Source: a virus
Taxonomy: Duplodnaviria > Caudoviricetes
Virus record (IMG/VR): IMGVR_UViG_3300021961_000135
Span: 1-53,854 of that record
DNA length: 53,854 nt
Reading direction: 5' to 3' (one strand)
The notes under the pieces were generated by a model. That model was not told the origin of the DNA and did not search any database. It saw only the letters and a list, made by a program, of their open reading frames with translations. Of the stretch, positions 1 to 53,854 are shown piece after piece. Each line of letters begins with the position of its first letter. Within the stretch, counting starts at the first letter, position 1. The position numbers were made by a program, and so were the translations under genes.

Positions 1-2
1 TA

Positions 3-341
3 GACCAGCGGGATGCGTTTACACCACCCGCAGAAGCCATGCGTAAATATTCAATGGAGGAAGTCGATGCAATACTTAGGGCAGACCTTGCTCGCTTTGA
101 GAAAGGCGTGGCTACTTATTGTCCTGTTGCTCTTACTCAAGGACAGTTTGATGCGCTGGTATCATTTTCCTTTAATGTGGGGCTAGGCACATTACAGCGT
201 TCAACACTTCGTCAGAAGGTGCTTCGTGGTGATATGGAAGGCGCGGCAGAAGAACTCTTGAAGTATTGCATGGCGGGGGGTAAAATTCTCAAAGGGCTGC
301 AAAAACGTCGCATCGACGAACGCGCCGTGTTTTTATCCTAG
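3..341 (+). CDS. Phage lysozyme/endolysin (GH24-like), 5'-truncated
   Basis: Frame is open from the window start. LTQGQFDALVSFSFNVG and GLQKRRIDE are typical of the C-terminal half of phage muramidases. Confidence 0.9.
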   Translation, partial: DQRDAFTPPAEAMRKYSMEEVDAILRADLARFEKGVATYCPVALTQGQFDALVSFSFNVGLGTLQRSTLRQKVLRGDMEGAAEELLKYCMAGGKILKGLQKRRIDERAVFLS

Positions 342-349
342 GATTGCCC

Positions 350-2212
350 ATGCCATTACAAAAAATCCTGTTTAAGCCCGGTGTAAATCGGGAAAACACA
401 AGATACACCACCGAGGGTGGCTGGTATGACTGCGACAAAGTTCGTTTCCGTCAAGGAACGCCTGAGAAGATTGGTGGGTGGCAACGCATCTCTGCAACGA
501 CTTTTTTGGGTGTGTGCAGGTCATTGTGGAACTGGGTGACGCTGGGTAGCCAGAACCTGCTGGGTGTGGGCACACACCTCAAGTTTTATATTGAAAACGG
601 GGGCGCATACAACGACATCACCCCCATCCGCGCAACCCTTACGTTGGCCAACAACCCCTTCTCCACTACCCTAAATTCAACCACCGTCACGGTGACAGAT
701 GCCGCTGGTGGCTATGCCAATGGTGCTTTTGTAACGTTCAGTGGCGCTACTGCTGTAGGCGGTTTGACACTCAATGGTGAATATCAGATCACAATCCCCG
801 GCACAGCAACCACCACATACGAGATCACGGCGGCATCGGCTGCAACTTCAACGGCTGTGGGCGGTGGAGCCGCAGTCTCAGCGGCATACCAAGTTAATCC
901 CGGCCCTGAATACGCAGTACCCTTGTCTGGTTGGGGCGCTAGCGCTTGGGGGTCTGGTACTTGGGGTATTGGCTCTGCGTCAACCGATGCACTGCGTATT
1001 TGGAACCAAACCAACTTTGGTCAGAACTTGATCTTTGGCCCACGCGGTGAAGGCATTTACTATTGGGATGCCGCTACAAGTTTGACCACACGCGGCGTGC
1101 TTTTGTCTTCTTTGGCAGGCGCATCGGATGTGCCTTTGCACCAGAACTTCTTGCTTGTCTCAGACGCAAGCCGCTTTGTAATCGTGTTTGGCACAAACGA
1201 ACTTGGCGACACCATCCTTGACCCAATGCTGATTCGTTGGTCTGACCAAGAAGACCCCGTGCAGTGGACACCCGCAATTACCAACCAAGCAGGTAGCATC
1301 CGCCTTTCACACGGCTCACGTATTGTGACAGCGCTCCAGTCTCGCCAAGAGATTATTGTTTGGACAGACTCTTCTTTGTATTCGCTTCAATACCTTGGGC
1401 CGCCTTTTGTGTGGAGTTCGCAGCTCCTTGCGGATAACATTTCGCTAGTAGGCCCCAACGCCGCGGCTATTGCTTCTGGCGTGACATACTGGATGGGCGT
1501 AGACAAGTTTTACAAATACGATGGCCGTGTGCAGACCCTGCGCTGTGACCTGCGCGAATTTGTCTTTAGCGACATTAACCAAGCCCAGTACGAGCAGGTG
1601 TTTGCAAGCACCAATGAAGGCTTTAACGAAGTGTGGTTCTTCTACTGCTCTGCGGGTTCATTTACTGTTGATAAGTACGTGGTGTACAACTACGAAGAAG
1701 ACATCTGGTACTACGGCTCGATGGCGCGTACGGCTTGGCTTGACTCGGGCCTACGTAACTACCCACTGGCCGCTACGTACAACTACAACGTGGTGAACCA
1801 TGAACAAGGCGTAGACGACAACGCTACTGGCACTGCTACGGCAATTGAGGCATACATCAGTTCTTCGCAGTTTGACATTGGTGACGGCCACAACTTTGGC
1901 TTTGTCTGGCGTATCCTGCCGGACATCACGTTCCGCGGGTCGACTGCCACAAGCCCACAGGCTACGATGTATTTGCAGCCTTTGCAAAACTCAGGCTCTG
2001 GGTATAACAATCCCATGTCTGTTGCTAGCACCAACAGCGGTACAGTGACGCGCACAGCGATTATTCCCGTGGAAGAGTTCACAGGGCAGATCAACACCCG
2101 TGTGCGTGGCCGTCAGATGGCGTTCAAGATTGACTCCAACGCACTTGGTGTGACGTGGCAGTTAGGCGCCCCCCGTATGGACATCCGGCCTGATGGCCGC
2201 AGGGGTGGTTGA
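350..2212 (+). CDS. Tail tubular/head-stabilisation protein (P22 gp10 / nozzle-like beta-propeller)
   Basis: ~620 aa, beta-rich, with IRWSDQED and YWMG motifs and an inserted T/A-rich beta domain. Lies upstream of putative ejection genes. Confidence 0.7.
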   Translation: MPLQKILFKPGVNRENTRYTTEGGWYDCDKVRFRQGTPEKIGGWQRISATTFLGVCRSLWNWVTLGSQNLLGVGTHLKFYIENGGAYNDITPIRATLTLANNPFSTTLNSTTVTVTDAAGGYANGAFVTFSGATAVGGLTLNGEYQITIPGTATTTYEITAASAATSTAVGGGAAVSAAYQVNPGPEYAVPLSGWGASAWGSGTWGIGSASTDALRIWNQTNFGQNLIFGPRGEGIYYWDAATSLTTRGVLLSSLAGASDVPLHQNFLLVSDASRFVIVFGTNELGDTILDPMLIRWSDQEDPVQWTPAITNQAGSIRLSHGSRIVTALQSRQEIIVWTDSSLYSLQYLGPPFVWSSQLLADNISLVGPNAAAIASGVTYWMGVDKFYKYDGRVQTLRCDLREFVFSDINQAQYEQVFASTNEGFNEVWFFYCSAGSFTVDKYVVYNYEEDIWYYGSMARTAWLDSGLRNYPLAATYNYNVVNHEQGVDDNATGTATAIEAYISSSQFDIGDGHNFGFVWRILPDITFRGSTATSPQATMYLQPLQNSGSGYNNPMSVASTNSGTVTRTAIIPVEEFTGQINTRVRGRQMAFKIDSNALGVTWQLGAPRMDIRPDGRRGG

Positions 2213-2847
2213 TGACGTTTGCTGTCACTTCCGACTTTGAACTCAATAGGGTTGTTGCGCCGCGCCTGCCCTTTGCCACAAAAGAATACGACCCCCGCTA
2301 TGTTGACCAACTTAACAACATTTTGCGCCTGTACTTTAACCAGCTTGACAACATCATTGGGCAGTTAAAAACTCTATCGGTTCCGTATGGCGCGTTTTCC
2401 AGCGATCAAGACCAAGTAACTACAGCCAATACTGCAACGCTGATGACGCTTAACACCACTGATTTTGCTAATGATGTGTCAATCAGTTCTTCGGAAATTA
2501 CGGTAGCAACGGCTGGCATATACAACCTACAATTTAGTGCTCAATTTGTAAATACAGATACAGCCTTCCAAGATGTGTACATCTGGCTTCGTCAAAACGG
2601 TGTAGATATTCCCGGCTCAACAGGTTTTGTGTCTATCCCAAACAGACACGCAGGTACGGATGGCCATGCAATTGTTGGCTGGAACTACTTTTTAAGTATG
2701 GCGGCAGATGACTATGTTGAGATTTACTGGTCTGTGCCTAACGTTGCTGTGACCATCCAACATCTTGCCGCTTCAGGAACACCTACTAAACCTTCTACGC
2801 AGTCGGTGGTGGCCACAATGTCATTTGTCTCAACGCCGCCGCCATGA
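2212..2847 (+). CDS. Virion protein with N-terminal helix and C-terminal C1q/BclA-like beta domain
   Basis: Overlaps the upstream stop codon. AGIYNLQFSAQF...DDYVEIYW resembles a C1q-like jelly roll. Confidence 0.55.
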   Translation: MTFAVTSDFELNRVVAPRLPFATKEYDPRYVDQLNNILRLYFNQLDNIIGQLKTLSVPYGAFSSDQDQVTTANTATLMTLNTTDFANDVSISSSEITVATAGIYNLQFSAQFVNTDTAFQDVYIWLRQNGVDIPGSTGFVSIPNRHAGTDGHAIVGWNYFLSMAADDYVEIYWSVPNVAVTIQHLAASGTPTKPSTQSVVATMSFVSTPPP

Positions 2848-2853
2848 TAAACT
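2825..2853 (+). promoter_or_regulatory. sigma70-type promoter
   Basis: TTGTCT-N17-TAAACT with extended -10 TG, ~30 bp upstream of the ATG at 2882. Confidence 0.55.
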
Positions 2854-2881
2854 CAACTAACCCCCATTTTAAGAGGCAAAT

Positions 2882-5230
2882 ATGAGCCTACACGCCCTCG
2901 CAGATCACATGGCCTCACGCGGTCGCGGCCCAGATACAACGCTGGTTCACATGGCCCCCCAAGAAGTTGCAGGCTTGCAAGCTTTGGCTTTGGCGCATGG
3001 CGGCTCATTAACCATCAACCCAGACACGGGTTTACCAGAAGCGGGCTTCCTTAAGAAGTTGTTGCCGGCAATCGCTGGTTTTGCACTTAATGCGTTTGCC
3101 CCCGGCTTTGGTTCTGCTATTGGTGCGGCTTTGGGCGGTTTGGGCAGCGCGGCGGGTACAGCGATTGGCCTTGGTGGTATTACAGGTTTGGCTACTGGAA
3201 ACTTACAAAAAGGTTTGATGGCTGGCTTGGGTGCTTATGGTGGCGCTAGCCTTGCTGGTGGTGTGATGGGTGCTGGTGTGGGTGCTGCACAACAAGGCGC
3301 TATGGGGGCACTTACCCAAGAACAAATTGCGGCAAAAATGGCCGAGACAGGTTTAACTGAACAAGGCGTGCTTAACCAAGCCGCTGCGGAAGCTTCCAAA
3401 TCAGCTTTGGCTAGCGGTAGCGCTGGGCAAACACTTTCTTCTGGTTTTGGTGCAATCACAAAAGACCCTTCCGCATTTGGTAGCTTTGCCAAACAAAACG
3501 CTGGCGCACTTTTGGGTGTAACTTCCCCGTTGCTGGCTGACCAAGGAGTTGAAACTGTTACAAAACTGGATAACCCCGGCTATATCCGTAACTTTGACTA
3601 CGACCCAATGACACAAACGGCCAGAGCGTTAAACCCTGTCCGTGTTAGAGACTTAGGCTATGCCGGTGGTGGTGAGATTGGCGCACCCAAAACAATTACA
3701 CAAATGCCCGGCACAAGCCCTTATCGGGACTCCCAAGCCGCGTACGAATACTTGATGGGTATTGCACCTAAAGAACCTCAACAAAATACACAGACGCAAA
3801 CACCAACGTCAACTAACCCCGCATCTGAGGGTCGTTACGCGTGGGATTCTGACAAGAAAGCCTACACATTTATCCCTGCAAACGGTGTAACAGAAACTAC
3901 GCCCACCCCTGCCCCTGCTTTAAACTATGAATTTGGTGGTGGTGATAGCGGCTCTGGCGTTGGCGGCGGCTCGGGTGGAGTTGGTACGGCTGGCGCAGGC
4001 GTTGCTGATTCAAATTCAGCCGATTTTGGTGATACCAGCAGTAGCAGTAGCGATAGCAGTAGCGATTCCGGTGACGCCGGTGCATCGGGTGGAGGCGGAG
4101 GTGGCGCGGCTGGTGATGGCGGTACTGGTGCTGGAGATGGTGATGGAGGCGCTTCAGGTGGAGGCGGAGGTGGTGCGGCTGGTGGTGACGGCGAAGCCAA
4201 TGGTGGTTTGATGCGCTTGCACAAAAAGTTTGCCGAAGGCGGTGCTACTAGTGTTCGTGACGGTAGCGCACAAGCTGCGTACAACTATTTGATGGGTTTA
4301 ACAAACTCAACAAGACCAGATGCGCCTGCATACACACCACAGCCCGTTTACATACCACCAACACCAGCAAAAAAAGATGATGATTTACCTACTTTAAATC
4401 CGTTTACTCCAGTTACAGGCGGTGGTGGTGGGGGCGGTATTGGCGGTGGTGGGGGCGGTGGGGGTGGCGCAAGTGTGGGTAATGCCCCTTCAGCTGGAAC
4501 AGACCCATCACCTACATATTCAGGCTTTGTGCCCCAGCCAGCTAACCCCAACATACCTGTTGTAGACCTTACACCTACAACTACGCCAGCATTTCAGGGC
4601 GATCCTTACGATCAGCCATATGTGCCACCTCAAGGCGATCCTTACGATCAGCCATATGTGCCACCTCAAGGCGATCCGTACGATCAGCCGTACGAGCCAT
4701 ACGTGTCTGATCCTTACAACCCTAACCCGGTATATAACGCGCCGTATGTTCCTGAGCCATATGTCCCCGCGCCCTCTGTTCCTGAACCATCTGCAGGCTT
4801 GCCAGACCCGTTTGGTTCATACCCGGGCGACCCAACATACTTTGGTGATGACGACGAGTTAGGCTACTTAAGTGGTAATGCAAATGGCGGTCTGATGGGC
4901 TACGCTAACGGCGGCATGGCCTATGCCATGGGTGGTGGTCTCGGTTCTTTGGGCGGTTACTCTGATGGTGGCCGTCTGCTTCGTGGCCCCGGTGATGGTG
5001 TGTCTGACAGCATCCCTGCCATGATTGGTAAAAGGCAACCCGCACGCCTTGCCGATGGTGAGTTTGTTGTTCCAGCCCGTATCGTGTCAGAATTGGGCAA
5101 CGGCTCTACTGAAGCAGGAGCGCGCAAGCTCTACAAAATGATGGACAGAATTCAGGCCGCACGAGGCAAAACAGTGGGCAAAGGCCGCGTGGCTAAAAAC
5201 TCCCGCGCTGAAAAGCATTTACCTGCATAA
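2882..5230 (+). CDS. Putative internal virion/DNA-ejection protein, Gly/Pro-rich
   Basis: 782 aa. N-terminal GRGPDTTLVHM...INPDTGLPE and C-terminal GPGDGVSDSIPA...LADGEFVVPA segments flank hydrophobic Gly/Ala and low-complexity tracts. Confidence 0.6.
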   Translation: MSLHALADHMASRGRGPDTTLVHMAPQEVAGLQALALAHGGSLTINPDTGLPEAGFLKKLLPAIAGFALNAFAPGFGSAIGAALGGLGSAAGTAIGLGGITGLATGNLQKGLMAGLGAYGGASLAGGVMGAGVGAAQQGAMGALTQEQIAAKMAETGLTEQGVLNQAAAEASKSALASGSAGQTLSSGFGAITKDPSAFGSFAKQNAGALLGVTSPLLADQGVETVTKLDNPGYIRNFDYDPMTQTARALNPVRVRDLGYAGGGEIGAPKTITQMPGTSPYRDSQAAYEYLMGIAPKEPQQNTQTQTPTSTNPASEGRYAWDSDKKAYTFIPANGVTETTPTPAPALNYEFGGGDSGSGVGGGSGGVGTAGAGVADSNSADFGDTSSSSSDSSSDSGDAGASGGGGGGAAGDGGTGAGDGDGGASGGGGGGAAGGDGEANGGLMRLHKKFAEGGATSVRDGSAQAAYNYLMGLTNSTRPDAPAYTPQPVYIPPTPAKKDDDLPTLNPFTPVTGGGGGGGIGGGGGGGGGASVGNAPSAGTDPSPTYSGFVPQPANPNIPVVDLTPTTTPAFQGDPYDQPYVPPQGDPYDQPYVPPQGDPYDQPYEPYVSDPYNPNPVYNAPYVPEPYVPAPSVPEPSAGLPDPFGSYPGDPTYFGDDDELGYLSGNANGGLMGYANGGMAYAMGGGLGSLGGYSDGGRLLRGPGDGVSDSIPAMIGKRQPARLADGEFVVPARIVSELGNGSTEAGARKLYKMMDRIQAARGKTVGKGRVAKNSRAEKHLPA
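4595..4702 (+). repeat. 3 x 36-bp in-frame tandem repeat (QGDPYDQPYVPP)
   Basis: Units start at 4595, 4631 and 4667. The first two differ by one base. Confidence 0.95.
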
Positions 5231-5239
5231 GGAAAGAAA

Positions 5240-6931
5240 ATGGCAGAACAAATTGTACGAAATCAAATAGGCTTCGCGCCTGAGATTGCGCCGTTTGCGC
5301 AAAACCTTATGGGTATGGCCGAGGGTACGGCGTTTACATACAAAAAAGACGCTAACGGCCAAGTAATAATTGATCCTGTTACTAAACTACCAATTGTTTC
5401 TGGGTTTCAGCAACAACCCACATACGATCAGTGGGCGCGTCAACAAGGTCTTGCTAACCCCGAACGTGTAGCGCAGTTTACTGATCTGCAAAAGCAGGCG
5501 TTTACAGGCGCAAAAAATCTAGGCTATGACCCGTATTCTCAAGCAGCCGCACAAGGACTGCAAGGGTTGGCTGAAAAGGCTGGCGCGTACAATTACGCCC
5601 CCGAAAGGTTTGGCAACGCATACACAAGTCAACAAGCGTACAACCCATCTCAGTTCAGTGCCCGAGAGGTAAGCGCCCCTCAGTTGCAAAACTACCAGAT
5701 GCAAGGCCCCAAGGATATACAGGCCGAACGAGTTGCCGCTGAACGAGTCAATGCCCCTCAATTGCAGGCTCTTAGCATGCAAGCGGCTAAAGATGTCAAC
5801 ACGCAAAGCTTGACCCAGCCCGGTGCTGTTGACCAGTACATGTCCCCCTACATGCAGAATGTGGTGGGTATTCAACAGCGTGAAGCGCAGCGTGTTGCAG
5901 ACATTGACAGAACACAGCGTAACGCACAAGCAGTTAAAGCCGGTGCGTTTGGCGGTAGCCGCCAAGCCATCATGGACGCAGAAGCGGCTCGTAACTTAGC
6001 CATTCAAAAGGGCGACATCCAAGCCAAGGGTTCACAAGACGCTTTTACTCAAGCACAGGCTCAGTTCAATGCAGAACAGCAAGCGCGTTTGCAAGCCAAC
6101 CTAGCTAACCAAGGCGTTCAGCAACAAGCCAACGTGCAAAACTTAAGTGCGGGTTTACAAACGCAAGGTTTGGGCGCACAGACAGGGCTGCAAGCACAGC
6201 AGTTAAACCAACAGACAGGTCTGCAAGCGTTGTTGGCTAACCAACAAACCGGTCTGCAAGCGAATCAAGCTAACCAGAACATGGGCTACAACGTTGGCAA
6301 CGCAAACCTGCAAGCTAACTTGGCACAGCAACAACTTGGTTCTGGTCAGAACATGCAGGCTCAACTGGCTAACCAGCAGTATGGTTTGAACGCTCAGCAG
6401 ATGCAAGAGCAAGCTCGCCAGTATGGTTACGGCCAGCAGATGAACAACGCGCAGAACCAAGCGCAGTATGGCCAAGCGGCAAACCAACTCAACGCACAGC
6501 AGTCACAGTTTGGCGCAGGTCTGGGCTTGCAGGGGATGCAAGCGGGTATGACTGGCTATCAAAACCTTGGCTCTCAAGGTCAGAACCTGTACAACCAGAA
6601 CATGGGCAATCTGGGCATGCAGAATCAGTTTGGTACACAGCAACAGCAGAATGTGCAGAACATTTTGAGCAATCAGTATCAGGACTATTTGACTGCGCAG
6701 AACAACCCATACAAACAAATGGGCTTCTTGTCTGACATGTATCGCGGTGCACCGCTGTCTCAGCAAGGCAGTACCATGTACACATCACCACCCTCACTGC
6801 TTAACCAAGTGGCGGGTGTAGGCACAGCCGCGTATGGTGCGTACAAAATGTTCGGCAGTAAAAAAGGTGGTGTAATTAAAGAGCGCCCCAACGCCGGTCT
6901 GGCAAAATTACTCCTTCACAAAATGGGTTAA
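5240..6931 (+). CDS. Gln-rich putative DNA-ejection/pilot protein
   Basis: 563 aa with YMSPYMQNVV, GAFGGSRQA and ANQQ repeats, in the position of podovirus ejection proteins. Confidence 0.6.
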   Translation: MAEQIVRNQIGFAPEIAPFAQNLMGMAEGTAFTYKKDANGQVIIDPVTKLPIVSGFQQQPTYDQWARQQGLANPERVAQFTDLQKQAFTGAKNLGYDPYSQAAAQGLQGLAEKAGAYNYAPERFGNAYTSQQAYNPSQFSAREVSAPQLQNYQMQGPKDIQAERVAAERVNAPQLQALSMQAAKDVNTQSLTQPGAVDQYMSPYMQNVVGIQQREAQRVADIDRTQRNAQAVKAGAFGGSRQAIMDAEAARNLAIQKGDIQAKGSQDAFTQAQAQFNAEQQARLQANLANQGVQQQANVQNLSAGLQTQGLGAQTGLQAQQLNQQTGLQALLANQQTGLQANQANQNMGYNVGNANLQANLAQQQLGSGQNMQAQLANQQYGLNAQQMQEQARQYGYGQQMNNAQNQAQYGQAANQLNAQQSQFGAGLGLQGMQAGMTGYQNLGSQGQNLYNQNMGNLGMQNQFGTQQQQNVQNILSNQYQDYLTAQNNPYKQMGFLSDMYRGAPLSQQGSTMYTSPPSLLNQVAGVGTAAYGAYKMFGSKKGGVIKERPNAGLAKLLLHKMG

Positions 6932-6940
6932 GAGGTACAT

Positions 6941-8665
6941 ATGTCTTTAGATAGCATCTATCAAACACGCGGGGACATTACCAACCCAAACCTTAAATCG
7001 GTTTTGGCCAAGCTTGCGGTGATGAACCCCCAACAGCTGCAGGCGTTTGCCGCCGCAAATGAAGACGACCCCATCATGTTGTCTGCCGCACAGGCCGTGC
7101 ACTCAAACCACAAAAAGTTTGCAGAAGCTATGATGGCACAGCAGGGTGGCCAGATGCCCCCTGTTAACCAGCAAGTGGTTCAGAATATGAACCCTGCGCC
7201 CCAAGGCGGTCAGGGTATGCCACCCCAAGGTATGCCACCCCAAGGCGGGCCTTTGCCAGAAGAGCAAGGGATTGCACAGTTGCCTACACCCAACATTCAG
7301 AACATGGCCGGTGGTGGTATCGTAGCGTTTGCCGATGGCGGCTACACCGATGAAGACATGATGAGCAACGGTGAACCTGTAATTCGTATGGCTGATGGCG
7401 GACATGTCCCCCGTTACCAAGGTGTTCCTACCGCTATGGGCGGAGACGGTAGTTTGGTTCGGTTGCCCAACGAAAGTTTTGCTGACTACCGACGCCGTAC
7501 GTTTGAGGCTATTTTACAAGAACAGAGAGATAGAAACACAGCCGAAGAAAAAGCACGTGAATCAGAGCGACAACGCATGTTGGCTGAGCGTGGGGCAGAC
7601 AGTATCGTGCCGCCAAGTCCGTTTTTTGAGCGTACACCTCTGGCCACTAATGCCGCGCCTGCAACTGCTAGTGCAACGCCTGTGACTGAAAAACCCTTAA
7701 TAATTCCTTACGGACAAAGCAAAGCACTTAACGTGTTAGGTGACAAACCACCAGCATCTGCACCTGCACCCGGCACAAAACCTCCTGCACCCGGCACAAA
7801 ACCAGCTGCACCAGTAGCCGACAAAGCGTCCGAAGGACTTGAAGCGCTGACTAGCAGATTTACACGCGAATCAGACCTTGCACAGGGGGCTTTGAGAAAT
7901 CAACGTGCGGGACTTTCTTCATTACTTGAGCAAGAAGCCGCTGACGAGGCCGCAGCCGTTAAGAAACGCGTCAAAGACGAAGGCGACGTGTTTGCTGGCA
8001 AAGAAGAACGCCTTGCAAAACGCGAACAAGGCATAACGGGGATGAAAAATGAAAACCTTGGTTTAGCCTTGTTGCAAGCGGGCGCAGCTATTATGTCAAC
8101 TCCGGGCAATCTTGGCGAGGCTGTTGGCATAGGCGTCCAAGTAGGAAGTAAGAGCTACATTGCTGGTATGGACAAGATCAATGCCGCCCAAGAAAAATTT
8201 GCTGATGCGCGTGAGCGTTTGGAAGATTTGCGCCTAAACCGCAAGGACATGAATGCCAAAGAAATTCAAGCTGCCGATCGTTTCATTCGCACCGCCAGAA
8301 TTCAAGGTCAACAATTGATGTTGGATGGCGCAACAAACGATTTGAAAATTTCTACTGATAATCAAAGAGCAATCTTTACTACTGCGGCTGACGCAATCCA
8401 GACAGATAAGAAAGTCCAAGCACAACTTGAATCTTCGCGTATTACTGCAAACCGACCACCTGAGCAGATTCAGATCGCTACGGCACTGGGGAACGGCAAT
8501 ATTGAGGCTGGTTTGCGTAAAATTGCAGAGATTCAAGCAGGTAAGTTTAGCGTTACTAACTCTTACGCTGATTACTTAAAGGCTTTTGCAGGCAAGGAGA
8601 CCTTAACCCCGCCGCTTACTTTTGCTAATTACGCGGCGCAATTTGGGGCTACCCTACCGCGTTAA
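6941..8665 (+). CDS. Putative internal virion/ejection protein
   Basis: 574 aa with MAGGGIVAFADGG, Pro-rich linkers, coiled coil and a hydrophobic LGLALLQAGAAIM segment. Confidence 0.55.
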   Translation: MSLDSIYQTRGDITNPNLKSVLAKLAVMNPQQLQAFAAANEDDPIMLSAAQAVHSNHKKFAEAMMAQQGGQMPPVNQQVVQNMNPAPQGGQGMPPQGMPPQGGPLPEEQGIAQLPTPNIQNMAGGGIVAFADGGYTDEDMMSNGEPVIRMADGGHVPRYQGVPTAMGGDGSLVRLPNESFADYRRRTFEAILQEQRDRNTAEEKARESERQRMLAERGADSIVPPSPFFERTPLATNAAPATASATPVTEKPLIIPYGQSKALNVLGDKPPASAPAPGTKPPAPGTKPAAPVADKASEGLEALTSRFTRESDLAQGALRNQRAGLSSLLEQEAADEAAAVKKRVKDEGDVFAGKEERLAKREQGITGMKNENLGLALLQAGAAIMSTPGNLGEAVGIGVQVGSKSYIAGMDKINAAQEKFADARERLEDLRLNRKDMNAKEIQAADRFIRTARIQGQQLMLDGATNDLKISTDNQRAIFTTAADAIQTDKKVQAQLESSRITANRPPEQIQIATALGNGNIEAGLRKIAEIQAGKFSVTNSYADYLKAFAGKETLTPPLTFANYAAQFGATLPR

Positions 8666-8734
8666 TTTTTGCCATAATAGGCTGGCGCTCAAACATTCGG
8701 GGTCGCGCCACCCGATCACAATTTAAGAACTGCC

Positions 8735-11700
8735 ATGGCTGACAAAATCCAACTCCCTAACGGTGCTTTCTTTCCAGTCAAAGAAGGCGAGAGCAAGGAA
8801 CAAACGTTGGCTGTGGCCAGACAGATGTACCCCGACGCTTTTGCCGCCCCCGTTGAGGCGGGCCCTAAGCAAGACACTACGGGTTTTAAAGCTGCCGCAT
8901 CTGCCGGTGCTACCCGCCTTGGCGGGGAGTTTGAATTGCTCAAAGGTAAGCTTGGGTTTAAAGACGAAGCTGAAGCGCAAAAAGAGTTTGAAGCCGCGCA
9001 GAAACGCGCACAAGCACGCTTTACCCCTACGGAAGAAGGCTGGACTGAGGCCCCGTTTCAGAAGTTTAAAGAGACGCTGGGGGGCTCGTTGCCGTACATG
9101 GCCGCTCCAGCCGCCGCAGGCCTTGCGGCTTTGGCTGCTCCTGTGTCTGCTCCCGTTGCGGCAGGTCTTGGTTTGTTGGGAGCAGGCGCTGTCTCTACCG
9201 GTCAGTTTACAGGCTCCAACCTTGCGCGTCAGATGGGGACAGACAAGTCGTTGGAAGAAACAAGCCTAGGTAAAGCCGTAGGCGCAGCTATTCCTCAAGC
9301 ACTATTGGACACAGCCGCCATGGCGCTGTTGCCCGGTGTGGGCAAATTGTTTGGCTCTGTTGGTTCTAAGCTGACAACAGACCAAGCCAAAGCTATTGCT
9401 TCCCAGACACTTACTCGCACTATTGCAGACTACACTGCAAAAACGGGTCTGGCTATGGGGCGTGAGGGCGTTACAGAAGCCACGCAACAAGTCCTTGAAC
9501 GGCTACAAGCTGGCCTAGCAATCACAGATGAAGAAGCGCGTAAAGAGTATATTGACAGCTTTATTGGCGGTGCGGTACTTGGCGGTGCAATTGCACCTAT
9601 TGGCCGGGCGTTTGAGCGTTCTGGAGCAAAACGGCAAGTAGCGGAGTTGGAGAAAACAGAAACACAGCAACGCCGTGCGGAAGAACTGCAAGCACAAAAA
9701 GCCGAAAAACAAGCCGCTATAGAAGCCGAAGAAGCTAAAAAAAGCACTTCCCAATACGCACTTGATGTTGACAGCCGCTTAGAAGCCGTTAAAGCCCAGA
9801 TCAAAGAATTAGATATTGCCAGTAAAGCCACGTTTGAAGAGGGTGATATTGCCGCTGAAACAGCTAAAAAAGAAGCACAGAAAGCCAAAAAAGCTTTACG
9901 CAATTCTGACGAAACTAAAGAGTTAATTAAAGAGTGGAACGAACTCAAACAAGCTGGACGCATTGACGCCGCTAAAGAAGAGCAACGCGTGGCCGGCATG
10001 TCGCCCGAAGAGTACGCGCTGTACCAAGCTGAGCAACAAAAACAAATCTCAGGCAAGCAAAAGATTAAACCTACAGAAGTGGGTATTGCCGATCCGTTTG
10101 CATCTGTGCCACCAGCGCCAGCACTTACAACTCAGTACGCCCAAGAGCGAATTAACTTAGCTAAACAGCAAGTGCCTGAGCAAGTGGCTTTGGCTATGCA
10201 AAAAGGGCCAGAGCAAGATTTTAATGTCTATGTAGATTACTTGATGGCCGACCCCTACATGGCGTCGCAATTAGTAAAAACACGTACGCCCCTACCGCTT
10301 TTAGTTGAGCCTCAAAAGAACCAAGAAAAACAAGCGCGGGATCAGAAAAAAGCAGAAGAAACTGTGTATGGCGGTTTGAATCTTCAACTAAAAGAACTAC
10401 GCCTACAAAAAGCCGCTGAAGCCGCGCGACCTAATGAAGCACGTTTAAAAAGTGTTGAAGATGAAGAGCAAGCCGCCATCCAAGCTAGCCGTGCGGCTGA
10501 AGCCCAAGCCGTTGAAAAAGCTGCTTTGCTTGAGCGCATGGCGCCTGAGATGCAGGCGCTTCAGCGCATTAAAAACGCGCCTTCTCCAATCACACAGAAC
10601 ATGGAGATGTTTAAGGGCGAAACCGCGCCCCCATCAGTGTCCCCTGCGTTTAGCCAACTACAGCAACGCTTACAGGGTATACCCTTAGAAAAAGGCACAC
10701 TGCCAACAGCCGAAGAGATTGTGCCGCCAGAAGAAGTTAAACGTGTTGTTACACGCGGTGAAGGCAAAGAGTTTAATCTTCGCCCCATTTCTGAGGTCAC
10801 TAAAGCCCCAATCACGGCAGAAAACTTACAAGGCCGTGTTAACCGCGCTTTGTCTGTCTTTGACTTGTCTCCAGAAGCCGAGACTTTCTTGCGCCGCGCT
10901 GAGCAGGTAATTCCGCAAGCAGACATGACGCTTAAGCAGGCCACATCAGGAGCAACAGATCAGGGCACGCGCCAAAACATTTCTGAGTCGCAGGGCTTCC
11001 TTACACTACTTGACAGACAGTTAGCCAAGATTGAAAGCGGTGAAGAGGGTATCCCACGCAAGGGTGCTGGTCGCCCCCAGATGTTGCAAACATTCCCTCC
11101 GACAAAACAGACGCAAGCACAGGTCAGCGCTACAACGCCAACAGAAGCGTTTAAGAAAGATGTTGATAGTATTACCGGAGCCGTTCCCGGACAAGCGCGG
11201 TCTGTGCCTCAGATGGAGATGTATGCCCAACGCGAGCGTTTAGAGCGTACAGGCAAGCCCGGCAAGTTGCCCGGCTTTGTGGCGCAGCCAGAAGAAGATC
11301 AACGCACACAAGGTGTGCCCGGTCGTGCCGTTGTTGAAAAACGTGCACAAGATATCAACCCCCCTGTTTACCGCACAGACCCTGTTACCGGCAAACGCGA
11401 AATGGTGTCTGGCACTATTCGCGGCAAGGGCGTGGAAGCAGTGCCACTGTCTTTGCAACGTGAGTTGGAGCCTTTGGTTCGTTTATCCGAGACAGTGCGC
11501 GATGAGCAAGCTGGACAATTGCCTTTGTTTGGTGCAGCCGATGAACGTAGCCGTGTACAGAAAGCAGAACGCCGTGGTATTGAAGCTGGCCCAAGCCTAG
11601 ATATTGGTGCAAGGCCAGACGTAGAGTCGTTCCAACGCTTTATGAACAGCCCATACGTTCGCAAGCTCAAGCAAGACATGCAGCAGTCTGAGAAAGACTT

Positions 11701-14700
11701 AGCCCCTGTCCGTGCGTTCTTAAACAGAGCGTTGCCGCGCCTGAAGCAGATGCTGCAAGACAGCAAAGCTACAACTGCCCGTATGAGCAAGATCAAGAAC
11801 TGGACTAAGTTCTTGAAAGAAAACCAAGAATTGACTGCGTTTCAGACCAACACTGAGAACATGGCGCTGAAGATGAACAATCTGAAGCTAAGTGTCAGTG
11901 ATCTGAACGCCCGTATTAAGTCGTACGAACAGGCTAAAGAAGAACTAATTAACGAAGCCAACCGCTCCGGCATACGCGCCAGAGGCGGCGCAGCAGAGAC
12001 TGCGATGCTCAAAGAGTTGGACGATCTGATTGCGTTGCACGAAGAAGCCAAGGCCGAGTACACCCAGACTAAAGGTGCGTTGGACTTGGTGCGTACACAG
12101 ATCAAAGTGTTGGTGGGCGAACAGCGCTTGGCTGAACTCAAGGCAACAGTTGATCCGTTGGAAAAGTCCAACGAATCTGCAAAAGCGGAAATTGAACGCC
12201 TGAAAGAAACAATCCGCACAGCACAAGCCGAGGTTGGAGAAGCCGAGACTAAAGAACGCCAAGCCGCCGCAGACAAAGCCCAAGCTGTACAAGGCGCTAA
12301 AGCTGGTTCTGTTGCCGCTTTGGAAAAACAAATCTCTGACGAGCGTGCACGTCGTTGGAACACAGCATTGTCTGGATTCCCCCAAGGTGTACAAGTACGT
12401 GCCCTAGGCCCTGCTGAACGGGATGCCCGTGAGCGTGGGTTGACTGCTGATGCATCGGAAGCCGTTAAATACAAAAACGAGTTGTACAACAAGCCGTTGA
12501 TATCTTTGATATTAGAGCTTGGTAATATAGACAAGCAGTTGGCTGAAGCAACAGCCAAAGTTACTGCCGCCCGTAAAAAGTCCGGCTCGTATGTGGGCGG
12601 TGAGCAAAACGTCATGGCGTTTAAAGGCTTAGGCTCTGCCATTCGTTTGCAAAGCCGTTTGTCTGTACGCAAAGAATCGGTTGAAAACGTAATTAATTTT
12701 ATGCGCGCGCGTAATGTGCCGCTTAGAAAAACACTTGGCGCACAACCTGAAGCTCGTTCAGCTAGCATTGAAGAACAGGACACACTTGACCAGTACATAG
12801 ATCAGGTGCAAGAGTTGGGCAAGGCAACAGACCGTCTTGCCGATCTTACTGTTCAACGTGATGATGCCATCAGGGACGGGAACACCAAAACTGTTGCACG
12901 CTTAAACGAACAGATTGACAAGGTCAACACTGAAATATCTGTTGGTACAGAAGGTAAGGCTAAACTGGCTGTTGCCCTACAAGGCCGTGTATCGGCTGGC
13001 GCCCGTCAAACTACCAGCGCTCCGGGCAAGTTCCGCACAGGTTCGGAAGAATCCAAACGCACTACCGGCTCCGTCAAACAGCCGTTGGTTGAGCAGCGAA
13101 CAATCAAGTCGCCTACAGTCAAACAGGCGGTGGCAGAAGCCAACGCATATGCAGAAAAGATCCGTGCTGGTCAGAAAGAATTGACCGCGGCACAGGAAGC
13201 GGCGATTGAAGCTGAGCGCCAAGCTGAGTTCCAGTACATACTTGAGAAACGTGAAGCGGATCTCACAACCAAGTTGGAAGAATCACAACGAGAGCTTGAG
13301 CGTCTGAGAGCTATTGACGCAAGGCCATACAGAGAAAACTTGGTTCGCCCTACTGAACAAGAAAAAACCGATCTTCAGAACGAGATCACCAGCTTTAGTA
13401 AAGAATTGGCAGCTGTCAAGCGTGAGTTGACAGAGCAGATGCGCAAGATGTATCGCAGTGACACATCTATCGTGGAAGAAGACATCGAAGCCGCAGAATC
13501 CAAGCCTCGCGGTCGCCCACGTAAACTGACTGAAGAAGATGTGTATGGCGAAGACACCCGCAAAGCTGCCGCTATGGAAGACGTCTATAGCCAACGAGAT
13601 GATGAAAGCTACGCCCGCGGTGTTGAATCTACTAGCCCAGACCTGACAGCCGCACAAGTGCGTGCGCTGGAAAAAAACGATCTACGCGCCGCTTTCACCG
13701 ATATGGCCAAAGACCCTGCCACATCGCAGGTCAACCGTGCCGTGGCACAACGCCTAGCCGACATGCTAGACGACACCAGTGTATCAATCCAAGACCGCGT
13801 ATTGGATGAGAACGGCAAAGCCGTGCTGGGTTCCGCTACTAGCCGCCGTATTAATCTGAGTCGTAATGGCGGGTTGTCACAAGAGATTTTGTTGCACGAA
13901 GGTACACACGCCGCAGTTGAGCGCGTGTTGCAGTTGCCTGAAGGCAAGCTGACTCAGCAACAAGTTGTTGCCAAACGTGAACTGCAAGCGCTGTACAACG
14001 CAATTAAGAGCGATCCAAAGATTACCAGCGCATCTGCCAAGGGCAGCATCTCTGAATTTGCCGCTGAAGTCATGTCCAACCAAACCTTACAGCGTCAGTT
14101 GCAAGGCAAGAAGTGGCGTCTGTCTGACGCGTGGGCTGGCTTCAAGAGCATCATCATGCGCTTGTTGGGCGTTCAGCGTCCAGAGACAATGTTTGGTGCA
14201 GCGCTTCAGTCTGTTGATGCGTTGATGATTCCATCTAGTGTGCGCACCAAGGGCGTTGAGCGGGTGGTGTCACGCAAACTGGCACAGAAAGACATTGCCG
14301 CGCTACATACCGGCAGTAACTCCATGAAGCAGTTTGCCGAACAGTTTGGCCCAGAGATCAAGCAGAAAGATCGCACAGCAGAAGACGCCAATCGCATTGG
14401 TGAGGACACGCTTGAGAAAATGTACAATTTTCCCAGCGATTACATTGCCAAACCTGACCCAGACAAGCTGGCTAAAAATGCCAAAGTTATTATGTCTGAC
14501 GGCAAACCGTACGACGAGAACAACCCCCTGCACTATGTGGAAGCTGATGCGCAAACGTTCATTAACTTGGAGCTACAAAAAAATAACCGCGTAATGCAGG
14601 ACTACGCGCAAAGCATTTACAGAAAAAGGCAACAAGATTTACGCCAGCTTGTATCGGATTTTTTAGATACTTCAGAGTACACGCGTGTTGAACAAGCGCT

Positions 14701-17700
14701 GGTGGCTAAAGCTGCGTCTAAGTACGCAGTGTTGTCAGATAAAGACGGGCGTTTAAAGCTGGCTGAAATGGGCAAAGACAACACGCACCATTTAGCGTTT
14801 GTCAGCAGTAAAGACGCAGGCGAAGTTATTCGCAAGTTGCGCGAAGGTTTGCCTTTGAAGCAAGCCTTCCTTGAAGGCATGCAAGAAGTTGCTGACCGCA
14901 ACGCAGAACAAAATGCACAGAAAAACGGCTGGCAAAAGTTTGAACAGAGCACTATTGTCAAACGTCCAGCAATACGGATTATGATGTACGCGCCAAACGG
15001 CGATGTAACTTTTGATACGATTGAACCACGCAACATGGTGCCTGCTGTTCCTGTAGGTGGTGCAGCCCGTGTAGCGGAGCCAATGTCGCTTGCAGAAAAT
15101 TTACGCCGCACGGCTCACGCAGCGTTAATTCGCCGTATTGAACCCGGCGCTTTAACAGAAGAACGTGAGCGTGAGCTTCCTTTTGAGGTGCCTTATTTTG
15201 CCTCACCAAGACCGCAAAGACTTGTGTTTGTAGACAACGATAAAAACGTCAAAGTATTGTCGTTGACGGTTGCACAACACGCATTATTGGAACACGAAAA
15301 CGCGCGCCTTGACGCAGAAGGCCAACCACGGTTGGGCACTGTTGATGAGGTCGCAGAGTTTTTACAAACTTACTACGACGAAATTTACTCCAAAGTAAAA
15401 CCTGTTGAGGAATCTGCTGCCGAACTTAATGCTGGCGCGGCTGGAACATCATGGTGTACTGGCGCTTCTGTGCAGACCGCTAGAAGTCAGATTGAGCAAG
15501 GCGACTTTTACATCTACTACAAGAACGGCAAACCTGAAGTGGCCGTTCGCATGGACGGTACAACAACTATTGGCGAAATCCGTGGCAACACGGAATCCCA
15601 AGGGCTTACAAGCGAACAAGAACTGATTGCCAAAGACTTTTTGTCCAGCACTAATTTTGCAGGTTCACAAAGCTACATCACTGCGCTAGAACGTAAACAA
15701 GCGTTGCTCAAAATATTAAAAGGTGATATTGATCCACGCTTCCTGATGACGCTTGGCCCGTACATATCTAGTTACGGAGCTAACGACACAACGGTAGAAA
15801 TGTTGCTGGACTACAGCGCAATTGATGGTGAGATGTTTGTGCGTCGCCCTGACCCATCAAGAAAGTTGATTGAAGCAGTCGGCGGCAAGCTTGAGGAAGC
15901 TACCGAAAAAGTGATGGAGCAAGGGTATTTCCCCGGAATGATTGCATGGATTGGGCTTAATGACGAACGGGGCTCCGATCAAATGTACCACGTCGTGCTT
16001 TCATATAAAGGCAACAGGGTAACTCGTCCTTTGGACGGCGTTGTTGCCGCGGGCAAGTTGTGCTTTGTTGGGGGCACTTACGAGTTACCTAACTTGAAAG
16101 ACGTTAACGCCGTATTCTTTGATGAGGAATCCGATGTTAGCCTGCCGCAAATAGATACAGTTGGTCTTGTTGAATTTGGCGGCGACAAACATGTTCATGT
16201 GTTGCGCCTAGCTGACAACGCCGTTGTTAACACGGTGGCCGTAGCGCCAATGGGCAGCTTTCGCACAAAACAAGAGCACACAAGAGTTCGCGGTATTATT
16301 AAAAACGCAACCGTAATCAGCAACATTGAAGTTAATAATGGCACCGCATCGATGGAATTATTGTTGCCAGACGCTTTGTACGCGCCTGTGCCCAATGAAA
16401 ACAACACGCAACAAGATGTTGCCGACAACAATTCGCGTCAACTACTGCGCTTTTTTAGAAAGCTTAACGACAAGCATGACTTCTATTCAATAGAGTATAA
16501 GACTGACGACCCTATGACGGTCAAAATGCGCAACGCCACACGAGAAGCGTTTGGTGAAGATGCCGTGACGTATGCGGACGATCTCACGTACGAGTCTACA
16601 AGTTTGCGTTCATGGCTTGAAGAATCTGTCATGGAGTATTTTGATTCACAGCAAGCTAAGTCAGACACTGACATTTTTAAACTTGCCAAAAAAATAAATA
16701 AAGCTTTTGACATTGCAAAAGAAGACGTAGAAAGAGTGTTGACCGATGACAGAAATCAGATTGGGAAGATTTTTGCGCCCAAGCAAATAGCTGACGCACC
16801 GCCAGTACTGCAGCTTATTGAGCCAGAAGAGACGCCACGTTACGCAAGGGCTGCGGACTATGGCACGGACAATGCGCTGGTTGACTTGGCCAAAGATGTC
16901 ATGGCCAAGAAGAAAACTTTTAAAGAAAAACTGGGCACAACCCCGTTCCTCGAAGCCGAGATGCAGTTGATCGACATGCGCGCTGGTTTGCGTGAGGCTT
17001 TGAAAGCTGGTGCTAAAGAAATTGGCGACGACAGGCTGTTCACACAGGCTATGTCTCATGTAATTATGGCTGACCAGAAAATGGCAATGACAAATGCCAC
17101 GCTTCAAAAGGGGCCAATGGAGTTGTACACCGACGAGAAAGGGTTCTACGGCGTAAGGTCTACTGGCAAAGACAGTGCTGTTGACGTGTTTAAGTCTGTT
17201 GCAGACATACCGCAAGGCAATTCAGAAGCAAAAGCTAACATAGCTACCATATACATGATTGCTCAGCGTGCACTGAATAAGGGCGTGGCTAAGCTAGACC
17301 TAGGTGCTTTGGGCGTTACAGAAGCAAAACTGAAAGCTGCGCTTGCTGCAGCCGATGCCGATCCAAAACTGAAATTGGCGCTGGAGAACACTCGTTCTGC
17401 GTACAACGCGTACAACGAAGGCCAGATTAAGTTCTTGGCATCGACTGGCGCTATTACCAAGAAGGAAGCCGACAGGCTTTTGAAAGAAGGCGACTTCGTA
17501 CCGTTCTATCGTGTTAACGAAAACGGCATGGCACAGTTGGTGTTCAGCGATGAAGTCACTGTGACCATCGGCGACGTGCGTCGTCAGCCATACTTGCAAG
17601 AACTCAAAGGCGGCGAGACCCGCATCTTGCCAATCACTGAGACAATACAACGCAACACCTTGCTTATCACGGACAAGGCGCTGACTAACTTGGCTACCAA

Positions 17701-19516
17701 GAACATAGCGTATGCGTTCCAAGCAATTGGTGAAGGCAAAGGGCCAGCAGGCAAGGACGGCAAGCCGACCAACGCCATGCCTATTCACATGGGCACAGGC
17801 CCCGCGTCTCCAGACGTTATCCGGTTTAACCAAGAACCTGACCCGAACAAACCAAACGACACGGGCGAGCGTTGGCAACGTGTGAAAACAGACGACACGC
17901 TCATGGGTGGTATCCCTGCGCAGTTAATCGTGAAGAGTTTGGAAGGCGCTCACTTGACGCTTCCAGCGTTCTTGAAAGCTGGTGGTTACGCCGCTGACAT
18001 CTTGCGCTCTGGCGTAACTCGTATGCCAATCTACTTGGCTCGTCAGTTGGTTCGTGACCCAATGGCTGCAGCGTTTACGGGCGGTTTGGACTACAACCCC
18101 CTGACAGCGGTGGTTAAAGCAGGCCGTGAGTTCATTGCTTCTAGCCGTGGACAGAGCGCAACCAACGAAGAAATGCTTAAGAAAGGTTTGATCCAGAGCG
18201 GTATCTTTACTGGCGACCCAGACGACATGGCTAAGATAGCACTTCAGTTGGCGGGCGGTAAAGACCAAGGCGTTCTTGACAAAGTGTTTGCCGCAGCGGA
18301 CAGAGCCGCGATGCGTGCCGATGCTGCTACTCGTGCGCTGGTGTATGAAAATGCACGCCGTCAAGGACTGTCTGAAGTTGAAGCGGACATGGCTGTTCGT
18401 GAGTCAATGAACTTTTACAAGCGCGGCTTGTCGCCCACAGTGCAATACGCTAGCCGTTTGATTCCGTTCTTTAACGCGCAGATTCAGGGCTTGAACGTGT
18501 TGTATAAAGCAGCCCGTGGCCAGACTACGCTAGAAGACCAGCGTTTTATTCAGCAGAAGTTCTTTAACAACGCCCTGTTGCTTGTCGGCACGGGTATTGT
18601 TTACGCCATGGCGATGGATGACGATCCATACTTCCGCAACGCCAAGCCAAGGGACAAGTACAGTAACTTCTTCTTGCCGTTGCCGGGTGTTGATGAGCCG
18701 TTGAAGCTGCCTATTCCTTACGAGGCTGGTTGGTTCTTCTCAATGGCTGTTGCCGCAGTTGACGCTATGAAAGAGGAGACTGATGGCGTCCAGCAATGGC
18801 AAGCTCTGCGCGACATGTTCTTGCAGTCCGTGCCGGGTTACTCGTCTAAGTTCATGCCCCAGATTGTCAAGCCAGCGTTTGAAGTGTGGACTAACAAGAA
18901 CTTCTTTAACAACACATCCATTGAGTCTGCAAGAATGGAGAGGCTGTCGCCCGAACAGCGCTTCTCGGAGACAACAACGGAAGCCGCCAAAGCTATGGGT
19001 AAAGCAGTTCCAATACTGTCTCCAATACAGATTGAGCACATTGCTACAGGCTACTTTGGTCAGTTGCCGCTGATTATCGCGGGCGCTGCAAACAGCTTGT
19101 TCCGTACCGAGACTCGTGGTGAAGCGCCTGAAAAGCGTGTGACTGACTTGCCCTTTATTGGCAGTTCGTTCCAGAAGAAGTATGGCGGTGCAGACACCGA
19201 TGTGATGTACCGCTTGTCAACCGAAGCTGTGCAGGCTAAGTCTACCTTTGACAGCCTGCGCAAAAAGGGGCAGGTGACGGAAGCCAAAGATTACTTGGAA
19301 GACAACCGCGTATTGATTGCATCAGCACCCATAGCGCGTAACTACCAGAACATCATGGGTAAACTTCGCTCTGATGCGGAACGCATTAACAGCATGGAAA
19401 ATTTGAGCGGTGCTGAAAAACGTGCGCGGTTGGATAGGATTGACGCGGCACGACAGGATGTGGCTGACAAGTTTGAGAAAGCTATGAAGCGGCTACGAGA
19501 CGGCGATAGAACATAA
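8735..19516 (+). CDS. Giant polyvalent virion protein (zincin HExxH domain, PcfJ-like domain, C-terminal LPD38-like domain)
   Basis: 3593 aa. N-terminal hydrophobic Gly/Ala segment and coiled coils; EILLHEGTHAAV...EFAAE; SWCT...GDFYIYY...VAVRM; C-terminal IPFFNAQIQG...LPIPYEAG...KPAFEVWTNKNFF...SPIQIEH. Confidence 0.75.
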   Translation: MADKIQLPNGAFFPVKEGESKEQTLAVARQMYPDAFAAPVEAGPKQDTTGFKAAASAGATRLGGEFELLKGKLGFKDEAEAQKEFEAAQKRAQARFTPTEEGWTEAPFQKFKETLGGSLPYMAAPAAAGLAALAAPVSAPVAAGLGLLGAGAVSTGQFTGSNLARQMGTDKSLEETSLGKAVGAAIPQALLDTAAMALLPGVGKLFGSVGSKLTTDQAKAIASQTLTRTIADYTAKTGLAMGREGVTEATQQVLERLQAGLAITDEEARKEYIDSFIGGAVLGGAIAPIGRAFERSGAKRQVAELEKTETQQRRAEELQAQKAEKQAAIEAEEAKKSTSQYALDVDSRLEAVKAQIKELDIASKATFEEGDIAAETAKKEAQKAKKALRNSDETKELIKEWNELKQAGRIDAAKEEQRVAGMSPEEYALYQAEQQKQISGKQKIKPTEVGIADPFASVPPAPALTTQYAQERINLAKQQVPEQVALAMQKGPEQDFNVYVDYLMADPYMASQLVKTRTPLPLLVEPQKNQEKQARDQKKAEETVYGGLNLQLKELRLQKAAEAARPNEARLKSVEDEEQAAIQASRAAEAQAVEKAALLERMAPEMQALQRIKNAPSPITQNMEMFKGETAPPSVSPAFSQLQQRLQGIPLEKGTLPTAEEIVPPEEVKRVVTRGEGKEFNLRPISEVTKAPITAENLQGRVNRALSVFDLSPEAETFLRRAEQVIPQADMTLKQATSGATDQGTRQNISESQGFLTLLDRQLAKIESGEEGIPRKGAGRPQMLQTFPPTKQTQAQVSATTPTEAFKKDVDSITGAVPGQARSVPQMEMYAQRERLERTGKPGKLPGFVAQPEEDQRTQGVPGRAVVEKRAQDINPPVYRTDPVTGKREMVSGTIRGKGVEAVPLSLQRELEPLVRLSETVRDEQAGQLPLFGAADERSRVQKAERRGIEAGPSLDIGARPDVESFQRFMNSPYVRKLKQDMQQSEKDLAPVRAFLNRALPRLKQMLQDSKATTARMSKIKNWTKFLKENQELTAFQTNTENMALKMNNLKLSVSDLNARIKSYEQAKEELINEANRSGIRARGGAAETAMLKELDDLIALHEEAKAEYTQTKGALDLVRTQIKVLVGEQRLAELKATVDPLEKSNESAKAEIERLKETIRTAQAEVGEAETKERQAAADKAQAVQGAKAGSVAALEKQISDERARRWNTALSGFPQGVQVRALGPAERDARERGLTADASEAVKYKNELYNKPLISLILELGNIDKQLAEATAKVTAARKKSGSYVGGEQNVMAFKGLGSAIRLQSRLSVRKESVENVINFMRARNVPLRKTLGAQPEARSASIEEQDTLDQYIDQVQELGKATDRLADLTVQRDDAIRDGNTKTVARLNEQIDKVNTEISVGTEGKAKLAVALQGRVSAGARQTTSAPGKFRTGSEESKRTTGSVKQPLVEQRTIKSPTVKQAVAEANAYAEKIRAGQKELTAAQEAAIEAERQAEFQYILEKREADLTTKLEESQRELERLRAIDARPYRENLVRPTEQEKTDLQNEITSFSKELAAVKRELTEQMRKMYRSDTSIVEEDIEAAESKPRGRPRKLTEEDVYGEDTRKAAAMEDVYSQRDDESYARGVESTSPDLTAAQVRALEKNDLRAAFTDMAKDPATSQVNRAVAQRLADMLDDTSVSIQDRVLDENGKAVLGSATSRRINLSRNGGLSQEILLHEGTHAAVERVLQLPEGKLTQQQVVAKRELQALYNAIKSDPKITSASAKGSISEFAAEVMSNQTLQRQLQGKKWRLSDAWAGFKSIIMRLLGVQRPETMFGAALQSVDALMIPSSVRTKGVERVVSRKLAQKDIAALHTGSNSMKQFAEQFGPEIKQKDRTAEDANRIGEDTLEKMYNFPSDYIAKPDPDKLAKNAKVIMSDGKPYDENNPLHYVEADAQTFINLELQKNNRVMQDYAQSIYRKRQQDLRQLVSDFLDTSEYTRVEQALVAKAASKYAVLSDKDGRLKLAEMGKDNTHHLAFVSSKDAGEVIRKLREGLPLKQAFLEGMQEVADRNAEQNAQKNGWQKFEQSTIVKRPAIRIMMYAPNGDVTFDTIEPRNMVPAVPVGGAARVAEPMSLAENLRRTAHAALIRRIEPGALTEERERELPFEVPYFASPRPQRLVFVDNDKNVKVLSLTVAQHALLEHENARLDAEGQPRLGTVDEVAEFLQTYYDEIYSKVKPVEESAAELNAGAAGTSWCTGASVQTARSQIEQGDFYIYYKNGKPEVAVRMDGTTTIGEIRGNTESQGLTSEQELIAKDFLSSTNFAGSQSYITALERKQALLKILKGDIDPRFLMTLGPYISSYGANDTTVEMLLDYSAIDGEMFVRRPDPSRKLIEAVGGKLEEATEKVMEQGYFPGMIAWIGLNDERGSDQMYHVVLSYKGNRVTRPLDGVVAAGKLCFVGGTYELPNLKDVNAVFFDEESDVSLPQIDTVGLVEFGGDKHVHVLRLADNAVVNTVAVAPMGSFRTKQEHTRVRGIIKNATVISNIEVNNGTASMELLLPDALYAPVPNENNTQQDVADNNSRQLLRFFRKLNDKHDFYSIEYKTDDPMTVKMRNATREAFGEDAVTYADDLTYESTSLRSWLEESVMEYFDSQQAKSDTDIFKLAKKINKAFDIAKEDVERVLTDDRNQIGKIFAPKQIADAPPVLQLIEPEETPRYARAADYGTDNALVDLAKDVMAKKKTFKEKLGTTPFLEAEMQLIDMRAGLREALKAGAKEIGDDRLFTQAMSHVIMADQKMAMTNATLQKGPMELYTDEKGFYGVRSTGKDSAVDVFKSVADIPQGNSEAKANIATIYMIAQRALNKGVAKLDLGALGVTEAKLKAALAAADADPKLKLALENTRSAYNAYNEGQIKFLASTGAITKKEADRLLKEGDFVPFYRVNENGMAQLVFSDEVTVTIGDVRRQPYLQELKGGETRILPITETIQRNTLLITDKALTNLATKNIAYAFQAIGEGKGPAGKDGKPTNAMPIHMGTGPASPDVIRFNQEPDPNKPNDTGERWQRVKTDDTLMGGIPAQLIVKSLEGAHLTLPAFLKAGGYAADILRSGVTRMPIYLARQLVRDPMAAAFTGGLDYNPLTAVVKAGREFIASSRGQSATNEEMLKKGLIQSGIFTGDPDDMAKIALQLAGGKDQGVLDKVFAAADRAAMRADAATRALVYENARRQGLSEVEADMAVRESMNFYKRGLSPTVQYASRLIPFFNAQIQGLNVLYKAARGQTTLEDQRFIQQKFFNNALLLVGTGIVYAMAMDDDPYFRNAKPRDKYSNFFLPLPGVDEPLKLPIPYEAGWFFSMAVAAVDAMKEETDGVQQWQALRDMFLQSVPGYSSKFMPQIVKPAFEVWTNKNFFNNTSIESARMERLSPEQRFSETTTEAAKAMGKAVPILSPIQIEHIATGYFGQLPLIIAGAANSLFRTETRGEAPEKRVTDLPFIGSSFQKKYGGADTDVMYRLSTEAVQAKSTFDSLRKKGQVTEAKDYLEDNRVLIASAPIARNYQNIMGKLRSDAERINSMENLSGAEKRARLDRIDAARQDVADKFEKAMKRLRDGDRT

Positions 19517-19688
19517 CGCCAAGCTTGCCGTCAAGGATGCCCACGCTAGCGTGGGCATCTAGTATCCGCTGGAAGAACGCTTGTTTTAAGCCCCACTCAC
19601 GCATGGCTTCGGTGTCAAGGCAGGGGATAAAGAACCCCTGCCCTTTCTCAAGTTTCTCCCACGGAAGGCGCAGTAAGGAGTACTTCAT
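19482..19688 (-). CDS. Small hypothetical protein (PWEKLEKGQGFFIPCLD)
   Basis: Protein-like ORF overlapping the 3' end of the primase gene and convergently overlapping the giant gene. Confidence 0.6.
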   Translation of the reverse strand: MKYSLLRLPWEKLEKGQGFFIPCLDTEAMREWGLKQAFFQRILDAHASVGILDGKLGVMFYRRLVAAS

Positions 19689-22542
19689 CGGCTTCAATAA
19701 TCTCGCGTCTGATTTTCATAACTGTTACCCGCATCTGTGGCCCCTTGGTTTTGGCCATCATGTCTTTCTTAAGATACTCCACGTTGTACAGTTGTTCAAG
19801 CTGGCGCTTGAGTGTCGAGTACCCGAAGCTCATGGTAGCGCAGTACGCCTTGAGTAGTTGCTCCTCGATGAAGTAGTCGATGTGGTTGGGGATTGGCTCA
19901 TGCTCCACCCGACCGAACACCTTGTTGCGTGTGATGGAGATGTCAATCTCTTTGCCGCTACCAAGCTCAGCCATCAAGCCACCCTTGCTTGGCTTAATCA
20001 CAACAAAGCTGCCGTAGTTGTCACGGGTGTAGGCGTTCAGCACATCCACAGCGGTGCGCACGCTGTTCTTCATACTGGCACGCATGTATTCCACAGCCTT
20101 CTTGTACGAGTTCAGAATGGGCCGAAACGGTATCTCAGCCACGCCCAACTCTTTAAACGCTCTGAGTGCGCATACTGAAGCGCCAATACCAGCCATCCAA
20201 AAGCGCTCATCGTTGGTTGCTTTGAACTCAGTGTACATACCCGCAACAGCTTCGCCCACCATGACAGGGAACTTGTCCACGTTGTCGGCTAAGTACTGAG
20301 ACAGGGCGTATCCTGCCAAGCCGTAGTTCTGTTGCAAGGACTTGATGATCTCAATCTCATGGGGCTCCCACTTCAACTCATCCTCAAGCACGAACTCCAG
20401 TAAGCGGCGCAGTTCACCTTCCGATGAGTGGGTGCGGCCTCCAGTCAGGTAGTCCACGATGTGGGTGTTAGACGACATCAAGGCGTTGGTCATCCATGTG
20501 GACAAGTTCAGGCGCTCTTTGTTGGAGCCAGACTCCATACGCTCCTTGCCGCGGCCTTCGGTCATGTCTAGCAGGAACTCAGGCAACCACTCAAAGTCGT
20601 CTCGGTTCTTGGATGTGATCTCGTCCGTGATGAGTGGGTGGCTGTTGAGCAGACCCAAGCGCTGTTGCATGGCCACAGGAGATGTGCTCTTGCCTGTGCG
20701 GTAGTGGGTGGGGTGTCCCCATACAGAAGCTGCGGCCTCCAGAGCCAGCGTCTTGCCCGTACCTGACTCGGTACTGGCACAGTGGTACGTCATGCCGTAG
20801 ATGCCCGTGAAGCGCATGAAGGGTGCGCCAGCACCGGCAAGCAAAACGGCTAAGTGATCCCACATCTTCTTGGCGATCAACATGTTGATGAAGGCGCGCC
20901 AGTTCTCGATAGTGCCTCGTGGCTCTGTGTTCTTGGTGATGTTCTCCAAGCCCGGCATCGGGACTTTGACTGGGGGTTTACCCTTAGTAAAGATACGACC
21001 CGCAAATACATACGAGTTGTCGGCTTGCCAACCATAGCTGTCGGGTACTTTGATTGGTGTTTTGTTGGTGCTAGAGTCTTCCACGCATGCCCTCACATAT
21101 TCAAAAAGGTTTTTATCGTTGCCGTGGCCAAAAGCGGCCACGATGTTTTGACTAGCCAGTGCTTTGACTGTCTCGTCCTTGCTGACCACAGCCTTCTGCG
21201 GCATCGTCACGTTCAGCGCTCCTTCGGGTCTAAGCGCAATCATGTGCACAGTGTGGTCGTTGTTGCTGTTGAGGATGTCCACAACAAACAACTCGTACGG
21301 CAAAAGCATCACTTGCTTCTTGGTCTTAGCCCCATCATCGTCCTCGACCATGCGCTCCATGAAGATACCGCCATTGGTACCATAGGCATAACCACGAGGC
21401 GGTGTTGGGCGCATGACCTTGAGCGTCTCATTGGCTGTGGCAGTGCTGTCGCCTGAGAGTTTTACTTCGATCTCTTTCTCTTCAACCTCGACCCCAATCT
21501 CACGACCAAGGATCAGTGGGTTGGTGATCTTGCCCCAGTGCTGACAGCTTGGGCAGATGCCGGGGTTCTCGCTGTCCATCTTGATGCATGGGTATGGGCC
21601 TTTGATGCCTTGCAGCTTCTGGTTCATGCGCTCCGATGTGTACGGGTGCATCTTACTGAGCCACACAGCCGCCTTGTTGCCGTCCTCACAGACCTTAGTC
21701 CATGACAGGAGACCACGCCATATCGGCTCCATGCCTTCTTCTTTGGCATGCTCAACGTAGTTGGCTAACTGGCCGCAACCTCTGTCGTTCTGCGTAGCCA
21801 GCCAGATCGGTTTGAACTTGGTCACGCTGTTCTCGTACAGCTTGACTGTCGTAGCCGATGGTGTTGCTTTAGCTGGGCGCTGTCCGGGCAAGTCAAGGGT
21901 GGGCACAGCCACAGGCTCATACACTGAGCCAGCCAGTTTCTCCCTGATAAGGGTGGCGATACCTTCGAAGCTGAACACATCGCCTTCAGTCAGTATGCGC
22001 ACGGGGCGCGGCGTTGCGTACTTCTTCTTGAAGTTGGTTGTGCCCGGCACACGCAAGACACGGGCGGCATCAGCCGTCACAGTCATGTCGATCGCCAAGC
22101 TCTCCTGTTTGCACAGGCGCTTGAAGTTCTCGGCAACAGGCTTCCATGCTTCAATAGGAACGGCAGTAAGTAGTGGCCAGTAGCAGTGCAAGCCACCACC
22201 AGAGGCAATCACATAGGGCGTACCCAAGGCATCGAGGCCAGTCTTTTCTAAGAACGCGTTGAGCGCAAGAGCAGCATCTTTCTTTGATGCGTACCCATCC
22301 ATGTCGATGAACATGGATTTCACATACCTTGCGTTTGCCGCAGTACGGTTGTCTTCTGCACCAAAGGTAGCCAAGGCAAAGTAAACGTCACACTTGTCTT
22401 CGTGCCAACGGGCAGTTGGCTCTGATGTTTGATCGAGCGAGTCCACAAAGACATGCTCTTTCTTCTTTGTAAGTTCTGCTACGCAGTACCGACCAAATTC
22501 TGGCGGCGGCAGAACAACCGCTAAAAACTCAAGCGGAGTCAT
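19648..22542 (-). CDS. Primase-helicase (RepB/AEP-like primase, Cys cluster, DUF927 helicase)
   Basis: FIDMD, SGGGLHCYW, RVLRVPGT; C..CPSC; Walker A ESGTGKT and Walker B ITDE. Confidence 0.85.
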   Translation of the reverse strand: MTPLEFLAVVLPPPEFGRYCVAELTKKKEHVFVDSLDQTSEPTARWHEDKCDVYFALATFGAEDNRTAANARYVKSMFIDMDGYASKKDAALALNAFLEKTGLDALGTPYVIASGGGLHCYWPLLTAVPIEAWKPVAENFKRLCKQESLAIDMTVTADAARVLRVPGTTNFKKKYATPRPVRILTEGDVFSFEGIATLIREKLAGSVYEPVAVPTLDLPGQRPAKATPSATTVKLYENSVTKFKPIWLATQNDRGCGQLANYVEHAKEEGMEPIWRGLLSWTKVCEDGNKAAVWLSKMHPYTSERMNQKLQGIKGPYPCIKMDSENPGICPSCQHWGKITNPLILGREIGVEVEEKEIEVKLSGDSTATANETLKVMRPTPPRGYAYGTNGGIFMERMVEDDDGAKTKKQVMLLPYELFVVDILNSNNDHTVHMIALRPEGALNVTMPQKAVVSKDETVKALASQNIVAAFGHGNDKNLFEYVRACVEDSSTNKTPIKVPDSYGWQADNSYVFAGRIFTKGKPPVKVPMPGLENITKNTEPRGTIENWRAFINMLIAKKMWDHLAVLLAGAGAPFMRFTGIYGMTYHCASTESGTGKTLALEAAASVWGHPTHYRTGKSTSPVAMQQRLGLLNSHPLITDEITSKNRDDFEWLPEFLLDMTEGRGKERMESGSNKERLNLSTWMTNALMSSNTHIVDYLTGGRTHSSEGELRRLLEFVLEDELKWEPHEIEIIKSLQQNYGLAGYALSQYLADNVDKFPVMVGEAVAGMYTEFKATNDERFWMAGIGASVCALRAFKELGVAEIPFRPILNSYKKAVEYMRASMKNSVRTAVDVLNAYTRDNYGSFVVIKPSKGGLMAELGSGKEIDISITRNKVFGRVEHEPIPNHIDYFIEEQLLKAYCATMSFGYSTLKRQLEQLYNVEYLKKDMMAKTKGPQMRVTVMKIRREIIEADEVLLTAPSVGET

Positions 22543-22559
22543 TGAAGTCCTTGGTTGGG

Positions 22560-22757
22560 TTACAGGAACAGGTCAAGCTGTCTAGCGTCTGCAATCTGCG
22601 CCCCGTCAGGCGGAGCCATGACAGTCAGGCGGCGCAGGACTTCGTGTTGCCATTCTTTGGGCATCCCTGCGGGCAGTTCCATCAGTTCAGCGCTGAAGCG
22701 AATCAACTCCTGTGTGGTCAGGGATCGAGGTTGTATTCCGTACATATTTTTCTCCAT
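22560..22757 (-). CDS. Hypothetical protein
   Basis: In operon context; ends in QLDLFL, which resembles a beta-clamp-binding motif. Confidence 0.6.
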   Translation of the reverse strand: MEKNMYGIQPRSLTTQELIRFSAELMELPAGMPKEWQHEVLRRLTVMAPPDGAQIADARQLDLFL

Positions 22758-22996
22758 GCCTCGTCTGCTGTGCGAGAGGTCTGCATTATTTTGGTTAAGA
22801 ATTCGACGCGGTTACGATAGGCCACAAACACTTCCGTGCCCGTGAACCAGTTGTAAACGGTCTGCCGTGAGACGCCAAGCGCATAGGCAATCTTCGTGAC
22901 GGGGAAGTCAAGATGGATTGCCCAACGCCCAAGCTGGTTGCCCAGAGACTTGGGTGTCTTCGCTACGTCGTCAATGATTTTCTGTGAGTACGCCAT
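22718..22996 (-). CDS. Cro/XRE-like HTH DNA-binding protein
   Basis: VTKIAYALGVSRQTVYNWFTG is a classic helix-turn-helix. Confidence 0.85.
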   Translation of the reverse strand: MAYSQKIIDDVAKTPKSLGNQLGRWAIHLDFPVTKIAYALGVSRQTVYNWFTGTEVFVAYRNRVEFLTKIMQTSRTADEAWRKICTEYNLDP

Positions 22997-22997
22997 G

Positions 22998-23477
22998 TTA
23001 CTTGGCCATTGCCTTCATCACTTTTTCCAACATGCCTGATGCTTCTAGTGCGGCTAGGCGCTCCAGACTGTTGACAAGAGACTCAGCTTGCTTGGCTGTT
23101 TCGGCAAAGTTGGTGTTGCCTGCCACCTTGTTGAACCGCTCAATCGCAACACCGAGCTTCTCAGCCCCGTCACGCATCTTGCCGTTCACATCATTAAGAT
23201 GTTTGTTAGATTCCTTCGCTTGCTCAACCAGAGCGTTGGTGCTCTTGAGAAGAGCGTCTGTCAACGCATCAGCGTCTTCTTTAGTTTTTTCTAGTGCAGA
23301 CATAAGTTTTCCTAGTGGTTCGCGTTCATTAAGGTATATGCCGCCATCAGCAGCCATAGTAGACAGATGATGGAAATCGTGCCACCCACCCGAAGCAGTG
23401 GTGTAGCCCTGTTGTTTAATCTGACGCAAAGCGCCAGCAGTCAGGCCTCTCGTGTTTGCAGGAAAAATAATTGCCAT
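22998..23477 (-). CDS. Coiled-coil hypothetical protein (start 23477 or 23303)
   Basis: Helical heptad pattern. The internal ATG at 23303 has an AGGA Shine-Dalgarno; the ATG at 23477 has none. Confidence 0.6.
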   Translation of the reverse strand: MAIIFPANTRGLTAGALRQIKQQGYTTASGGWHDFHHLSTMAADGGIYLNEREPLGKLMSALEKTKEDADALTDALLKSTNALVEQAKESNKHLNDVNGKMRDGAEKLGVAIERFNKVAGNTNFAETAKQAESLVNSLERLAALEASGMLEKVMKAMAK

Positions 23478-23486
23478 AGTGTTAGG

Positions 23487-23561
23487 TGGGGGTTGGGTGG
23501 GGATCGAACCCACCACTCCACAGTGCGTGCCGGAATCGAACCGGCCCTTTTACCAACCCCC
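23487..23561 (-). ncRNA. tRNA-like RNA with two T-arms
   Basis: GGGGGTTGG TAAAAGG GCCGG-TTCGATT-CCGGC ACG CACT-GTGG-AGTG GTGGG-TTCGATC-CCCAC CCAACCCCC A. All four helices are perfectly paired. Confidence 0.7.
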
Positions 23562-23568
23562 GATTCAA

Positions 23569-24534
23569 TTACTCATCGTCCCAATCAGCAACGATGTCGG
23601 CCAGCTTGTTCTTCTTAGCTGGGGCGGCTTCCACCTTGGCAGGAGCCTTGCGCACTTCGGGCTCTTCCTCGGCTTCAACTTCAACAGCCTTGGCTTTCTT
23701 AGCCTTGGGTGCTGGCGCTTCTTCCTCATCCATCAACTCACCCATAGGTCTTGTCGCAGGACGCTTGCCCTCGATAGCCAAAGGCGCGGGAGTAGTAACG
23801 CCATCCACAGCGGCAGGGGTAGAAGCCACGGCCTTCTCAGCATCCTTGGATGTGCTCTGCGTCTGAACGATCTCATACTCATCATCAGTCAACCAACGCA
23901 CAGGCGAGAAGATCAGCTTGGGTGATTCAGCCTTGGTATCAAACTTCATACGGGTCACGATGGAGTCCAAGTTAACAGGAGGAGTCTGAGCCGCCATAGC
24001 ACGGGCGTATGCCTGCAAGGGGCGCTTGTCGCCTTCTTCTTTGCCGAAGATGGATGTGGCGGGCAAGGTGACCTGCAAGACATCGCCTTCGGGGTTGTTG
24101 GCCAACACCACAGCCAAGCGCTGTTGGTAGCGGCAAGCACGGCTTTGACCGTTGCCAGACCCAGCGATGTTCTGTGGGCATGTGGCACAGCTTGAAGACT
24201 GCTTGTTCTTCACACCGGCATCAGGCTTCTCACCATCACCAGAGGTGCAATCAGGGGCGGCTGCAGCCGCGTCTTTGTCATACGATCCTGCGTAGAAGAT
24301 ACGGCTGACCTTGGGGGCGGCTTTGACCACGATTACATCCAAGAAGCGCTCATCGATAGCGGCAATCTCTTTGCCACCGGCAAGCAGACGGAACACGCCA
24401 CCCTTGATGGAGACGCGCTTCATGCCGGCACTGGTGTTGACACCGCCGGCCAAGGCCAAAGTAGTTGCAGACAGAGCCGCATTCTTAGCGAAGGCTGGCA
24501 CATTTGAGGGGTTGAACATTGCGATGTTGCTCAT
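23569..24534 (-). CDS. ssDNA-binding/annealing protein (Cys-containing, acidic tail)
   Basis: RVSIKGGVF, C...CATCPQN...ACR and C-terminal DIVADWDDE, located in the replication module. Confidence 0.65.
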   Translation of the reverse strand: MSNIAMFNPSNVPAFAKNAALSATTLALAGGVNTSAGMKRVSIKGGVFRLLAGGKEIAAIDERFLDVIVVKAAPKVSRIFYAGSYDKDAAAAAPDCTSGDGEKPDAGVKNKQSSSCATCPQNIAGSGNGQSRACRYQQRLAVVLANNPEGDVLQVTLPATSIFGKEEGDKRPLQAYARAMAAQTPPVNLDSIVTRMKFDTKAESPKLIFSPVRWLTDDEYEIVQTQSTSKDAEKAVASTPAAVDGVTTPAPLAIEGKRPATRPMGELMDEEEAPAPKAKKAKAVEVEAEEEPEVRKAPAKVEAAPAKKNKLADIVADWDDE

Positions 24535-24546
24535 TTTGATTTCCAA

Positions 24547-24948
24547 TTAAGAAGGTTTGCGTACAGAGATGTCGTACTCAGATGCTGAGTTCAGGCCGGG
24601 CGGTACGACCCCGGGGTTTTCGTCCAAGAATTGCTTCATGTTGGTCTGGGCGATGCGTTTCTCCAGAAGCTCAAGAGCTTCATGGGCTATGACGAACTTC
24701 TTGAATTCGTCCCAGTCTTGTGTTGAGTAACGCGTCTTCACAGACAGCACCACTGTGCCTTCTGGAGTTCGTACAGATGTCACGCCAAGCGCTTTCATCT
24801 GGTCTTTCATTGCGTTCTTGATCTCTTCCTGTTGCGCCTTGAGTATCTCCACTTGCGTGTCGTACTCTTGGGTCAGGTCGGCAATCTTGCTACGCAGTTT
24901 GCGGTAGATTTTTGCTAGTTTGTCTAGCGGTACTGAGTCTTCTGACAT
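24547..24948 (-). CDS. Conserved phage coiled-coil protein
   Basis: SVRTPEGTV...DWDEF...LLEKRI...PPGL; in operon with the SSB-like gene. Confidence 0.7.
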   Translation of the reverse strand: MSEDSVPLDKLAKIYRKLRSKIADLTQEYDTQVEILKAQQEEIKNAMKDQMKALGVTSVRTPEGTVVLSVKTRYSTQDWDEFKKFVIAHEALELLEKRIAQTNMKQFLDENPGVVPPGLNSASEYDISVRKPS

Positions 24949-24969
24949 TTGCTTCTCCGGTTTAATTAT

Positions 24970-25012
24970 TGTCTAAGGTTGGACAGTTTACATGTATTTT
25001 TGATCGTTGCAA
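24970..25012 (-). promoter_or_regulatory. sigma70-type promoter with adjacent palindromic operator
   Basis: On the - strand, TTGCAA-N16-TAAACT is followed immediately by TGTCCAACCTTAGACA. Confidence 0.55.
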
Positions 25013-25019
25013 TACCCTT

Positions 25020-26579
25020 TCATGATTTAATTTCAGTCTCGAACATGTCGGTCAGTAGTAAGTTATCGCTAACTTTCCCTGCCAACGCCCTAAACATCTT
25101 CTGCTCGATGGCGCTACTCTGAATGTGAATCACAGTAACTTTGTCTGAGTCCTGCCCCTTGCGGTCAGCACGGGCACAGCATTGGATGTACTGCTCAACG
25201 CTCATGAGTGGCCCGTAGAACACCACAGTATCAGCGGCAGTCAGCGTAATGCCGTGCGCAGAAGCCGCAGGCTGCATCACCAGTACACGCGGGTCTTCCT
25301 CAGTCTGGAAGCGATTGATCGTCTGGCCACGCTTGCTTGGTGTGATGTCCCCGTGGATGCACTCATTGACAATACCCTTCTTGGTGAGGTAGTTGCTGAT
25401 GGTGTCGATGGTGCTACGAAACAGAGCGAAGATGATGACCTTGCGGTTGGTCTCCTCAAGTATCTCCTCCAGTACAGCCAAGCGCGGTGCTGAGTCGAAC
25501 TCAACCACTTCCTTGTCATCGGTGTATGCCGCACCACAACTGATCTGCAAGAGCTTGGATACACCAGCGGCGGCGTTGACTGCCGTGATGGTCTCGCCTG
25601 CGGCTTGCACCAGCATGCGGTCTTTAAGCATCTCGTAGTACTTCCTCTGCTGTGGTGTCATCGGCACTTCACGGGTCATCGTAACTACTGGCGGCAAGTC
25701 AAGGCACTGCGCTTTGGTAAAGCGTATGGCTGGTTGCAACGCTTCGTGCACTTTGTCCTTGGCATCAATCTTCGGAGCCCACTTGAACATCGTCACCTTG
25801 TTCATCACCTGATCGCGCCATGCTGTGAAGAACTTGGGCACACCCTCGGGATTGACTAGCTTAGCCAAACCATACGCATCGACAGGCGACTGCGATGCAG
25901 GAGTACCAGTCATCATCCACAGGTACGTGTTGGGGTTAAGGATTGAGTTCAGCGCTTTCCAGCGTTTGGTTGTGGGTGTCTTGTACGCGTTGGCTTCGTC
26001 AACAATCACAAGGTCAAAGCGCCCATCGTTACGCACCTCATCAGCGATGAGGTTAAGCCCCTCGTAGTTGGCAATCACAATCTCGTAGTCACGCTGGATC
26101 ATCTCGATGCGCCGACTAGCTTGAGGATGGTGCGCGATAACGGCTGAGCGATGTATGACGCTGTTGTTGATGTCGCCCATCCATGCGCTGTGCATGATCG
26201 ACAAGGGGCACAGAATGAGAACCCTGCGCACTTTGCGTAGCTTCATCAAGTAGTCAGCCGCCCACAATGCAGACAGCGTCTTACCCGTGCCGGGCTCAGA
26301 GAACACGAAGGCTCTCCTGTACATCGTCAAGAACGCTGCCGTCTCGATCTGGTGAGCCATGGGTTTGTAACGCCCCGGCCAGTCATAGCGCCTAGTGATA
26401 GGCGATGGTACGTCTTTAACGCCTAGGTTACGCAACACCCGCGCTTCGTCCAAGCCCCAATACACAGCGACATCGTAGCCTCCGTCTGCACGGGGCATTG
26501 CCTTGCTCTTGGGAATGATGGAGTATTTGTGCGGGTTCCTTGTGCGTAAGATAAGTGCTCTGTCTTCAATTATCTCCAC
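25020..26579 (-). CDS. SNF2-family helicase
   Basis: EPGTGKT, IVDEAN, MTGTP, HGITLT and QCCARADRKGQ superfamily 2 motifs. Confidence 0.92.
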   Translation of the reverse strand: MEIIEDRALILRTRNPHKYSIIPKSKAMPRADGGYDVAVYWGLDEARVLRNLGVKDVPSPITRRYDWPGRYKPMAHQIETAAFLTMYRRAFVFSEPGTGKTLSALWAADYLMKLRKVRRVLILCPLSIMHSAWMGDINNSVIHRSAVIAHHPQASRRIEMIQRDYEIVIANYEGLNLIADEVRNDGRFDLVIVDEANAYKTPTTKRWKALNSILNPNTYLWMMTGTPASQSPVDAYGLAKLVNPEGVPKFFTAWRDQVMNKVTMFKWAPKIDAKDKVHEALQPAIRFTKAQCLDLPPVVTMTREVPMTPQQRKYYEMLKDRMLVQAAGETITAVNAAAGVSKLLQISCGAAYTDDKEVVEFDSAPRLAVLEEILEETNRKVIIFALFRSTIDTISNYLTKKGIVNECIHGDITPSKRGQTINRFQTEEDPRVLVMQPAASAHGITLTAADTVVFYGPLMSVEQYIQCCARADRKGQDSDKVTVIHIQSSAIEQKMFRALAGKVSDNLLLTDMFETEIKS

Positions 26580-26997
26580 AAAGTTTCTCCTCGAAGTAGG
26601 TGTCGTTTTCCCACGTTTCTTTTGTTTTTTTGTACGCTACCATAAAACCTTCAACCGTCATTGGCGGTATGCGGTCTTGGCCAAGTTCCAATTCCTCGTA
26701 GTGTGCCAACGTCAAGTGCACATACTCTTTTTCCAAACCAAAAGCTTCCGCTACTGCGTGCCACACACCATCAGCTGCTTGCGCAGCAACGCCCGAAATA
26801 AGCGCATCTAACGGAGAATCCTCCTCTAGTTCCATACCAAACATTAGTTCGTATACGTGCTGCGCTTCATTCGCAACTTCACACCAATGGCGCAGTTGCG
26901 TGGCTTCAAAGTATCTGTGCATCAGATTGTTTGTATCGTCAGCTTTTTCATCTGCCCAGTTTTTAACTTCTTCTTTGAGCGAGGCCAAGTCTTCCAT
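26566..26997 (-). CDS. Acidic hypothetical protein
   Basis: AAGGAG SD before MEDLASL; fills the gap between the HNH and helicase genes. Confidence 0.6.
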   Translation of the reverse strand: MEDLASLKEEVKNWADEKADDTNNLMHRYFEATQLRHWCEVANEAQHVYELMFGMELEEDSPLDALISGVAAQAADGVWHAVAEAFGLEKEYVHLTLAHYEELELGQDRIPPMTVEGFMVAYKKTKETWENDTYFEEKLCGDN

Positions 26998-27007
26998 TGC
27001 TTTCTCC

Positions 27008-27241
27008 TTATTTATTGTCTGCTCTGTTGGCAGATTTGCTACGCATACGCAAGTTACCTTTGGCTGATGTGCCACCTGAGCGCATGGGCTTGATGTGATC
27101 TACATCTTTGCCGTCACCCTTGGTGGCCGCTCCCGTCTTCTCCATCATGCGCCGAGCTTTAACACGCTCTGCACGCTTCTTGATCTGATCGGGCTTGCCT
27201 TGGTAGTTAGCGTACTCTGACGAATAGTTTCTTGTGGCCAT
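27008..27241 (-). CDS. Small HNH endonuclease-like protein
   Basis: GKDVDHIKP..SGG...NLR.....NR. Confidence 0.85.
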   Translation of the reverse strand: MATRNYSSEYANYQGKPDQIKKRAERVKARRMMEKTGAATKGDGKDVDHIKPMRSGGTSAKGNLRMRSKSANRADNK

Positions 27242-27249
27242 GATTGTTC

Positions 27250-27915
27250 CTAATGCTTAGGGTTGAACTCACAGCCAGTGACCTGACACCAGCCGCATAG
27301 TGGGGTTTGATTTGGGTTCCAGACATCGTTCTCAAAGCATGCCTCGAGCCGAGCAGTACGCTCACGATACTTCCACCAAAAGTTTTCGGCTTGGTCTCGT
27401 GTCATCTGCATCTTGACCATATCATTTTTGACGATGAACAGCAACGCAGAGTTGACCTTACGGATGTGGGGGAAGTGTTGGAACACCATGAGCGACATAA
27501 GCACAAGCTGATCCCTGTCAGGGTACTTGTTGTTGCCAGTCTTCCAGTCTCCCACCCACGCCGTAAGGTTCTCGTCGTCAACGATCAGAATGTCAGCGAT
27601 GCCCCGCACCCAAACATCAGGCGCTTTCCAGTTAGTAGGCGTAAGGTCAGCGCGTAGCGCCATCTCGTACTCTGCTAGCTTTCTTCCGGGCTTCTTGAGC
27701 ATGGCGTCCACCACAGGCTGGAACTGTGCGTACTCAGGCGGTATAGGCGTTTGATCCCTGATGTAGTTCTCAATCGCCTCATGCACCTGATTGCCATACC
27801 GCGTGGCTTCGGTCTCTTGGAAGGGGTACTTCTTCAAGACCTTGACCTCGTGATACCTGCGCTGACAGCCTTCAAAATCCTTGAGACTGCTGTGTGACCA
27901 TGCTGGTTTTTTCAT
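27250..27915 (-). CDS. PD-(D/E)XK Cas4/RecB-like exonuclease
   Basis: WSHSSL..C, G...H, RGIAD, GDWKTG and C-terminal CGWC....C. Confidence 0.88.
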   Translation of the reverse strand: MKKPAWSHSSLKDFEGCQRRYHEVKVLKKYPFQETEATRYGNQVHEAIENYIRDQTPIPPEYAQFQPVVDAMLKKPGRKLAEYEMALRADLTPTNWKAPDVWVRGIADILIVDDENLTAWVGDWKTGNNKYPDRDQLVLMSLMVFQHFPHIRKVNSALLFIVKNDMVKMQMTRDQAENFWWKYRERTARLEACFENDVWNPNQTPLCGWCQVTGCEFNPKH

Positions 27916-28211
27916 TCGAACTTCGCTGTGTTAATGGCTTTGTTAAGCCGTGTTGCAAATGCTGATACAAAACGCTCGTCACGATACAGAGGGCTGTCCA
28001 TGTCATGCAAGATTGCATGCGTAAGCTCATGCCAAAAGGTGTCACCTACCTCGTGCTTTGTGAACGGCTTGCCTGTGTGGTTGCGTGTACCGATACGAAT
28101 GTGTTGCGCGTCATAGTGCACACGCCCCATGTAGTTCTTATCGATCATCGCCTCGATGACTTCCACGCTGTACCAGCGCCTACCGACTCTTATTTTTGTT
28201 GGTAATTTCAA
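27912..28211 (-). CDS. Small HExxH metallopeptidase-like protein
   Basis: DTFWHELTHAIL...DERFV. Confidence 0.7.
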   Translation of the reverse strand: MKLPTKIRVGRRWYSVEVIEAMIDKNYMGRVHYDAQHIRIGTRNHTGKPFTKHEVGDTFWHELTHAILHDMDSPLYRDERFVSAFATRLNKAINTAKFE

Positions 28212-28444
28212 TATTGCTTCTCCTCTATTTTTTCGTATGTCATCTCAAAGATGTCCGGCTTGCACGGGTAGTGCTCACCCTTTACGCCTGTGATGATCCA
28301 GTCGCCGGGCCTCACCAAATGCGCTCCTTCAAGCGTTTCAATTTGTGGCGCACCAGTTTTTTTCCCAATAAACACGGCTGGATGGTCGCCATCTTTGAAC
28401 CACTGCGTGGCTTCAATAACCACGGGTTTTTTTCTGTACTTCAT
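28208..28444 (-). CDS. PGDYG-like phage protein
   Basis: YRKKPVVIEA...IETLEG...PGDWIITGVKGEHYPCKPDIFEMTYE. Confidence 0.8.
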   Translation of the reverse strand: MKYRKKPVVIEATQWFKDGDHPAVFIGKKTGAPQIETLEGAHLVRPGDWIITGVKGEHYPCKPDIFEMTYEKIEEKQY

Positions 28445-28453
28445 TGCTTCTCC

Positions 28454-30439
28454 TTAGTTTTTTGCTAACCCATAACGACGGTGTGCGCCACCGTCAGCGT
28501 CCAATGGAATGCCCGGCATATAAGGCGGCTCCATAGTCATCTGCGCCAAGACCCAAGTCTTAGCTTCTGCAACTTCAGCGTCAGGAACCACAACGATCTG
28601 TTCGTCATGTACTGTTCCCGCCACGAAGTATCTCTTCGCAGTACGCACCATCCCATCAGTCATCACGCATCTCGCTACGCCCTGCGTGACATTGTTGGTT
28701 ATTTTTCCTGCGTATATCTTAGTACGATCTGGCCCGTATGTCCACTCCAGTTGATCTTTATTTGTTTTCTCGTCTTTGTAGCGCCTGATGCTGAGGTCAG
28801 GATACAACAGCTTCATGCCGGACGGCAGTTCAATCTCCCCCTTGCGGTAGATCAGGCACTTGTGCTTGTACTCACGCCCCTTGTACAGGCACTCACCGAT
28901 AAGCTGGGTGTTCAAATCCCAGAAGTCCACCACAGGCGTAGCTGTAGCCCTGTACTTGTCGATGATGGCCTTGGCCGCAAGGCAGTGGATGACTAGCTCC
29001 TTGGTCGTACAGGTGTGCGGTATGGCTTGGAGCTTCTCAGCGTTGACTTCCCATTCCAAGAACTTTACTGCGGCTTGTTGCGTGACCCCCAGTTTCTTTG
29101 CAAAGGCAAGGTCGTACCGCTGAGGCGGCGCCCCAAGGAACCCTGTAAGTAGTTGCGACGCAAAGGCAGCCCAACCGAGTCCATAGCCGCACCCAAGCAA
29201 CGCGCTCTTTGCCGACTGCCTGAGATCAGGATGGGACTCTTTGGTGAGATTGGGGATGTTGAACATCTGCGCACCGAACGCGGCATAAGGGTCACCCCCA
29301 GCCCTGAAGATGTCAAGCATATCTGTATAGTCAGCCAGCCACGCAAGGACTCGCGGCTCAATCTGTGACAGATCGCCCACGACGAGTTGGTGGCCAGCGG
29401 GAGCCATAATTGCTTTGCGTAAGAACGAACCCCGCTTGAGGTTTTGCATGTTGATGGCCGAGCCTTTGCTTGCTGTCCAACGACCCGTCTGCGCACCGTA
29501 GTAAGAAAGCGGAACAGGGAGCGCACCTCTCTGGCTGATCTCAAGGAATCGCTGTGCGCGGGTTCTCTCTGTAGTAGATTTAACCCGAAGACGCGCTTCA
29601 CAAAGAAGGGCAACGTCCTCACGTTCACCGTTGAGTAACGCTTGAAATAGGGCATCGTTTTTAGCGAGTGCAAGTGTTTCTTTCCCAGTCGTCTTACTGG
29701 TCTTGGTTGGCGGAACCACATTGAGTTTCGTAAGTAGTGCAGCAAACTGCTGATTCGACGCCAGTGCAGTCTCTTCCACGCCGAGCTTCTGTAATAGGGC
29801 TTCACGTTTTTCCTTTTCATCTAGTATGGCATCGGTCAGCATGTTGGGGTCAAGCTCAAGGCATGCACGGGTGTACATCTTGAGGGTCATGTCTATAAGC
29901 CGTAGTTCTTTCGCAGGGTATCCTTTGACCAAGCGATCAAAGATTCTTTCGCATAGATATACGTCGTGTTTGCAATAGTCCGATAGCTCAGATTCCATGA
30001 CCTCGTCCAACTCGGCCACACCATTGGTGCTGTATACGGCTGTCCCTTTGGCGGGAAGATTAAAATCGATTGCAAGTTTGGCGAGACTGTTGCCAACCTC
30101 AACGCCTCTGAGAGCTCTCGCCATTGATAATGTGTCGAAGATGAAGCAGGGTGATACACCGTAGCGCCACTCCATAATGGATACATCGAACTGTGCGTTG
30201 TGCGCAAGCACTGCGGTTCGTCCCCAGTCGATTCCAGAAAAGTATTCACGTAGTCCATCTCCTCTAACCCACGTAGTTGGGCTGTCAGATCCGAACTCAT
30301 GAACGCAGCATCCAAACGCGTGAAATAAGTCATGGCGTATGTACTCCTCAGTTGTCATTTTTGTTAGTGTGTAACCTATCTTGGTGTCCCAATAGGTCTC
30401 GAAGTCGATCGTCAAGATCGTGTCGTATGGTTTACTCAT
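28454..30439 (-). CDS. polA: DNA polymerase family A with 3'-5' exonuclease
   Basis: IDFET, AHNAQFD, Y...D (exonuclease); TGRW, DLSQIEPR (motif A), RQSAKSALLGCGYG (motif B), TVHDE (motif C). Confidence 0.95.
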   Translation of the reverse strand: MSKPYDTILTIDFETYWDTKIGYTLTKMTTEEYIRHDLFHAFGCCVHEFGSDSPTTWVRGDGLREYFSGIDWGRTAVLAHNAQFDVSIMEWRYGVSPCFIFDTLSMARALRGVEVGNSLAKLAIDFNLPAKGTAVYSTNGVAELDEVMESELSDYCKHDVYLCERIFDRLVKGYPAKELRLIDMTLKMYTRACLELDPNMLTDAILDEKEKREALLQKLGVEETALASNQQFAALLTKLNVVPPTKTSKTTGKETLALAKNDALFQALLNGEREDVALLCEARLRVKSTTERTRAQRFLEISQRGALPVPLSYYGAQTGRWTASKGSAINMQNLKRGSFLRKAIMAPAGHQLVVGDLSQIEPRVLAWLADYTDMLDIFRAGGDPYAAFGAQMFNIPNLTKESHPDLRQSAKSALLGCGYGLGWAAFASQLLTGFLGAPPQRYDLAFAKKLGVTQQAAVKFLEWEVNAEKLQAIPHTCTTKELVIHCLAAKAIIDKYRATATPVVDFWDLNTQLIGECLYKGREYKHKCLIYRKGEIELPSGMKLLYPDLSIRRYKDEKTNKDQLEWTYGPDRTKIYAGKITNNVTQGVARCVMTDGMVRTAKRYFVAGTVHDEQIVVVPDAEVAEAKTWVLAQMTMEPPYMPGIPLDADGGAHRRYGLAKN

Positions 30440-30659
30440 TCTTCTCCTTAAGTTTTGCTTCTACTGCTCGGGCAAGTTCCATGTTGTTTGCCCACCCGAC
30501 TCGATAGATTTCACCGATCTCTTCGTTGGTCAGGTTGACCCACCCACGCTTCTCAAAATGATACGGCTGTCCCATGTCACGCAGGATCTGCTTGCCAAGA
30601 TTAGATTGCTTCTCAACCATGTTGAAAGCTTCGTCTTCTTCAGGTGTCCAGTCTGTCAT
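30432..30659 (-). CDS. Hypothetical protein
   Basis: Translationally coupled small ORF with a WVNLTNEEI...ARAVEAKL module. Confidence 0.7.
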   Translation of the reverse strand: MTDWTPEEDEAFNMVEKQSNLGKQILRDMGQPYHFEKRGWVNLTNEEIGEIYRVGWANNMELARAVEAKLKEKNE

Positions 30660-30862
30660 GTGTTCTTCTCCTTGTTTGTTGGCAGGTGCTCAAGATGGTT
30701 TTGTACTTTCCAACCCATCGCATCAGCGTAGCCGCGCTCGTACTCTTTGCGTAGTAGTTCTTCTGGTTCCCACGGAAGTGGTGTACCCGCGTGTTTGTAT
30801 GCCTCATTGCGCCACATAGAAGCGCTGATTTTGTATCGTTCGCAGTTTGGGCAGTCAGTCAT
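30656..30862 (-). CDS. Hypothetical protein (CPNC)
   Basis: Overlapping start/stop with neighbours and an SD. Confidence 0.65.
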   Translation of the reverse strand: MTDCPNCERYKISASMWRNEAYKHAGTPLPWEPEELLRKEYERGYADAMGWKVQNHLEHLPTNKEKNT

Positions 30863-31047
30863 TTCTTCTCCTTTAATTTATCCCAGTGCTCGCCATAAAT
30901 TTCTTCGCACTGAACCCAAGTGAACAAGTATTGCCACATGGAAAGTTTGTTGCCAAGGTCATGGTGTGTTTCAGCCATATCCAAACAAGTTGCCTTCATG
31001 CGGTCAACGTAGCTTTCGCGGGTGTCGTTGTTGTACGGGACACTCAT
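30859..31047 (-). CDS. Hypothetical protein
   Basis: ATGA-type coupling to neighbours. Confidence 0.6.
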   Translation of the reverse strand: MSVPYNNDTRESYVDRMKATCLDMAETHHDLGNKLSMWQYLFTWVQCEEIYGEHWDKLKEKK

Positions 31048-31265
31048 GCGTACCCATTTACAAGTATGTGATTTTTTGCTTCTTCCAAAGCGCCAACCAG
31101 TTCAAGTCGGTTTTCAATCTTGGAGCATTTGATCTTAAATTGCCCAGTCCCACGATGGAACAACAACACGATTACTGCATCCGGCTCGGCGTCAATGGCC
31201 TCGGTAAGGGTTTCTGTAGCCGCCACTTTGTACTCATCAAATGTCAGTGATTTAAGTTTGCTCAT
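31044..31265 (-). CDS. Hypothetical protein
   Basis: ATGA-type coupling, AGGAG SD. Confidence 0.65.
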   Translation of the reverse strand: MSKLKSLTFDEYKVAATETLTEAIDAEPDAVIVLLFHRGTGQFKIKCSKIENRLELVGALEEAKNHILVNGYA

Positions 31266-31642
31266 GTGTTTTTGCTCCTTAATTTGGCTTCAATGGCTCG
31301 GGCAAATTCATTCAAAGGTAGGTATGTCTCGCCTTCAGTGTCTGCCAATGATTGTGACCACAAACGAGAAATCTCCTCATCCGTCAGCGGCTTGCGCTGT
31401 GGTGGGGTGGTGTAGAGGGGCACTTCGTAACGGATCGGATAGTCAGGCCGATCTTTACCCCAAGACACATGGGCGTAACTGCCGAGCATCGTGGCCCACG
31501 CCACAGGCTCCTGCTCTGGCTGTGCCAAGGCTTCTTTGATGGCGGTTACAGCAGGGTCAAGATAAACACAACCATGCTCATGGTGTGTCAAATGCAATTC
31601 CAACGCCTCCAGCGCCAGCTTCAATGCTTCTCGTTCAGTCAT
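31262..31642 (-). CDS. Hypothetical modular phage protein
   Basis: EALKLALEAL...QPEQEPVAW...PLYTTPP...PLTDEEI. Confidence 0.75.
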   Translation of the reverse strand: MTEREALKLALEALELHLTHHEHGCVYLDPAVTAIKEALAQPEQEPVAWATMLGSYAHVSWGKDRPDYPIRYEVPLYTTPPQRKPLTDEEISRLWSQSLADTEGETYLPLNEFARAIEAKLRSKNT

Positions 31643-31869
31643 GCTTGTCCCCTTGCTCGGATGGCTTTCAAAACCCGATCACTTAGTGCTTTATCTGCGC
31701 CAAGTAATGCAAGACCAGCCGTATTGGCACACGCCTCACGCTCCTCGGCAACGACCCGCTCAACAAGGGTCATCAGGTGCTGAGTACTACAGTGCCACGA
31801 CTTGTACTCACGATTTTGATCTATGGCCTCATGCAACATAAAGGCTACTTGTTCTGCGTTGTATTTCAT
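31639..31869 (-). CDS. Hypothetical protein
   Basis: AEEREACA...AIRARG module; coupled ORF. Confidence 0.7.
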   Translation of the reverse strand: MKYNAEQVAFMLHEAIDQNREYKSWHCSTQHLMTLVERVVAEEREACANTAGLALLGADKALSDRVLKAIRARGQA

Positions 31870-32213
31870 GACTGCCCCCTTAACTTCAAGCCGCGCTCAT
31901 TTAAACGCTCAATGATTTCTCTTAAGCTTTTGCGTCCTAAATTTGGAGTCTTAAGCAGGCGTTGCTCGGTGCACCCAAGTAACTGCGTGATGGTGTAAAT
32001 TTCTTCTGCTTTCAAGCAATGCTCAGACCTAACAGTCAGCCCAAGGGCTTCAATCCCATCAAATACAACAGCCTCAGCCATTGCCCATTTATTCAGGATT
32101 TCCTGTCTGCGCTCTATCATGTCTTCCGCAACACGGTAAGCATCACGGGCTGATTGCGGGGAAACCCTCAATACCTCAAGCGCTAAATGGTCAAGTAATT
32201 CTTCTTTAGTCAT
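31866..32213 (-). CDS. RNA polymerase alpha-subunit C-terminal domain homologue
   Basis: IEALGLTVRSEHCLKAEEIYTITQLL...LLKTPNLGRKSLREI...RGLKL aligns by eye with the RpoA CTD (LELTVRSANCLKAE...LLKTPNLGKKSLTEI). Confidence 0.9.
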   Translation of the reverse strand: MTKEELLDHLALEVLRVSPQSARDAYRVAEDMIERRQEILNKWAMAEAVVFDGIEALGLTVRSEHCLKAEEIYTITQLLGCTEQRLLKTPNLGRKSLREIIERLNERGLKLRGQS

Positions 32214-32473
32214 TGGTAGTCCTTGCATGAATGGTGTTTAGCATCTTCACGGTCTGTCCATGTACCTGTGCAACCTGTACACTTAAACTTGCCTGCGGTG
32301 ATTGAAAACTTACCCGTCAACCTTGGCTCAGGCAGTTCAAGTTGTTCTGCATAAATGCGCTCACGCTCGGCAGAAGCGACAAGGGCGGCAAAGCGTCTTA
32401 GCGCTCCATGATCTCCATCCATGCCAACAAACCCTGCCTCTTGTGCCATGCGAGTGATGTCTTCTCTGTTCAT
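32210..32473 (-). CDS. Hypothetical protein with C2H2-like Zn finger
   Basis: C-terminal FKCTGC...W....AKHHSC. Confidence 0.65.
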   Translation of the reverse strand: MNREDITRMAQEAGFVGMDGDHGALRRFAALVASAERERIYAEQLELPEPRLTGKFSITAGKFKCTGCTGTWTDREDAKHHSCKDYQ

Positions 32474-32691
32474 GGTTTCTCCTTCTTTGTCATCTCATGC
32501 AATGCTTCCTCAATGAAGCCCATGTGATTGCCTGACCACATGTCCCATGCACCTGTGCGCTTTTGGTTGATGGTCAGATCACCGTTGGGGCTGTGCCGTA
32601 ACAACTCACCCATGTCTTTACAACTGGCGGTGAATTGTTTGGGCGCCTCTTGGTCGGGGCAGATTGTGTACGTGTATGGTAGTTTTGCCAT
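32470..32691 (-). CDS. Hypothetical protein
   Basis: Coupled ORF with AAGGAG SD. Confidence 0.65.
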   Translation of the reverse strand: MAKLPYTYTICPDQEAPKQFTASCKDMGELLRHSPNGDLTINQKRTGAWDMWSGNHMGFIEEALHEMTKKEKP

Positions 32692-32701
32692 TGCTTCTCC
32701 T

Positions 32702-32992
32702 TCAGTTAAAGTTTTCTTTTGGTGGTGCGTCTAACAGGTTTAGAAAGCCGAAAAAATCGTTTGCCGCCAACATGAGTTGCGACGCCTCCATCTCGTTACA
32801 GTTTAGGGTAACGACTCCTGCCATTGAATCTTCAGCGCGGCCAATGATGACCACGCCTTGTGCCTTGCCTTCTCCGTAGCACATCACCAGTTTGTGGATC
32901 AGTAGCTTGAAGTGGGCTTGCTCTTCGTCTGACATGGCGTGTACTCTGCGCTCAAGTTCAGCTTCGGTCATTGAGAAATCAGCTTCTAGCAT
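32702..32992 (-). CDS. Hypothetical protein
   Basis: In operon context with an SD. Confidence 0.65.
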   Translation of the reverse strand: MLEADFSMTEAELERRVHAMSDEEQAHFKLLIHKLVMCYGEGKAQGVVIIGRAEDSMAGVVTLNCNEMEASQLMLAANDFFGFLNLLDAPPKENFN

Positions 32993-33284
32993 CGCGTAGC
33001 TCCGTGAGTAACAGCTTCAGGTCGTCAAGGTTGTGCTCACGGGCAATGAACACAGTCCCGCCATGGTTGAGGATGGCGTTGAGTTCCCTGTCTTGAAGAG
33101 CTGTGGTTGTGCCCTTGCCGGCCTTGCACTCGATGGCGATGAAGTGTCCGTCCATGCAGCCAATGATGTCAGGTATACCCGCTCGGCCAAAGCCATTAGC
33201 GGGGGGCATGAAGTGGTAGATGTTGAGTGTGTCAAGTAGTTTCCTTACATTCGCTTTTACTTTTGATTCAGGTGTCGAAGCCAT
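32979..33284 (-). CDS. VRR-NUC nuclease / resolvase-like protein
   Basis: TPESKVK...GIPDIIGC..G.FIAIECKA......LQ. Confidence 0.88.
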   Translation of the reverse strand: MASTPESKVKANVRKLLDTLNIYHFMPPANGFGRAGIPDIIGCMDGHFIAIECKAGKGTTTALQDRELNAILNHGGTVFIAREHNLDDLKLLLTELRDARS

Positions 33285-33519
33285 GGCGGTCTCCATTTGG
33301 TTCGACATACCTTGTGAGATTGACTTCGGGGTTGGCAAATGTTTTGCCGTCATTGGCAAGCTCTCTGTTGAGCAAGCCGAACGCAAACAGCATATTCCTG
33401 TACCCGTAGTAATCTATAGTTTTTGCCACATCAGGCAACACAGCCGCGCTTGGGTCAGACGCCAGTATGAGGTACAGGAGCCGCAAGGTCATCCAGTCTT
33501 GTCGTTTAAGTTTTTTCAT
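33268..33519 (-). CDS. Hypothetical protein
   Basis: Fills the operon gap, overlapping both neighbours. Confidence 0.55.
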   Translation of the reverse strand: MKKLKRQDWMTLRLLYLILASDPSAAVLPDVAKTIDYYGYRNMLFAFGLLNRELANDGKTFANPEVNLTRYVEPNGDRHGFDT

Positions 33520-33739
33520 TGTTTTTCCCATGCATTTCGTAAAGGGTTGCAATGTAGGCGAGCATCCTGTCAAGCGGATAGCCGTTGTGGTACGCAAGCG
33601 TACACATGTAGCTCATGAGCGCAGATATGCCGATGTCTACTTTCTGCTTGCCCATGGCGGACTTAAGAATTTCTACTGCGGCTTCTACTTGCGCTCTCTT
33701 GTTGTTGAGTTCGCGTGTTTCTTCAATGTCTTTGGTCAT
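33506..33739 (-). CDS. Hypothetical protein
   Basis: AGGAG SD; helical protein. Confidence 0.6.
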   Translation of the reverse strand: MTKDIEETRELNNKRAQVEAAVEILKSAMGKQKVDIGISALMSYMCTLAYHNGYPLDRMLAYIATLYEMHGKNNEKT

Positions 33740-33740
33740 G

Positions 33741-34022
33741 TCACTTCTCCTGTGTTTCTATTAGTTTGTCTAAGTAGTGCCGTGCCTTGCGTAGGTCATC
33801 AACACCGCCCTTGTCTTTCCAGCGGGACACATACTTTACGATGTTTCCTTCAAGGTAGCCAAGGTTATTTCCAACAATGTAGTCCCATGGCTGTATGGCT
33901 TTGCTCTTGTAGTGAGTGCCCGCTATCTGCACATCGTTGGCTGTAAGCGTTTGTACATGCTTGCGCGTGGTCTCATGGAACAGATCAAGCTGGTCGCTTG
34001 TCGGTATGGGTGGCTTAGTCAT
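33741..34022 (-). CDS. DUF3310 / SaV-like protein
   Basis: QIAGTHY..AIQPWDYI...GNIVKYVSRWKDKGG.DDLRKA.HYL. Confidence 0.88.
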   Translation of the reverse strand: MTKPPIPTSDQLDLFHETTRKHVQTLTANDVQIAGTHYKSKAIQPWDYIVGNNLGYLEGNIVKYVSRWKDKGGVDDLRKARHYLDKLIETQEK

Positions 34023-34236
34023 TCTCGTCTCTCCTTCTGTTTAAAAAGGCGGCATCGGCTGGGTTGCGTATCCGCTCGATCTCATTGTCGTAGTACTTCT
34101 TGGGCATAGGCGCGTTCTTGTCTAAGAGCACGCGCAACCAATCAGCACCGCCAAGCTGTTTGAATATCATCCACTGCCTGTCAGACATTCTTAAAAATCT
34201 GTGCTTGAGTGGCTCAGGTGGTTTAGCTCTAGGCAT
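34015..34236 (-). CDS. Small DNA-binding-like hypothetical protein
   Basis: MPRAKPPEPL..R.LRMSD.QW..F..LGGADWLR has a ribbon-helix-helix-like pattern. Confidence 0.65.
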   Translation of the reverse strand: MPRAKPPEPLKHRFLRMSDRQWMIFKQLGGADWLRVLLDKNAPMPKKYYDNEIERIRNPADAAFLNRRRDEND

Positions 34237-34411
34237 CGCGCTTCATACTCCTAACAAAGACTGCAAAGCTGGCGCTCGTGTCGCCAAATGGCATTTTCTC
34301 AAACTCACGCGCCACTTCTTCAAGCGTTTCGTTACGCACGATCTGACGGAATTGTCGAGCAAATGCCGCGCCTGTGGCGCTGACATAGTCTTGTGTATCA
34401 TCGTCGTCCAT
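34229..34411 (-). CDS. Hypothetical protein
   Basis: RNETLEEVA...FGDTSASFAVFVR; coupled ORF. Confidence 0.65.
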   Translation of the reverse strand: MDDDDTQDYVSATGAAFARQFRQIVRNETLEEVAREFEKMPFGDTSASFAVFVRSMKRDA

Positions 34412-34656
34412 TATTCTCCCCTCGCTTTCAGCATAGCGTCTGCCGTTGAGTAACTACACTTGGCTAAGCGTTCTATTCCCGCTTCACTCCAACCTGTGCA
34501 AGCCGCAAGCATCCCTTGCATAGCCTTAGCCGCAAAGTAATCGCGCAGGGTCATGCCTTCATTGACGATTGTGTCTGGCGCTTTATCGTCGTAGTTGTAT
34601 ACGAGTGCGCTCATGGGAAACGCTGGTGTATTTTTATCCTGCATCTTAACCTCCAA
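34411..34656 (-). CDS. Conserved phage protein (TLRDYFAAKAMQG family)
   Basis: PAFP...GMTLRDYFAAKAMQG...SY..ADAMLKAR. Confidence 0.8.
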   Translation of the reverse strand: MEVKMQDKNTPAFPMSALVYNYDDKAPDTIVNEGMTLRDYFAAKAMQGMLAACTGWSEAGIERLAKCSYSTADAMLKARGE

Positions 34657-35320
34657 ACATCTGCTTCAAGTGCACATACAACTCATGCGCTTGGTACACA
34701 GTCATGTCTTGGAGAATGTCGTGCGGTGTCTTCGTACGCACAAGGGACACGAACGCTTTACGCTGTGTTGTATGCAACAACGGCTCAGACGCGGTAACCC
34801 CACTCATTGCATACGCGGCGGCATCCATTGCGTCTTGGCTAGGCGCAGGCATAAGCGGGTTTTCCAGCTTGGCTTTCAACAGCGCACCGATGCCTGTCGT
34901 GGCTTTCTTCTCGGGCTTTGGCTTCTCTTTCTTCTTGTAGTTAGGGTTCTTGATGGGCTCGTACTCTTTCACATCTGCGTACCACAGGCCGTTGGTGTCG
35001 TGGATCATTTTGCTTCTGCGCATCTGTGCAAGCAAAGACGAGATTGACCCCTTGCCAAAGCCTTGATGCCCAAGCTCTCTGATGATCTCTTGACGCGTAG
35101 AGCCGGGGTTGTCCTTGACATAGTTGAAGGTGACACGGGAGACATTGTTGGTGATTTTGTGTTGATTAAGCATGATTGGTCTTTGAGAAGGTGCGGATAC
35201 AGAGTTGTTGATAGTAGTGCTGATAGTAGAAGAGGTCTGGGGAGATTCCTCCCCGTCATCATCCCACTCGCGCAGAGTGGTACTAAGAGCAGCTTTGAGA
35301 GCAGTTTGAATGTCAGGCAT
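34646..35320 (-). CDS. Winged-helix-like protein
   Basis: Start at MPDIQ after a GGAGG SD; FNYVKDNPGSTRQEII...SISSLLAQM resembles a wHTH. Confidence 0.65.
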   Translation of the reverse strand: MPDIQTALKAALSTTLREWDDDGEESPQTSSTISTTINNSVSAPSQRPIMLNQHKITNNVSRVTFNYVKDNPGSTRQEIIRELGHQGFGKGSISSLLAQMRRSKMIHDTNGLWYADVKEYEPIKNPNYKKKEKPKPEKKATTGIGALLKAKLENPLMPAPSQDAMDAAAYAMSGVTASEPLLHTTQRKAFVSLVRTKTPHDILQDMTVYQAHELYVHLKQMFGG

Positions 35321-35531
35321 TTGAGGTTCCTCCAGTAAGTAGCATGACGATGGCGATGAAAGCAATGAGTCCGATGGACTGTATTGTGGTGAGAGTAAGC
35401 TCATCCATACCCTGCCTGTCACCAAGCAGCAAGCCCTGCACCCAAGTTTCCTCGGGCGTAGGTAGTGGGGATGGGGGTGTATAGAGCAAGCCAATCTTGA
35501 CCTTGCCCGTGTCGTAAGGTGTGTTTTTCAT
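35313..35531 (-). CDS. Small membrane protein
   Basis: PYDTGKVKIG N-terminus and a C-terminal hydrophobic helix. Confidence 0.7.
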   Translation of the reverse strand: MKNTPYDTGKVKIGLLYTPPSPLPTPEETWVQGLLLGDRQGMDELTLTTIQSIGLIAFIAIVMLLTGGTSNA

Positions 35532-35550
35532 TATTTCTCCTTGAGGGTTA

Positions 35551-35580
35551 TATTTTTGTCCAAGGCTGGACACAAGTCAA
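35551..35580 (-). promoter_or_regulatory. Operator-like palindrome within a possible promoter
   Basis: TGTCCAAGGCTGGACA (35557-35572) lies just downstream of a - strand TTGACT; the -10 element is weak. Confidence 0.45.
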
Positions 35581-35669
35581 TAGGGTCGCCAATAAAAAAG
35601 ATCGAGCATAAGTACAATTACGGATAACAAAAGTACTACCCGCTCAAGTTTTTCCCATTTAGTCAGCAT
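35577..35669 (-). CDS. 30-aa membrane peptide (not in ORF track)
   Basis: MLTKWEKLERVVLLLSVIVLMLDLFYWRPY, AGGAGG SD. Confidence 0.7.
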   Translation of the reverse strand: MLTKWEKLERVVLLLSVIVLMLDLFYWRPY

Positions 35670-35832
35670 TTGCCATCCTCCTGTTGTCCATGTAATCCAT
35701 TGATGCGAACCAAGCCGCACGCCATACCTCGTACATACGCCCCTTGAGGGGGAAGTCCTGTACCTTGTAATCGGGGAAGGTTTGCTTGCACCATTGGCGG
35801 TATGCGTTGTTGATGCGTGTGTCTAGTTTCAT
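35659..35832 (-). CDS. 57-aa hypothetical protein (not in ORF track)
   Basis: MKLDTRINNAYRQWC...VWRAAW; AAGGAGG SD; coupled ORF. Confidence 0.65.
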   Translation of the reverse strand: MKLDTRINNAYRQWCKQTFPDYKVQDFPLKGRMYEVWRAAWFASMDYMDNRRMANAD

Positions 35833-36008
35833 TGCTCGCCCTCCTTGCGCAGGGGCTCGATGTTCAAGTCCTTCAGTACACGCGACACAAGCGTGTAGAC
35901 ATCCTCGATGTATGTGATGCGGTACTCAGCGGGGTCGTTGACATAGTCACGCAAGTCCGCCTCGATGAATTGCAGATCACGCATGATCTCTTGTGTTACT
36001 ACTTTCAT
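35829..36008 (-). CDS. 59-aa hypothetical protein (not in ORF track)
   Basis: MKVVTQEIMRDLQFIEADL...; AAGGAG SD; coupled ORF. Confidence 0.65.
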   Translation of the reverse strand: MKVVTQEIMRDLQFIEADLRDYVNDPAEYRITYIEDVYTLVSRVLKDLNIEPLRKEGEQ

Positions 36009-36367
36009 TTACTCTCTCCTTTGATTAACACACGGGGCAGATCAATCATCCATTCGTAGTTGTCCATGCCCGTAACTGGATCAACCTTGTACACATTGAC
36101 ATTGAACCAATCATCGTTGTCAGGCGAGTGGATGTTGAACGAGTACTCATCTGTGCCATGCCACCAGTCGCCATCTCTGACGATCTCGTGTTTGTACTTG
36201 GCGATGAGGTCATCGGCAATTATTTGCAGTTGTGCGTCTGTCATTTGCTTTCTCCTTTGGTTGGTTTTTAAAACATAGAGAGCGTCAGGTCTGCTTGCAA
36301 ACCATTGGCTCAGTTGGGGGTTATCGTCTTGCATCAGTAGTGGCGGAGGCCACCCCGTCTTAGTCAT
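36005..36367 (-). CDS. Hypothetical protein (second internal start at 36244)
   Basis: MTKTGWPPPLLMQDD with AGGAGG SD; the internal MTDAQ also has an AGGAG SD. Confidence 0.6.
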   Translation of the reverse strand: MTKTGWPPPLLMQDDNPQLSQWFASRPDALYVLKTNQRRKQMTDAQLQIIADDLIAKYKHEIVRDGDWWHGTDEYSFNIHSPDNDDWFNVNVYKVDPVTGMDNYEWMIDLPRVLIKGESK

Positions 36368-36379
36368 ACATCCTCCTAT

Positions 36380-36403
36380 AAAAATGTGGGGGCAAGCCCC
36401 CAC
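36380..36403 (-). terminator. Intrinsic terminator after the amidotransferase gene
   Basis: GTGGGGG-CTTG-CCCCCAC-ATTTTT on the - strand. Confidence 0.65.
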
Positions 36404-36409
36404 TACGAA

Positions 36410-37528
36410 TCAAGTCAACAGCGCAGGTAGTACTGGCTTGAAGACTGCAGGCTTGCGTACATCCCATTGCAGGTAGTAGCAGATGACCTCAGCGATAGCT
36501 GTGACTGTATGGAACGACTTGGTCGCGGCACTGATAAGACCAGACGCATCGCCCTCCACCAGCATATCGTATATGCCTTGCTCGGCAAAGCACAGGTCAT
36601 CACGATGCGAGTAGCTAAGCGCAGACGCTTGGAAGCAGTGCAGTAGCGTAGTCAGCGTGTACGCAGGCATCTGGTCAAGCCAGACCTCGATGCTGTCCAC
36701 ATCAGCCTCCAGCACCGCATTGGCAATCTCATCAGCTTCAGGGCGCACAAAGCCATCCTCATCAGCATCGGCATCTGGGAACTCGTAAGACGCCTCGTCG
36801 TAGTTGGCGCTGTGTGCGCTAGCCTTGCGTGGATAGATGCCAAAGCTTGCGTTGTAGTCGTACATCTCGTCGTACTCGTCATCCATGTAGTTGCCGTAGC
36901 CACTCGTGTACTTGTACGACTTGAGCGCAGTCGTGCTTTTGTAGCTGGGTATAAGACGCGATGGAGTCCAAGCGTAGGTATTGCTGAACCACATATCGTC
37001 ATGCTCGATACCTTGATCGAAGTTGACATGCTGCATACGACCCTCGCCGTTCATGAACACGAAGCGATTGTTGCCGATGAACTCCTCCATCATAGACACG
37101 AAGCCCTTGTCGTACACAAGGTCAGGGGCAGAGGACACAGCGCTGTGCAAGTAGTCCTTGATGAAGTGCCATGTATCTGACTTGGACTTGTCAGCGGCAT
37201 TGCCCGTGTGCAGTACGCCGTTGTGCATCATGGCGATGAAGCCAGGAATCACATCATAGGGATGGCAGTTGAGCATATCGGTCTTGCCGTGTGTAGTCCA
37301 GCGGAAGTGAATAGCGATCTCACGCTCGTCTTGAGGCAGGCGCTGAATGAATGCAGTAGCATCGCCAAGATTCTTGGGCAAGGTCTTGGTGACCTTGAGC
37401 CCCTTGGCTGTGCCATACATGAACCCAATGCCGTCAGGGTTGGAGGTGAAGATGTCGCTGAGTAAACCGTGCGTGTCGAGCAGGGTTGAACGAACTTTGG
37501 AAGACTTGCCAGTAATAATGAGACACAT
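36410..37528 (-). CDS. Class II (Ntn) glutamine amidotransferase
   Basis: N-terminal Cys2 (MCLII), NPDGIG, HFRWTTHG, NCHPY, MHNG, SDT. Confidence 0.9.
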   Translation of the reverse strand: MCLIITGKSSKVRSTLLDTHGLLSDIFTSNPDGIGFMYGTAKGLKVTKTLPKNLGDATAFIQRLPQDEREIAIHFRWTTHGKTDMLNCHPYDVIPGFIAMMHNGVLHTGNAADKSKSDTWHFIKDYLHSAVSSAPDLVYDKGFVSMMEEFIGNNRFVFMNGEGRMQHVNFDQGIEHDDMWFSNTYAWTPSRLIPSYKSTTALKSYKYTSGYGNYMDDEYDEMYDYNASFGIYPRKASAHSANYDEASYEFPDADADEDGFVRPEADEIANAVLEADVDSIEVWLDQMPAYTLTTLLHCFQASALSYSHRDDLCFAEQGIYDMLVEGDASGLISAATKSFHTVTAIAEVICYYLQWDVRKPAVFKPVLPALLT

Positions 37529-37585
37529 AATAAACTCCTTGAGAAAAAGAATGGGGGGGTTTCTCCCCGCTTGGTTGTTGTTGAA

Positions 37586-39667
37586 TTAAACAGGTTGATC
37601 GGCAGACACTTCGTACGAGCACTGCGCCATAGTTGCCGCGAATGACTCGTTCATAAGAACCCACAACTCATTGACACGCATATACACGACATCGCCAGCA
37701 GCGATGGTGTCCATGTCGCCGTACGGGAAGAACGCATACTCAGAGCCTGCGTATGTAGCGAAGCGGAAGTACAGGTTGTTGCGCTCTACCCATGTCCTGA
37801 TGGTCTCAGCCTCGCTGTCGTAGGGTATGTGCATGGGGTAGTCATGGTTGTGCCTGTGCTCTGTGTACTGAGGTTGCCACGGGGCAGGGGGCACAGCGTC
37901 AGCGCAGGTCTCTGAAGCAGGTGCGATGACTGTTGGCGTAGAGGTATGTATCTGACGCACGCCATACCACTTGGTCAGCGCAGGGTACTGGCCGACAACA
38001 GTACGAAGCCACTTGATGAACGATGCACCATTGAGATCACGCCACGATGCGACACGGCAGAACATGACAGCGGCATGAGTGAACTCGATCTGTGCAAGGA
38101 GGCGTTCTTTCTTGAGTGATGCACGGAAGATGCGAAGCTCGACAGTGTTGTACTTGCCGTTGTAGCTGTTGTCCATGCTAAGACCAAGACGCAGAGCCTC
38201 ACGCTTGCCAAGGTTCATCATGTTGACCATGCGATAGCGCTCACCAGACTTATTCTTGACAGCCTGCTTGGGGTTGACAAGTATGGACTGATGCTCAGCG
38301 GCGCAGTAGCTACGGGCTTGGTCATCGACAGATGGATGGCGACCAGCAATCTTACGAATGAAGTCGACATTGCCGTTGCTGTTGATGAACATGAGGAACT
38401 TGCCAAGCGTCAACTGCGTGAAGGCACGAGAGTCAATGTGGATGTGCATACCGCACTTGCCCGTGTTCCATGCACGATAGGCAGGGTCAATGTCCCAAGC
38501 CTTGAATGTCTCGATGTGCTTGGTCAAGCCGTGTGGCATGGTCACAACCTCGAAGCCGTTGTGCGGTAGAGAGCCGTCACTCTTGATGATGCAGTATGAG
38601 GAACCGAGACGGCTACGCACAGACTCAGCGGCTGGGTGAGTATCGCTGTCACCCGAAGTCATCTCAAGCTCGATGCCCATCGTGAACTCCCCGAAGTGAG
38701 AAGACCTGATGCCTGAGTCGGAGTCAAGCACATTGAGCACATTGGTAGAGTACGACATGATTGGCTGATCTCTATCGTCGTCATCGCTGTCTTCATCATC
38801 GTCGCTGTCGTCACGATCATAGGTGTAGTAGCAGTCGTCACGATCACTGTAGTACGCATCGTCACGAGGCCAGTACTCATCGTTGTCCTCGCAGTACACA
38901 GCGTCATCCTCGAAGCATGAGTCACACCAAGTATCACGGCGCACATCGTGCGTGTTGTTCTCGTCTTCGTAGTGACCGCAGTCGCAGTGCACGATGCCCA
39001 TGTCCATGTCATTGATGGCATTGAACGCGCTGTCCAAGTGACTGTTGAAGTCGCCGTAGCGGTTGGATAAGTCAAAGAACGAGGTGCGTATCTCATCATT
39101 GCTGATGGACTCATCGCCTGCCTTGGCACGAGCAACGAGATGCCCGAAGTTCTTGAACGAACTGCGTATGAGGTTGTACCCATCATTGCTGAAGTGATGA
39201 CCGCCCTTGAACACAGCGTGTGGGTTATCAGTGTGACCAGCATACGCAACAGGATCATGCTTGCGTGCATAAGCCTCAACGACCTGATCGATACGCACAG
39301 ACAGCCTACTGCGAGCAAGTCGTGGCATATCATCCATGAGTTTAGGTGTCAGCAGTCTACGCATCATCTGATGCATATCGTAGCGATCACGGCTCTCATC
39401 ACTAGCCTCCTTGTATGTGATGGCACGAGGTGCATGAGCAAGATCACCTCTGACACGATAGCGTGAGACGCGAGTCCACAGCGCAAGGTTGTCGTTGGTA
39501 AGCAGATCAAGCGGTGACTTGAAGTTTGCTGACATAGAGTCACTGACAGTCAAGCGCCTACGAGATGCGTTGTACACCATGTAGCGGTTGTTGAGTGACA
39601 CGACAAACATGATGGCGTTGGAAGAGTCAATGAAGTCTTCCATAACAAAGCGAGTGAATTGAAACAT
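37586..39667 (-). CDS. Putative amidoligase (COOH-NH2 ligase, Amidoligase_2-like) with Cys-rich and acidic N-terminal extension
   Basis: GIELEM, KSDGSL, GFEVVT, CGMHIHI, RYRMVN, TVELRIF; upstream CDC/CDSC and a poly-Asp tract. Confidence 0.85.
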   Translation of the reverse strand: MFQFTRFVMEDFIDSSNAIMFVVSLNNRYMVYNASRRRLTVSDSMSANFKSPLDLLTNDNLALWTRVSRYRVRGDLAHAPRAITYKEASDESRDRYDMHQMMRRLLTPKLMDDMPRLARSRLSVRIDQVVEAYARKHDPVAYAGHTDNPHAVFKGGHHFSNDGYNLIRSSFKNFGHLVARAKAGDESISNDEIRTSFFDLSNRYGDFNSHLDSAFNAINDMDMGIVHCDCGHYEDENNTHDVRRDTWCDSCFEDDAVYCEDNDEYWPRDDAYYSDRDDCYYTYDRDDSDDDEDSDDDDRDQPIMSYSTNVLNVLDSDSGIRSSHFGEFTMGIELEMTSGDSDTHPAAESVRSRLGSSYCIIKSDGSLPHNGFEVVTMPHGLTKHIETFKAWDIDPAYRAWNTGKCGMHIHIDSRAFTQLTLGKFLMFINSNGNVDFIRKIAGRHPSVDDQARSYCAAEHQSILVNPKQAVKNKSGERYRMVNMMNLGKREALRLGLSMDNSYNGKYNTVELRIFRASLKKERLLAQIEFTHAAVMFCRVASWRDLNGASFIKWLRTVVGQYPALTKWYGVRQIHTSTPTVIAPASETCADAVPPAPWQPQYTEHRHNHDYPMHIPYDSEAETIRTWVERNNLYFRFATYAGSEYAFFPYGDMDTIAAGDVVYMRVNELWVLMNESFAATMAQCSYEVSADQPV

Positions 39668-39734
39668 ATGTTTCTCCTTGAGTTATATAAAAAGATGGGG
39701 AGAAAGTCTCCCCGACTAACACACGAACACGATC

Positions 39735-39977
39735 TCAACAGACCGCAGGCACCTCCATTTCTTCTAGTACATCGTATGAGTGGATCTCGAATGTGTTGTG
39801 CTCACCCACGATTGGATCGCCTGAACTTATGACATACGAGATGTCATCGTATAAGCGCAGGATGTCGTCACACATTGAGTCGGACAACTCGGTTGGCATA
39901 ACCAAACAGCGAGCGCTGAACGCATTGCTGAATGGTGGACGGGCTATGCCGTGGACTTGCAATAGAACTACTTTCAT
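39735..39977 (-). CDS. Hypothetical early protein
   Basis: AAGGAG SD; coupled ORF. Confidence 0.65.
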   Translation of the reverse strand: MKVVLLQVHGIARPPFSNAFSARCLVMPTELSDSMCDDILRLYDDISYVISSGDPIVGEHNTFEIHSYDVLEEMEVPAVC

Positions 39978-40180
39978 TTGGCTTCTCCTTTTCTTACTAA
40001 TTCAACTTCATCATCTGAAAGACACAGGTGTGCCCAACTCATCCAGTCCCCATCATTGGGGTTAAAGATGTATCCGTTCAACCCCTCTGAATGTCCCGAA
40101 TCGCCCATGCGTATCCAATCTACTGAGTTGATACGCACAATAGACCCTGCTGGTAGGTCTTTAATTTCTTCTGCTCTCAT
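39974..40180 (-). CDS. Hypothetical early protein
   Basis: AGGAG SD; coupled ORF. Confidence 0.65.
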   Translation of the reverse strand: MRAEEIKDLPAGSIVRINSVDWIRMGDSGHSEGLNGYIFNPNDGDWMSWAHLCLSDDEVELVRKGEAK

Positions 40181-40407
40181 TATTTGCTCCTGTTGTTGAT
40201 TGCTTCCAATGCCTCGTCAGCACACGCACGCCATGCGGCTTCGCTGATGAATGTGTTATCCGTTGACCAAGGCGGTGAGACTTTGGTTTGTTCTGAGTAC
40301 TTGGCGATAGCCTCGATGAGGAACGCCTGCATGAGTACGCCTTGCTTGCTGTAGGACATAAGCCCGTTGATAAGCTCGGCGTTGGTTTGGTGTTTAGCTT
40401 TCTTCAT
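40180..40407 (-). CDS. Hypothetical early protein
   Basis: MKKAKHQTN...QAFLIEAI..YS...AWRACA; AGGAG SD. Confidence 0.7.
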   Translation of the reverse strand: MKKAKHQTNAELINGLMSYSKQGVLMQAFLIEAIAKYSEQTKVSPPWSTDNTFISEAAWRACADEALEAINNRSK

Positions 40408-40585
40408 TTTGATTCTCCTCTTTGATTTGCAATACATACTGTTGGTTTAAGTGGTCGGGCTTGTATGTGCTGAACCCGCCATTGGCGAAGAACTGCACTA
40501 CATCGTTTAGCTTGTCAGGGTTCTCGATAGCAAACACAAGCTCGTTCTTGGTCAGCGCCAAGATCATTTCTTTTCTTGTCGTCAT
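40394..40585 (-). CDS. Hypothetical early protein
   Basis: MTTRKEMILALT; AAGGAG SD. Confidence 0.6.
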   Translation of the reverse strand: MTTRKEMILALTKNELVFAIENPDKLNDVVQFFANGGFSTYKPDHLNQQYVLQIKEENQNEES

Positions 40586-40708
40586 TTTGTTTCTCCTTGA
40601 AATAGGCAGGTTGCGGATGGTGTGCGGCATTGCCCAAGCGCCACGCACAGGGAATTCCCTTGGGGAGAAAGTCTCCCCAAAAGAAATGTTGATAGTTGAT
40701 GATAGTAG

Positions 40709-41413
40709 TCAGTCCTCCCCTAAAGAGAGTTTTGTCCATGTGGCAGGCACAGCTTCGTTCTTATCAAGCGCTTCAATAATCTTGATGGCTTGCTTGATTC
40801 GCCTGAGTTTGGCTGTGCGTTGGTCTGTGGCGTTGATGGCTATCTGCCGTTCTAGCGTTTCCATCTCTTTCCTTGTCTTGGTCAATAATCTCACCTTGGC
40901 TGTCTCGTGCTGATGGGGCAGCATGGTGCGTTGGAATGGCGTCTTGCGTTTGCCCCTTGGGGTTACTGGAACTTCGTTGAAGAGTAGAGTCACCTTGTCC
41001 TTGACCCTTGCAGGTATCCAGTCAGTCCAATGCTCGCCATCGTTGGGCAGTCCCTTGTCACGGGCTATCTGTATGGGCGTGTGATCTAACGCTTTGTATG
41101 GTGCGTCTAGCATGGCTACAAGTTTTTCCATGATGCGGATGTATTCACCGAACGCTAGCGTTCTTTCTGGGGAGACTTTCTCCCCGCCGTATCTCATGCC
41201 GACCTTGGCATTATTGATTTCGTAGCGCAGGGGTTGCAGTACTTTGTCCCACTCTGCCTTGCGCTGGGTGCGTGTGATACGGGAGACTCGAAGCGTTTCT
41301 TTGAGGTCAGCGACCTCTTGTTTGATGCGCTCGATCTCTGCGGGGTGTAGTTTGCGCTCAGTCAGGCGGTTGTGAAGGGCGTTGGGTGTGAGTTTGAGGT
41401 ATGTTTCGTACAT
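40709..41413 (-). CDS. Hypothetical helical early protein adjacent to the putative origin
   Basis: 234-aa basic helical ORF with NDGEHWTDWIP and VPATW motifs. Confidence 0.75.
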   Translation of the reverse strand: MYETYLKLTPNALHNRLTERKLHPAEIERIKQEVADLKETLRVSRITRTQRKAEWDKVLQPLRYEINNAKVGMRYGGEKVSPERTLAFGEYIRIMEKLVAMLDAPYKALDHTPIQIARDKGLPNDGEHWTDWIPARVKDKVTLLFNEVPVTPRGKRKTPFQRTMLPHQHETAKVRLLTKTRKEMETLERQIAINATDQRTAKLRRIKQAIKIIEALDKNEAVPATWTKLSLGED

Positions 41414-41774
41414 GAGATTATTGACTCCGAAATTGAGAGGCGGCCAAATGTCCAACACTACAGGGCGTAGACTAAGTTTGGTGTAGGCTCTGAAGCCGCA
41501 CCAATGCTAGCTTAGCACGAAAACTGTCCGATGTATCTATGTAATTTCTGGGAAGCTAACGCCAACCAAAAAAAGAAAGTCTTTGAGAAAGCGGAAATGC
41601 TCACCCCCTGATACATACATCTCTATATATATTTATATATATTATAGATAGATAGATAGGACAGTTTTTGCGGAACGCTAGTGTTCATGCGGGTTGCGGG
41701 GTTACACCAAACTTAGTTCGGGGGTTGTAGTGTTGGACATTTGGCCGTGACTGGTTTTTTGACTCAATAATCTC
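41414..41774. repeat. Long block-conserved inverted repeat around an AT-rich core (putative replication origin)
   Basis: Arms 41414-41540 and 41648-41774 align without gaps about an axis at 41594; core contains ATAC/TATA/ATAG runs. Confidence 0.8.
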
Positions 41775-41777
41775 GCA

Positions 41778-42017
41778 CTATAGTGCAGATGGGGAGACTT
41801 TCTCCCCAAAAGGCAGGTCGAGTTGGTGCATACCATTCTTCCATTGGTCATACGCTTGCTGCGTTTCGAACACAAGACCACGCAGATGTAGCGCACCTTT
41901 GACGAACACATGAACCTGATGGTTCGTGCCATAGATGATTGTCTGCATATGGTAGTCACGCCCTCTGATGGTGACGATGCCGACTTCTTTTGTGACGGGC
42001 TGAATGAGGTTACGCAT
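41778..42017 (-). CDS. Hypothetical early protein
   Basis: AAGGAGATCATC-ATG start. Confidence 0.7.
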   Translation of the reverse strand: MRNLIQPVTKEVGIVTIRGRDYHMQTIIYGTNHQVHVFVKGALHLRGLVFETQQAYDQWKNGMHQLDLPFGEKVSPSAL

Positions 42018-42027
42018 GATGATCTCC

Positions 42028-42222
42028 TTAGTTGCTGTGGTGAAGACGGGCGTAACGGCTCATGGCTTTGAGCATTACCTTTTGTGGGATGCGGTAGTCA
42101 TTAGCCAATGCCTTGGCAAGTGTGGGCAACAGGTGTGCTTGTACACAACGGATGGCGTTGTGTAACTCGTGAAGGATTCGCTTGGCATCCCGTGTGTCGA
42201 GGGTGTGTTGTTTGAGGGACAT
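42028..42222 (-). CDS. Hypothetical early protein
   Basis: AAGGAGATCATC-ATG start. Confidence 0.7.
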   Translation of the reverse strand: MSLKQHTLDTRDAKRILHELHNAIRCVQAHLLPTLAKALANDYRIPQKVMLKAMSRYARLHHSN

Positions 42223-42232
42223 GATGATCTCC

Positions 42233-42391
42233 TTAAGTGTTGTCGTGCTTGGTGATGAGTGTTGCGCCTTGCCACAGTTCTACGACTGTGAAGTGCTTTG
42301 ACAAAGTGCTGAAAAGAACTAAGGCGTCAATGTAGTTGTCTGCCTTGTATGTGCGGTCAAAACCGCTGTCGCGAAGGATTACTGAGTGCAT
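42233..42391 (-). CDS. Hypothetical early protein (52 aa)
   Basis: AAGGAGATCATC-ATG start at MHSVILR. Confidence 0.7.
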   Translation of the reverse strand: MHSVILRDSGFDRTYKADNYIDALVLFSTLSKHFTVVELWQGATLITKHDNT

Positions 42392-42492
42392 GATGATCTC
42401 CTTGAGATTATTGATTGGACAAAGAATGAAACACCGCAAGGGCTTGGCTCTTGCGGTGATCTGACAGAAACGGGGAGAAAGTCTCCCCAAGA

Positions 42493-42960
42493 TTATTGAA
42501 AGGACACAGAGTCACGCAACTGAGCAAGCAAGGCATCGAACTGTGCCTTGGTCAAGCCTGCGTCAATAATCTCGCTGACGATGTTGCTCACCAGTTGCTT
42601 GGGTACAGCGACTGTAGGTTTCTTGCCGTCTGATTTCTCAGGGCGACTGATGTGGTAGCGGAACTTCGCCTTGCCTGCATTGACGGCAAGCTCCTCAGTT
42701 CTGGTGCGCTCTGTGCGTTTCTTGCCGTAGGCTTTGGTTGCCTGAGCAAGCGTCATGGGCTTGATCTCTTTGCGAACGGCTGTGTAGCCAACCATGTAGT
42801 GCGTCACATAGCGTTGCTCCCAATCTGCTTTGTGCTCTGCTTCGAGTGCCACATACTGTGTGTGATATGTGTCGCTTGCATTTAGCACAGACGCATCGTT
42901 CTTACCGCAACCCTCCGCAAACTGTTCGTAGGTGTAGGTTGTTGCTTTTGCTTTAGTCAT
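42493..42960 (-). CDS. First early gene, hypothetical
   Basis: AAGGAGATCATC-ATG start; 155 aa; flanked by two 17-bp palindromes. Confidence 0.75.
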   Translation of the reverse strand: MTKAKATTYTYEQFAEGCGKNDASVLNASDTYHTQYVALEAEHKADWEQRYVTHYMVGYTAVRKEIKPMTLAQATKAYGKKRTERTRTEELAVNAGKAKFRYHISRPEKSDGKKPTVAVPKQLVSNIVSEIIDAGLTKAQFDALLAQLRDSVSFQ

Positions 42961-43043
42961 GATGATCTCCTTGAGTTGACTAAGTTGTAATGTCGGGGAG
43001 AAAGTCTCCCCGAATCGGCAGGGCTTGTCCCAACCGATGCCTC

Positions 43044-43053
43044 AATATTACCA
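43044..43053 (-). promoter_or_regulatory. Extended -10 promoter for the early operon
   Basis: TGG-TAATAT on the - strand, followed by a leader hairpin ATCGGTTGGG-ACAAG-CCCTGCCGAT. No clear -35. Confidence 0.45.
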
Positions 43054-43254
43054 AATGGGTACTTTATTCTGCTTTCAGGGCTACAAATGCGAACGAAAGA
43101 ACCCCACCCTACCCCCATGCCCCCTAAAAAGGGTGTAGGCGTTTACGTCTATAAACACTGTTTCTCACCCGCAAATCCAATTTTTCAAAACCTCATTTTC
43201 CCCCAACGCCAAAACGCCACCCCCCACCCCACTATAAAAATTTTCAAAGACTCT

Positions 43255-43270
43255 TGTCCAAGGTTTGACA
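43255..43270. promoter_or_regulatory. Operator-like palindrome
   Basis: TGTCCAAGGTTTGACA, third copy of the motif seen at 24970 and 35557. Confidence 0.55.
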
Positions 43271-43278
43271 TGCCCAAT

Positions 43279-43310
43279 AAAAAAGAGCCCCGAACCTTTC
43301 GATCCGGGGC
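43279..43310 (-). terminator. Intrinsic terminator (- strand)
   Basis: GCCCCGGATC-GAAA-GGTTCGGGGC-TCTTTTTT. Confidence 0.65.
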
Positions 43311-43363
43311 GCAAGGAGGTTTCCCTCAAGGAGAAGCAACTGAACAATTCAACAAAAGAAGAC

Positions 43364-43393
43364 TTGCACTGTTGCCGAAAAGAAGTGTACACT
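43364..43393 (+). promoter_or_regulatory. sigma70-type promoter for packaging/head genes
   Basis: TTGCAC-N18-TACACT, ~45 bp upstream of the small terminase candidate. Confidence 0.45.
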
Positions 43394-43438
43394 AACACCA
43401 ACGAGGCCACAAGCACCCGCCAGTGCCGACCCTACGCA

Positions 43439-44029
43439 ATGCTAGAACATCTTATTCACGGCGAATTTCACCCAGACGTGGTCGACATGACTGCGGCTAC
43501 GCTTTTGCCGCTTGATAAGGCCGAGCCTGCAACCATCATTGACGCACAAGTCAAGACAGCAGAGTGGCTCAAGGACTTGGAACTAGACGACGAAGCGGCA
43601 GAGTCCAAGGCAGACGCCCAAGCAGCGCGTCAATCGTTTGCTTCTCTTGTCACAGGCCAGCCACCACAGAATACACAGCAAGCACTTGCTAACATTAAAG
43701 CGCCAGCGGCAGTCCAGCACCTAGTGGGGATGCTCACAGCCTACGACTGGGCGTTTGTGGAGCAGGCTAAAGAACTGCGCGGGTTTGCCGTGGCTAAGAT
43801 CCTTGAGGAAGTAGACCATCCCGACGCCCGCATCCGGCTCAAGGCGCTAGACATGCTAGGTAAGGTTACGGAAGTGGCGCTGTTCACTGAGCGTGTTGAG
43901 GTCAAGAAGACTGAGATGTCGGACATAGAGCTTGAAAACCGCATTAAGGACAAGCTCAATAGGTTCATGGGCGTGATTGATGTGGTAGATGTGTCTGAAG
44001 AAGCCGTGAAAGATGCAGATGAAGACTGA
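43439..44029 (+). CDS. terS: Terminase small subunit (putative)
   Basis: Directly upstream of terL; RIRLKALDMLGK...LFTERVEV. Confidence 0.7.
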   Translation: MLEHLIHGEFHPDVVDMTAATLLPLDKAEPATIIDAQVKTAEWLKDLELDDEAAESKADAQAARQSFASLVTGQPPQNTQQALANIKAPAAVQHLVGMLTAYDWAFVEQAKELRGFAVAKILEEVDHPDARIRLKALDMLGKVTEVALFTERVEVKKTEMSDIELENRIKDKLNRFMGVIDVVDVSEEAVKDADED

Positions 44030-45560
44030 GAAGTTCACAACGCTCAGCAAACTGGAGCTCGAGGCCATGGCCAAGGCGCTTCCGCACATGACACTGCAGG
44101 AAAAGATGGAGCTCTTCCAAGATTTGGAGATGCGAGAAGCCCGCGCCAGTTTGCAAGCGGCCAAAACAAACATGCTGGGGTTTGCTCAAAGCGTCTATCC
44201 GGGCTTTAAGATTGGGCCGCACCACAGGAAACTGGCCAAAATATTCACAGATGTGGTCGAGGGTAAGAAAAAGCGCGTGATTATCAACATTGCGCCGCGT
44301 ATGGGTAAGTCTGAGTTCTCCTCATACCTGTTCCCTGCATACTTTTTGGGCAAGTACCCAAATAAGAAGATCATCATGGGCACCCACACCGCTGGTCTGT
44401 CTGAGGACTTTGGCCGTAGGGTGCGTAATCTGATTGAGTCGGAGGAGTACCGTGAAGTTTTTCCTCAAACAATGGTGGCTGACGACCAAAAAGCTGCCGG
44501 TAAATGGTCTACATCAGCTGGCGGTCAGTATTATGCTGCTGGTGTGGGTGGTGCACTGGCCGGTCGTGGTGCTGATCTGTTCGTTATTGATGACCCACAC
44601 TCTGAACAAGATGTAAAAGCCAACAGCCGCCTTGCGTTTGACACTGCGTGGTCTTGGTTCCAGACTGGCCCTTTGCAGCGCTTGATGCCGGGGGGTGCGA
44701 TCATTGTGATTATGACCAGATGGTCGTTGTTAGACCTCACTGGGCGCTTGATTGACTACCAAGCACGCAACCCAGAAGCCATTCCATGGGAAATCGTGGA
44801 GCTTCCGGCCATATTGCACGAAGACACCGAGGACGAGAAGTCGTTGTGGCCAGAGCAATGGCCACTGACTGCGCTTAAAGCTACAAAAGCGTCCATTGAG
44901 CCTAGGTATTGGAACGCGCAGTACATGCAGCAGCCAACTTCTGAGAATTCAGCCATCGTTGGGCGCAAGATGTGGCGGATATGGGAGCACGAAGACCCGC
45001 CGCAGTGCGACTACGTCATTCAGTCATGGGATACGGCGTTTGAGACCAAGAACAACTCAGACTATTCAGCCTGCACCACATGGGGCGTGTTCTTCAACGA
45101 AGAAGAGAAGGACGCGGCGCAGATTATTCTCTTGGATGCGTTCAAAGACCGCATGACGTTCCCCGACCTGAAGGCCACAGCGCTTAAGCACTACAAGGAG
45201 TGGGAGCCAGACGCGTTTATCGTGGAGAAGAAGGCCGCTGGTGCGCCGCTGATCCAAGAGTTGCGGGCTATGGACATCCCTGTGCAGGAAACAAACCCTA
45301 GCCGTGGCAACGACAAGATGGTACGATTAAACGCAGTGGCTGATTTGTTTGCCTCTGGCATGGTCTGGGCACCAGACACACGATGGGCACGAGAAGTGAT
45401 CGAAGAGATGGCGGCTTTCCCAGTTGGGGAGCACGATGACTTCGTGGACACGACCACACAGGCGCTGCTACGCTTTAGGCAAGGCGGCTTTATCACTTTG
45501 AACACGGATGCGAAGGATGACCCTGACCTCTTCCGCCGCAAGTCGTACGCATACTATTAG
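44013..45560 (+). CDS. terL: Terminase large subunit
   Basis: APRMGKS (Walker A), VIDDPH (Walker B), MTRW, SWDTA, HDDFVD nuclease motif. Confidence 0.95.
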   Translation: MQMKTEKFTTLSKLELEAMAKALPHMTLQEKMELFQDLEMREARASLQAAKTNMLGFAQSVYPGFKIGPHHRKLAKIFTDVVEGKKKRVIINIAPRMGKSEFSSYLFPAYFLGKYPNKKIIMGTHTAGLSEDFGRRVRNLIESEEYREVFPQTMVADDQKAAGKWSTSAGGQYYAAGVGGALAGRGADLFVIDDPHSEQDVKANSRLAFDTAWSWFQTGPLQRLMPGGAIIVIMTRWSLLDLTGRLIDYQARNPEAIPWEIVELPAILHEDTEDEKSLWPEQWPLTALKATKASIEPRYWNAQYMQQPTSENSAIVGRKMWRIWEHEDPPQCDYVIQSWDTAFETKNNSDYSACTTWGVFFNEEEKDAAQIILLDAFKDRMTFPDLKATALKHYKEWEPDAFIVEKKAAGAPLIQELRAMDIPVQETNPSRGNDKMVRLNAVADLFASGMVWAPDTRWAREVIEEMAAFPVGEHDDFVDTTTQALLRFRQGGFITLNTDAKDDPDLFRRKSYAYY

Positions 45561-45568
45561 GAACACAC

Positions 45569-48148
45569 ATGGCAACGAACATTGACAAAGCGCTGTACCA
45601 ACAGCCAAAAGGACTTGAAGAACTGGCGCAGGACGAGTCTGCCATTGAGATTGAGATCGTTGATCCTGAAGCTGTCAAGATTGGTATAGACGGCATGGAG
45701 ATTGAGATTGAGCCGGGTGAGCCCTCTGCTGAAGACTTTGACGTTAACCTTGCTGAGTACATGGACGAGAGCGCCTTGGCAACGCTGGCCAGTGACTTGG
45801 CGGGGGACATTGACCAAGACAAGAACTCCCGCAAGGATTGGGAGAAAGCATACACCGAAGGTTTGAAGCTTTTGGGTTTGCAGATGGAAGAAAGAACAGA
45901 GCCTTGGAACGGCGCGTCTGGCGTGTTTCACCCGATGATTACAGAAGCCGTTGTGCGCTTCCAGTCTGAGACCATCACCGAGACATTCCCAGCGCAAGGC
46001 CCTGTGCGTACCAAAATCCTTGGTAAAGAGACACCGCAGAAACAAGAAGCTGCTGTTCGCGTAGAAGCTGATATGAACTACCAGTTGACCGAGAAGATGG
46101 TGGAGTTCCGTCCTGAGCATGAGCGCATGTTGTGGTCACTGCCTGCTACCGGCTCTGCGTTCAAGAAGGTGTACTACGACCCCTCTTTGGGCCGTCAAGT
46201 GTCTATTTTTATTCCAGCAGAAGACATGATCTTGCCCTACGGCACATCAGACATTCAGACTTGCTACCGCGTCACGCACGTCATGCGCAAGACCAAGAAT
46301 GAGATTTTGAAACTCCAGCAAGCGGGCTTTTACTGCGAAGTTGATCTGGGTGAGCCAGACAAGGTTGTGGGTGACATTCAGAAAGCCAAGGACAAAGAAA
46401 CAGGCTTTAGTGATCTGAACGATGACCGCTTCACTTTGCTTGAGTGCCATGTGGACTTGGACATCAAAGGCTTTGAGGATGAGGAAGACGGAGAACCTAC
46501 AGGCATTGCACTGCCGTATGTGGTGACCATCATCCGCGGCACAAACGATGTTTTGGCCATTCGCCGTAACTGGGAAGAAGATGACCCACTTAAACTCAAG
46601 CGCCAGCACTTCGTGCACTACCAATATATTCCGGGTTTTGGAGCTTATGGCTTCGGGCTGTTCCATCTTATCGGGGGCTTTGCTAAATCCGCTACCAGCA
46701 TCATGCGCCAGCTCATCGATGCAGGCACGCTGTCCAACTTGCCCGGTGGTCTTAAATCCAGAGGCTTGCGCATCAAGGGAGACGACACCCCGATCGCACC
46801 GGGAGAGTTCCGTGACGTAGACATTGGCTCTGGCACGATCCGTGACAGCATCCTGCCCCTGCCGTACAAAGAGCCGTCTGCCGTGTTGGCCAGCTTGCTC
46901 GATAAGATCGTAGACGAAGGCCGCAGGTTTGCCGCAACTGCAGACATGAAAGTGTCTGACATGTCTGCGCAAGCTCCCGTGGGCACAACTCTAGCCCTCC
47001 TTGAGCGCCAGCTTAAAGTGATGACGGCGGTTCAAGCCCGTGTGCACTACGCGTTGAAGCAAGAGTTGCAACTGCTTCGTGACATCATCCGTGACTACAC
47101 AGATGACTCGTACACATACGAGCCAGAAGGCGACGACGGCCCCAAAGCCAAGAAAGCTGACTACGCACTCGTAGCAGTTATTCCTGTGTCTGATCCCAAT
47201 GCGGCCACCATGAGCCAGCGTGTGGTGCAGTACCAAGCTGTCATCCAGATGGCGCAGATGGCTCCAGACATTTACGACTTACCGCAGTTGCACCGCAACA
47301 TGCTTGAGGTGCTTGGCATCAAAAACGCAGACAAGCTTGTGCCTTTGCCAGACGATCAGAAACCCAAAGACCCCGTGGCAGAGAACATGGCTGTGCTCAA
47401 GAGCGAGCCAATCCAAGCGTTTGTGGAGCAAGACCACACAGCGCACATTGCTGTTCACACCAGCATGATGCAAGACCCAACAGTCATGCAGTTGATTGGC
47501 CAGAACCCCAAGGCTCCTCAGATTCAAGCGGCGCTGACTGCACACATCGCAGAGCACGTTGGGTTCCAGTACAAGTTGCAGTTGGAAAAACAACTTGGCA
47601 TGTCGATTCCAAAAGAAGACGAGCAGCTGCCAACAGAGATTGCCAACGCAATGGCCGGCATGATGGCGCAGGCCGCACAGCAGATGTTGCAACAGAACCA
47701 AGCACAAGCGGCACAACAGCAAGCACAACAGCAAGCGCAAGACCCGCTCATCCAGATGCAGCAAGCCGAGTTGCAACTCAAGCAACAGGAAATTCAAGCC
47801 AAGATTCAAATGGATCAACAACGCTTGCAAATGGAAACGCAGAAGATGCAGCAAGACTTCCAACTTAAACAGCAAGCCGCACAGCTTGATGCCCAGAAGA
47901 TGGTGGCTGACATCACGGCTAAGTCTGACAAGCTGGAGTTGGACACGGAGAAGATGCGCAGTGACAAAGAACTTGAAGGTATGCGCATCGGTGCGCAGAT
48001 CAACGAGAGCAAGGCCAAACAACAGTTTGACCAAGAGTTTGCAGGCGTGAAGCTAGGCTCTGAAATTTCTAAGCGTCAGAAAGAACTGGATTTGCAAGCC
48101 CGCACAACTGCTTTGCAAAGCACATCCAATAACAAGGAACCCAAATGA
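45569..48148 (+). CDS. Portal protein (P22-like, Gln-rich C-terminal barrel)
   Basis: 859 aa following terL; GSAFKKVYYD, YGFGL; long Gln-rich coiled coil. Confidence 0.88.
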   Translation: MATNIDKALYQQPKGLEELAQDESAIEIEIVDPEAVKIGIDGMEIEIEPGEPSAEDFDVNLAEYMDESALATLASDLAGDIDQDKNSRKDWEKAYTEGLKLLGLQMEERTEPWNGASGVFHPMITEAVVRFQSETITETFPAQGPVRTKILGKETPQKQEAAVRVEADMNYQLTEKMVEFRPEHERMLWSLPATGSAFKKVYYDPSLGRQVSIFIPAEDMILPYGTSDIQTCYRVTHVMRKTKNEILKLQQAGFYCEVDLGEPDKVVGDIQKAKDKETGFSDLNDDRFTLLECHVDLDIKGFEDEEDGEPTGIALPYVVTIIRGTNDVLAIRRNWEEDDPLKLKRQHFVHYQYIPGFGAYGFGLFHLIGGFAKSATSIMRQLIDAGTLSNLPGGLKSRGLRIKGDDTPIAPGEFRDVDIGSGTIRDSILPLPYKEPSAVLASLLDKIVDEGRRFAATADMKVSDMSAQAPVGTTLALLERQLKVMTAVQARVHYALKQELQLLRDIIRDYTDDSYTYEPEGDDGPKAKKADYALVAVIPVSDPNAATMSQRVVQYQAVIQMAQMAPDIYDLPQLHRNMLEVLGIKNADKLVPLPDDQKPKDPVAENMAVLKSEPIQAFVEQDHTAHIAVHTSMMQDPTVMQLIGQNPKAPQIQAALTAHIAEHVGFQYKLQLEKQLGMSIPKEDEQLPTEIANAMAGMMAQAAQQMLQQNQAQAAQQQAQQQAQDPLIQMQQAELQLKQQEIQAKIQMDQQRLQMETQKMQQDFQLKQQAAQLDAQKMVADITAKSDKLELDTEKMRSDKELEGMRIGAQINESKAKQQFDQEFAGVKLGSEISKRQKELDLQARTTALQSTSNNKEPK

Positions 48149-48339
48149 TTCAAGAATTCGCATCCGTATTGCGCGACAAAATACGCACTGACATGAACAA
48201 CTATGCAGATGACTTGGCTGCAGGATCATGTCGATCATTTGATGATTACCAAAAACTCTGCGGGATTATTTCGGGTCTAGCCCTTGCAGAGCGTTATCTC
48301 CTTGACCTGCTACAGAAAGTTGAACAATCAGATGAGTGA
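48145..48339 (+). CDS. Small conserved protein
   Basis: LAAGSC.SFDDYQKLCG.I.GL; coupled to the portal gene. Confidence 0.75.
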   Translation: MIQEFASVLRDKIRTDMNNYADDLAAGSCRSFDDYQKLCGIISGLALAERYLLDLLQKVEQSDE

Positions 48340-48766
48340 ACTCATTTTGCCACCGGGCATTGTCTTGCCTAAAAGTATCCAACCCGTTGAGATGCCAGAA
48401 GAAGACGATACCGAGGAAACCAAAGCAGGTGCACTGCCAACCCCCACAGGTTGGAAGTTGCTTTGCGTAGTGCCTGAAGTTGAAGCAAAGATTGCAGGTA
48501 CATCCCTTGATCTCGTGAGAGATACAGTCACTATGCGTCAAGAAGAACACGCCACCACGGTGCTGTTTGTATTGCGTGTAGGCCCCGATGCGTACAAAGA
48601 CACCGCCAAGTTCCCCACAGGTGCATGGTGTAAAGAAGGCGACTTTGTGTTAGTGCGTACTTACTCCGGCACAAGATTCAAAATCTTTGGCAAGGAGTTC
48701 CGTCTCATCAATGATGACCAAATTGATGCTGTTGTGCAAGACCCCCGCGGTTTAACCCGCGCTTGA
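48332..48766 (+). CDS. groES: GroES-like co-chaperonin
   Basis: PTGWKLL...VLRVGPDAY...WCKEGDFVL...YSG......FRLINDDQIDAVV. Confidence 0.8.
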   Translation: MSELILPPGIVLPKSIQPVEMPEEDDTEETKAGALPTPTGWKLLCVVPEVEAKIAGTSLDLVRDTVTMRQEEHATTVLFVLRVGPDAYKDTAKFPTGAWCKEGDFVLVRTYSGTRFKIFGKEFRLINDDQIDAVVQDPRGLTRA

Positions 48767-48776
48767 AAGGAAGAAA

Positions 48777-49721
48777 ATGGCTGAACAATACAAGTTCCCC
48801 GACGAAATTGAGGACAACCCCGCACCCGCGGAAGAGTCTGAAGCTGATGTCGAAATAGAGATCGTAGACGACACACCCGAACGTGACCGTGGCCGCAAGC
48901 CACTGGATCGTGAAGTTGCCGATCCAACCGATGACGAAATTGAGAATTACTCTGAGGGCGTTAAAAAGCGCATCAAGGAACTCACTCATGCCCGTCACGA
49001 TGAGCGCCGTATCAAAGAAGCTACGATGCGCGAAAAGCAAGAGCTTGAAAGAATGGCCCAACACCTGTTGGCCGAGAACAACAAGCTCAAGCAATACGTG
49101 AACAATGGTGAGCAGCAGTACGCTGTCACGATTCAAAGTGCAACCGAAGCAGAGCTAAACATGGCTCGTAAAAAGCTCAAGGAAGCACACGAAGCGTTTG
49201 ACACCGATGCAATCATTGCTGCTCAAGAAGAGTTGGCCGATGCAAAGATGCGTGCAACAGCCGCAAAAAATTTCAAGCCAACCCCTTTACAAATCGATTC
49301 TGATGTTGTACAAACTAGTCAACAAGTACCCGAACAAGTCCAACCGGATGACAAAACACTGCGCTGGCAGGCAAGAAACCAGTGGTTTGGATCACCCGGG
49401 TACGAGGAACTCACCAGCTTTTCACTAGGGCTGCATCAAAAACTAGTGAACTCGGGAATAGACCCCCGCTCTGACGAATATTTCGAGCGCATTGATGCTC
49501 GCATGAAAGCTACGTTCCCTGATGTTTTTGGTGGACAAAGCAGGCCGAAGTCCGGCGATGGCTCCAGAAAGCCTTCCACGGTTGTTGCCTCTGCGACTCG
49601 TTCGACAGGCGCAAAAAGAGTCCAACTAAGCCCAACGCAAGTTTCGTTGGCAAAAAAGTTTGGCTTAACCCCGCAGCAATATGCTGCTGAATTGGTAAAA
49701 ATGGAGAAATCGAATGGCTGA
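48777..49721 (+). CDS. Capsid scaffolding protein (putative)
   Basis: Acidic N-terminus, coiled coil, W..RN.WFG and C-terminal AKKFGLTPQQYA; upstream of the capsid gene. Confidence 0.7.
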   Translation: MAEQYKFPDEIEDNPAPAEESEADVEIEIVDDTPERDRGRKPLDREVADPTDDEIENYSEGVKKRIKELTHARHDERRIKEATMREKQELERMAQHLLAENNKLKQYVNNGEQQYAVTIQSATEAELNMARKKLKEAHEAFDTDAIIAAQEELADAKMRATAAKNFKPTPLQIDSDVVQTSQQVPEQVQPDDKTLRWQARNQWFGSPGYEELTSFSLGLHQKLVNSGIDPRSDEYFERIDARMKATFPDVFGGQSRPKSGDGSRKPSTVVASATRSTGAKRVQLSPTQVSLAKKFGLTPQQYAAELVKMEKSNG

Positions 49722-50163
49722 AAACCGTACAAATCGTGACTTGGTGTCACGCGAAAAATCTGCTCGTGCTGTATACGTACCGCCGACAAACTTGCCTGAT
49801 CCAACGCCTGAACCGGGCTACGTGTATCGCTGGGTAGCGACTCATGTGCTGGGACAGTCGGAAGTGACCAATGTATCACGCAGAATGCGTGAAGGTTGGG
49901 AGCCGGTGAAGGCAGCTGACCATCCGGAATTGATGATGATGGGTAATGAAAAATCTGGGAACGTGGAAATCGGTGGCCTCATGCTTTGCAAGATAGCCAG
50001 AGAAAAAGCGGAAGCCCGAGATGAGTACTATAACCAGCAAGCTCAAAACCAGATGGAGTCAGTAGACAATAGCTTCATGCGACAAAATGACTCACGCATG
50101 CCGTTGTTTGCCGAACGCAAGTCGTCTTCAACGCGTGGTGGGTTTGGTTCTGGTTCTAAATAA
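49714..50163 (+). CDS. Conserved head-module protein
   Basis: PEPGYVYRWV...MREGWEPV...IGGLMLCKI. Confidence 0.7.
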   Translation: MAENRTNRDLVSREKSARAVYVPPTNLPDPTPEPGYVYRWVATHVLGQSEVTNVSRRMREGWEPVKAADHPELMMMGNEKSGNVEIGGLMLCKIAREKAEARDEYYNQQAQNQMESVDNSFMRQNDSRMPLFAERKSSSTRGGFGSGSK

Positions 50164-50178
50164 CTTAGGAGTCCTTAA

Positions 50179-50796
50179 ATGGCATCTACCGCTTCTCCCT
50201 ACGGGCTTCGCCCCGTAAACCGCGTTGATGGCATGCCCTACGCAGGTGCAACTCAGACTTTTCTGATTGATCCTGCTGGCGAAGCCACCAACATTTTCTA
50301 CGGTCAAGTAGTCATCATTGGTTCGGACGGCTATCTAGCCATCTCTACCGCCACTGGTGCCGACATTACGACTAACAACCTTGGCGGCAACGGCGTAGGT
50401 GCAATCGGCGTTTTCGTCGGCTGCGAATATGTCAATGCACAAGGTCAAGTGATTAACTCTCAGTACTATCCTTCCGGCACAACCGGTGTAGTAACAGCCA
50501 AGGTCATCACTGACCCGTTTGTTACCTTCCAAGCACAGCTTGACGGTTCTGCCGCTCAATCTGCTTTGGGCACTAACACCTTCTTTGCCGCTGTACAGAG
50601 CACTTCAACTGGGTCGACTACCACAGGCAACTCAACCAGCGCTTTGGAATCAACCGTGGTAACCACTGCCGCGGCTTTCCGTATTGTTGGTTTTGTTGAA
50701 CTGGAAGGCTTCTCAGAAATTGGCGATGCGTATACTGATGTGTTTGTTAAATTCAATCCCAGTGCCCATTCGTACTTAAACAACGTTGGCCTGTAA
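50179..50796 (+). CDS. Capsid decoration/cement protein (putative)
   Basis: PYGLRP, IFYGQVV, GVFVGC; immediately upstream of the major capsid gene. Confidence 0.65.
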   Translation: MASTASPYGLRPVNRVDGMPYAGATQTFLIDPAGEATNIFYGQVVIIGSDGYLAISTATGADITTNNLGGNGVGAIGVFVGCEYVNAQGQVINSQYYPSGTTGVVTAKVITDPFVTFQAQLDGSAAQSALGTNTFFAAVQSTSTGSTTTGNSTSALESTVVTTAAAFRIVGFVELEGFSEIGDAYTDVFVKFNPSAHSYLNNVGL

Positions 50797-50809
50797 GGAG
50801 TAAACTACC

Positions 50810-51739
50810 ATGGCAATTTCACGCGCACAACTACTTAAAGAGTTGCTCCCCGGCCTGAACGCTTTGTTCGGCATGGAATACGCACGCTACGGCGAAGAGC
50901 ACAAAGAAATCTACGAAACAGAGAAATCTGAGCGTAGCTTCGAAGAAGAGACAAAGCTGGCTGGCTTTGGTTCTGCTCCCGTCAAGAACGAGGGTTCTTC
51001 AATTGCGTATGACAACGCACAGGAAGCCTTCACCGCACGTTACAACCACGAGACTATCGCTCTGGGCTTCAGTATCACTGAAGAAGCTGTGGAAGATAAC
51101 TTGTATGACTCCTTGTCTGCACGTTACACCAAGGCTTTGGCCCGTGCCATGTCTTACACCAAGCAAGTTAAAGCTGCTTCCGTTATCAACAACGGTTTCA
51201 GCGGCAGCTACCTTGGCGGTGACGGCGTATCCTTGTTCGGTGTGAACTCTTCTAGCGCTCGCGTTGGTCACCCACTCGTTAACGGTGGTGTGAACTTCAA
51301 CAGCCCAACTACTGGTGTTGACTTGAACGAAACCTCTTTGGAAAATGCTGTGATTCAAATCGCCGCATGGACTGATGAGCGCGGTCTGTTGATCGCCGCC
51401 AAGCCCCGTAAGATGGTGATTCCTCCAGCACTGATGTTCGTTGCCAAGCGTTTGCTTGACACTGAACTGCGTGTTTCTACTGCTGACAACGACATCAACG
51501 CGTTGAAGCAGATGGGCGCAATCCCAGAAGGTTACACCGTTAACCACTTCTTGACCGACAGCAACGGCTGGTATTTGATTACCGACGTGCCAAACGGCAT
51601 GAAGCACTTTGAGCGTATGCCTTTGGCTAACTCAATGGACGGTGATTTCGACACTGGAAACGTTCGTTACAAGGCTCGTGAGCGTTATAGCTTCGGCTGG
51701 TCTGATCCCCTCGGTATGTGGGGTTCTGCAGGCGCTTAA
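50810..51739 (+). CDS. Major capsid protein (Mu gpT-like, HK97 fold)
   Basis: MAISRAQLLKELLPGLNALFG...RYKARERYSFGWSDP; strong codon bias; followed by a terminator. Confidence 0.9.
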   Translation: MAISRAQLLKELLPGLNALFGMEYARYGEEHKEIYETEKSERSFEEETKLAGFGSAPVKNEGSSIAYDNAQEAFTARYNHETIALGFSITEEAVEDNLYDSLSARYTKALARAMSYTKQVKAASVINNGFSGSYLGGDGVSLFGVNSSSARVGHPLVNGGVNFNSPTTGVDLNETSLENAVIQIAAWTDERGLLIAAKPRKMVIPPALMFVAKRLLDTELRVSTADNDINALKQMGAIPEGYTVNHFLTDSNGWYLITDVPNGMKHFERMPLANSMDGDFDTGNVRYKARERYSFGWSDPLGMWGSAGA

Positions 51740-51775
51740 TGCGTTTGTAAAAGGGTTGGGGGTTCCTAGCCGTAG

Positions 51776-51801
51776 AAAAGCCACCTTCGGGTGGCTTTTT
51801 T
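51776..51801 (+). terminator. Intrinsic terminator (probably bidirectional)
   Basis: AAAAGCCACC-TTCG-GGTGGCTTTTTT. Confidence 0.9.
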
Positions 51802-51806
51802 ATTTG

Positions 51807-51835
51807 TTGCATCTGTTTTTTATTTGGTGTATATT
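51807..51835 (+). promoter_or_regulatory. sigma70-type promoter
   Basis: TTGCAT-N17-TATATT. Confidence 0.65.
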
Positions 51836-51842
51836 GCTTTTA

Positions 51843-51918
51843 ATCCGGGCTTATCCGGTGTTCTGACAGTCCCGGCTGACGACATGCAGACAGAGCACCC
51901 CCACTTGCATGTAAGGAA
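51843..51918 (+). ncRNA. Structured leader RNA, probably the Mu-gpT-DE motif
   Basis: Pairings CCGGG/CCCGG, GGTGTTCTG/CAGAGCACC and ACATGCAG/TTGCATGT; located downstream of a Mu-gpT-like capsid gene. Confidence 0.6.
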
Positions 51919-51923
51919 AAATC

Positions 51924-52325
51924 ATGGCAAATACCACGTTTAACGGCCCAGTTCGCTCGCAGAACGGCTTTCAATCAGTCACTGTAAACAGCACCACCGG
52001 CGCTGTCACTGTCAATTCTTCTTTTGGTACTGACGTTGTTCTAGGCGTTCAGTCTTTGTCTGGCGCTGGCGCAGTCAACATTACTAGCGCTTTCACTGCT
52101 TTGACAACCACAGGCGCGGCACAAGCTTTGACTTTGGCTAACGGCACTGCTGGCGAAATCAAGATCATTACCCACGTTGTAGATGGCGGCTCTGCTGTTT
52201 TGACCCCTACAACTAAGATTGGTTTCTCGACCATTACTTTTACTGGCGTTGGTGAGTCTGCCATGCTGATCTACACCGCTGCTGGTTGGGCTATTGTTGC
52301 TCTGAATGGCGCTGTTTCCGCTTAA
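51924..52325 (+). CDS. Virion structural protein
   Basis: MANTTFNGPVRSQNGF N-terminus; Thr/Ala/Gly-rich beta protein. Confidence 0.7.
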   Translation: MANTTFNGPVRSQNGFQSVTVNSTTGAVTVNSSFGTDVVLGVQSLSGAGAVNITSAFTALTTTGAAQALTLANGTAGEIKIITHVVDGGSAVLTPTTKIGFSTITFTGVGESAMLIYTAAGWAIVALNGAVSA

Positions 52326-52334
52326 TCAACCCAT

Positions 52335-52354
52335 GGGGCTCCGGCCCCGTTTTT
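52335..52354 (+). terminator. Intrinsic terminator
   Basis: GGGGC-TCCG-GCCCC-GTTTTT. Confidence 0.65.
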
Positions 52355-52368
52355 AAAGGAGCTTGATT

Positions 52369-52656
52369 ATGACAATGCAGTATGACGTAAAGAGTGCATA
52401 CACAGCGGCAGATGCAGCCTTGGTTGCATACCCTGTCCGTCTCAAGGGTGCGTACGTGTCTGTGGGTACGGGCGGTGCAACCCCTGTTACTTTCTATGAC
52501 AACGCATCTGCCGCTTCTGGCACAGTCTTACTTAGAGTGGGCGTAACCGCCGCTGGTGCACACACCGTTGTGATTCCGGCTGAAGGTATCCGCGCAGTAA
52601 ACGGTATTTATTGTGATACAGGCAACGCTGACGCGGTGACAATTTTTTATGGCTAA
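52369..52656 (+). CDS. Small virion protein
   Basis: MQYDVKS...IPAEGI...GIY...TIFYG; AAGGAG SD. Confidence 0.7.
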   Translation: MTMQYDVKSAYTAADAALVAYPVRLKGAYVSVGTGGATPVTFYDNASAASGTVLLRVGVTAAGAHTVVIPAEGIRAVNGIYCDTGNADAVTIFYG

Positions 52657-52903
52657 ATCTCCAGCATGGCAACGCAAAGAGGGGAAGTCCGAGAAGGGCG
52701 GCTTGAACGCCAAGGGACGGGCCTCGTACAACAAGGCAAACCCCGGCAAGCCGGGCCTGAAGGCTCCACAGCCCGAGGGCGGCAAACGCCGCGACTCTTT
52801 TTGCGCCCGCATGGAAGGCATGAAGAAGAAGCTGACCGGAGAGAAGGCCAAGAAAGACCCGAACTCCAGAATCAACAAAAGCCTTCGGGCTTGGAATTGC
52901 TGA
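52649..52903 (+). CDS. Small basic protein (SFCARM family)
   Basis: GGLNAKGRASYN...RRDSFCARM...SLRAWNC. Confidence 0.75.
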   Translation: MAKSPAWQRKEGKSEKGGLNAKGRASYNKANPGKPGLKAPQPEGGKRRDSFCARMEGMKKKLTGEKAKKDPNSRINKSLRAWNC

Positions 52904-52904
52904 T

Positions 52905-53093
52905 ATGACTGACATTACACTGACCGAACGCGAAGAAGCTATTGCTAAAGCAGCGGCAAAAATGGCCATTGAAGAAATGTCTGGCGAGTTCTACAAAATG
53001 GTTGGTAAAACCGTTGTAGAAAAAGCACTGATTTGGATTGGCCTGATTGTTGTCGGTTTTGTGTTTGGCAAGGGCTGGATCATCAAGGTTTGA
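52905..53093 (+). CDS. Small membrane protein (holin-like candidate)
   Basis: C-terminal transmembrane helix ALIWIGLIVVGFVFG. Confidence 0.6.
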   Translation: MTDITLTEREEAIAKAAAKMAIEEMSGEFYKMVGKTVVEKALIWIGLIVVGFVFGKGWIIKV

Positions 53094-53094
53094 C

Positions 53095-53439
53095 ATGCCT
53101 AGCACAAGCAAAAAACAGCACAATTTCATGGCTGCGGTGGCAAACAGTCCAGCGTTTGCTAAGAAAGTAGGAGTCCCACAATCTGTGGGTAAAGATTTTA
53201 CAACTGCGGACAAGGGCCGCAAATTTTCTAAAGGTGGAGATATCATGGCTAAAAGTTCAGGCAACGGCATCACTACTGCCAAAATGGGTTCAGTGCGTAC
53301 AGCGGCTCCTAGCCGTGACGGTATTGCTTCTAAAGGCAAGACCAAAGGCACTATGGTTTCCATGAAGGGCAGCACTCCTTTGGGCATGAAAAAAGGTGGC
53401 ATGACCAAGAAGATGGCTTACGGCGGTAAAGCCTGCTAA
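53095..53439 (+). CDS. Small basic protein
   Basis: MPSTSKKQHNFMAAVA...; RDGIASKGKTKG; xxGG motifs. Confidence 0.7.
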   Translation: MPSTSKKQHNFMAAVANSPAFAKKVGVPQSVGKDFTTADKGRKFSKGGDIMAKSSGNGITTAKMGSVRTAAPSRDGIASKGKTKGTMVSMKGSTPLGMKKGGMTKKMAYGGKAC

Positions 53440-53443
53440 AACC

Positions 53444-53719
53444 ATGATGGCCAGCCGCGGGATGGGAGCTATGGCTCCCTCTAAAATGCCTACCGGTAAG
53501 CGTAAAGCTCGCCGTGATGACACTGACTTTACCCAGTACAAAGACGGTGGTAAAGTTAATGAAGCAGGCAATTACACCAAGCCCAGTCTTCGCAAGAAGA
53601 TTGTGTCTCAGGTAAAAGCCGCGGCTACGCAGGGCACTGGCGCAGGTCAATGGTCAGCACGTAAAGCACAACTTGTTGCCAAGAAGTACAAGGCGGCAGG
53701 TGGGGGCTACCGAGATTGA
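53444..53719 (+). CDS. Small basic protein
   Basis: SRGMGA...NYTKPSLRKKI...GQWSARKAQL...GGGY. Confidence 0.75.
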   Translation: MMASRGMGAMAPSKMPTGKRKARRDDTDFTQYKDGGKVNEAGNYTKPSLRKKIVSQVKAAATQGTGAGQWSARKAQLVAKKYKAAGGGYRD

Positions 53720-53854
53720 AAGCGCCTCAAAAATCATTGAAGGATTGGGGCGACCAAAAATGGAGAACCAAAAGTGGTAAAAAATCTTCTGACACGGGCG
53801 AGCGATACCTTCCTAGTGCTGCGATTAAAAGTCTCAGCCCTGCTGAGTACGCTG
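53716..53854 (+). CDS. Small basic protein (DUF5872-like), 3'-truncated
   Basis: TTG start overlapping the previous stop; KAPQKSLKDWGDQKWRTKSGK..S..GERYLP. Confidence 0.65.
   Translation, partial: MKAPQKSLKDWGDQKWRTKSGKKSSDTGERYLPSAAIKSLSPAEYA

What the first reader, a model, noticed from the sequence alone, without database searches (positions are those of the whole stretch)
23487..23561. tRNA mimic with two T-arms and no anticodon, inside the replication operon
Seen: on the - strand, a 75-nt intergenic element starts 7 nt after the stop of the SSB-like gene. It folds into a perfect four-way junction: 9-bp closing stem GGGGGUUGG/CCAACCCCC ending ...CCA; arm 1 GCCGG-UUCGAUU-CCGGC; a 4-bp tetraloop hairpin CACU-GUGG-AGUG; arm 2 GUGGG-UUCGAUC-CCCAC stacked on the acceptor-like stem. 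Both 5-bp/7-nt arms are canonical TpsiC arms with different stem sequences, so this is not a simple duplication. UA follows the 5' stem as in tRNA U8-A9, but there is no D-arm and no 7-nt anticodon loop. Established: paired T-loops form tRNA-elbow-binding platforms (RNase P, T-box, L1 stalk), and tRNA mimics such as YrlA Y RNAs and mascRNA are processed by or decoy tRNA enzymes. Inference: a non-decoding phage RNA acting as a decoy for tRNA-targeting defences, or an RNase P/Z processing signal; the next ORF's upstream ATG lies 9 nt after the CCA and lacks an SD.
Basis: partly seen in the sequence, partly recalled or inferred. Interest (0 to 1): 0.85.

Follow-up and report, generated by a model that had tools for sequence, protein, structure and literature searches.

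The report
Two-T-arm tRNA-like RNA cassette in phage
A 77-base stretch between two replication genes of an uncultivated phage encodes a conserved tRNA-shaped RNA with two T-arms and no anticodon, and it is one of many swappable structured-RNA cassettes found at this spot and in tRNA-like gene arrays of other phages.

Summary
At 23485-23561 on the minus strand there is a 9-bp acceptor-like stem, two 5-bp/7-nt T-arm hairpins, a 4-bp tetraloop hairpin and an A-C-C tail. ARAGORN and Rfam do not call it.

It is not chance or tRNA debris. The T-arm core motif occurs twice in the window against 0.01 expected. Relatives keep all four helices through compensatory changes: 10 of 24 pairs in 18 sequences, with 0 of 500 shuffles reaching the observed score.

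The wider result is that the spacer after this gene is hypervariable among close relatives. One fixed frame (AAUC-G5...C5-ACC) holds about ten unrelated cargos or a plain hairpin.

The same two-T-arm cargo also sits inside tRNA-type arrays of other uncultivated phages. Those arrays share acceptor-like stems and linkers and stand beside real tRNAs.

Best reading: an accessory, non-decoding, tRNA-derived small RNA, cut out by host tRNA-processing enzymes. Processing and the target in trans are inferred, not shown. No RNA-end data exist. I found no description in Rfam or in the paper searches.

The parts
23485..23561 (-). whole two-T-arm tRNA-like element (P1, J, H1, H2, H3, P1', ACC tail)
   Evidence: Sequence. 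MFE and centroid fold. The family shows covariation.
23553..23561 (-). P1 5' strand GGGGGUUGG (acceptor-like). The inner GUUGG equals the X-frame of the arrays, and the outer G4 equals the site frame.
   Evidence: The U-A pair at P1 pair 6 is C-G in 3 of 9 and U.G in 1 of 9 C-type sequences.
23546..23552 (-). junction UAAAAGG. The two G's before H1 are invariant and the preceding A nearly so in 21 C- and D-type sequences.
   Evidence: Invariant and nearly invariant columns of alignment A1.
23529..23545 (-). H1: T-arm-like hairpin GCCGG-UUCGAUU-CCGGC
   Evidence: In D-type relatives the stem covaries (C-G/U-A at two pairs) and the outer pair is G.U in 13 of 18.
23514..23525 (-). H2: 4-bp hairpin CACU-GUGG-AGUG
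   Evidence: CAAU/AUUG in L087. Three of its 4 pairs show compensatory changes in D-type sequences, where the loop is GUGA in 17 of 18.
23497..23513 (-). H3: T-arm GUGGG-UUCGAUC-CCCAC, placed directly on the 3' strand of P1 as in tRNA
   Evidence: GCGGG/CCCGC in the linker-captured L382.
23488..23496 (-). P1 3' strand CCAACCCCC
23485..23487 (-). tail A-C-C (in the place of a tRNA discriminator plus CC), followed by U
   Evidence: ACC follows the closing C-run in 33 of 33 framed spacers of relatives.
   Evidence: Used as the anchor for 80 related loci.
22998..23477 (-). downstream gene P0002 (no family match; start has no Shine-Dalgarno sequence)

Best explanation
**What it is.** The element is a selectively maintained structured RNA read from the gene-sense (minus) strand. 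It is a tRNA-derived, non-decoding 'two-T-arm' module. It keeps the top half of a tRNA: an acceptor-like stem, with a T-arm placed directly on that stem's 3' strand. A second T-arm and a small G-rich hairpin replace the D and anticodon arms.

**Where it sits.** It is an accessory, interchangeable cassette.
- In this phage clade it sits in a fixed frame (AAUC-G5 ... C5-ACC). That frame probably descends from a plain hairpin still seen after the homologous gene in cultured relatives.
- In other uncultivated phages the same module is a unit of tRNA-type gene arrays. The units of those arrays share two acceptor-like stems and conserved linkers, and real tRNAs stand among them.

**Mechanism (inferred, not shown).**
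1. It is transcribed with the replication genes.
2. Host tRNA-maturation enzymes cut it out: RNase P at the first G, then RNase E and exonucleases at the ACC tail, with or without the CCA-adding enzyme.
3. The product is a stable RNA of about 77-80 nt.
4. The two T-loops, with the conserved GG of the junction and the H2 loop, build an elbow-like top without a D arm.
5. The RNA then acts in trans on a host factor that reads the tRNA top half.

Cleavage would also separate the upstream mRNA from the SD-less downstream gene.
For: **Structure and motif.**
- The fold is as described.
- The T-arm core motif occurs 2 times against 0.01 expected.

**Covariation.**
- 18 D-type sequences: 95.5% of cells paired and 10 of 24 pairs with changes on both sides, in all four helices. 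No shuffle of 500 reached the observed covariation score, and slid controls scored 0.055 or less against 0.257.
- 9 C-type sequences: 97.6% paired and 2 compensatory pairs.
- G.U pairs make the structure strand-specific.

**Captures that did not use T-loop sequence.** The module was found by the neighbouring protein (L052, L057, L073, L074) and by the array linker (L443, L405, L382). All seven have T-loop-like loops in both arms.

**tRNA kinship.**
- The best Rfam match is tRNA-Sec over the full model, at 25.8 bits.
- X-frame units L411 (48.6 bits) and L405:1921-2033 (35.4 bits) pass Rfam's tRNA threshold.
- A tRNA-Thr stands between an X unit and a Y unit in L413.

**Accessory and exchangeable.**
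- 76 relatives anchored by protein have an informative spacer. Of these, 25 carry a plain hairpin, 35 the frame with about ten cargo types, 13 another element and 3 a small ORF first.
- The window and L002 have near-identical flanking genes and the same frame, but unrelated cargo.

**Processing signals.**
- ACC follows the stem in 33 of 33 framed spacers.
- In arrays the base before each unit is U, although the search pattern fixed this for X units.
- Bacterial RNase P pairs with the 3' RCCA and prefers U(-1). It also cleaves non-tRNA substrates, including phage P1/P7 C4 RNA and polycistronic mRNAs (passages read in PMC4919922).
Against: - No transcript, RNA end or processing data exist. The RNA-library data were contigs only.
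- The acceptor plus T stack is 9+5 = 14 bp, not the 12 bp that elbow-measuring enzymes expect.
- The tail is ACC-U, not CCA.
- Array X units mostly end AAC (53 of 103).
- The base at -1 at this site is C in 33 of 33, not the preferred U.
- Folding-energy z is only -2.04.
- A plain hairpin serves 25 of 76 relatives, so the element is dispensable.
- The inner pairs and loops of H1 and H3 were fixed by my search patterns in most collected sequences, so their constancy is partly by construction.
- The promoter scan tool did not call the -10/-35 boxes I picked by eye upstream of the stand-alone units.
- No tRNA-related enzyme was found among the 27 phage ORFs scanned.
Confidence: 0.55

Rival explanations
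1. It acts only in cis as punctuation or a stabiliser. It is a stable structure that ends or protects the upstream mRNA, or frees the SD-less downstream gene after cleavage. The cargo sequence would matter only as a compact fold.
For: - A plain hairpin occupies the same place in 25 of 76 relatives and in cultured relatives.
- The downstream start lacks a Shine-Dalgarno sequence.
- RNase P is known to cut polycistronic mRNAs (PMC4919922).
Against: - The same cargo is kept, with T-loop-like loops and compensatory changes, in unrelated contexts: within arrays, behind my eye-picked promoter-like boxes that the scan tool did not call, and after other genes.
- There is no U run after the stem in the window, and the terminator scan calls nothing on the minus strand here.
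Confidence: 0.2
2. It is a tRNA-binding platform rather than a mimic. The two T-loops would interdigitate, as in RNase P, T-box stem I and the L1 stalk, and stack on the elbow of host tRNAs, sequestering or sensing them.
For: - It has two T-loops in one compact junction.
- The review PMC4810234 (passages read) states that three RNAs use two interdigitated T-loops to bind the elbow, and expects more examples.
- The H2 loop GUGG contains UGG, which could pair with an NCCA end.
Against: - The known motif uses pentaloop T-loops set in internal or apical loops, not two full 7-nt T hairpins.
- The H2 loop is GUGA in 17 of the 18 D-type sequences, so it has no UGG there.
- H3 stacks on an acceptor-like stem exactly as in tRNA, which fits mimicry better.
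- The 3D arrangement cannot be tested with these tools.
Confidence: 0.07
3. It is a decoding, D-armless class II tRNA. H1 would be the anticodon arm (CGA here, UGA in D-type relatives, both serine) and H2 the long variable arm.
For: - Rfam's tRNA-Sec model aligns it this way.
- CGA and UGA are both serine anticodons.
- SerRS reads the variable arm rather than the anticodon (recalled).
Against: - Position 37 would be U. It is almost always a purine in tRNAs (recalled).
- The H1 loop follows the T-loop consensus letter for letter. In the AT-rich relative L153 both loops read UUCAAUU together.
- The acceptor stem is 8-10 bp and there is no D arm.
- ARAGORN finds nothing in either its bacterial or its mitochondrial mode at default thresholds.
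- The score is 25.8 bits against a gathering score of 47.
Confidence: 0.04
4. It is non-functional debris: fused 3' halves of tRNA genes, or the remnant of an attachment site.
For: - T-arm sequences are typical of bacterial tRNAs.
- Many hits of my loose two-T-arm patterns are tRNA ends next to tRNA fragments, for example L085.
Against: - Both strands of the closing stem are present and covary, as do H1, H2 and H3.
- The module is kept in several genome contexts.
- No integrase was seen among the ORFs scanned.
- I could not compare it with host tRNA genes.
Confidence: 0.05
5. It is a DNA-level element: a single-strand hairpin cluster serving replication or recombination, such as a priming site or the recombination site for cassette exchange.
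For: - It lies in the replication module.
- Cargo is swapped exactly inside a G5/C5 inverted repeat, so the frame may also serve recombination.
Against: - T-loop sequences and tRNA kinship point to RNA.
- G.U pairs hold only on the gene-sense strand.
- Several units begin about 7 nt behind promoter-like -10 boxes that I picked by eye. The scan tool did not call these.
Confidence: 0.04

Closest known systems
Phage tRNA genes and tRNA gene arrays
   Same: - Acceptor-like stem with a T-arm directly on its 3' strand, and canonical T-loop sequence.
- An A after the stem.
- Relatives lie in arrays that contain a true tRNA-Thr and units passing Rfam's tRNA threshold.
- Other two-T-arm elements lie inside phage tRNA arrays.
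   Different: - No D arm and no credible anticodon loop.
- A 9-bp stem.
- Not called by ARAGORN or Rfam.
- The array units share only two acceptor-like stems and have hypervariable bodies.
tRNA mimics processed by tRNA enzymes: mascRNA/MEN-beta, bacterial YrlA Y RNA, phage P1/P7 C4 RNA
   Same: Non-decoding RNAs with an acceptor/T-like top that RNase P (and RNase Z) cut from longer transcripts (PMC4919922 passages). YrlA details come from the abstract in the search listing of PMC4201824 and from recall.
   Different: - mascRNA scores 14.7 bits, E = 1.1, against a gathering score of 42.5.
- There is no long Ro-binding stem, and no rsr gene was seen among the ORFs scanned.
- None of these mimics has two T-arms or sits in a swappable cassette frame.
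- Processing is untested here.
Interdigitated double T-loop module (RNase P S-domain, T-box stem I, L1 stalk)
   Same: Two T-loop motifs close together in one RNA (PMC4810234).
   Different: - Those are pentaloops inside larger loops, and they bind a tRNA elbow.
- Here there are two full T-arm hairpins in a tRNA-like four-way junction.
- The 3D arrangement is unknown.
Selenocysteine tRNA and allo-tRNAs with long acceptor stems
   Same: A long (8-9 bp) acceptor stem and an extra arm before the T-arm. tRNA-Sec is the best Rfam match. For allo-tRNAs I saw only the abstract of PMC5389517 in the listing.
   Different: - The stack is 14 bp, not 12-13 bp.
- No D arm and no UCA anticodon.
- The score is below threshold.
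Intrinsic terminator or mRNA 3' stabiliser hairpin
   Same: It occupies the place of a plain GC hairpin found in 25 of 76 relatives and in cultured relatives.
   Different: There is no U run after the stem in the window, and a 59-nt structured insert lies inside the stem.

Membership tests
Canonical tRNA (Rfam RF00005 / ARAGORN) | Cloverleaf with a D arm, a 7-nt anticodon loop (U33, purine 37), a T-arm and a 7-bp acceptor stem, scoring above the detector thresholds | tested here: not met
   - ARAGORN finds 0 genes in the window.
- It also finds none in the 251-nt segment with default bacterial or mitochondrial settings. Only at a lowered threshold (ps80) does it give an odd 72-nt 'tRNA-Arg(acg)'.
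- Rfam finds nothing at the gathering score.
Canonical tRNA (Rfam RF00005 / ARAGORN) | T-arm (5 bp, loop UUCRANY) directly 5' of the acceptor 3' strand | tested here: met
   H3 is GUGGG-UUCGAUC-CCCAC, with 0 nt before CCAACCCCC.
tRNA-Sec (RF01852) | Score at or above 47 bits, UCA anticodon, long D stem | tested here: not met
   25.8 bits, E = 0.0017. The D arm is deleted in the alignment and the loop reads UUCGAUU.
tmRNA | tRNA-like domain plus a tag reading frame | tested here: not met
   ARAGORN finds no tmRNA, and Rfam finds none at the gathering score.
mascRNA/menRNA (RF01684) | Score at or above 42.5 bits | tested here: not met
   14.7 bits, E = 1.1.
Bacterial Y RNA (YrlA) | Long Ro-binding stem, a tRNA-like domain with D and T arms, and a neighbouring rsr gene | tested here: inconclusive
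   - No Rfam hit.
- No TROVE/Rsr match among the 27 ORFs scanned, but not every ORF was scanned.
- The element has no long bulged stem.
Interdigitated double T-loop tRNA-elbow receptor | Two T-loops that intercalate into each other and present a flat stacking face | not testable with these tools
   Only the secondary structure is available. Two T-loop sequences are present.
Intrinsic terminator | GC-rich hairpin followed at once by a U run | tested here: not met
   The tail is ACCUAACACU, and there is no minus-strand terminator call at this place. The feature is met in the plain-hairpin relatives.
RNase P substrate of the C4/CI type (phage RNAs cut from leaders) | Acceptor-like stem with a 3' RCC(A), and cleavage by RNase P at its 5' end | not testable with these tools
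   The stem plus ACC is present and conserved in 33 of 33. Cleavage itself needs an assay.
New family proposed here: two-T-arm module (C and D types) | P1, then a junction ending in GG, then H1 (T-like), H2 (3-4 bp with a G-rich loop) and H3 (T-arm) abutting P1', with helices kept through compensatory changes | tested here: met
   Alignments A1 to A4 and pair counts.

The most novel reading that the evidence does not exclude
The element is one cargo of an undescribed and widespread phage system of modular structured-RNA cassettes.

- Dozens of unrelated small RNA bodies are each closed by one of two conserved tRNA-acceptor-like stems: X (GUUGG..CCAAC) and Y (GGGGAUUG..CAGUCCCC).
- The units are joined by conserved linkers and strung in alternating arrays beside real tRNAs, or dropped singly into a hairpin loop as here.
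- The shared stems and linkers would serve two purposes. They would be the handle by which host tRNA-maturation enzymes release each RNA, and the short homology by which cassettes are swapped between phages.
- The cargos would form a fast-evolving arsenal of trans-acting RNAs. The two-T-arm cargo would be a tRNA top-half mimic aimed at a host factor or defence that reads the tRNA elbow.
Probability: 0.3. Interest if true: 0.88.

Novelty: new variant of a known kind. Interest (0 to 1): 0.74.

Why it matters
Phage tRNAs are now known to counter defences that cut host tRNAs (abstracts of PMC11555353 and PMC13096335, seen in the listing). A phage RNA that keeps only the tRNA top half, with a second T-loop in place of the D arm, would be a new and minimal way to build a tRNA elbow. 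It would also be a candidate RNA decoy.

The context may matter more than the element itself. Near-identical phages carry different structured RNAs in the same frame.

If these RNAs are released by tRNA-processing enzymes, they form a large, unannotated class of accessory phage genes made of RNA. That would offer a ready set of natural scaffolds for RNA expression, and a test bed for how RNase P and related enzymes read non-tRNA substrates.

Tried and rejected
**Searches that found nothing.**
- DNA searches of cultured phage genomes found nothing for the locus in near or distant mode, and nothing for an X/Y array.
- Rfam at gathering scores found nothing on the window or on 17 related loci.
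- On 20 and 13 further loci Rfam found only tRNA and tmRNA calls.

**RNA evidence.** One run search and one laying gave only assembled contigs. RNA-library contigs of relatives stop at 23493, where the homology ends. This shows neither a transcript end nor absence of one, so it is not used as evidence.

**Promoters.** The scan tool called none of the -10/-35 boxes I picked by eye upstream of the stand-alone units. They match 8 of 12 positions. I keep them only as a weak hint.

**'N4-like phage'.** I assumed this early from the 3593-aa ORF. That ORF matches only PHROGs of unknown function, and the nearest cultured relatives are not N4-like. I dropped the label.

**'ACACGCATGGGG' as a gene start.** I first read it that way, then rejected it. 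It is the array linker plus the next unit's stem.

**The GAA/AGUA motif.** I first read it as part of the frame. It belongs to one cargo family, which also occurs in X frames.

**The census class 'no spacer'.** This class (3 loci) was wrong for L002, which has a small ORF and then a framed cassette. L035 and L036 were not rechecked.

**Not done.**
- No covariance model was built.
- The att-remnant reading could not be tested against host tRNA genes.
- No 3D prediction of RNA is available.
The catalogue of 10,006 candidate viral RNAs (PMC10690425; passages read) may list this motif in its supplementary tables, which I could not see.

**Literature.** Keyword searches found no description of a two-T-arm phage RNA or of such arrays. 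That covers only the held library.
Full report
**1. The observation.**
On the minus strand the upstream gene ends at TAA 23571-23569. After UUGAAUC comes a 77-nt element, 23561-23485. RNAfold returns the same four-way junction as both MFE and centroid, at -38.5 kcal/mol. Its parts are:
- P1: GGGGGUUGG paired with CCAACCCCC.
- Junction: UAAAAGG.
- H1: GCCGG-UUCGAUU-CCGGC.
- Linker: ACG.
- H2: CACU-GUGG-AGUG.
- H3: GUGGG-UUCGAUC-CCCAC, abutting the 3' strand of P1.
- Tail: A-C-C.

Energy alone is unremarkable: z = -2.04, and 7 of 200 shuffles fold as well. The T-arm core GGTTCGATYCC, however, occurs twice in the whole window on both strands, both times here. The expectation is 0.01, and 0 of 100 shuffles give two matches.

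The detectors do not call it:
- ARAGORN finds no tRNA or tmRNA in the window. It also finds none in the segment in default bacterial or mitochondrial modes.
- Rfam finds nothing at gathering scores.
- With loose thresholds the best Rfam match is tRNA-Sec over the whole model, at 25.8 bits against a gathering score of 47. H1 is placed at the anticodon arm, H2 at the variable arm, and the D arm is deleted. mascRNA scores 14.7 bits.

The next ATG (23477) has no Shine-Dalgarno sequence. About 20 of 32 other starts that I listed have one, judged by eye.

**2. The setting.**
The window is a viral record estimated at 83% complete. Around the element lie a helicase, a primase/helicase, a family A DNA polymerase and an exonuclease, so 'replication operon' holds.

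The upstream protein has no Pfam match and hits only PHROGs of unknown function. 'SSB-like' is therefore unverified.

My early label 'N4-like' is withdrawn. The 3593-aa ORF matches only PHROGs of unknown function. The nearest cultured relatives of the upstream protein, at 27-33% identity, are Pseudomonas phage Rollin, the KPP25 group, Rhizobium phages and Xp15.

**3. A hypervariable cassette site.**
Searching viral contigs with the upstream protein confirmed 582 relatives among 600 candidate stretches. The best 80 were kept, at 79-100% identity. The spacer after the gene differs sharply among them:
- 4 loci are cut off.
- 25 have a plain GGGGGC-UUCG-GCCCCC hairpin followed by a U run.
- 33 have the frame AAUC-G(4-6)...C(4-5)-ACC around about ten unrelated inserts of about 40-120 nt. 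Two more are partial or variant.
- 13 carry a different element of about 130 nt.
- 3 have a small ORF first.

Four of the framed spacers hold the two-T-arm insert:
- L052 and L057 differ from the window by one base.
- L073 and L074 hold a second version (D type) in a longer stem.

ACC follows the closing C-run in 33 of 33 framed spacers, and C precedes the G-run in 33 of 33.

The window and L002 have near-identical flanking genes and the same frame, yet wholly different cargo. L002 also has a small ORF inserted ahead of the frame.

Cultured relatives have only a plain GC hairpin after the homologous gene. The frame therefore probably descends from that hairpin.

**4. The two-T-arm module is a family.**
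A pattern for both arms found 18 viral stretches:
- 16 of C or D type.
- 1 related module nested in a larger RNA (L097).
- 1 false positive made of neighbouring tRNA ends (L085).

They also gave 12 stretches in genome contigs, mostly metagenome-assembled genomes. These hits are mixed, but they add further C and D variants.

Pair counts:
- 18 D-type sequences: 95.5% of cells paired and 10 of 24 pairs with changes on both sides (P1 4, H1 2, H2 3, H3 1). The covariation score is 0.257 against 0.107 in shuffles, with 0 of 500 reaching it. Slid controls score 0.055 or less (an earlier set is).
- 9 C-type sequences: 97.6% paired and 2 compensatory pairs.

G.U pairs make the fold specific to the gene-sense strand. 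The clearest case is the outer pair of H1, which is G.U in 13 of 18.

One caution applies. Most sequences were found with patterns that fixed the loops and the inner pairs of H1 and H3. The seven modules captured without any T-loop pattern still have T-loop-like loops in both arms. Four of them were found through the neighbouring protein and three through the array linker. L382 among them brings new stems in H1 and H3.

**5. Arrays.**
Stand-alone D-type units lie in two kinds of place. Some sit just behind promoter-like boxes that I picked by eye, which the scan tool did not call. Others lie in arrays of closed units. Two kinds of unit alternate:
- X: GUUGG...CCAAC followed by A.
- Y: GGGGAUUG...CAGUCCCC followed by A.

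They are joined by the conserved linkers ..ACACGCAU| and ..GCCGU|.

It gave 122 matches and 103 distinct units, a few of which are chance hits in coding DNA. The tail is AAC in 53 of the 103.

Among 83 distinct Y units, the 8 closing pairs are all formed in 69 and 7 are formed in 12, with compensatory variants.

The cargos are many, and some recur at the cassette site of section 3. The frames are tRNA acceptor stems:
- X units L411 (48.6 bits) and L405:1921-2033 (35.4 bits) pass Rfam's tRNA threshold.
- A tRNA-Thr(UGU) stands between an X unit and a Y unit in L413.

The window's element reads as an X unit (GUUGG..CCAAC) set inside the G4/C4 site frame. Other two-T-arm elements with different bodies lie inside ordinary phage tRNA arrays.

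**6. What it most likely is and does.**

Shown:
- It is a conserved, strand-specific structured element of tRNA ancestry.
- It is accessory and exchangeable.

Inferred:
- It is transcribed with the operon and released by host tRNA-maturation enzymes.
- The grounds are the acceptor-like stem with a T-arm stacked on it, the conserved ACC tail at this site, the U before each array unit, and the company of real tRNAs.
- Bacterial RNase P pairs with the 3' RCCA and prefers U(-1). It cuts non-tRNA substrates such as P1/P7 C4 RNA and polycistronic mRNAs (PMC4919922, passages read).
- E. coli polycistronic tRNA precursors are cut by RNase E just after the CCA and then by RNase P (abstract of PMC2190699, seen in the listing).
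- The second T-loop, the invariant GG before H1 and the G-rich H2 loop could supply what the D loop gives a tRNA elbow. This is pure inference.

The target in trans is unknown. The rapid cargo turnover fits an arms-race role, but it proves nothing.

Against processing:
- The stack is 14 bp rather than 12 bp.
- The tail is ACC-U rather than CCA.
- The base at -1 here is C.
- There are no RNA-end data.

**7. Rivals.**
- A purely cis-acting punctuation or stabiliser role is the main rival. The plain hairpins in relatives favour it. Conservation of this cargo across unrelated contexts argues against it.
- A tRNA-binding double T-loop platform cannot be excluded without a 3D structure (PMC4810234).
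- A decoding D-armless serine tRNA is unlikely. Position 37 would be U, and the H1 loop tracks the T-loop consensus, as in L153 where both loops read UUCAAUU. The detectors also reject it.
- tRNA debris or an att remnant is contradicted by the covariation.
- A DNA-level role for the inverted-repeat frame in cassette exchange may coexist with the RNA role.

**8. Known or new.**
No Rfam family covers the element. Keyword searches of the held papers found no description.

I file the element as a new variant of a known kind, namely tRNA-like RNAs of phages. The cassette and array system around it may be new as a system.

Noticed in passing
L094, L258, L300, L328, L335, L405, L413 and about 120 loci L349-L468: Arrays of alternating closed-stem RNA units (X: GUUGG..CCAAC; Y: GGGGAUUG..CAGUCCCC) with conserved linkers and hypervariable bodies. 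Some bodies are tRNA-like, and real tRNAs stand among them. The arrays lie near early promoters, before cro-like genes or before terminase genes.
   Followed up: partly
13 of 80 related loci (e.g. L013:3988-4120, L016, L038): At the same site there is a different conserved element of about 130 nt. It is closed by GCUAGG/CCUAGC and has a variable middle part. It has no Rfam match, and its function is unknown.
   Followed up: no
L097:8683-8824, L172, L198, L230, L343 (a Streptomyces genome): An RNA of about 150 nt with three T-arms. A two-T-arm junction is nested inside a larger tRNA-like frame that ends in its own T-arm and acceptor strand.
   Followed up: no
window 31866-32228 (-): A 120-aa phage protein carries a bacterial RNA polymerase alpha C-terminal domain (PF03118, E = 3.5e-19). 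It may be a mimic or competitor of the host alpha-CTD.
   Followed up: no
window 8735-19516 (+): A 3593-aa ORF matches only PHROGs of unknown function, and only in its last 500 or so residues. It is not shown to be an N4-type virion RNA polymerase.
   Followed up: partly
window 37586-39667 (-): A 693-aa protein has an amidoligase-like domain (PF12224).
   Followed up: no
L002:3978-4200, also L053, L086, L099: A small ORF with a hydrophobic stretch (about 70 aa, with a strong Shine-Dalgarno sequence) comes and goes beside the cassette. It lies before the cassette in L002 and after it in L053, L086 and L099.
   Followed up: no
L264:2690-2787: Inside a phage tRNA array, a unit has a D arm, a short 5-nt-loop arm and two T-arms. 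It just reaches Rfam's tRNA threshold at 29.9 bits.
   Followed up: no
window 4427-4464 (-): CCCCCACC occurs three times within 38 bases, inside the ORF at 2882-5230. It is probably a coding repeat.
   Followed up: no

Follow-up and report, generated by a model that had tools for sequence, protein, structure and literature searches.

In bacteriophage lambda, the early order is pL-nutL-N-tL1, tL1 and tR1 being terminators, and the boxB loop in each of two nut sites is recognised by a short arginine-rich peptide of N, a disordered monomer. Other regulators, including the phiC31 repressor with its conserved inverted repeats (CIRs), C1 of P1, and KorB of RK2, belong to known DNA-binding families and have their sites at promoters. 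In Cluster A mycobacteriophages (L5, Bxb1), the immunity repressor bound at stoperators stops elongating RNA polymerase (PMC9283540, PMC6550527). In N4, the virion RNA polymerase (vRNAP) needs particular bases in both loop and stem of the template strand as well as a fixed start (PMC4496689), and the PeSL (promoter-early stem-loop) cassettes of T4-type phages have a strong sigma-70 promoter and bring about modular shuffling (PMC2839356). Here, we describe a palindrome array in the early operon of an uncultured water phage. From lineage to lineage, in this phage and its relatives, the palindrome varies in step with the first early protein, gp1, an indication of a regulator not previously described and of the sites it recognises.

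The Palindrome Array

The window spans a 53.9-kb viral contig (53,854 nt) from end to end, and the early operon runs leftward; the genes from 19648 to 42960 are on the minus strand throughout. Six exact copies of GGGGAGA-NNN-TCTCCCC occur in 3.3 kb, where none would be expected, together with two degenerate copies (Table 1). A pattern scan of the window for GGGGAGANNNTCTCCCC returned six exact matches, and any match at all was found in 0 of 100 dinucleotide-preserving shuffles. A fuzzy 17-mer scan of the window, which is the entire record, allowed up to three mismatches and gave 12 matches (0.05 expected), these being both strands of the same six places and nothing beyond them. Exact and fuzzy scanning bore out an earlier note on this DNA, which had listed six exact and two degenerate copies and none elsewhere in the window.

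Table 1. Palindrome copies and associated features of the early region.
Feature	Position	Strand	Remarks
Putative sigma-70-like promoter match TGGACA-18-TATAGT	43231..43260	-	Upstream of early operon; consensus match only
Second possible -10 element TAATAT	43045-43050	-	Pattern TAnnnT kept in relatives; read by eye
Site 1 (palindrome copy 1)	42995..43011		Leader, 35 nt upstream of gp1 start codon
gp1, first early gene, candidate cognate binder	42493..42960	-	155 aa
Site 2 (palindrome copy 2)	42472..42488		5 nt past gp1 stop codon
t1, intrinsic-terminator-like hairpin CACCGCAAG/CTTGCGGTG, then T-run	42420..42458	-	Separates gp1 from gene 2; not a palindrome-type hairpin
Palindrome copy 3	41791..41807		Overlaps last codons of 41778-42017; ~394 nt upstream of 234-aa gene
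Palindrome copy 4	41169..41185		Within 234-aa gene (40709-41413); encodes GEKVSP
Palindrome copy 5	40662..40678		31 nt past stop of 234-aa gene
Palindrome copy 6	39697..39713		On sense (minus) strand followed by ATCTTTTTAT, then SD and ATG of 693-aa gene; terminator-like
Degenerate copy GGGGGGGTTTCTCCCC	37553..37568		Between 693-aa and 372-aa genes; T-run next on sense strand
Degenerate copy GGGGAGATTCCTCCCC (6-bp arms)	35239..35254		Inside 34646-35494; encodes GEESP

The plus-strand loop reads AAG at copies 1, 2, 5 and 6, with distances of 35, 81, 77 and 30 nt to the ATG that follows on the minus strand, and CTT at copies 3 and 4, in agreement with the earlier note, in which the intergenic copies share one orientation and the intragenic ones are reversed. 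Three sites sit in translated sequence, and the peptides already reported for them, GEKVSP twice (copy 3 as well as copy 4) and GEESP once, were confirmed. Sites recur every 0.5-1 kb, becoming sparser further on, over the opening 3-8 kb of the early operon, and as RNA the palindrome has a predicted hairpin energy of -10.9 kcal/mol. Sites are also clustered around an AT-rich, origin-like inverted-repeat region at 41414-41774.

A host-derived REP-type repeat or host regulator site has nothing more than its GC-rich palindromic form in its favor and is of negligible probability. In the genomes of 185,579 species, 50 stretches belonging to unrelated taxa each held a single copy of the 17-mer, with ~70 chance matches expected in 596 Gb (both strands) of a collection that may not include the host. 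Moreover, the arms differ between closely related phages.

Palindromes in Related Loci

Each of 69 related loci possesses its own palindrome at positions equivalent to those of the window, and at least 12 arm types are represented among the window and these loci. The arms are uniform within a genome; with 12 arm patterns screened, non-nested types had at most one occurrence per locus. When palindromes were identified without reference to type and compared with site 2, identical arms were found at the copy 3 position (-394) in 60 of 66 relatives and at the copy 5 position (+735) in 54 of 57. At the site 1 position, the arms equalled those of site 2 in 53 of 66 relatives, with 12 lacking a palindrome and one having a different one. 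The site 2 position, 2-9 nt past the gp1 stop codon, is kept in every clade, as read from the layouts. The positions of both degenerate copies carry perfect palindromes of the relatives' own type, that of 35239 in several relatives from both clades. In all five whole relatives examined (5/5), the palindromes are confined to the early region, supporting the earlier suggestion of an array of (candidate) recognition sites restricted to first-expressed DNA.

The intragenic copy 4 is limited to the close clade, where it takes each genome's own palindrome type, and the encoded peptide follows as GEKVSP, GEKSPQ, GEISPQ, GENSPQ, GELVPQ or GEQVPQ. The claim that the site is imposed on coding sequence is thereby upheld. 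The palindrome's centre varies in sequence and in length (1-4 nt), with two lengths occurring within single genomes (2 and 3 nt in L266 and in L310, 3 and 4 nt in L322). It also flips in orientation at homologous sites, and since this includes inversion of the AAG/CTT loop, the shared orientation of the intergenic copies is without meaning.

Variation in the region might be taken to mean that the repeats are boundary cassettes resembling PeSLs, or else form a small mobile element, and serve mainly as recombination points that shuffle early-gene modules. Gene content between sites does differ among relatives, with 39977-40182 skipped by some contigs from other runs, and length is variable directly past the intragenic site. 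Homology between the window and the 69 loci, however, ends within 30 nt of a site in just 9 of 106 distinct cases, relative to a random mean of 5.9 (P = 0.13). The palindromes also lack an attached promoter, as 8 kb held 4 promoter-like matches, none of them adjacent, versus 7.1 in shuffles. Recombination alone would leave unexplained why the arms change with gp1, and we consider this origin very unlikely.

The First Early Protein

A gp1 homolog occupies the equivalent position in 68 of 70 sources. The protein is basic and ~130-156 aa long; gp1 has no match in Pfam, PHROG or NCBIfam, and no DNA-binding motif or known fold, HTH included, was recognised in it. Palindrome type tracks the gp1 tree with hardly an exception, requiring 16 label changes for 15 types over 68 rows (2 excess changes), as compared with 47 on average for shuffled labels. 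On matched loci, gp1 showed 0-2 excess changes, while the other early genes showed 9 (234-aa gene), 13, 14, 10, 9, 4 and 1. The earlier note had proposed looking in related phages for an individual palindrome that co-varies with one early protein, and such covariation exists for the 42493-42960 product, i.e., gp1. Its other two candidate binders fared less well on the same loci, with 9 excess changes versus 2 for gp1 in the case of 40709-41413, and 1 excess change in 13 rows versus 0 for gp1 in the case of 34646-35494. Three sites flank or interrupt the 234-aa gene, and it nevertheless follows palindrome type far worse than gp1 does. Since gp1 stands next to sites 1 and 2, part of its linkage to the palindrome could be due to hitch-hiking.

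In addition, gp1 alleles distinguish the 7+3+7 from the 7+2+7 type, and a single residue (A95 in the window) is, in all 36 sequences, A or S where the arms are AGA and T or C where they are AAC, a pattern that reflects 2-3 independent changes only. A symmetric gp1 homodimer was predicted with a score of 0.83 against 0.02 for the best control. Of 30 solved homodimers in the tool's calibration, 20 reached the mark, as did 1 of 23 monomers; these figures are a rough guide here because a custom alignment was used. Three runs shared at least 95% of contacts, with a partner pLDDT of at least 83.

A predicted dimeric binder with palindromic, multi-copy sites around an AT-rich, origin-like region could also describe replication or partition sites, namely an iteron or parS-like centromere next to 41414-41774, bound by gp1 or the 234-aa protein. 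This is highly improbable, given that searches of the region revealed no family of ParB, ParA or initiator proteins, that the sites accompany gene boundaries and terminators across 3-8 kb rather than marking one locus, and that the 234-aa gene follows palindrome type poorly.

Transcription of the Early Operon

The order site, gp1, site, intrinsic terminator t1, remaining genes is conserved. Past site 2, 45 of 46 distinct sequences from relatives have a hairpin followed by at least five T in 10 nt, and compensatory changes in the t1 stem are visible in the relatives' alignment. The distance from t1 to the SD of gene 2 is only ~25 nt and contains no promoter-like sequence, an argument that read-through would have to be promoted at this point rather than blocked. 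As the only gene upstream of the conserved t1, gp1 would be the sole phage product available before the remaining genes are expressed.

We tentatively favor the view that the palindromes may well be gp1 recognition sites in duplex DNA that control passage of RNA polymerase through the early operon. On this view, a promoter of host type would drive a short immediate-early unit comprising the leader, site 1, gp1, site 2 and t1. Accumulating gp1 dimers could then bind the two-fold symmetric duplex sites that bracket the gp1 gene, and such binding might control polymerase passage, resulting in autoregulation together with gating or shut-off of early transcription, by analogy with mycobacteriophage stoperators. 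Each lineage would have re-specified the arms and spacing of its sites jointly with the N-terminal domain of gp1. Binding by gp1, its preference for DNA over RNA and the direction of its effect on transcription are what we infer here. The predicted symmetric dimer fits a dyad-symmetric duplex site, and because coding sequence follows the palindrome at the three translated sites, a DNA site is easier to reconcile with the data than an RNA site. Conversely, a rigid dimer bound to duplex DNA would not readily fit the variation of centre length within some genomes, which a hairpin accommodates more easily. The downstream copies, judging from their T-runs and pyrimidine-rich centres, look like RNA-level terminators, which counts against this reading, as does the lack of a promoter-like sequence between t1 and gene 2.

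These last features lead to another possibility, less probable but appreciable, in which gp1 binds the palindromes as nascent-RNA hairpins and polymerase reads through t1 and the palindrome-U-run terminators. In other words, the operon would have a switch from immediate-early to delayed-early expression like that of lambda N/nut, with terminator stems as recognition elements. The preserved order of promoter, site 1, gp1, site 2 and t1 is in keeping with this idea, as are the short distance from t1 to gene 2 and the synthesis of gp1 alone before t1. On the sense strand, the ten bases past downstream palindromes contain a mean of 5.67 T (at least 6 T in 54% of 61), and pyrimidine-rich centres outnumber purine-rich ones by 47:8 at these copies. 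A centre of 1-4 nt suits a loop, and gp1 residues 70-120 form an arginine/lysine-rich stretch (13 K/R versus 5 D/E). However, ribosomes would unfold a hairpin at the three translated sites, and the loop, unlike boxB, is unconstrained in sequence and flips. Furthermore, the predicted symmetric homodimer would find no symmetric target on a single hairpin stem, and in imperfect copies G.U-compatible mismatches are not in excess over A.C on the sense strand, G.T and A.C mismatches showing no strand asymmetry.

It is also conceivable, although rather unlikely, that there is no dedicated binder, and that the copies are ordinary intrinsic terminators, attenuators or mRNA-stabilising hairpins whose stems are homogenised by gene conversion, with linkage accounting for the gp1 match. 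Hairpin stability and the T-runs past many downstream copies would be explained, a terminator scan listed copies 2 and 6 as terminator-like, and gp1 does adjoin sites 1 and 2. Site 1 and the intragenic sites, on the other hand, are perfect and type-matched despite having no T-run (means of 2.07 and 0.68 T per 10 nt), and t1, a separate terminator without type specificity, already lies past gp1. The 234-aa gene, amid three sites, has 9 excess changes to gp1's 2, and without selection, gp1 exchanges should yield many mixed genomes, with gp1 of one type and palindromes of another, of which few were found.

Finally, the earlier note had pointed to a resemblance to N4 vRNAP, with the reservation that the loop does not match and that no RNAP motifs were seen. 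In such a scheme, hairpin promoters on extruded single-stranded DNA would be read by an RNA polymerase domain of the injected 3593-aa virion protein. The window does have this giant protein (8735-19516), and the 7-bp stem, 3-nt loop and location at the start of the early arm are suggestive. The analogy is nevertheless not supported, and we regard it as a remote prospect, since N4 vRNAP needs specific bases and the centre here is variable in sequence and length and flips, and since some sites are inside genes or directly past stop codons. Signatures of an RNA polymerase were looked for in the 3593-aa protein and elsewhere, without a hit. The giant protein's only matches, in the C-terminal part, were to Pfam LPD38 and two PHROGs of unknown function; RxxxKx(6-8)YG and DxDGD motifs were absent from it, as was any PDB sequence match, and a PHROGs scan of 63 window proteins and 30 proteins of one relative revealed no RNA polymerase. 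The interpretation first offered for this DNA is thus supported in part, for its site array and coding constraint, and unsupported in its N4 component.

Comparison with Known Systems

Like stoperators, the palindromes are many copies of a short site in transcribed regions, mostly intergenic, with a motif that differs between related phages along with the phage's own (here candidate) regulator. Stoperators are asymmetric, mostly in one orientation and genome-wide, and the repressor that binds them, in temperate phages, is monomeric (PMC9283540, PMC6550527). In contrast, the window has perfect palindromes with a variable centre that bracket the candidate regulator gene and are restricted to the initial 3-8 kb of the early operon; the protein proposed to bind them is predicted to dimerise and shows no detectable HTH, and PHROG scans of the window proteins revealed no integrase or lysogeny gene.

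The N4 sites share short GC-rich hairpin repeats (5-7 bp stem, 3-nt loop) leading the early region of a podovirus-like genome, and N4 packages a protein of ~3500 aa, comparable to the 3593-aa protein here. N4 needs fixed loop and stem bases, one orientation and a T7-like polymerase (PMC4496689), none of which was found in the window. PeSL cassettes (PMC2839356) likewise place repeated, partly terminator-like stem-loops between small early genes in a variable region. The window differs in having no attached promoter, no enrichment of breakpoints at sites, and stems that co-vary with one protein.

As with the phiC31 CIRs, P1 C1 and KorB of RK2, many dispersed (near-)palindromic operators would serve one regulator in early units. 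As in lambda N/nut, a hairpin-forming site stands before the first early gene and a terminator after it, with phage-type specificity and downstream genes that would depend on read-through. Relative to lambda N, however, the window has a free loop, a specific stem and 6-9 sites, some of them within genes, while gp1, a folded protein predicted to dimerise, has no similarity to N.

Palindrome copies in the window

The six exact copies of GGGGAGA-NNN-TCTCCCC described in the earlier note were all recovered, with not a single match in any of 100 shuffles, and each possesses a 7-bp stem and a 3-nt centre (6/6). Likewise, its two degenerate copies were confirmed, and a search with the 17-mer at up to three mismatches added no further place in the window, where the note had noticed none either. 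The contig, which is the entire IMG/VR record, is linear (53,854 bp) and rated 83% complete. Its minus strand carries genes from 42960 down to 19648, including those for DNA polymerase, helicase, primase and nucleases, and its plus strand carries terminase, portal and capsid genes from about 43265 and, after the contig break, the virion proteins, the last being a 3593-aa protein. Given this layout of gene strands, the palindromes lie at the start of the leftward early arm, within 3.3 kb, or 8 kb when the degenerate copies are included.

A REP-type repeat of the host was considered and rejected. In a collection of genomes from 185,579 species, from which the host may be absent, 50 stretches from unrelated bacteria each contained a single exact copy of the 17-mer, which is about the chance number by our own arithmetic. 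In IMG/VR, the exact 17-mer was present in 74 stretches, many of them from multi-copy contigs.

Lineage-specific palindromes among related phages

Homologs of the 234-aa early protein (78-92%, 52-57% and about 30% identity) were used to gather 69 loci from viral contigs, all metagenomic and many of them fragments. A family of at least three perfect palindromes with arms of at least 6 was present in 65 of 70 sources, and four of the remaining five had a family with shorter arms. As proposed in the earlier note, related phages were thus checked for palindromes of their own: nearly every locus was found to have its own multi-copy family, with 3-8 copies per related locus. The arm types include GGGGAGA, GGGGAAC, GGGGAAA, GGGGACA, GGGGACT, GGGGAC, GGGGAA, GGGGTG, GGGTCA, CGATTCAG, GTGACAC and TTCAC, and arm types that were neither the modal type of a locus nor nested in it occurred at most once per locus (12 patterns screened). 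The centre is 1-4 nt long, differs in sequence both among the sites of one genome and from genome to genome, and can face either way at homologous sites (AAG/CTT), and conservation of the flanks ends one base out on each side. Five relatives were retrieved at full length (47-60.6 kb), and every one of their 4-7 copies lies in the early region. The palindrome array is a genuine feature, shared across the family.

The large terminase shares about 50% identity with its counterparts in Pelagibacter phages HTVC023P/027P, phage 023Pt_psg01 and DSL-LC04. In the first 50 kb of DSL-LC04, the closest cultured relative by terminase that was inspected, gene order differs from that of the window and no repeated palindrome family was found. 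Among 50,697 GenBank phage records, there was no match for the early region (no DNA similarity to 39500-43300), nor a tblastn match for the 234-aa protein, two types of the first early gene product, gp1, or the giant 3593-aa protein (first 3000 aa). Metagenomes from estuary, marine, lake, freshwater and drinking-water sources contain near-identical DNA. The phage group is common in those from estuaries, lakes and drinking water, with 18 studies represented among the listed runs, most with only part of the stretch. Four runs annotated as RNA, or possibly RNA, consist only of contigs of relatives, from which transcript starts and ends are not readable. A paper on HTVC023P-type pelagiphages (PMC9599517) makes no mention of palindromes, inverted repeats, hairpins, promoters, RNA polymerase or early genes.

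Conserved layout and imposition on coding sequence

When measured relative to the 234-aa gene, site positions recur at the same places in all clades, with the intragenic site as noted in the table. The palindromes at -394, +735 and site 1 were also located without using type, and their arms were then compared with those of site 2. At -394, the arms agreed with site 2 in 60 of 66 loci (three without a perfect palindrome, three different); at +735, in 54 of 57 (one and two, respectively); and at site 1, in 53 of 66 (12 and one).

Features of the window and their occurrence among relatives
Feature	Position	Occurrence
Exact palindromes	39697, 40662, 41169, 41791, 42472, 42995	
Degenerate palindromes	35239, 37553	
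gp1 (first early gene product, 155 aa)	42493..42960 (-)	
Site 1	42995..43011; 17-35 nt upstream of gp1 start	all clades
Site 2	42472..42488; 2-9 nt past gp1 stop	all clades
t1, terminator-like hairpin	42420-42458 (-)	
234-aa gene	40709-41413	
Palindrome -394	about -394 relative to 234-aa gene	all clades
Intragenic palindrome	+228 within 234-aa gene	close clade only
Palindrome +735	just 3' of 234-aa gene	all clades
Further palindromes	before 693-aa gene, before 372-aa gene, inside 282-aa gene	
11-mer GAGATTATTGA	19694, 40882, 41414, 41764, 42404, 42563	
GGGAATTCCC palindromes	40650-40659	
CTATCAAC-like direct repeats	~40679-40705; sense-strand downstream (lower coordinates) of 35239	
Non-coding region	41414-41774	
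G runs on sense (minus) strand	43100-43230	
Hairpin followed by TCTTTTTTAT	43287-43310 (-)	
Small early genes	39974-40180, 40394-40585	
693-aa gene	37586-39667	
3593-aa protein	8735-19516	

Three of the sites lie in translated sequence. The peptide GEKVSP is indeed encoded by both intragenic exact copies and GEESP by the degenerate copy at 35239, as the earlier note had read them. Among relatives, the peptide at the intragenic position tracks the palindrome of the genome, being GGEKVSPE, GGEKSPQ, GGEISPQ, GGENSPQ, GGELVPQ or GGEQVPQ, and the clade at 52-57% identity has unrelated sequence there. Since the peptide changes with palindrome type, the codons at this site are dictated by a nucleic-acid signal, and the proposal that the DNA site is imposed on coding sequence holds in relatives as well. 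This is a case of a 16-17-nt nucleic-acid signal overriding protein-coding sequence.

The first early protein and palindrome type

Of the 70 sources, 68 have a gp1 homolog, and the loci of the other two are truncated. The earlier note had also proposed checking whether the palindrome co-varies with one early protein, and gp1 emerged as that protein. On the gp1 tree (68 rows), 15 palindrome labels, each defined by arms and centre length, need 16 changes against a minimum of 14, whereas shuffled labels need 43-47 or more. For each of the other genes, the gp1 tree was rebuilt on exactly the same loci, and gp1 showed 0-2 excess changes versus 1-14 for the others; all are quick maximum-likelihood trees, and rows are distinct sequences, not independent events.

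Excess label changes on early-gene trees and on the gp1 tree for the same loci
Gene	Rows	Excess changes	gp1, same loci
234-aa	63	9	2
79-aa	59	13	2
75-aa	43	14	1
80-aa	39	10	2
693-aa	31	9	1
372-aa	21	4	0
282-aa	13	1	0

Proximity alone does not explain the better fit of gp1, because the 234-aa gene is itself flanked and interrupted by three sites. In the close clade, the 7+3+7 type is separated from the 7+2+7 types by gp1 alleles. The type-specific part is the N-terminal ~100 residues, and a C-terminal module of ~40 residues is exchanged independently. At residue 95 (A95 of the window, in AVNAG), A or S accompanies AGA arms and T or C accompanies AAC arms in 36 of 36 sequences, a covariation that rests on two or three independent switches and is only suggestive. 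Residues 70-120 hold 13 K/R and 5 D/E. The median pI of gp1 (9.5; 54 distinct sequences) carries no weight, because it is not distinct from that of other 100-250-aa ORFs in the loci (9.8, spurious ORFs included).

No Pfam, PHROG or NCBIfam match, and no helix-turn-helix (HTH) match, was found for gp1. A collection of 5.8 billion proteins yielded 726 homologs at E <= 0.001, and the best 120 of these had no domain and no informative name. AlphaFold models of two gp1 types are helical (pLDDT 75.5 and 80.3), and neither gave a Foldseek match in the PDB at E <= 0.001. The best wide VIA-align hits, 4cgr_A for one model (Z 5.1, rmsd 2.9, 79 aligned) and 3j6b_L for the other (Z 5.7, rmsd 3.4, 71 aligned), were rejected as fold relatives because their Z lies within the range common for helical models. 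A BFVD search returned only uncharacterised proteins of uncultured phages, and the Protein Atlas leads (0.81, unnamed; 0.75-0.76, DUF3102) were set aside as below the tool's meaningful level. Finally, a two-copy prediction supports a symmetric homodimer, with a score of 0.83 versus 0.02 for the best of three controls, at least 95% contact agreement between runs and a partner pLDDT of at least 83, all of which express the confidence of a model. The tool's mark is reached by 20 of 30 homodimers of solved structure and by 1 of 23 monomers, a calibration only roughly applicable to gp1 because a custom alignment was supplied.

Terminators, promoters and the reading of the sites

Directly after site 2 lies t1, a second and different hairpin followed by GTTTCATTTCTTG. 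The hairpin and its T-run are kept in 45 of 46 distinct sequences of relatives, and the alignment contains compensatory stem changes (CACCGC/GCGGTG, CAGCGC/GCGCTG, CAACGC/GCGTTG, ACGCAC/GTGCGT). RNAalifold returned no consensus structure for the mixed alignment of the t1 region because two stem versions were misaligned, so each sequence was scored for the hairpin individually. A gap of only about 25 nt lies between t1 and the ribosome-binding site of gene 2, with no promoter-like match between t1 and gene 2, so gp1 is the sole phage gene upstream of a conserved terminator. Across 36000-44000, there were four promoter-like matches versus 7.1 in shuffles, none of them adjoining a palindrome.

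The palindromes differ in what follows them. At least six T in the 10 nt 3' of the palindrome were found for 54% of 61 copies of the downstream class, 15% of 41 at site 2, 17% of 46 at +735, 3% of 30 at site 1 and 0 of 28 at the intragenic site. A GC-rich hairpin with a U-run on the transcribed strand is thus true of the downstream class only. Plain terminators homogenised by conversion, a less likely explanation, would leave unaccounted for both the perfect, type-matched sites that lack U-runs and the preferential match to gp1.

Taken as a whole, uniform, lineage-specific, dyad-symmetric sites and a co-varying, predicted-dimeric product of the first gene point to a cognate regulator/site pair controlling transcription through the early operon. 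The version favoured here, although tentatively, is that gp1 dimers would bind duplex DNA and act at the sites as operators or roadblocks, much like stoperators. In its favour are the two-fold symmetry common to the predicted dimer and the site, the three sites in translated sequence, spacing that co-varies with gp1 allele, and imperfect copies in which G.T and A.C cases are about equal, without strand asymmetry. Alternatively, gp1 might bind transcript hairpins and bring about read-through of t1 and the U-run palindromes. This RNA version, which we consider less likely, would fit the order site-gp1-site-terminator, which leaves no promoter room; the sense-strand T-runs of the downstream class (mean T in 10 nt 5.67, compared with 2.07 for site 1 and 0.68 for the intragenic copies); the centres of that class, which are pyrimidine-rich rather than purine-rich by 47:8 (19 and 12, respectively, at site 1); and the mixed centre length of some genomes. 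Binding to DNA and binding to RNA are not mutually exclusive, since one sequence can be both a DNA site and an RNA terminator stem.

A bolder proposal, which we consider unlikely, is that gp1 is the founding member of a new family of immediate-early phage regulators whose fold is undescribed and which read a short “programmable” palindrome, with arms and spacing that have changed at least a dozen times between close relatives. In its boldest form, the recognition element would be the stem of the phage's own terminators, and read-through of each would require the matching gp1; such a lineage-private antitermination code would also insulate co-infecting relatives from one another. If the pairing of gp1 and palindrome holds, it would explain early-gene timing in a phage for which no RNA polymerase of its own was detected and provide a natural series of matched protein/site variants, differing in single arm positions and spacing, suited to study of how nucleic-acid specificity gets re-written, and possibly small orthogonal regulator/site pairs for synthetic biology.

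Other features of the window

The 11-mer GAGATTATTGA (TCAATAATCTC on the opposite strand) forms a second repeat, with six copies in both orientations; it overlaps the region of the gp1 stop codon, lies immediately 5' of several start sites and is kept in relatives of both clades at 3-6 copies per locus. Inverted copies also bound a non-coding region of about 360 bp between gene 41778-42017 and the 234-aa gene, in which an AT-rich core with TA and GATA runs is enclosed by a long, imperfect inverted repeat (ggccaaatgtccaacactaca ... tgtagtgttggacatttggcc). This region might serve as an origin or as a regulated promoter region. Palindromes of GGGAATTCCC lie beside the palindrome 3' of the 234-aa gene and are doubled as GGGAATTCCCATGGGAATTCCC in some relatives (near +735 in loci L303, L305 and L306). 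Direct repeats resembling CTATCAAC (actatcaacactactatcaac), iteron-like in look, adjoin two palindrome positions, one within the 282-aa gene. Upstream of the early operon are several stretches of 4-7 consecutive G on the sense strand (C on the plus strand) and, just upstream of the predicted early promoter, a strong terminator-like hairpin of 10 pairs, which may insulate the operon from transcription entering from the right.

The two small early genes have 1 and 0 homologs, respectively, among the 69 loci, and are variable cassettes, since contigs in other runs join across them (39977-40182 and 40395-40581). The 693-aa early protein has an amidoligase-like domain (Pfam Amidoligase_2, E 5.6e-06), and its gene immediately follows a palindrome copy that resembles a terminator. 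In the 3593-aa virion protein, which fits the “polyvalent protein” class, were found LPD38 as the sole Pfam domain (residues 3305-3475, E 3.7e-25), two PHROGs of unknown function and an HExxH motif (HEGTH, zincin-like) near residue 1721. A relative's giant protein is 72% identical at the C-terminal end and 28-61% elsewhere.

Comparison with known systems

The earlier note had likened the palindromes, with reservations about the loop and the lack of RNA polymerase motifs, to the promoters of the N4 virion RNA polymerase (vRNAP), whose 5-7 bp stem and 3-nt loop are matched by the window copies. According to the passages of PMC4496689 on these promoters, they have fixed template-strand loop and stem bases (-11 purine, -10G, -8G, +1C) and hence one orientation; here, in contrast, the centre is free and flips between AAG and CTT, and flanks are unconserved past one base. 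No RNA polymerase was detected in the 3593-aa protein by Pfam (E up to 10), PHROGs, PDB sequence search or motif regexes, nor any polymerase signature among all 63 proteins of the window or in 30 from a complete relative; such searches could miss a very remote relative of a polymerase, and the analogy seems very unlikely. Shuffling of the kind associated with PeSL cassettes finds no support: the PeSL stem-loop is joined to a strong sigma-70 promoter, whereas none adjoins the palindromes here, and homology end points are not enriched at sites (9 of 106 distinct end points within 30 nt versus a random mean of 5.9; P = 0.13).

In phage lambda, the N protein recognises the nut RNA hairpin through a conserved loop, and the sites are untranslated. 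The lambda order of promoter, site, first gene and terminator, with downstream genes that depend on read-through, resembles that of site 1, gp1, site 2 and t1, but loops here are unconstrained and three sites lie in translated sequence. The stoperators of Cluster A mycobacteriophages also consist of many short-site copies in transcription units (six exact and two degenerate here), with a motif that varies with the phage's regulator (here, two excess changes on the gp1 tree of 68 rows), and binding to them stops elongating RNA polymerase. The Cluster A site, as described in PMC9283540, is asymmetric, in one orientation and bound by a monomeric HTH repressor, whereas the sites here are perfect palindromes and gp1, without an HTH match, is a predicted homodimer. 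The best reading of the palindromes and gp1 is a regulator/site pair that has not been described before but belongs to a familiar general kind, the phage-specific regulator with multiple cognate sites. What makes it unusual is a palindrome that flanks the regulator gene on both sides, also serves as terminator stems, is imposed on coding sequence and has changed its specificity many times from one close relative to another.
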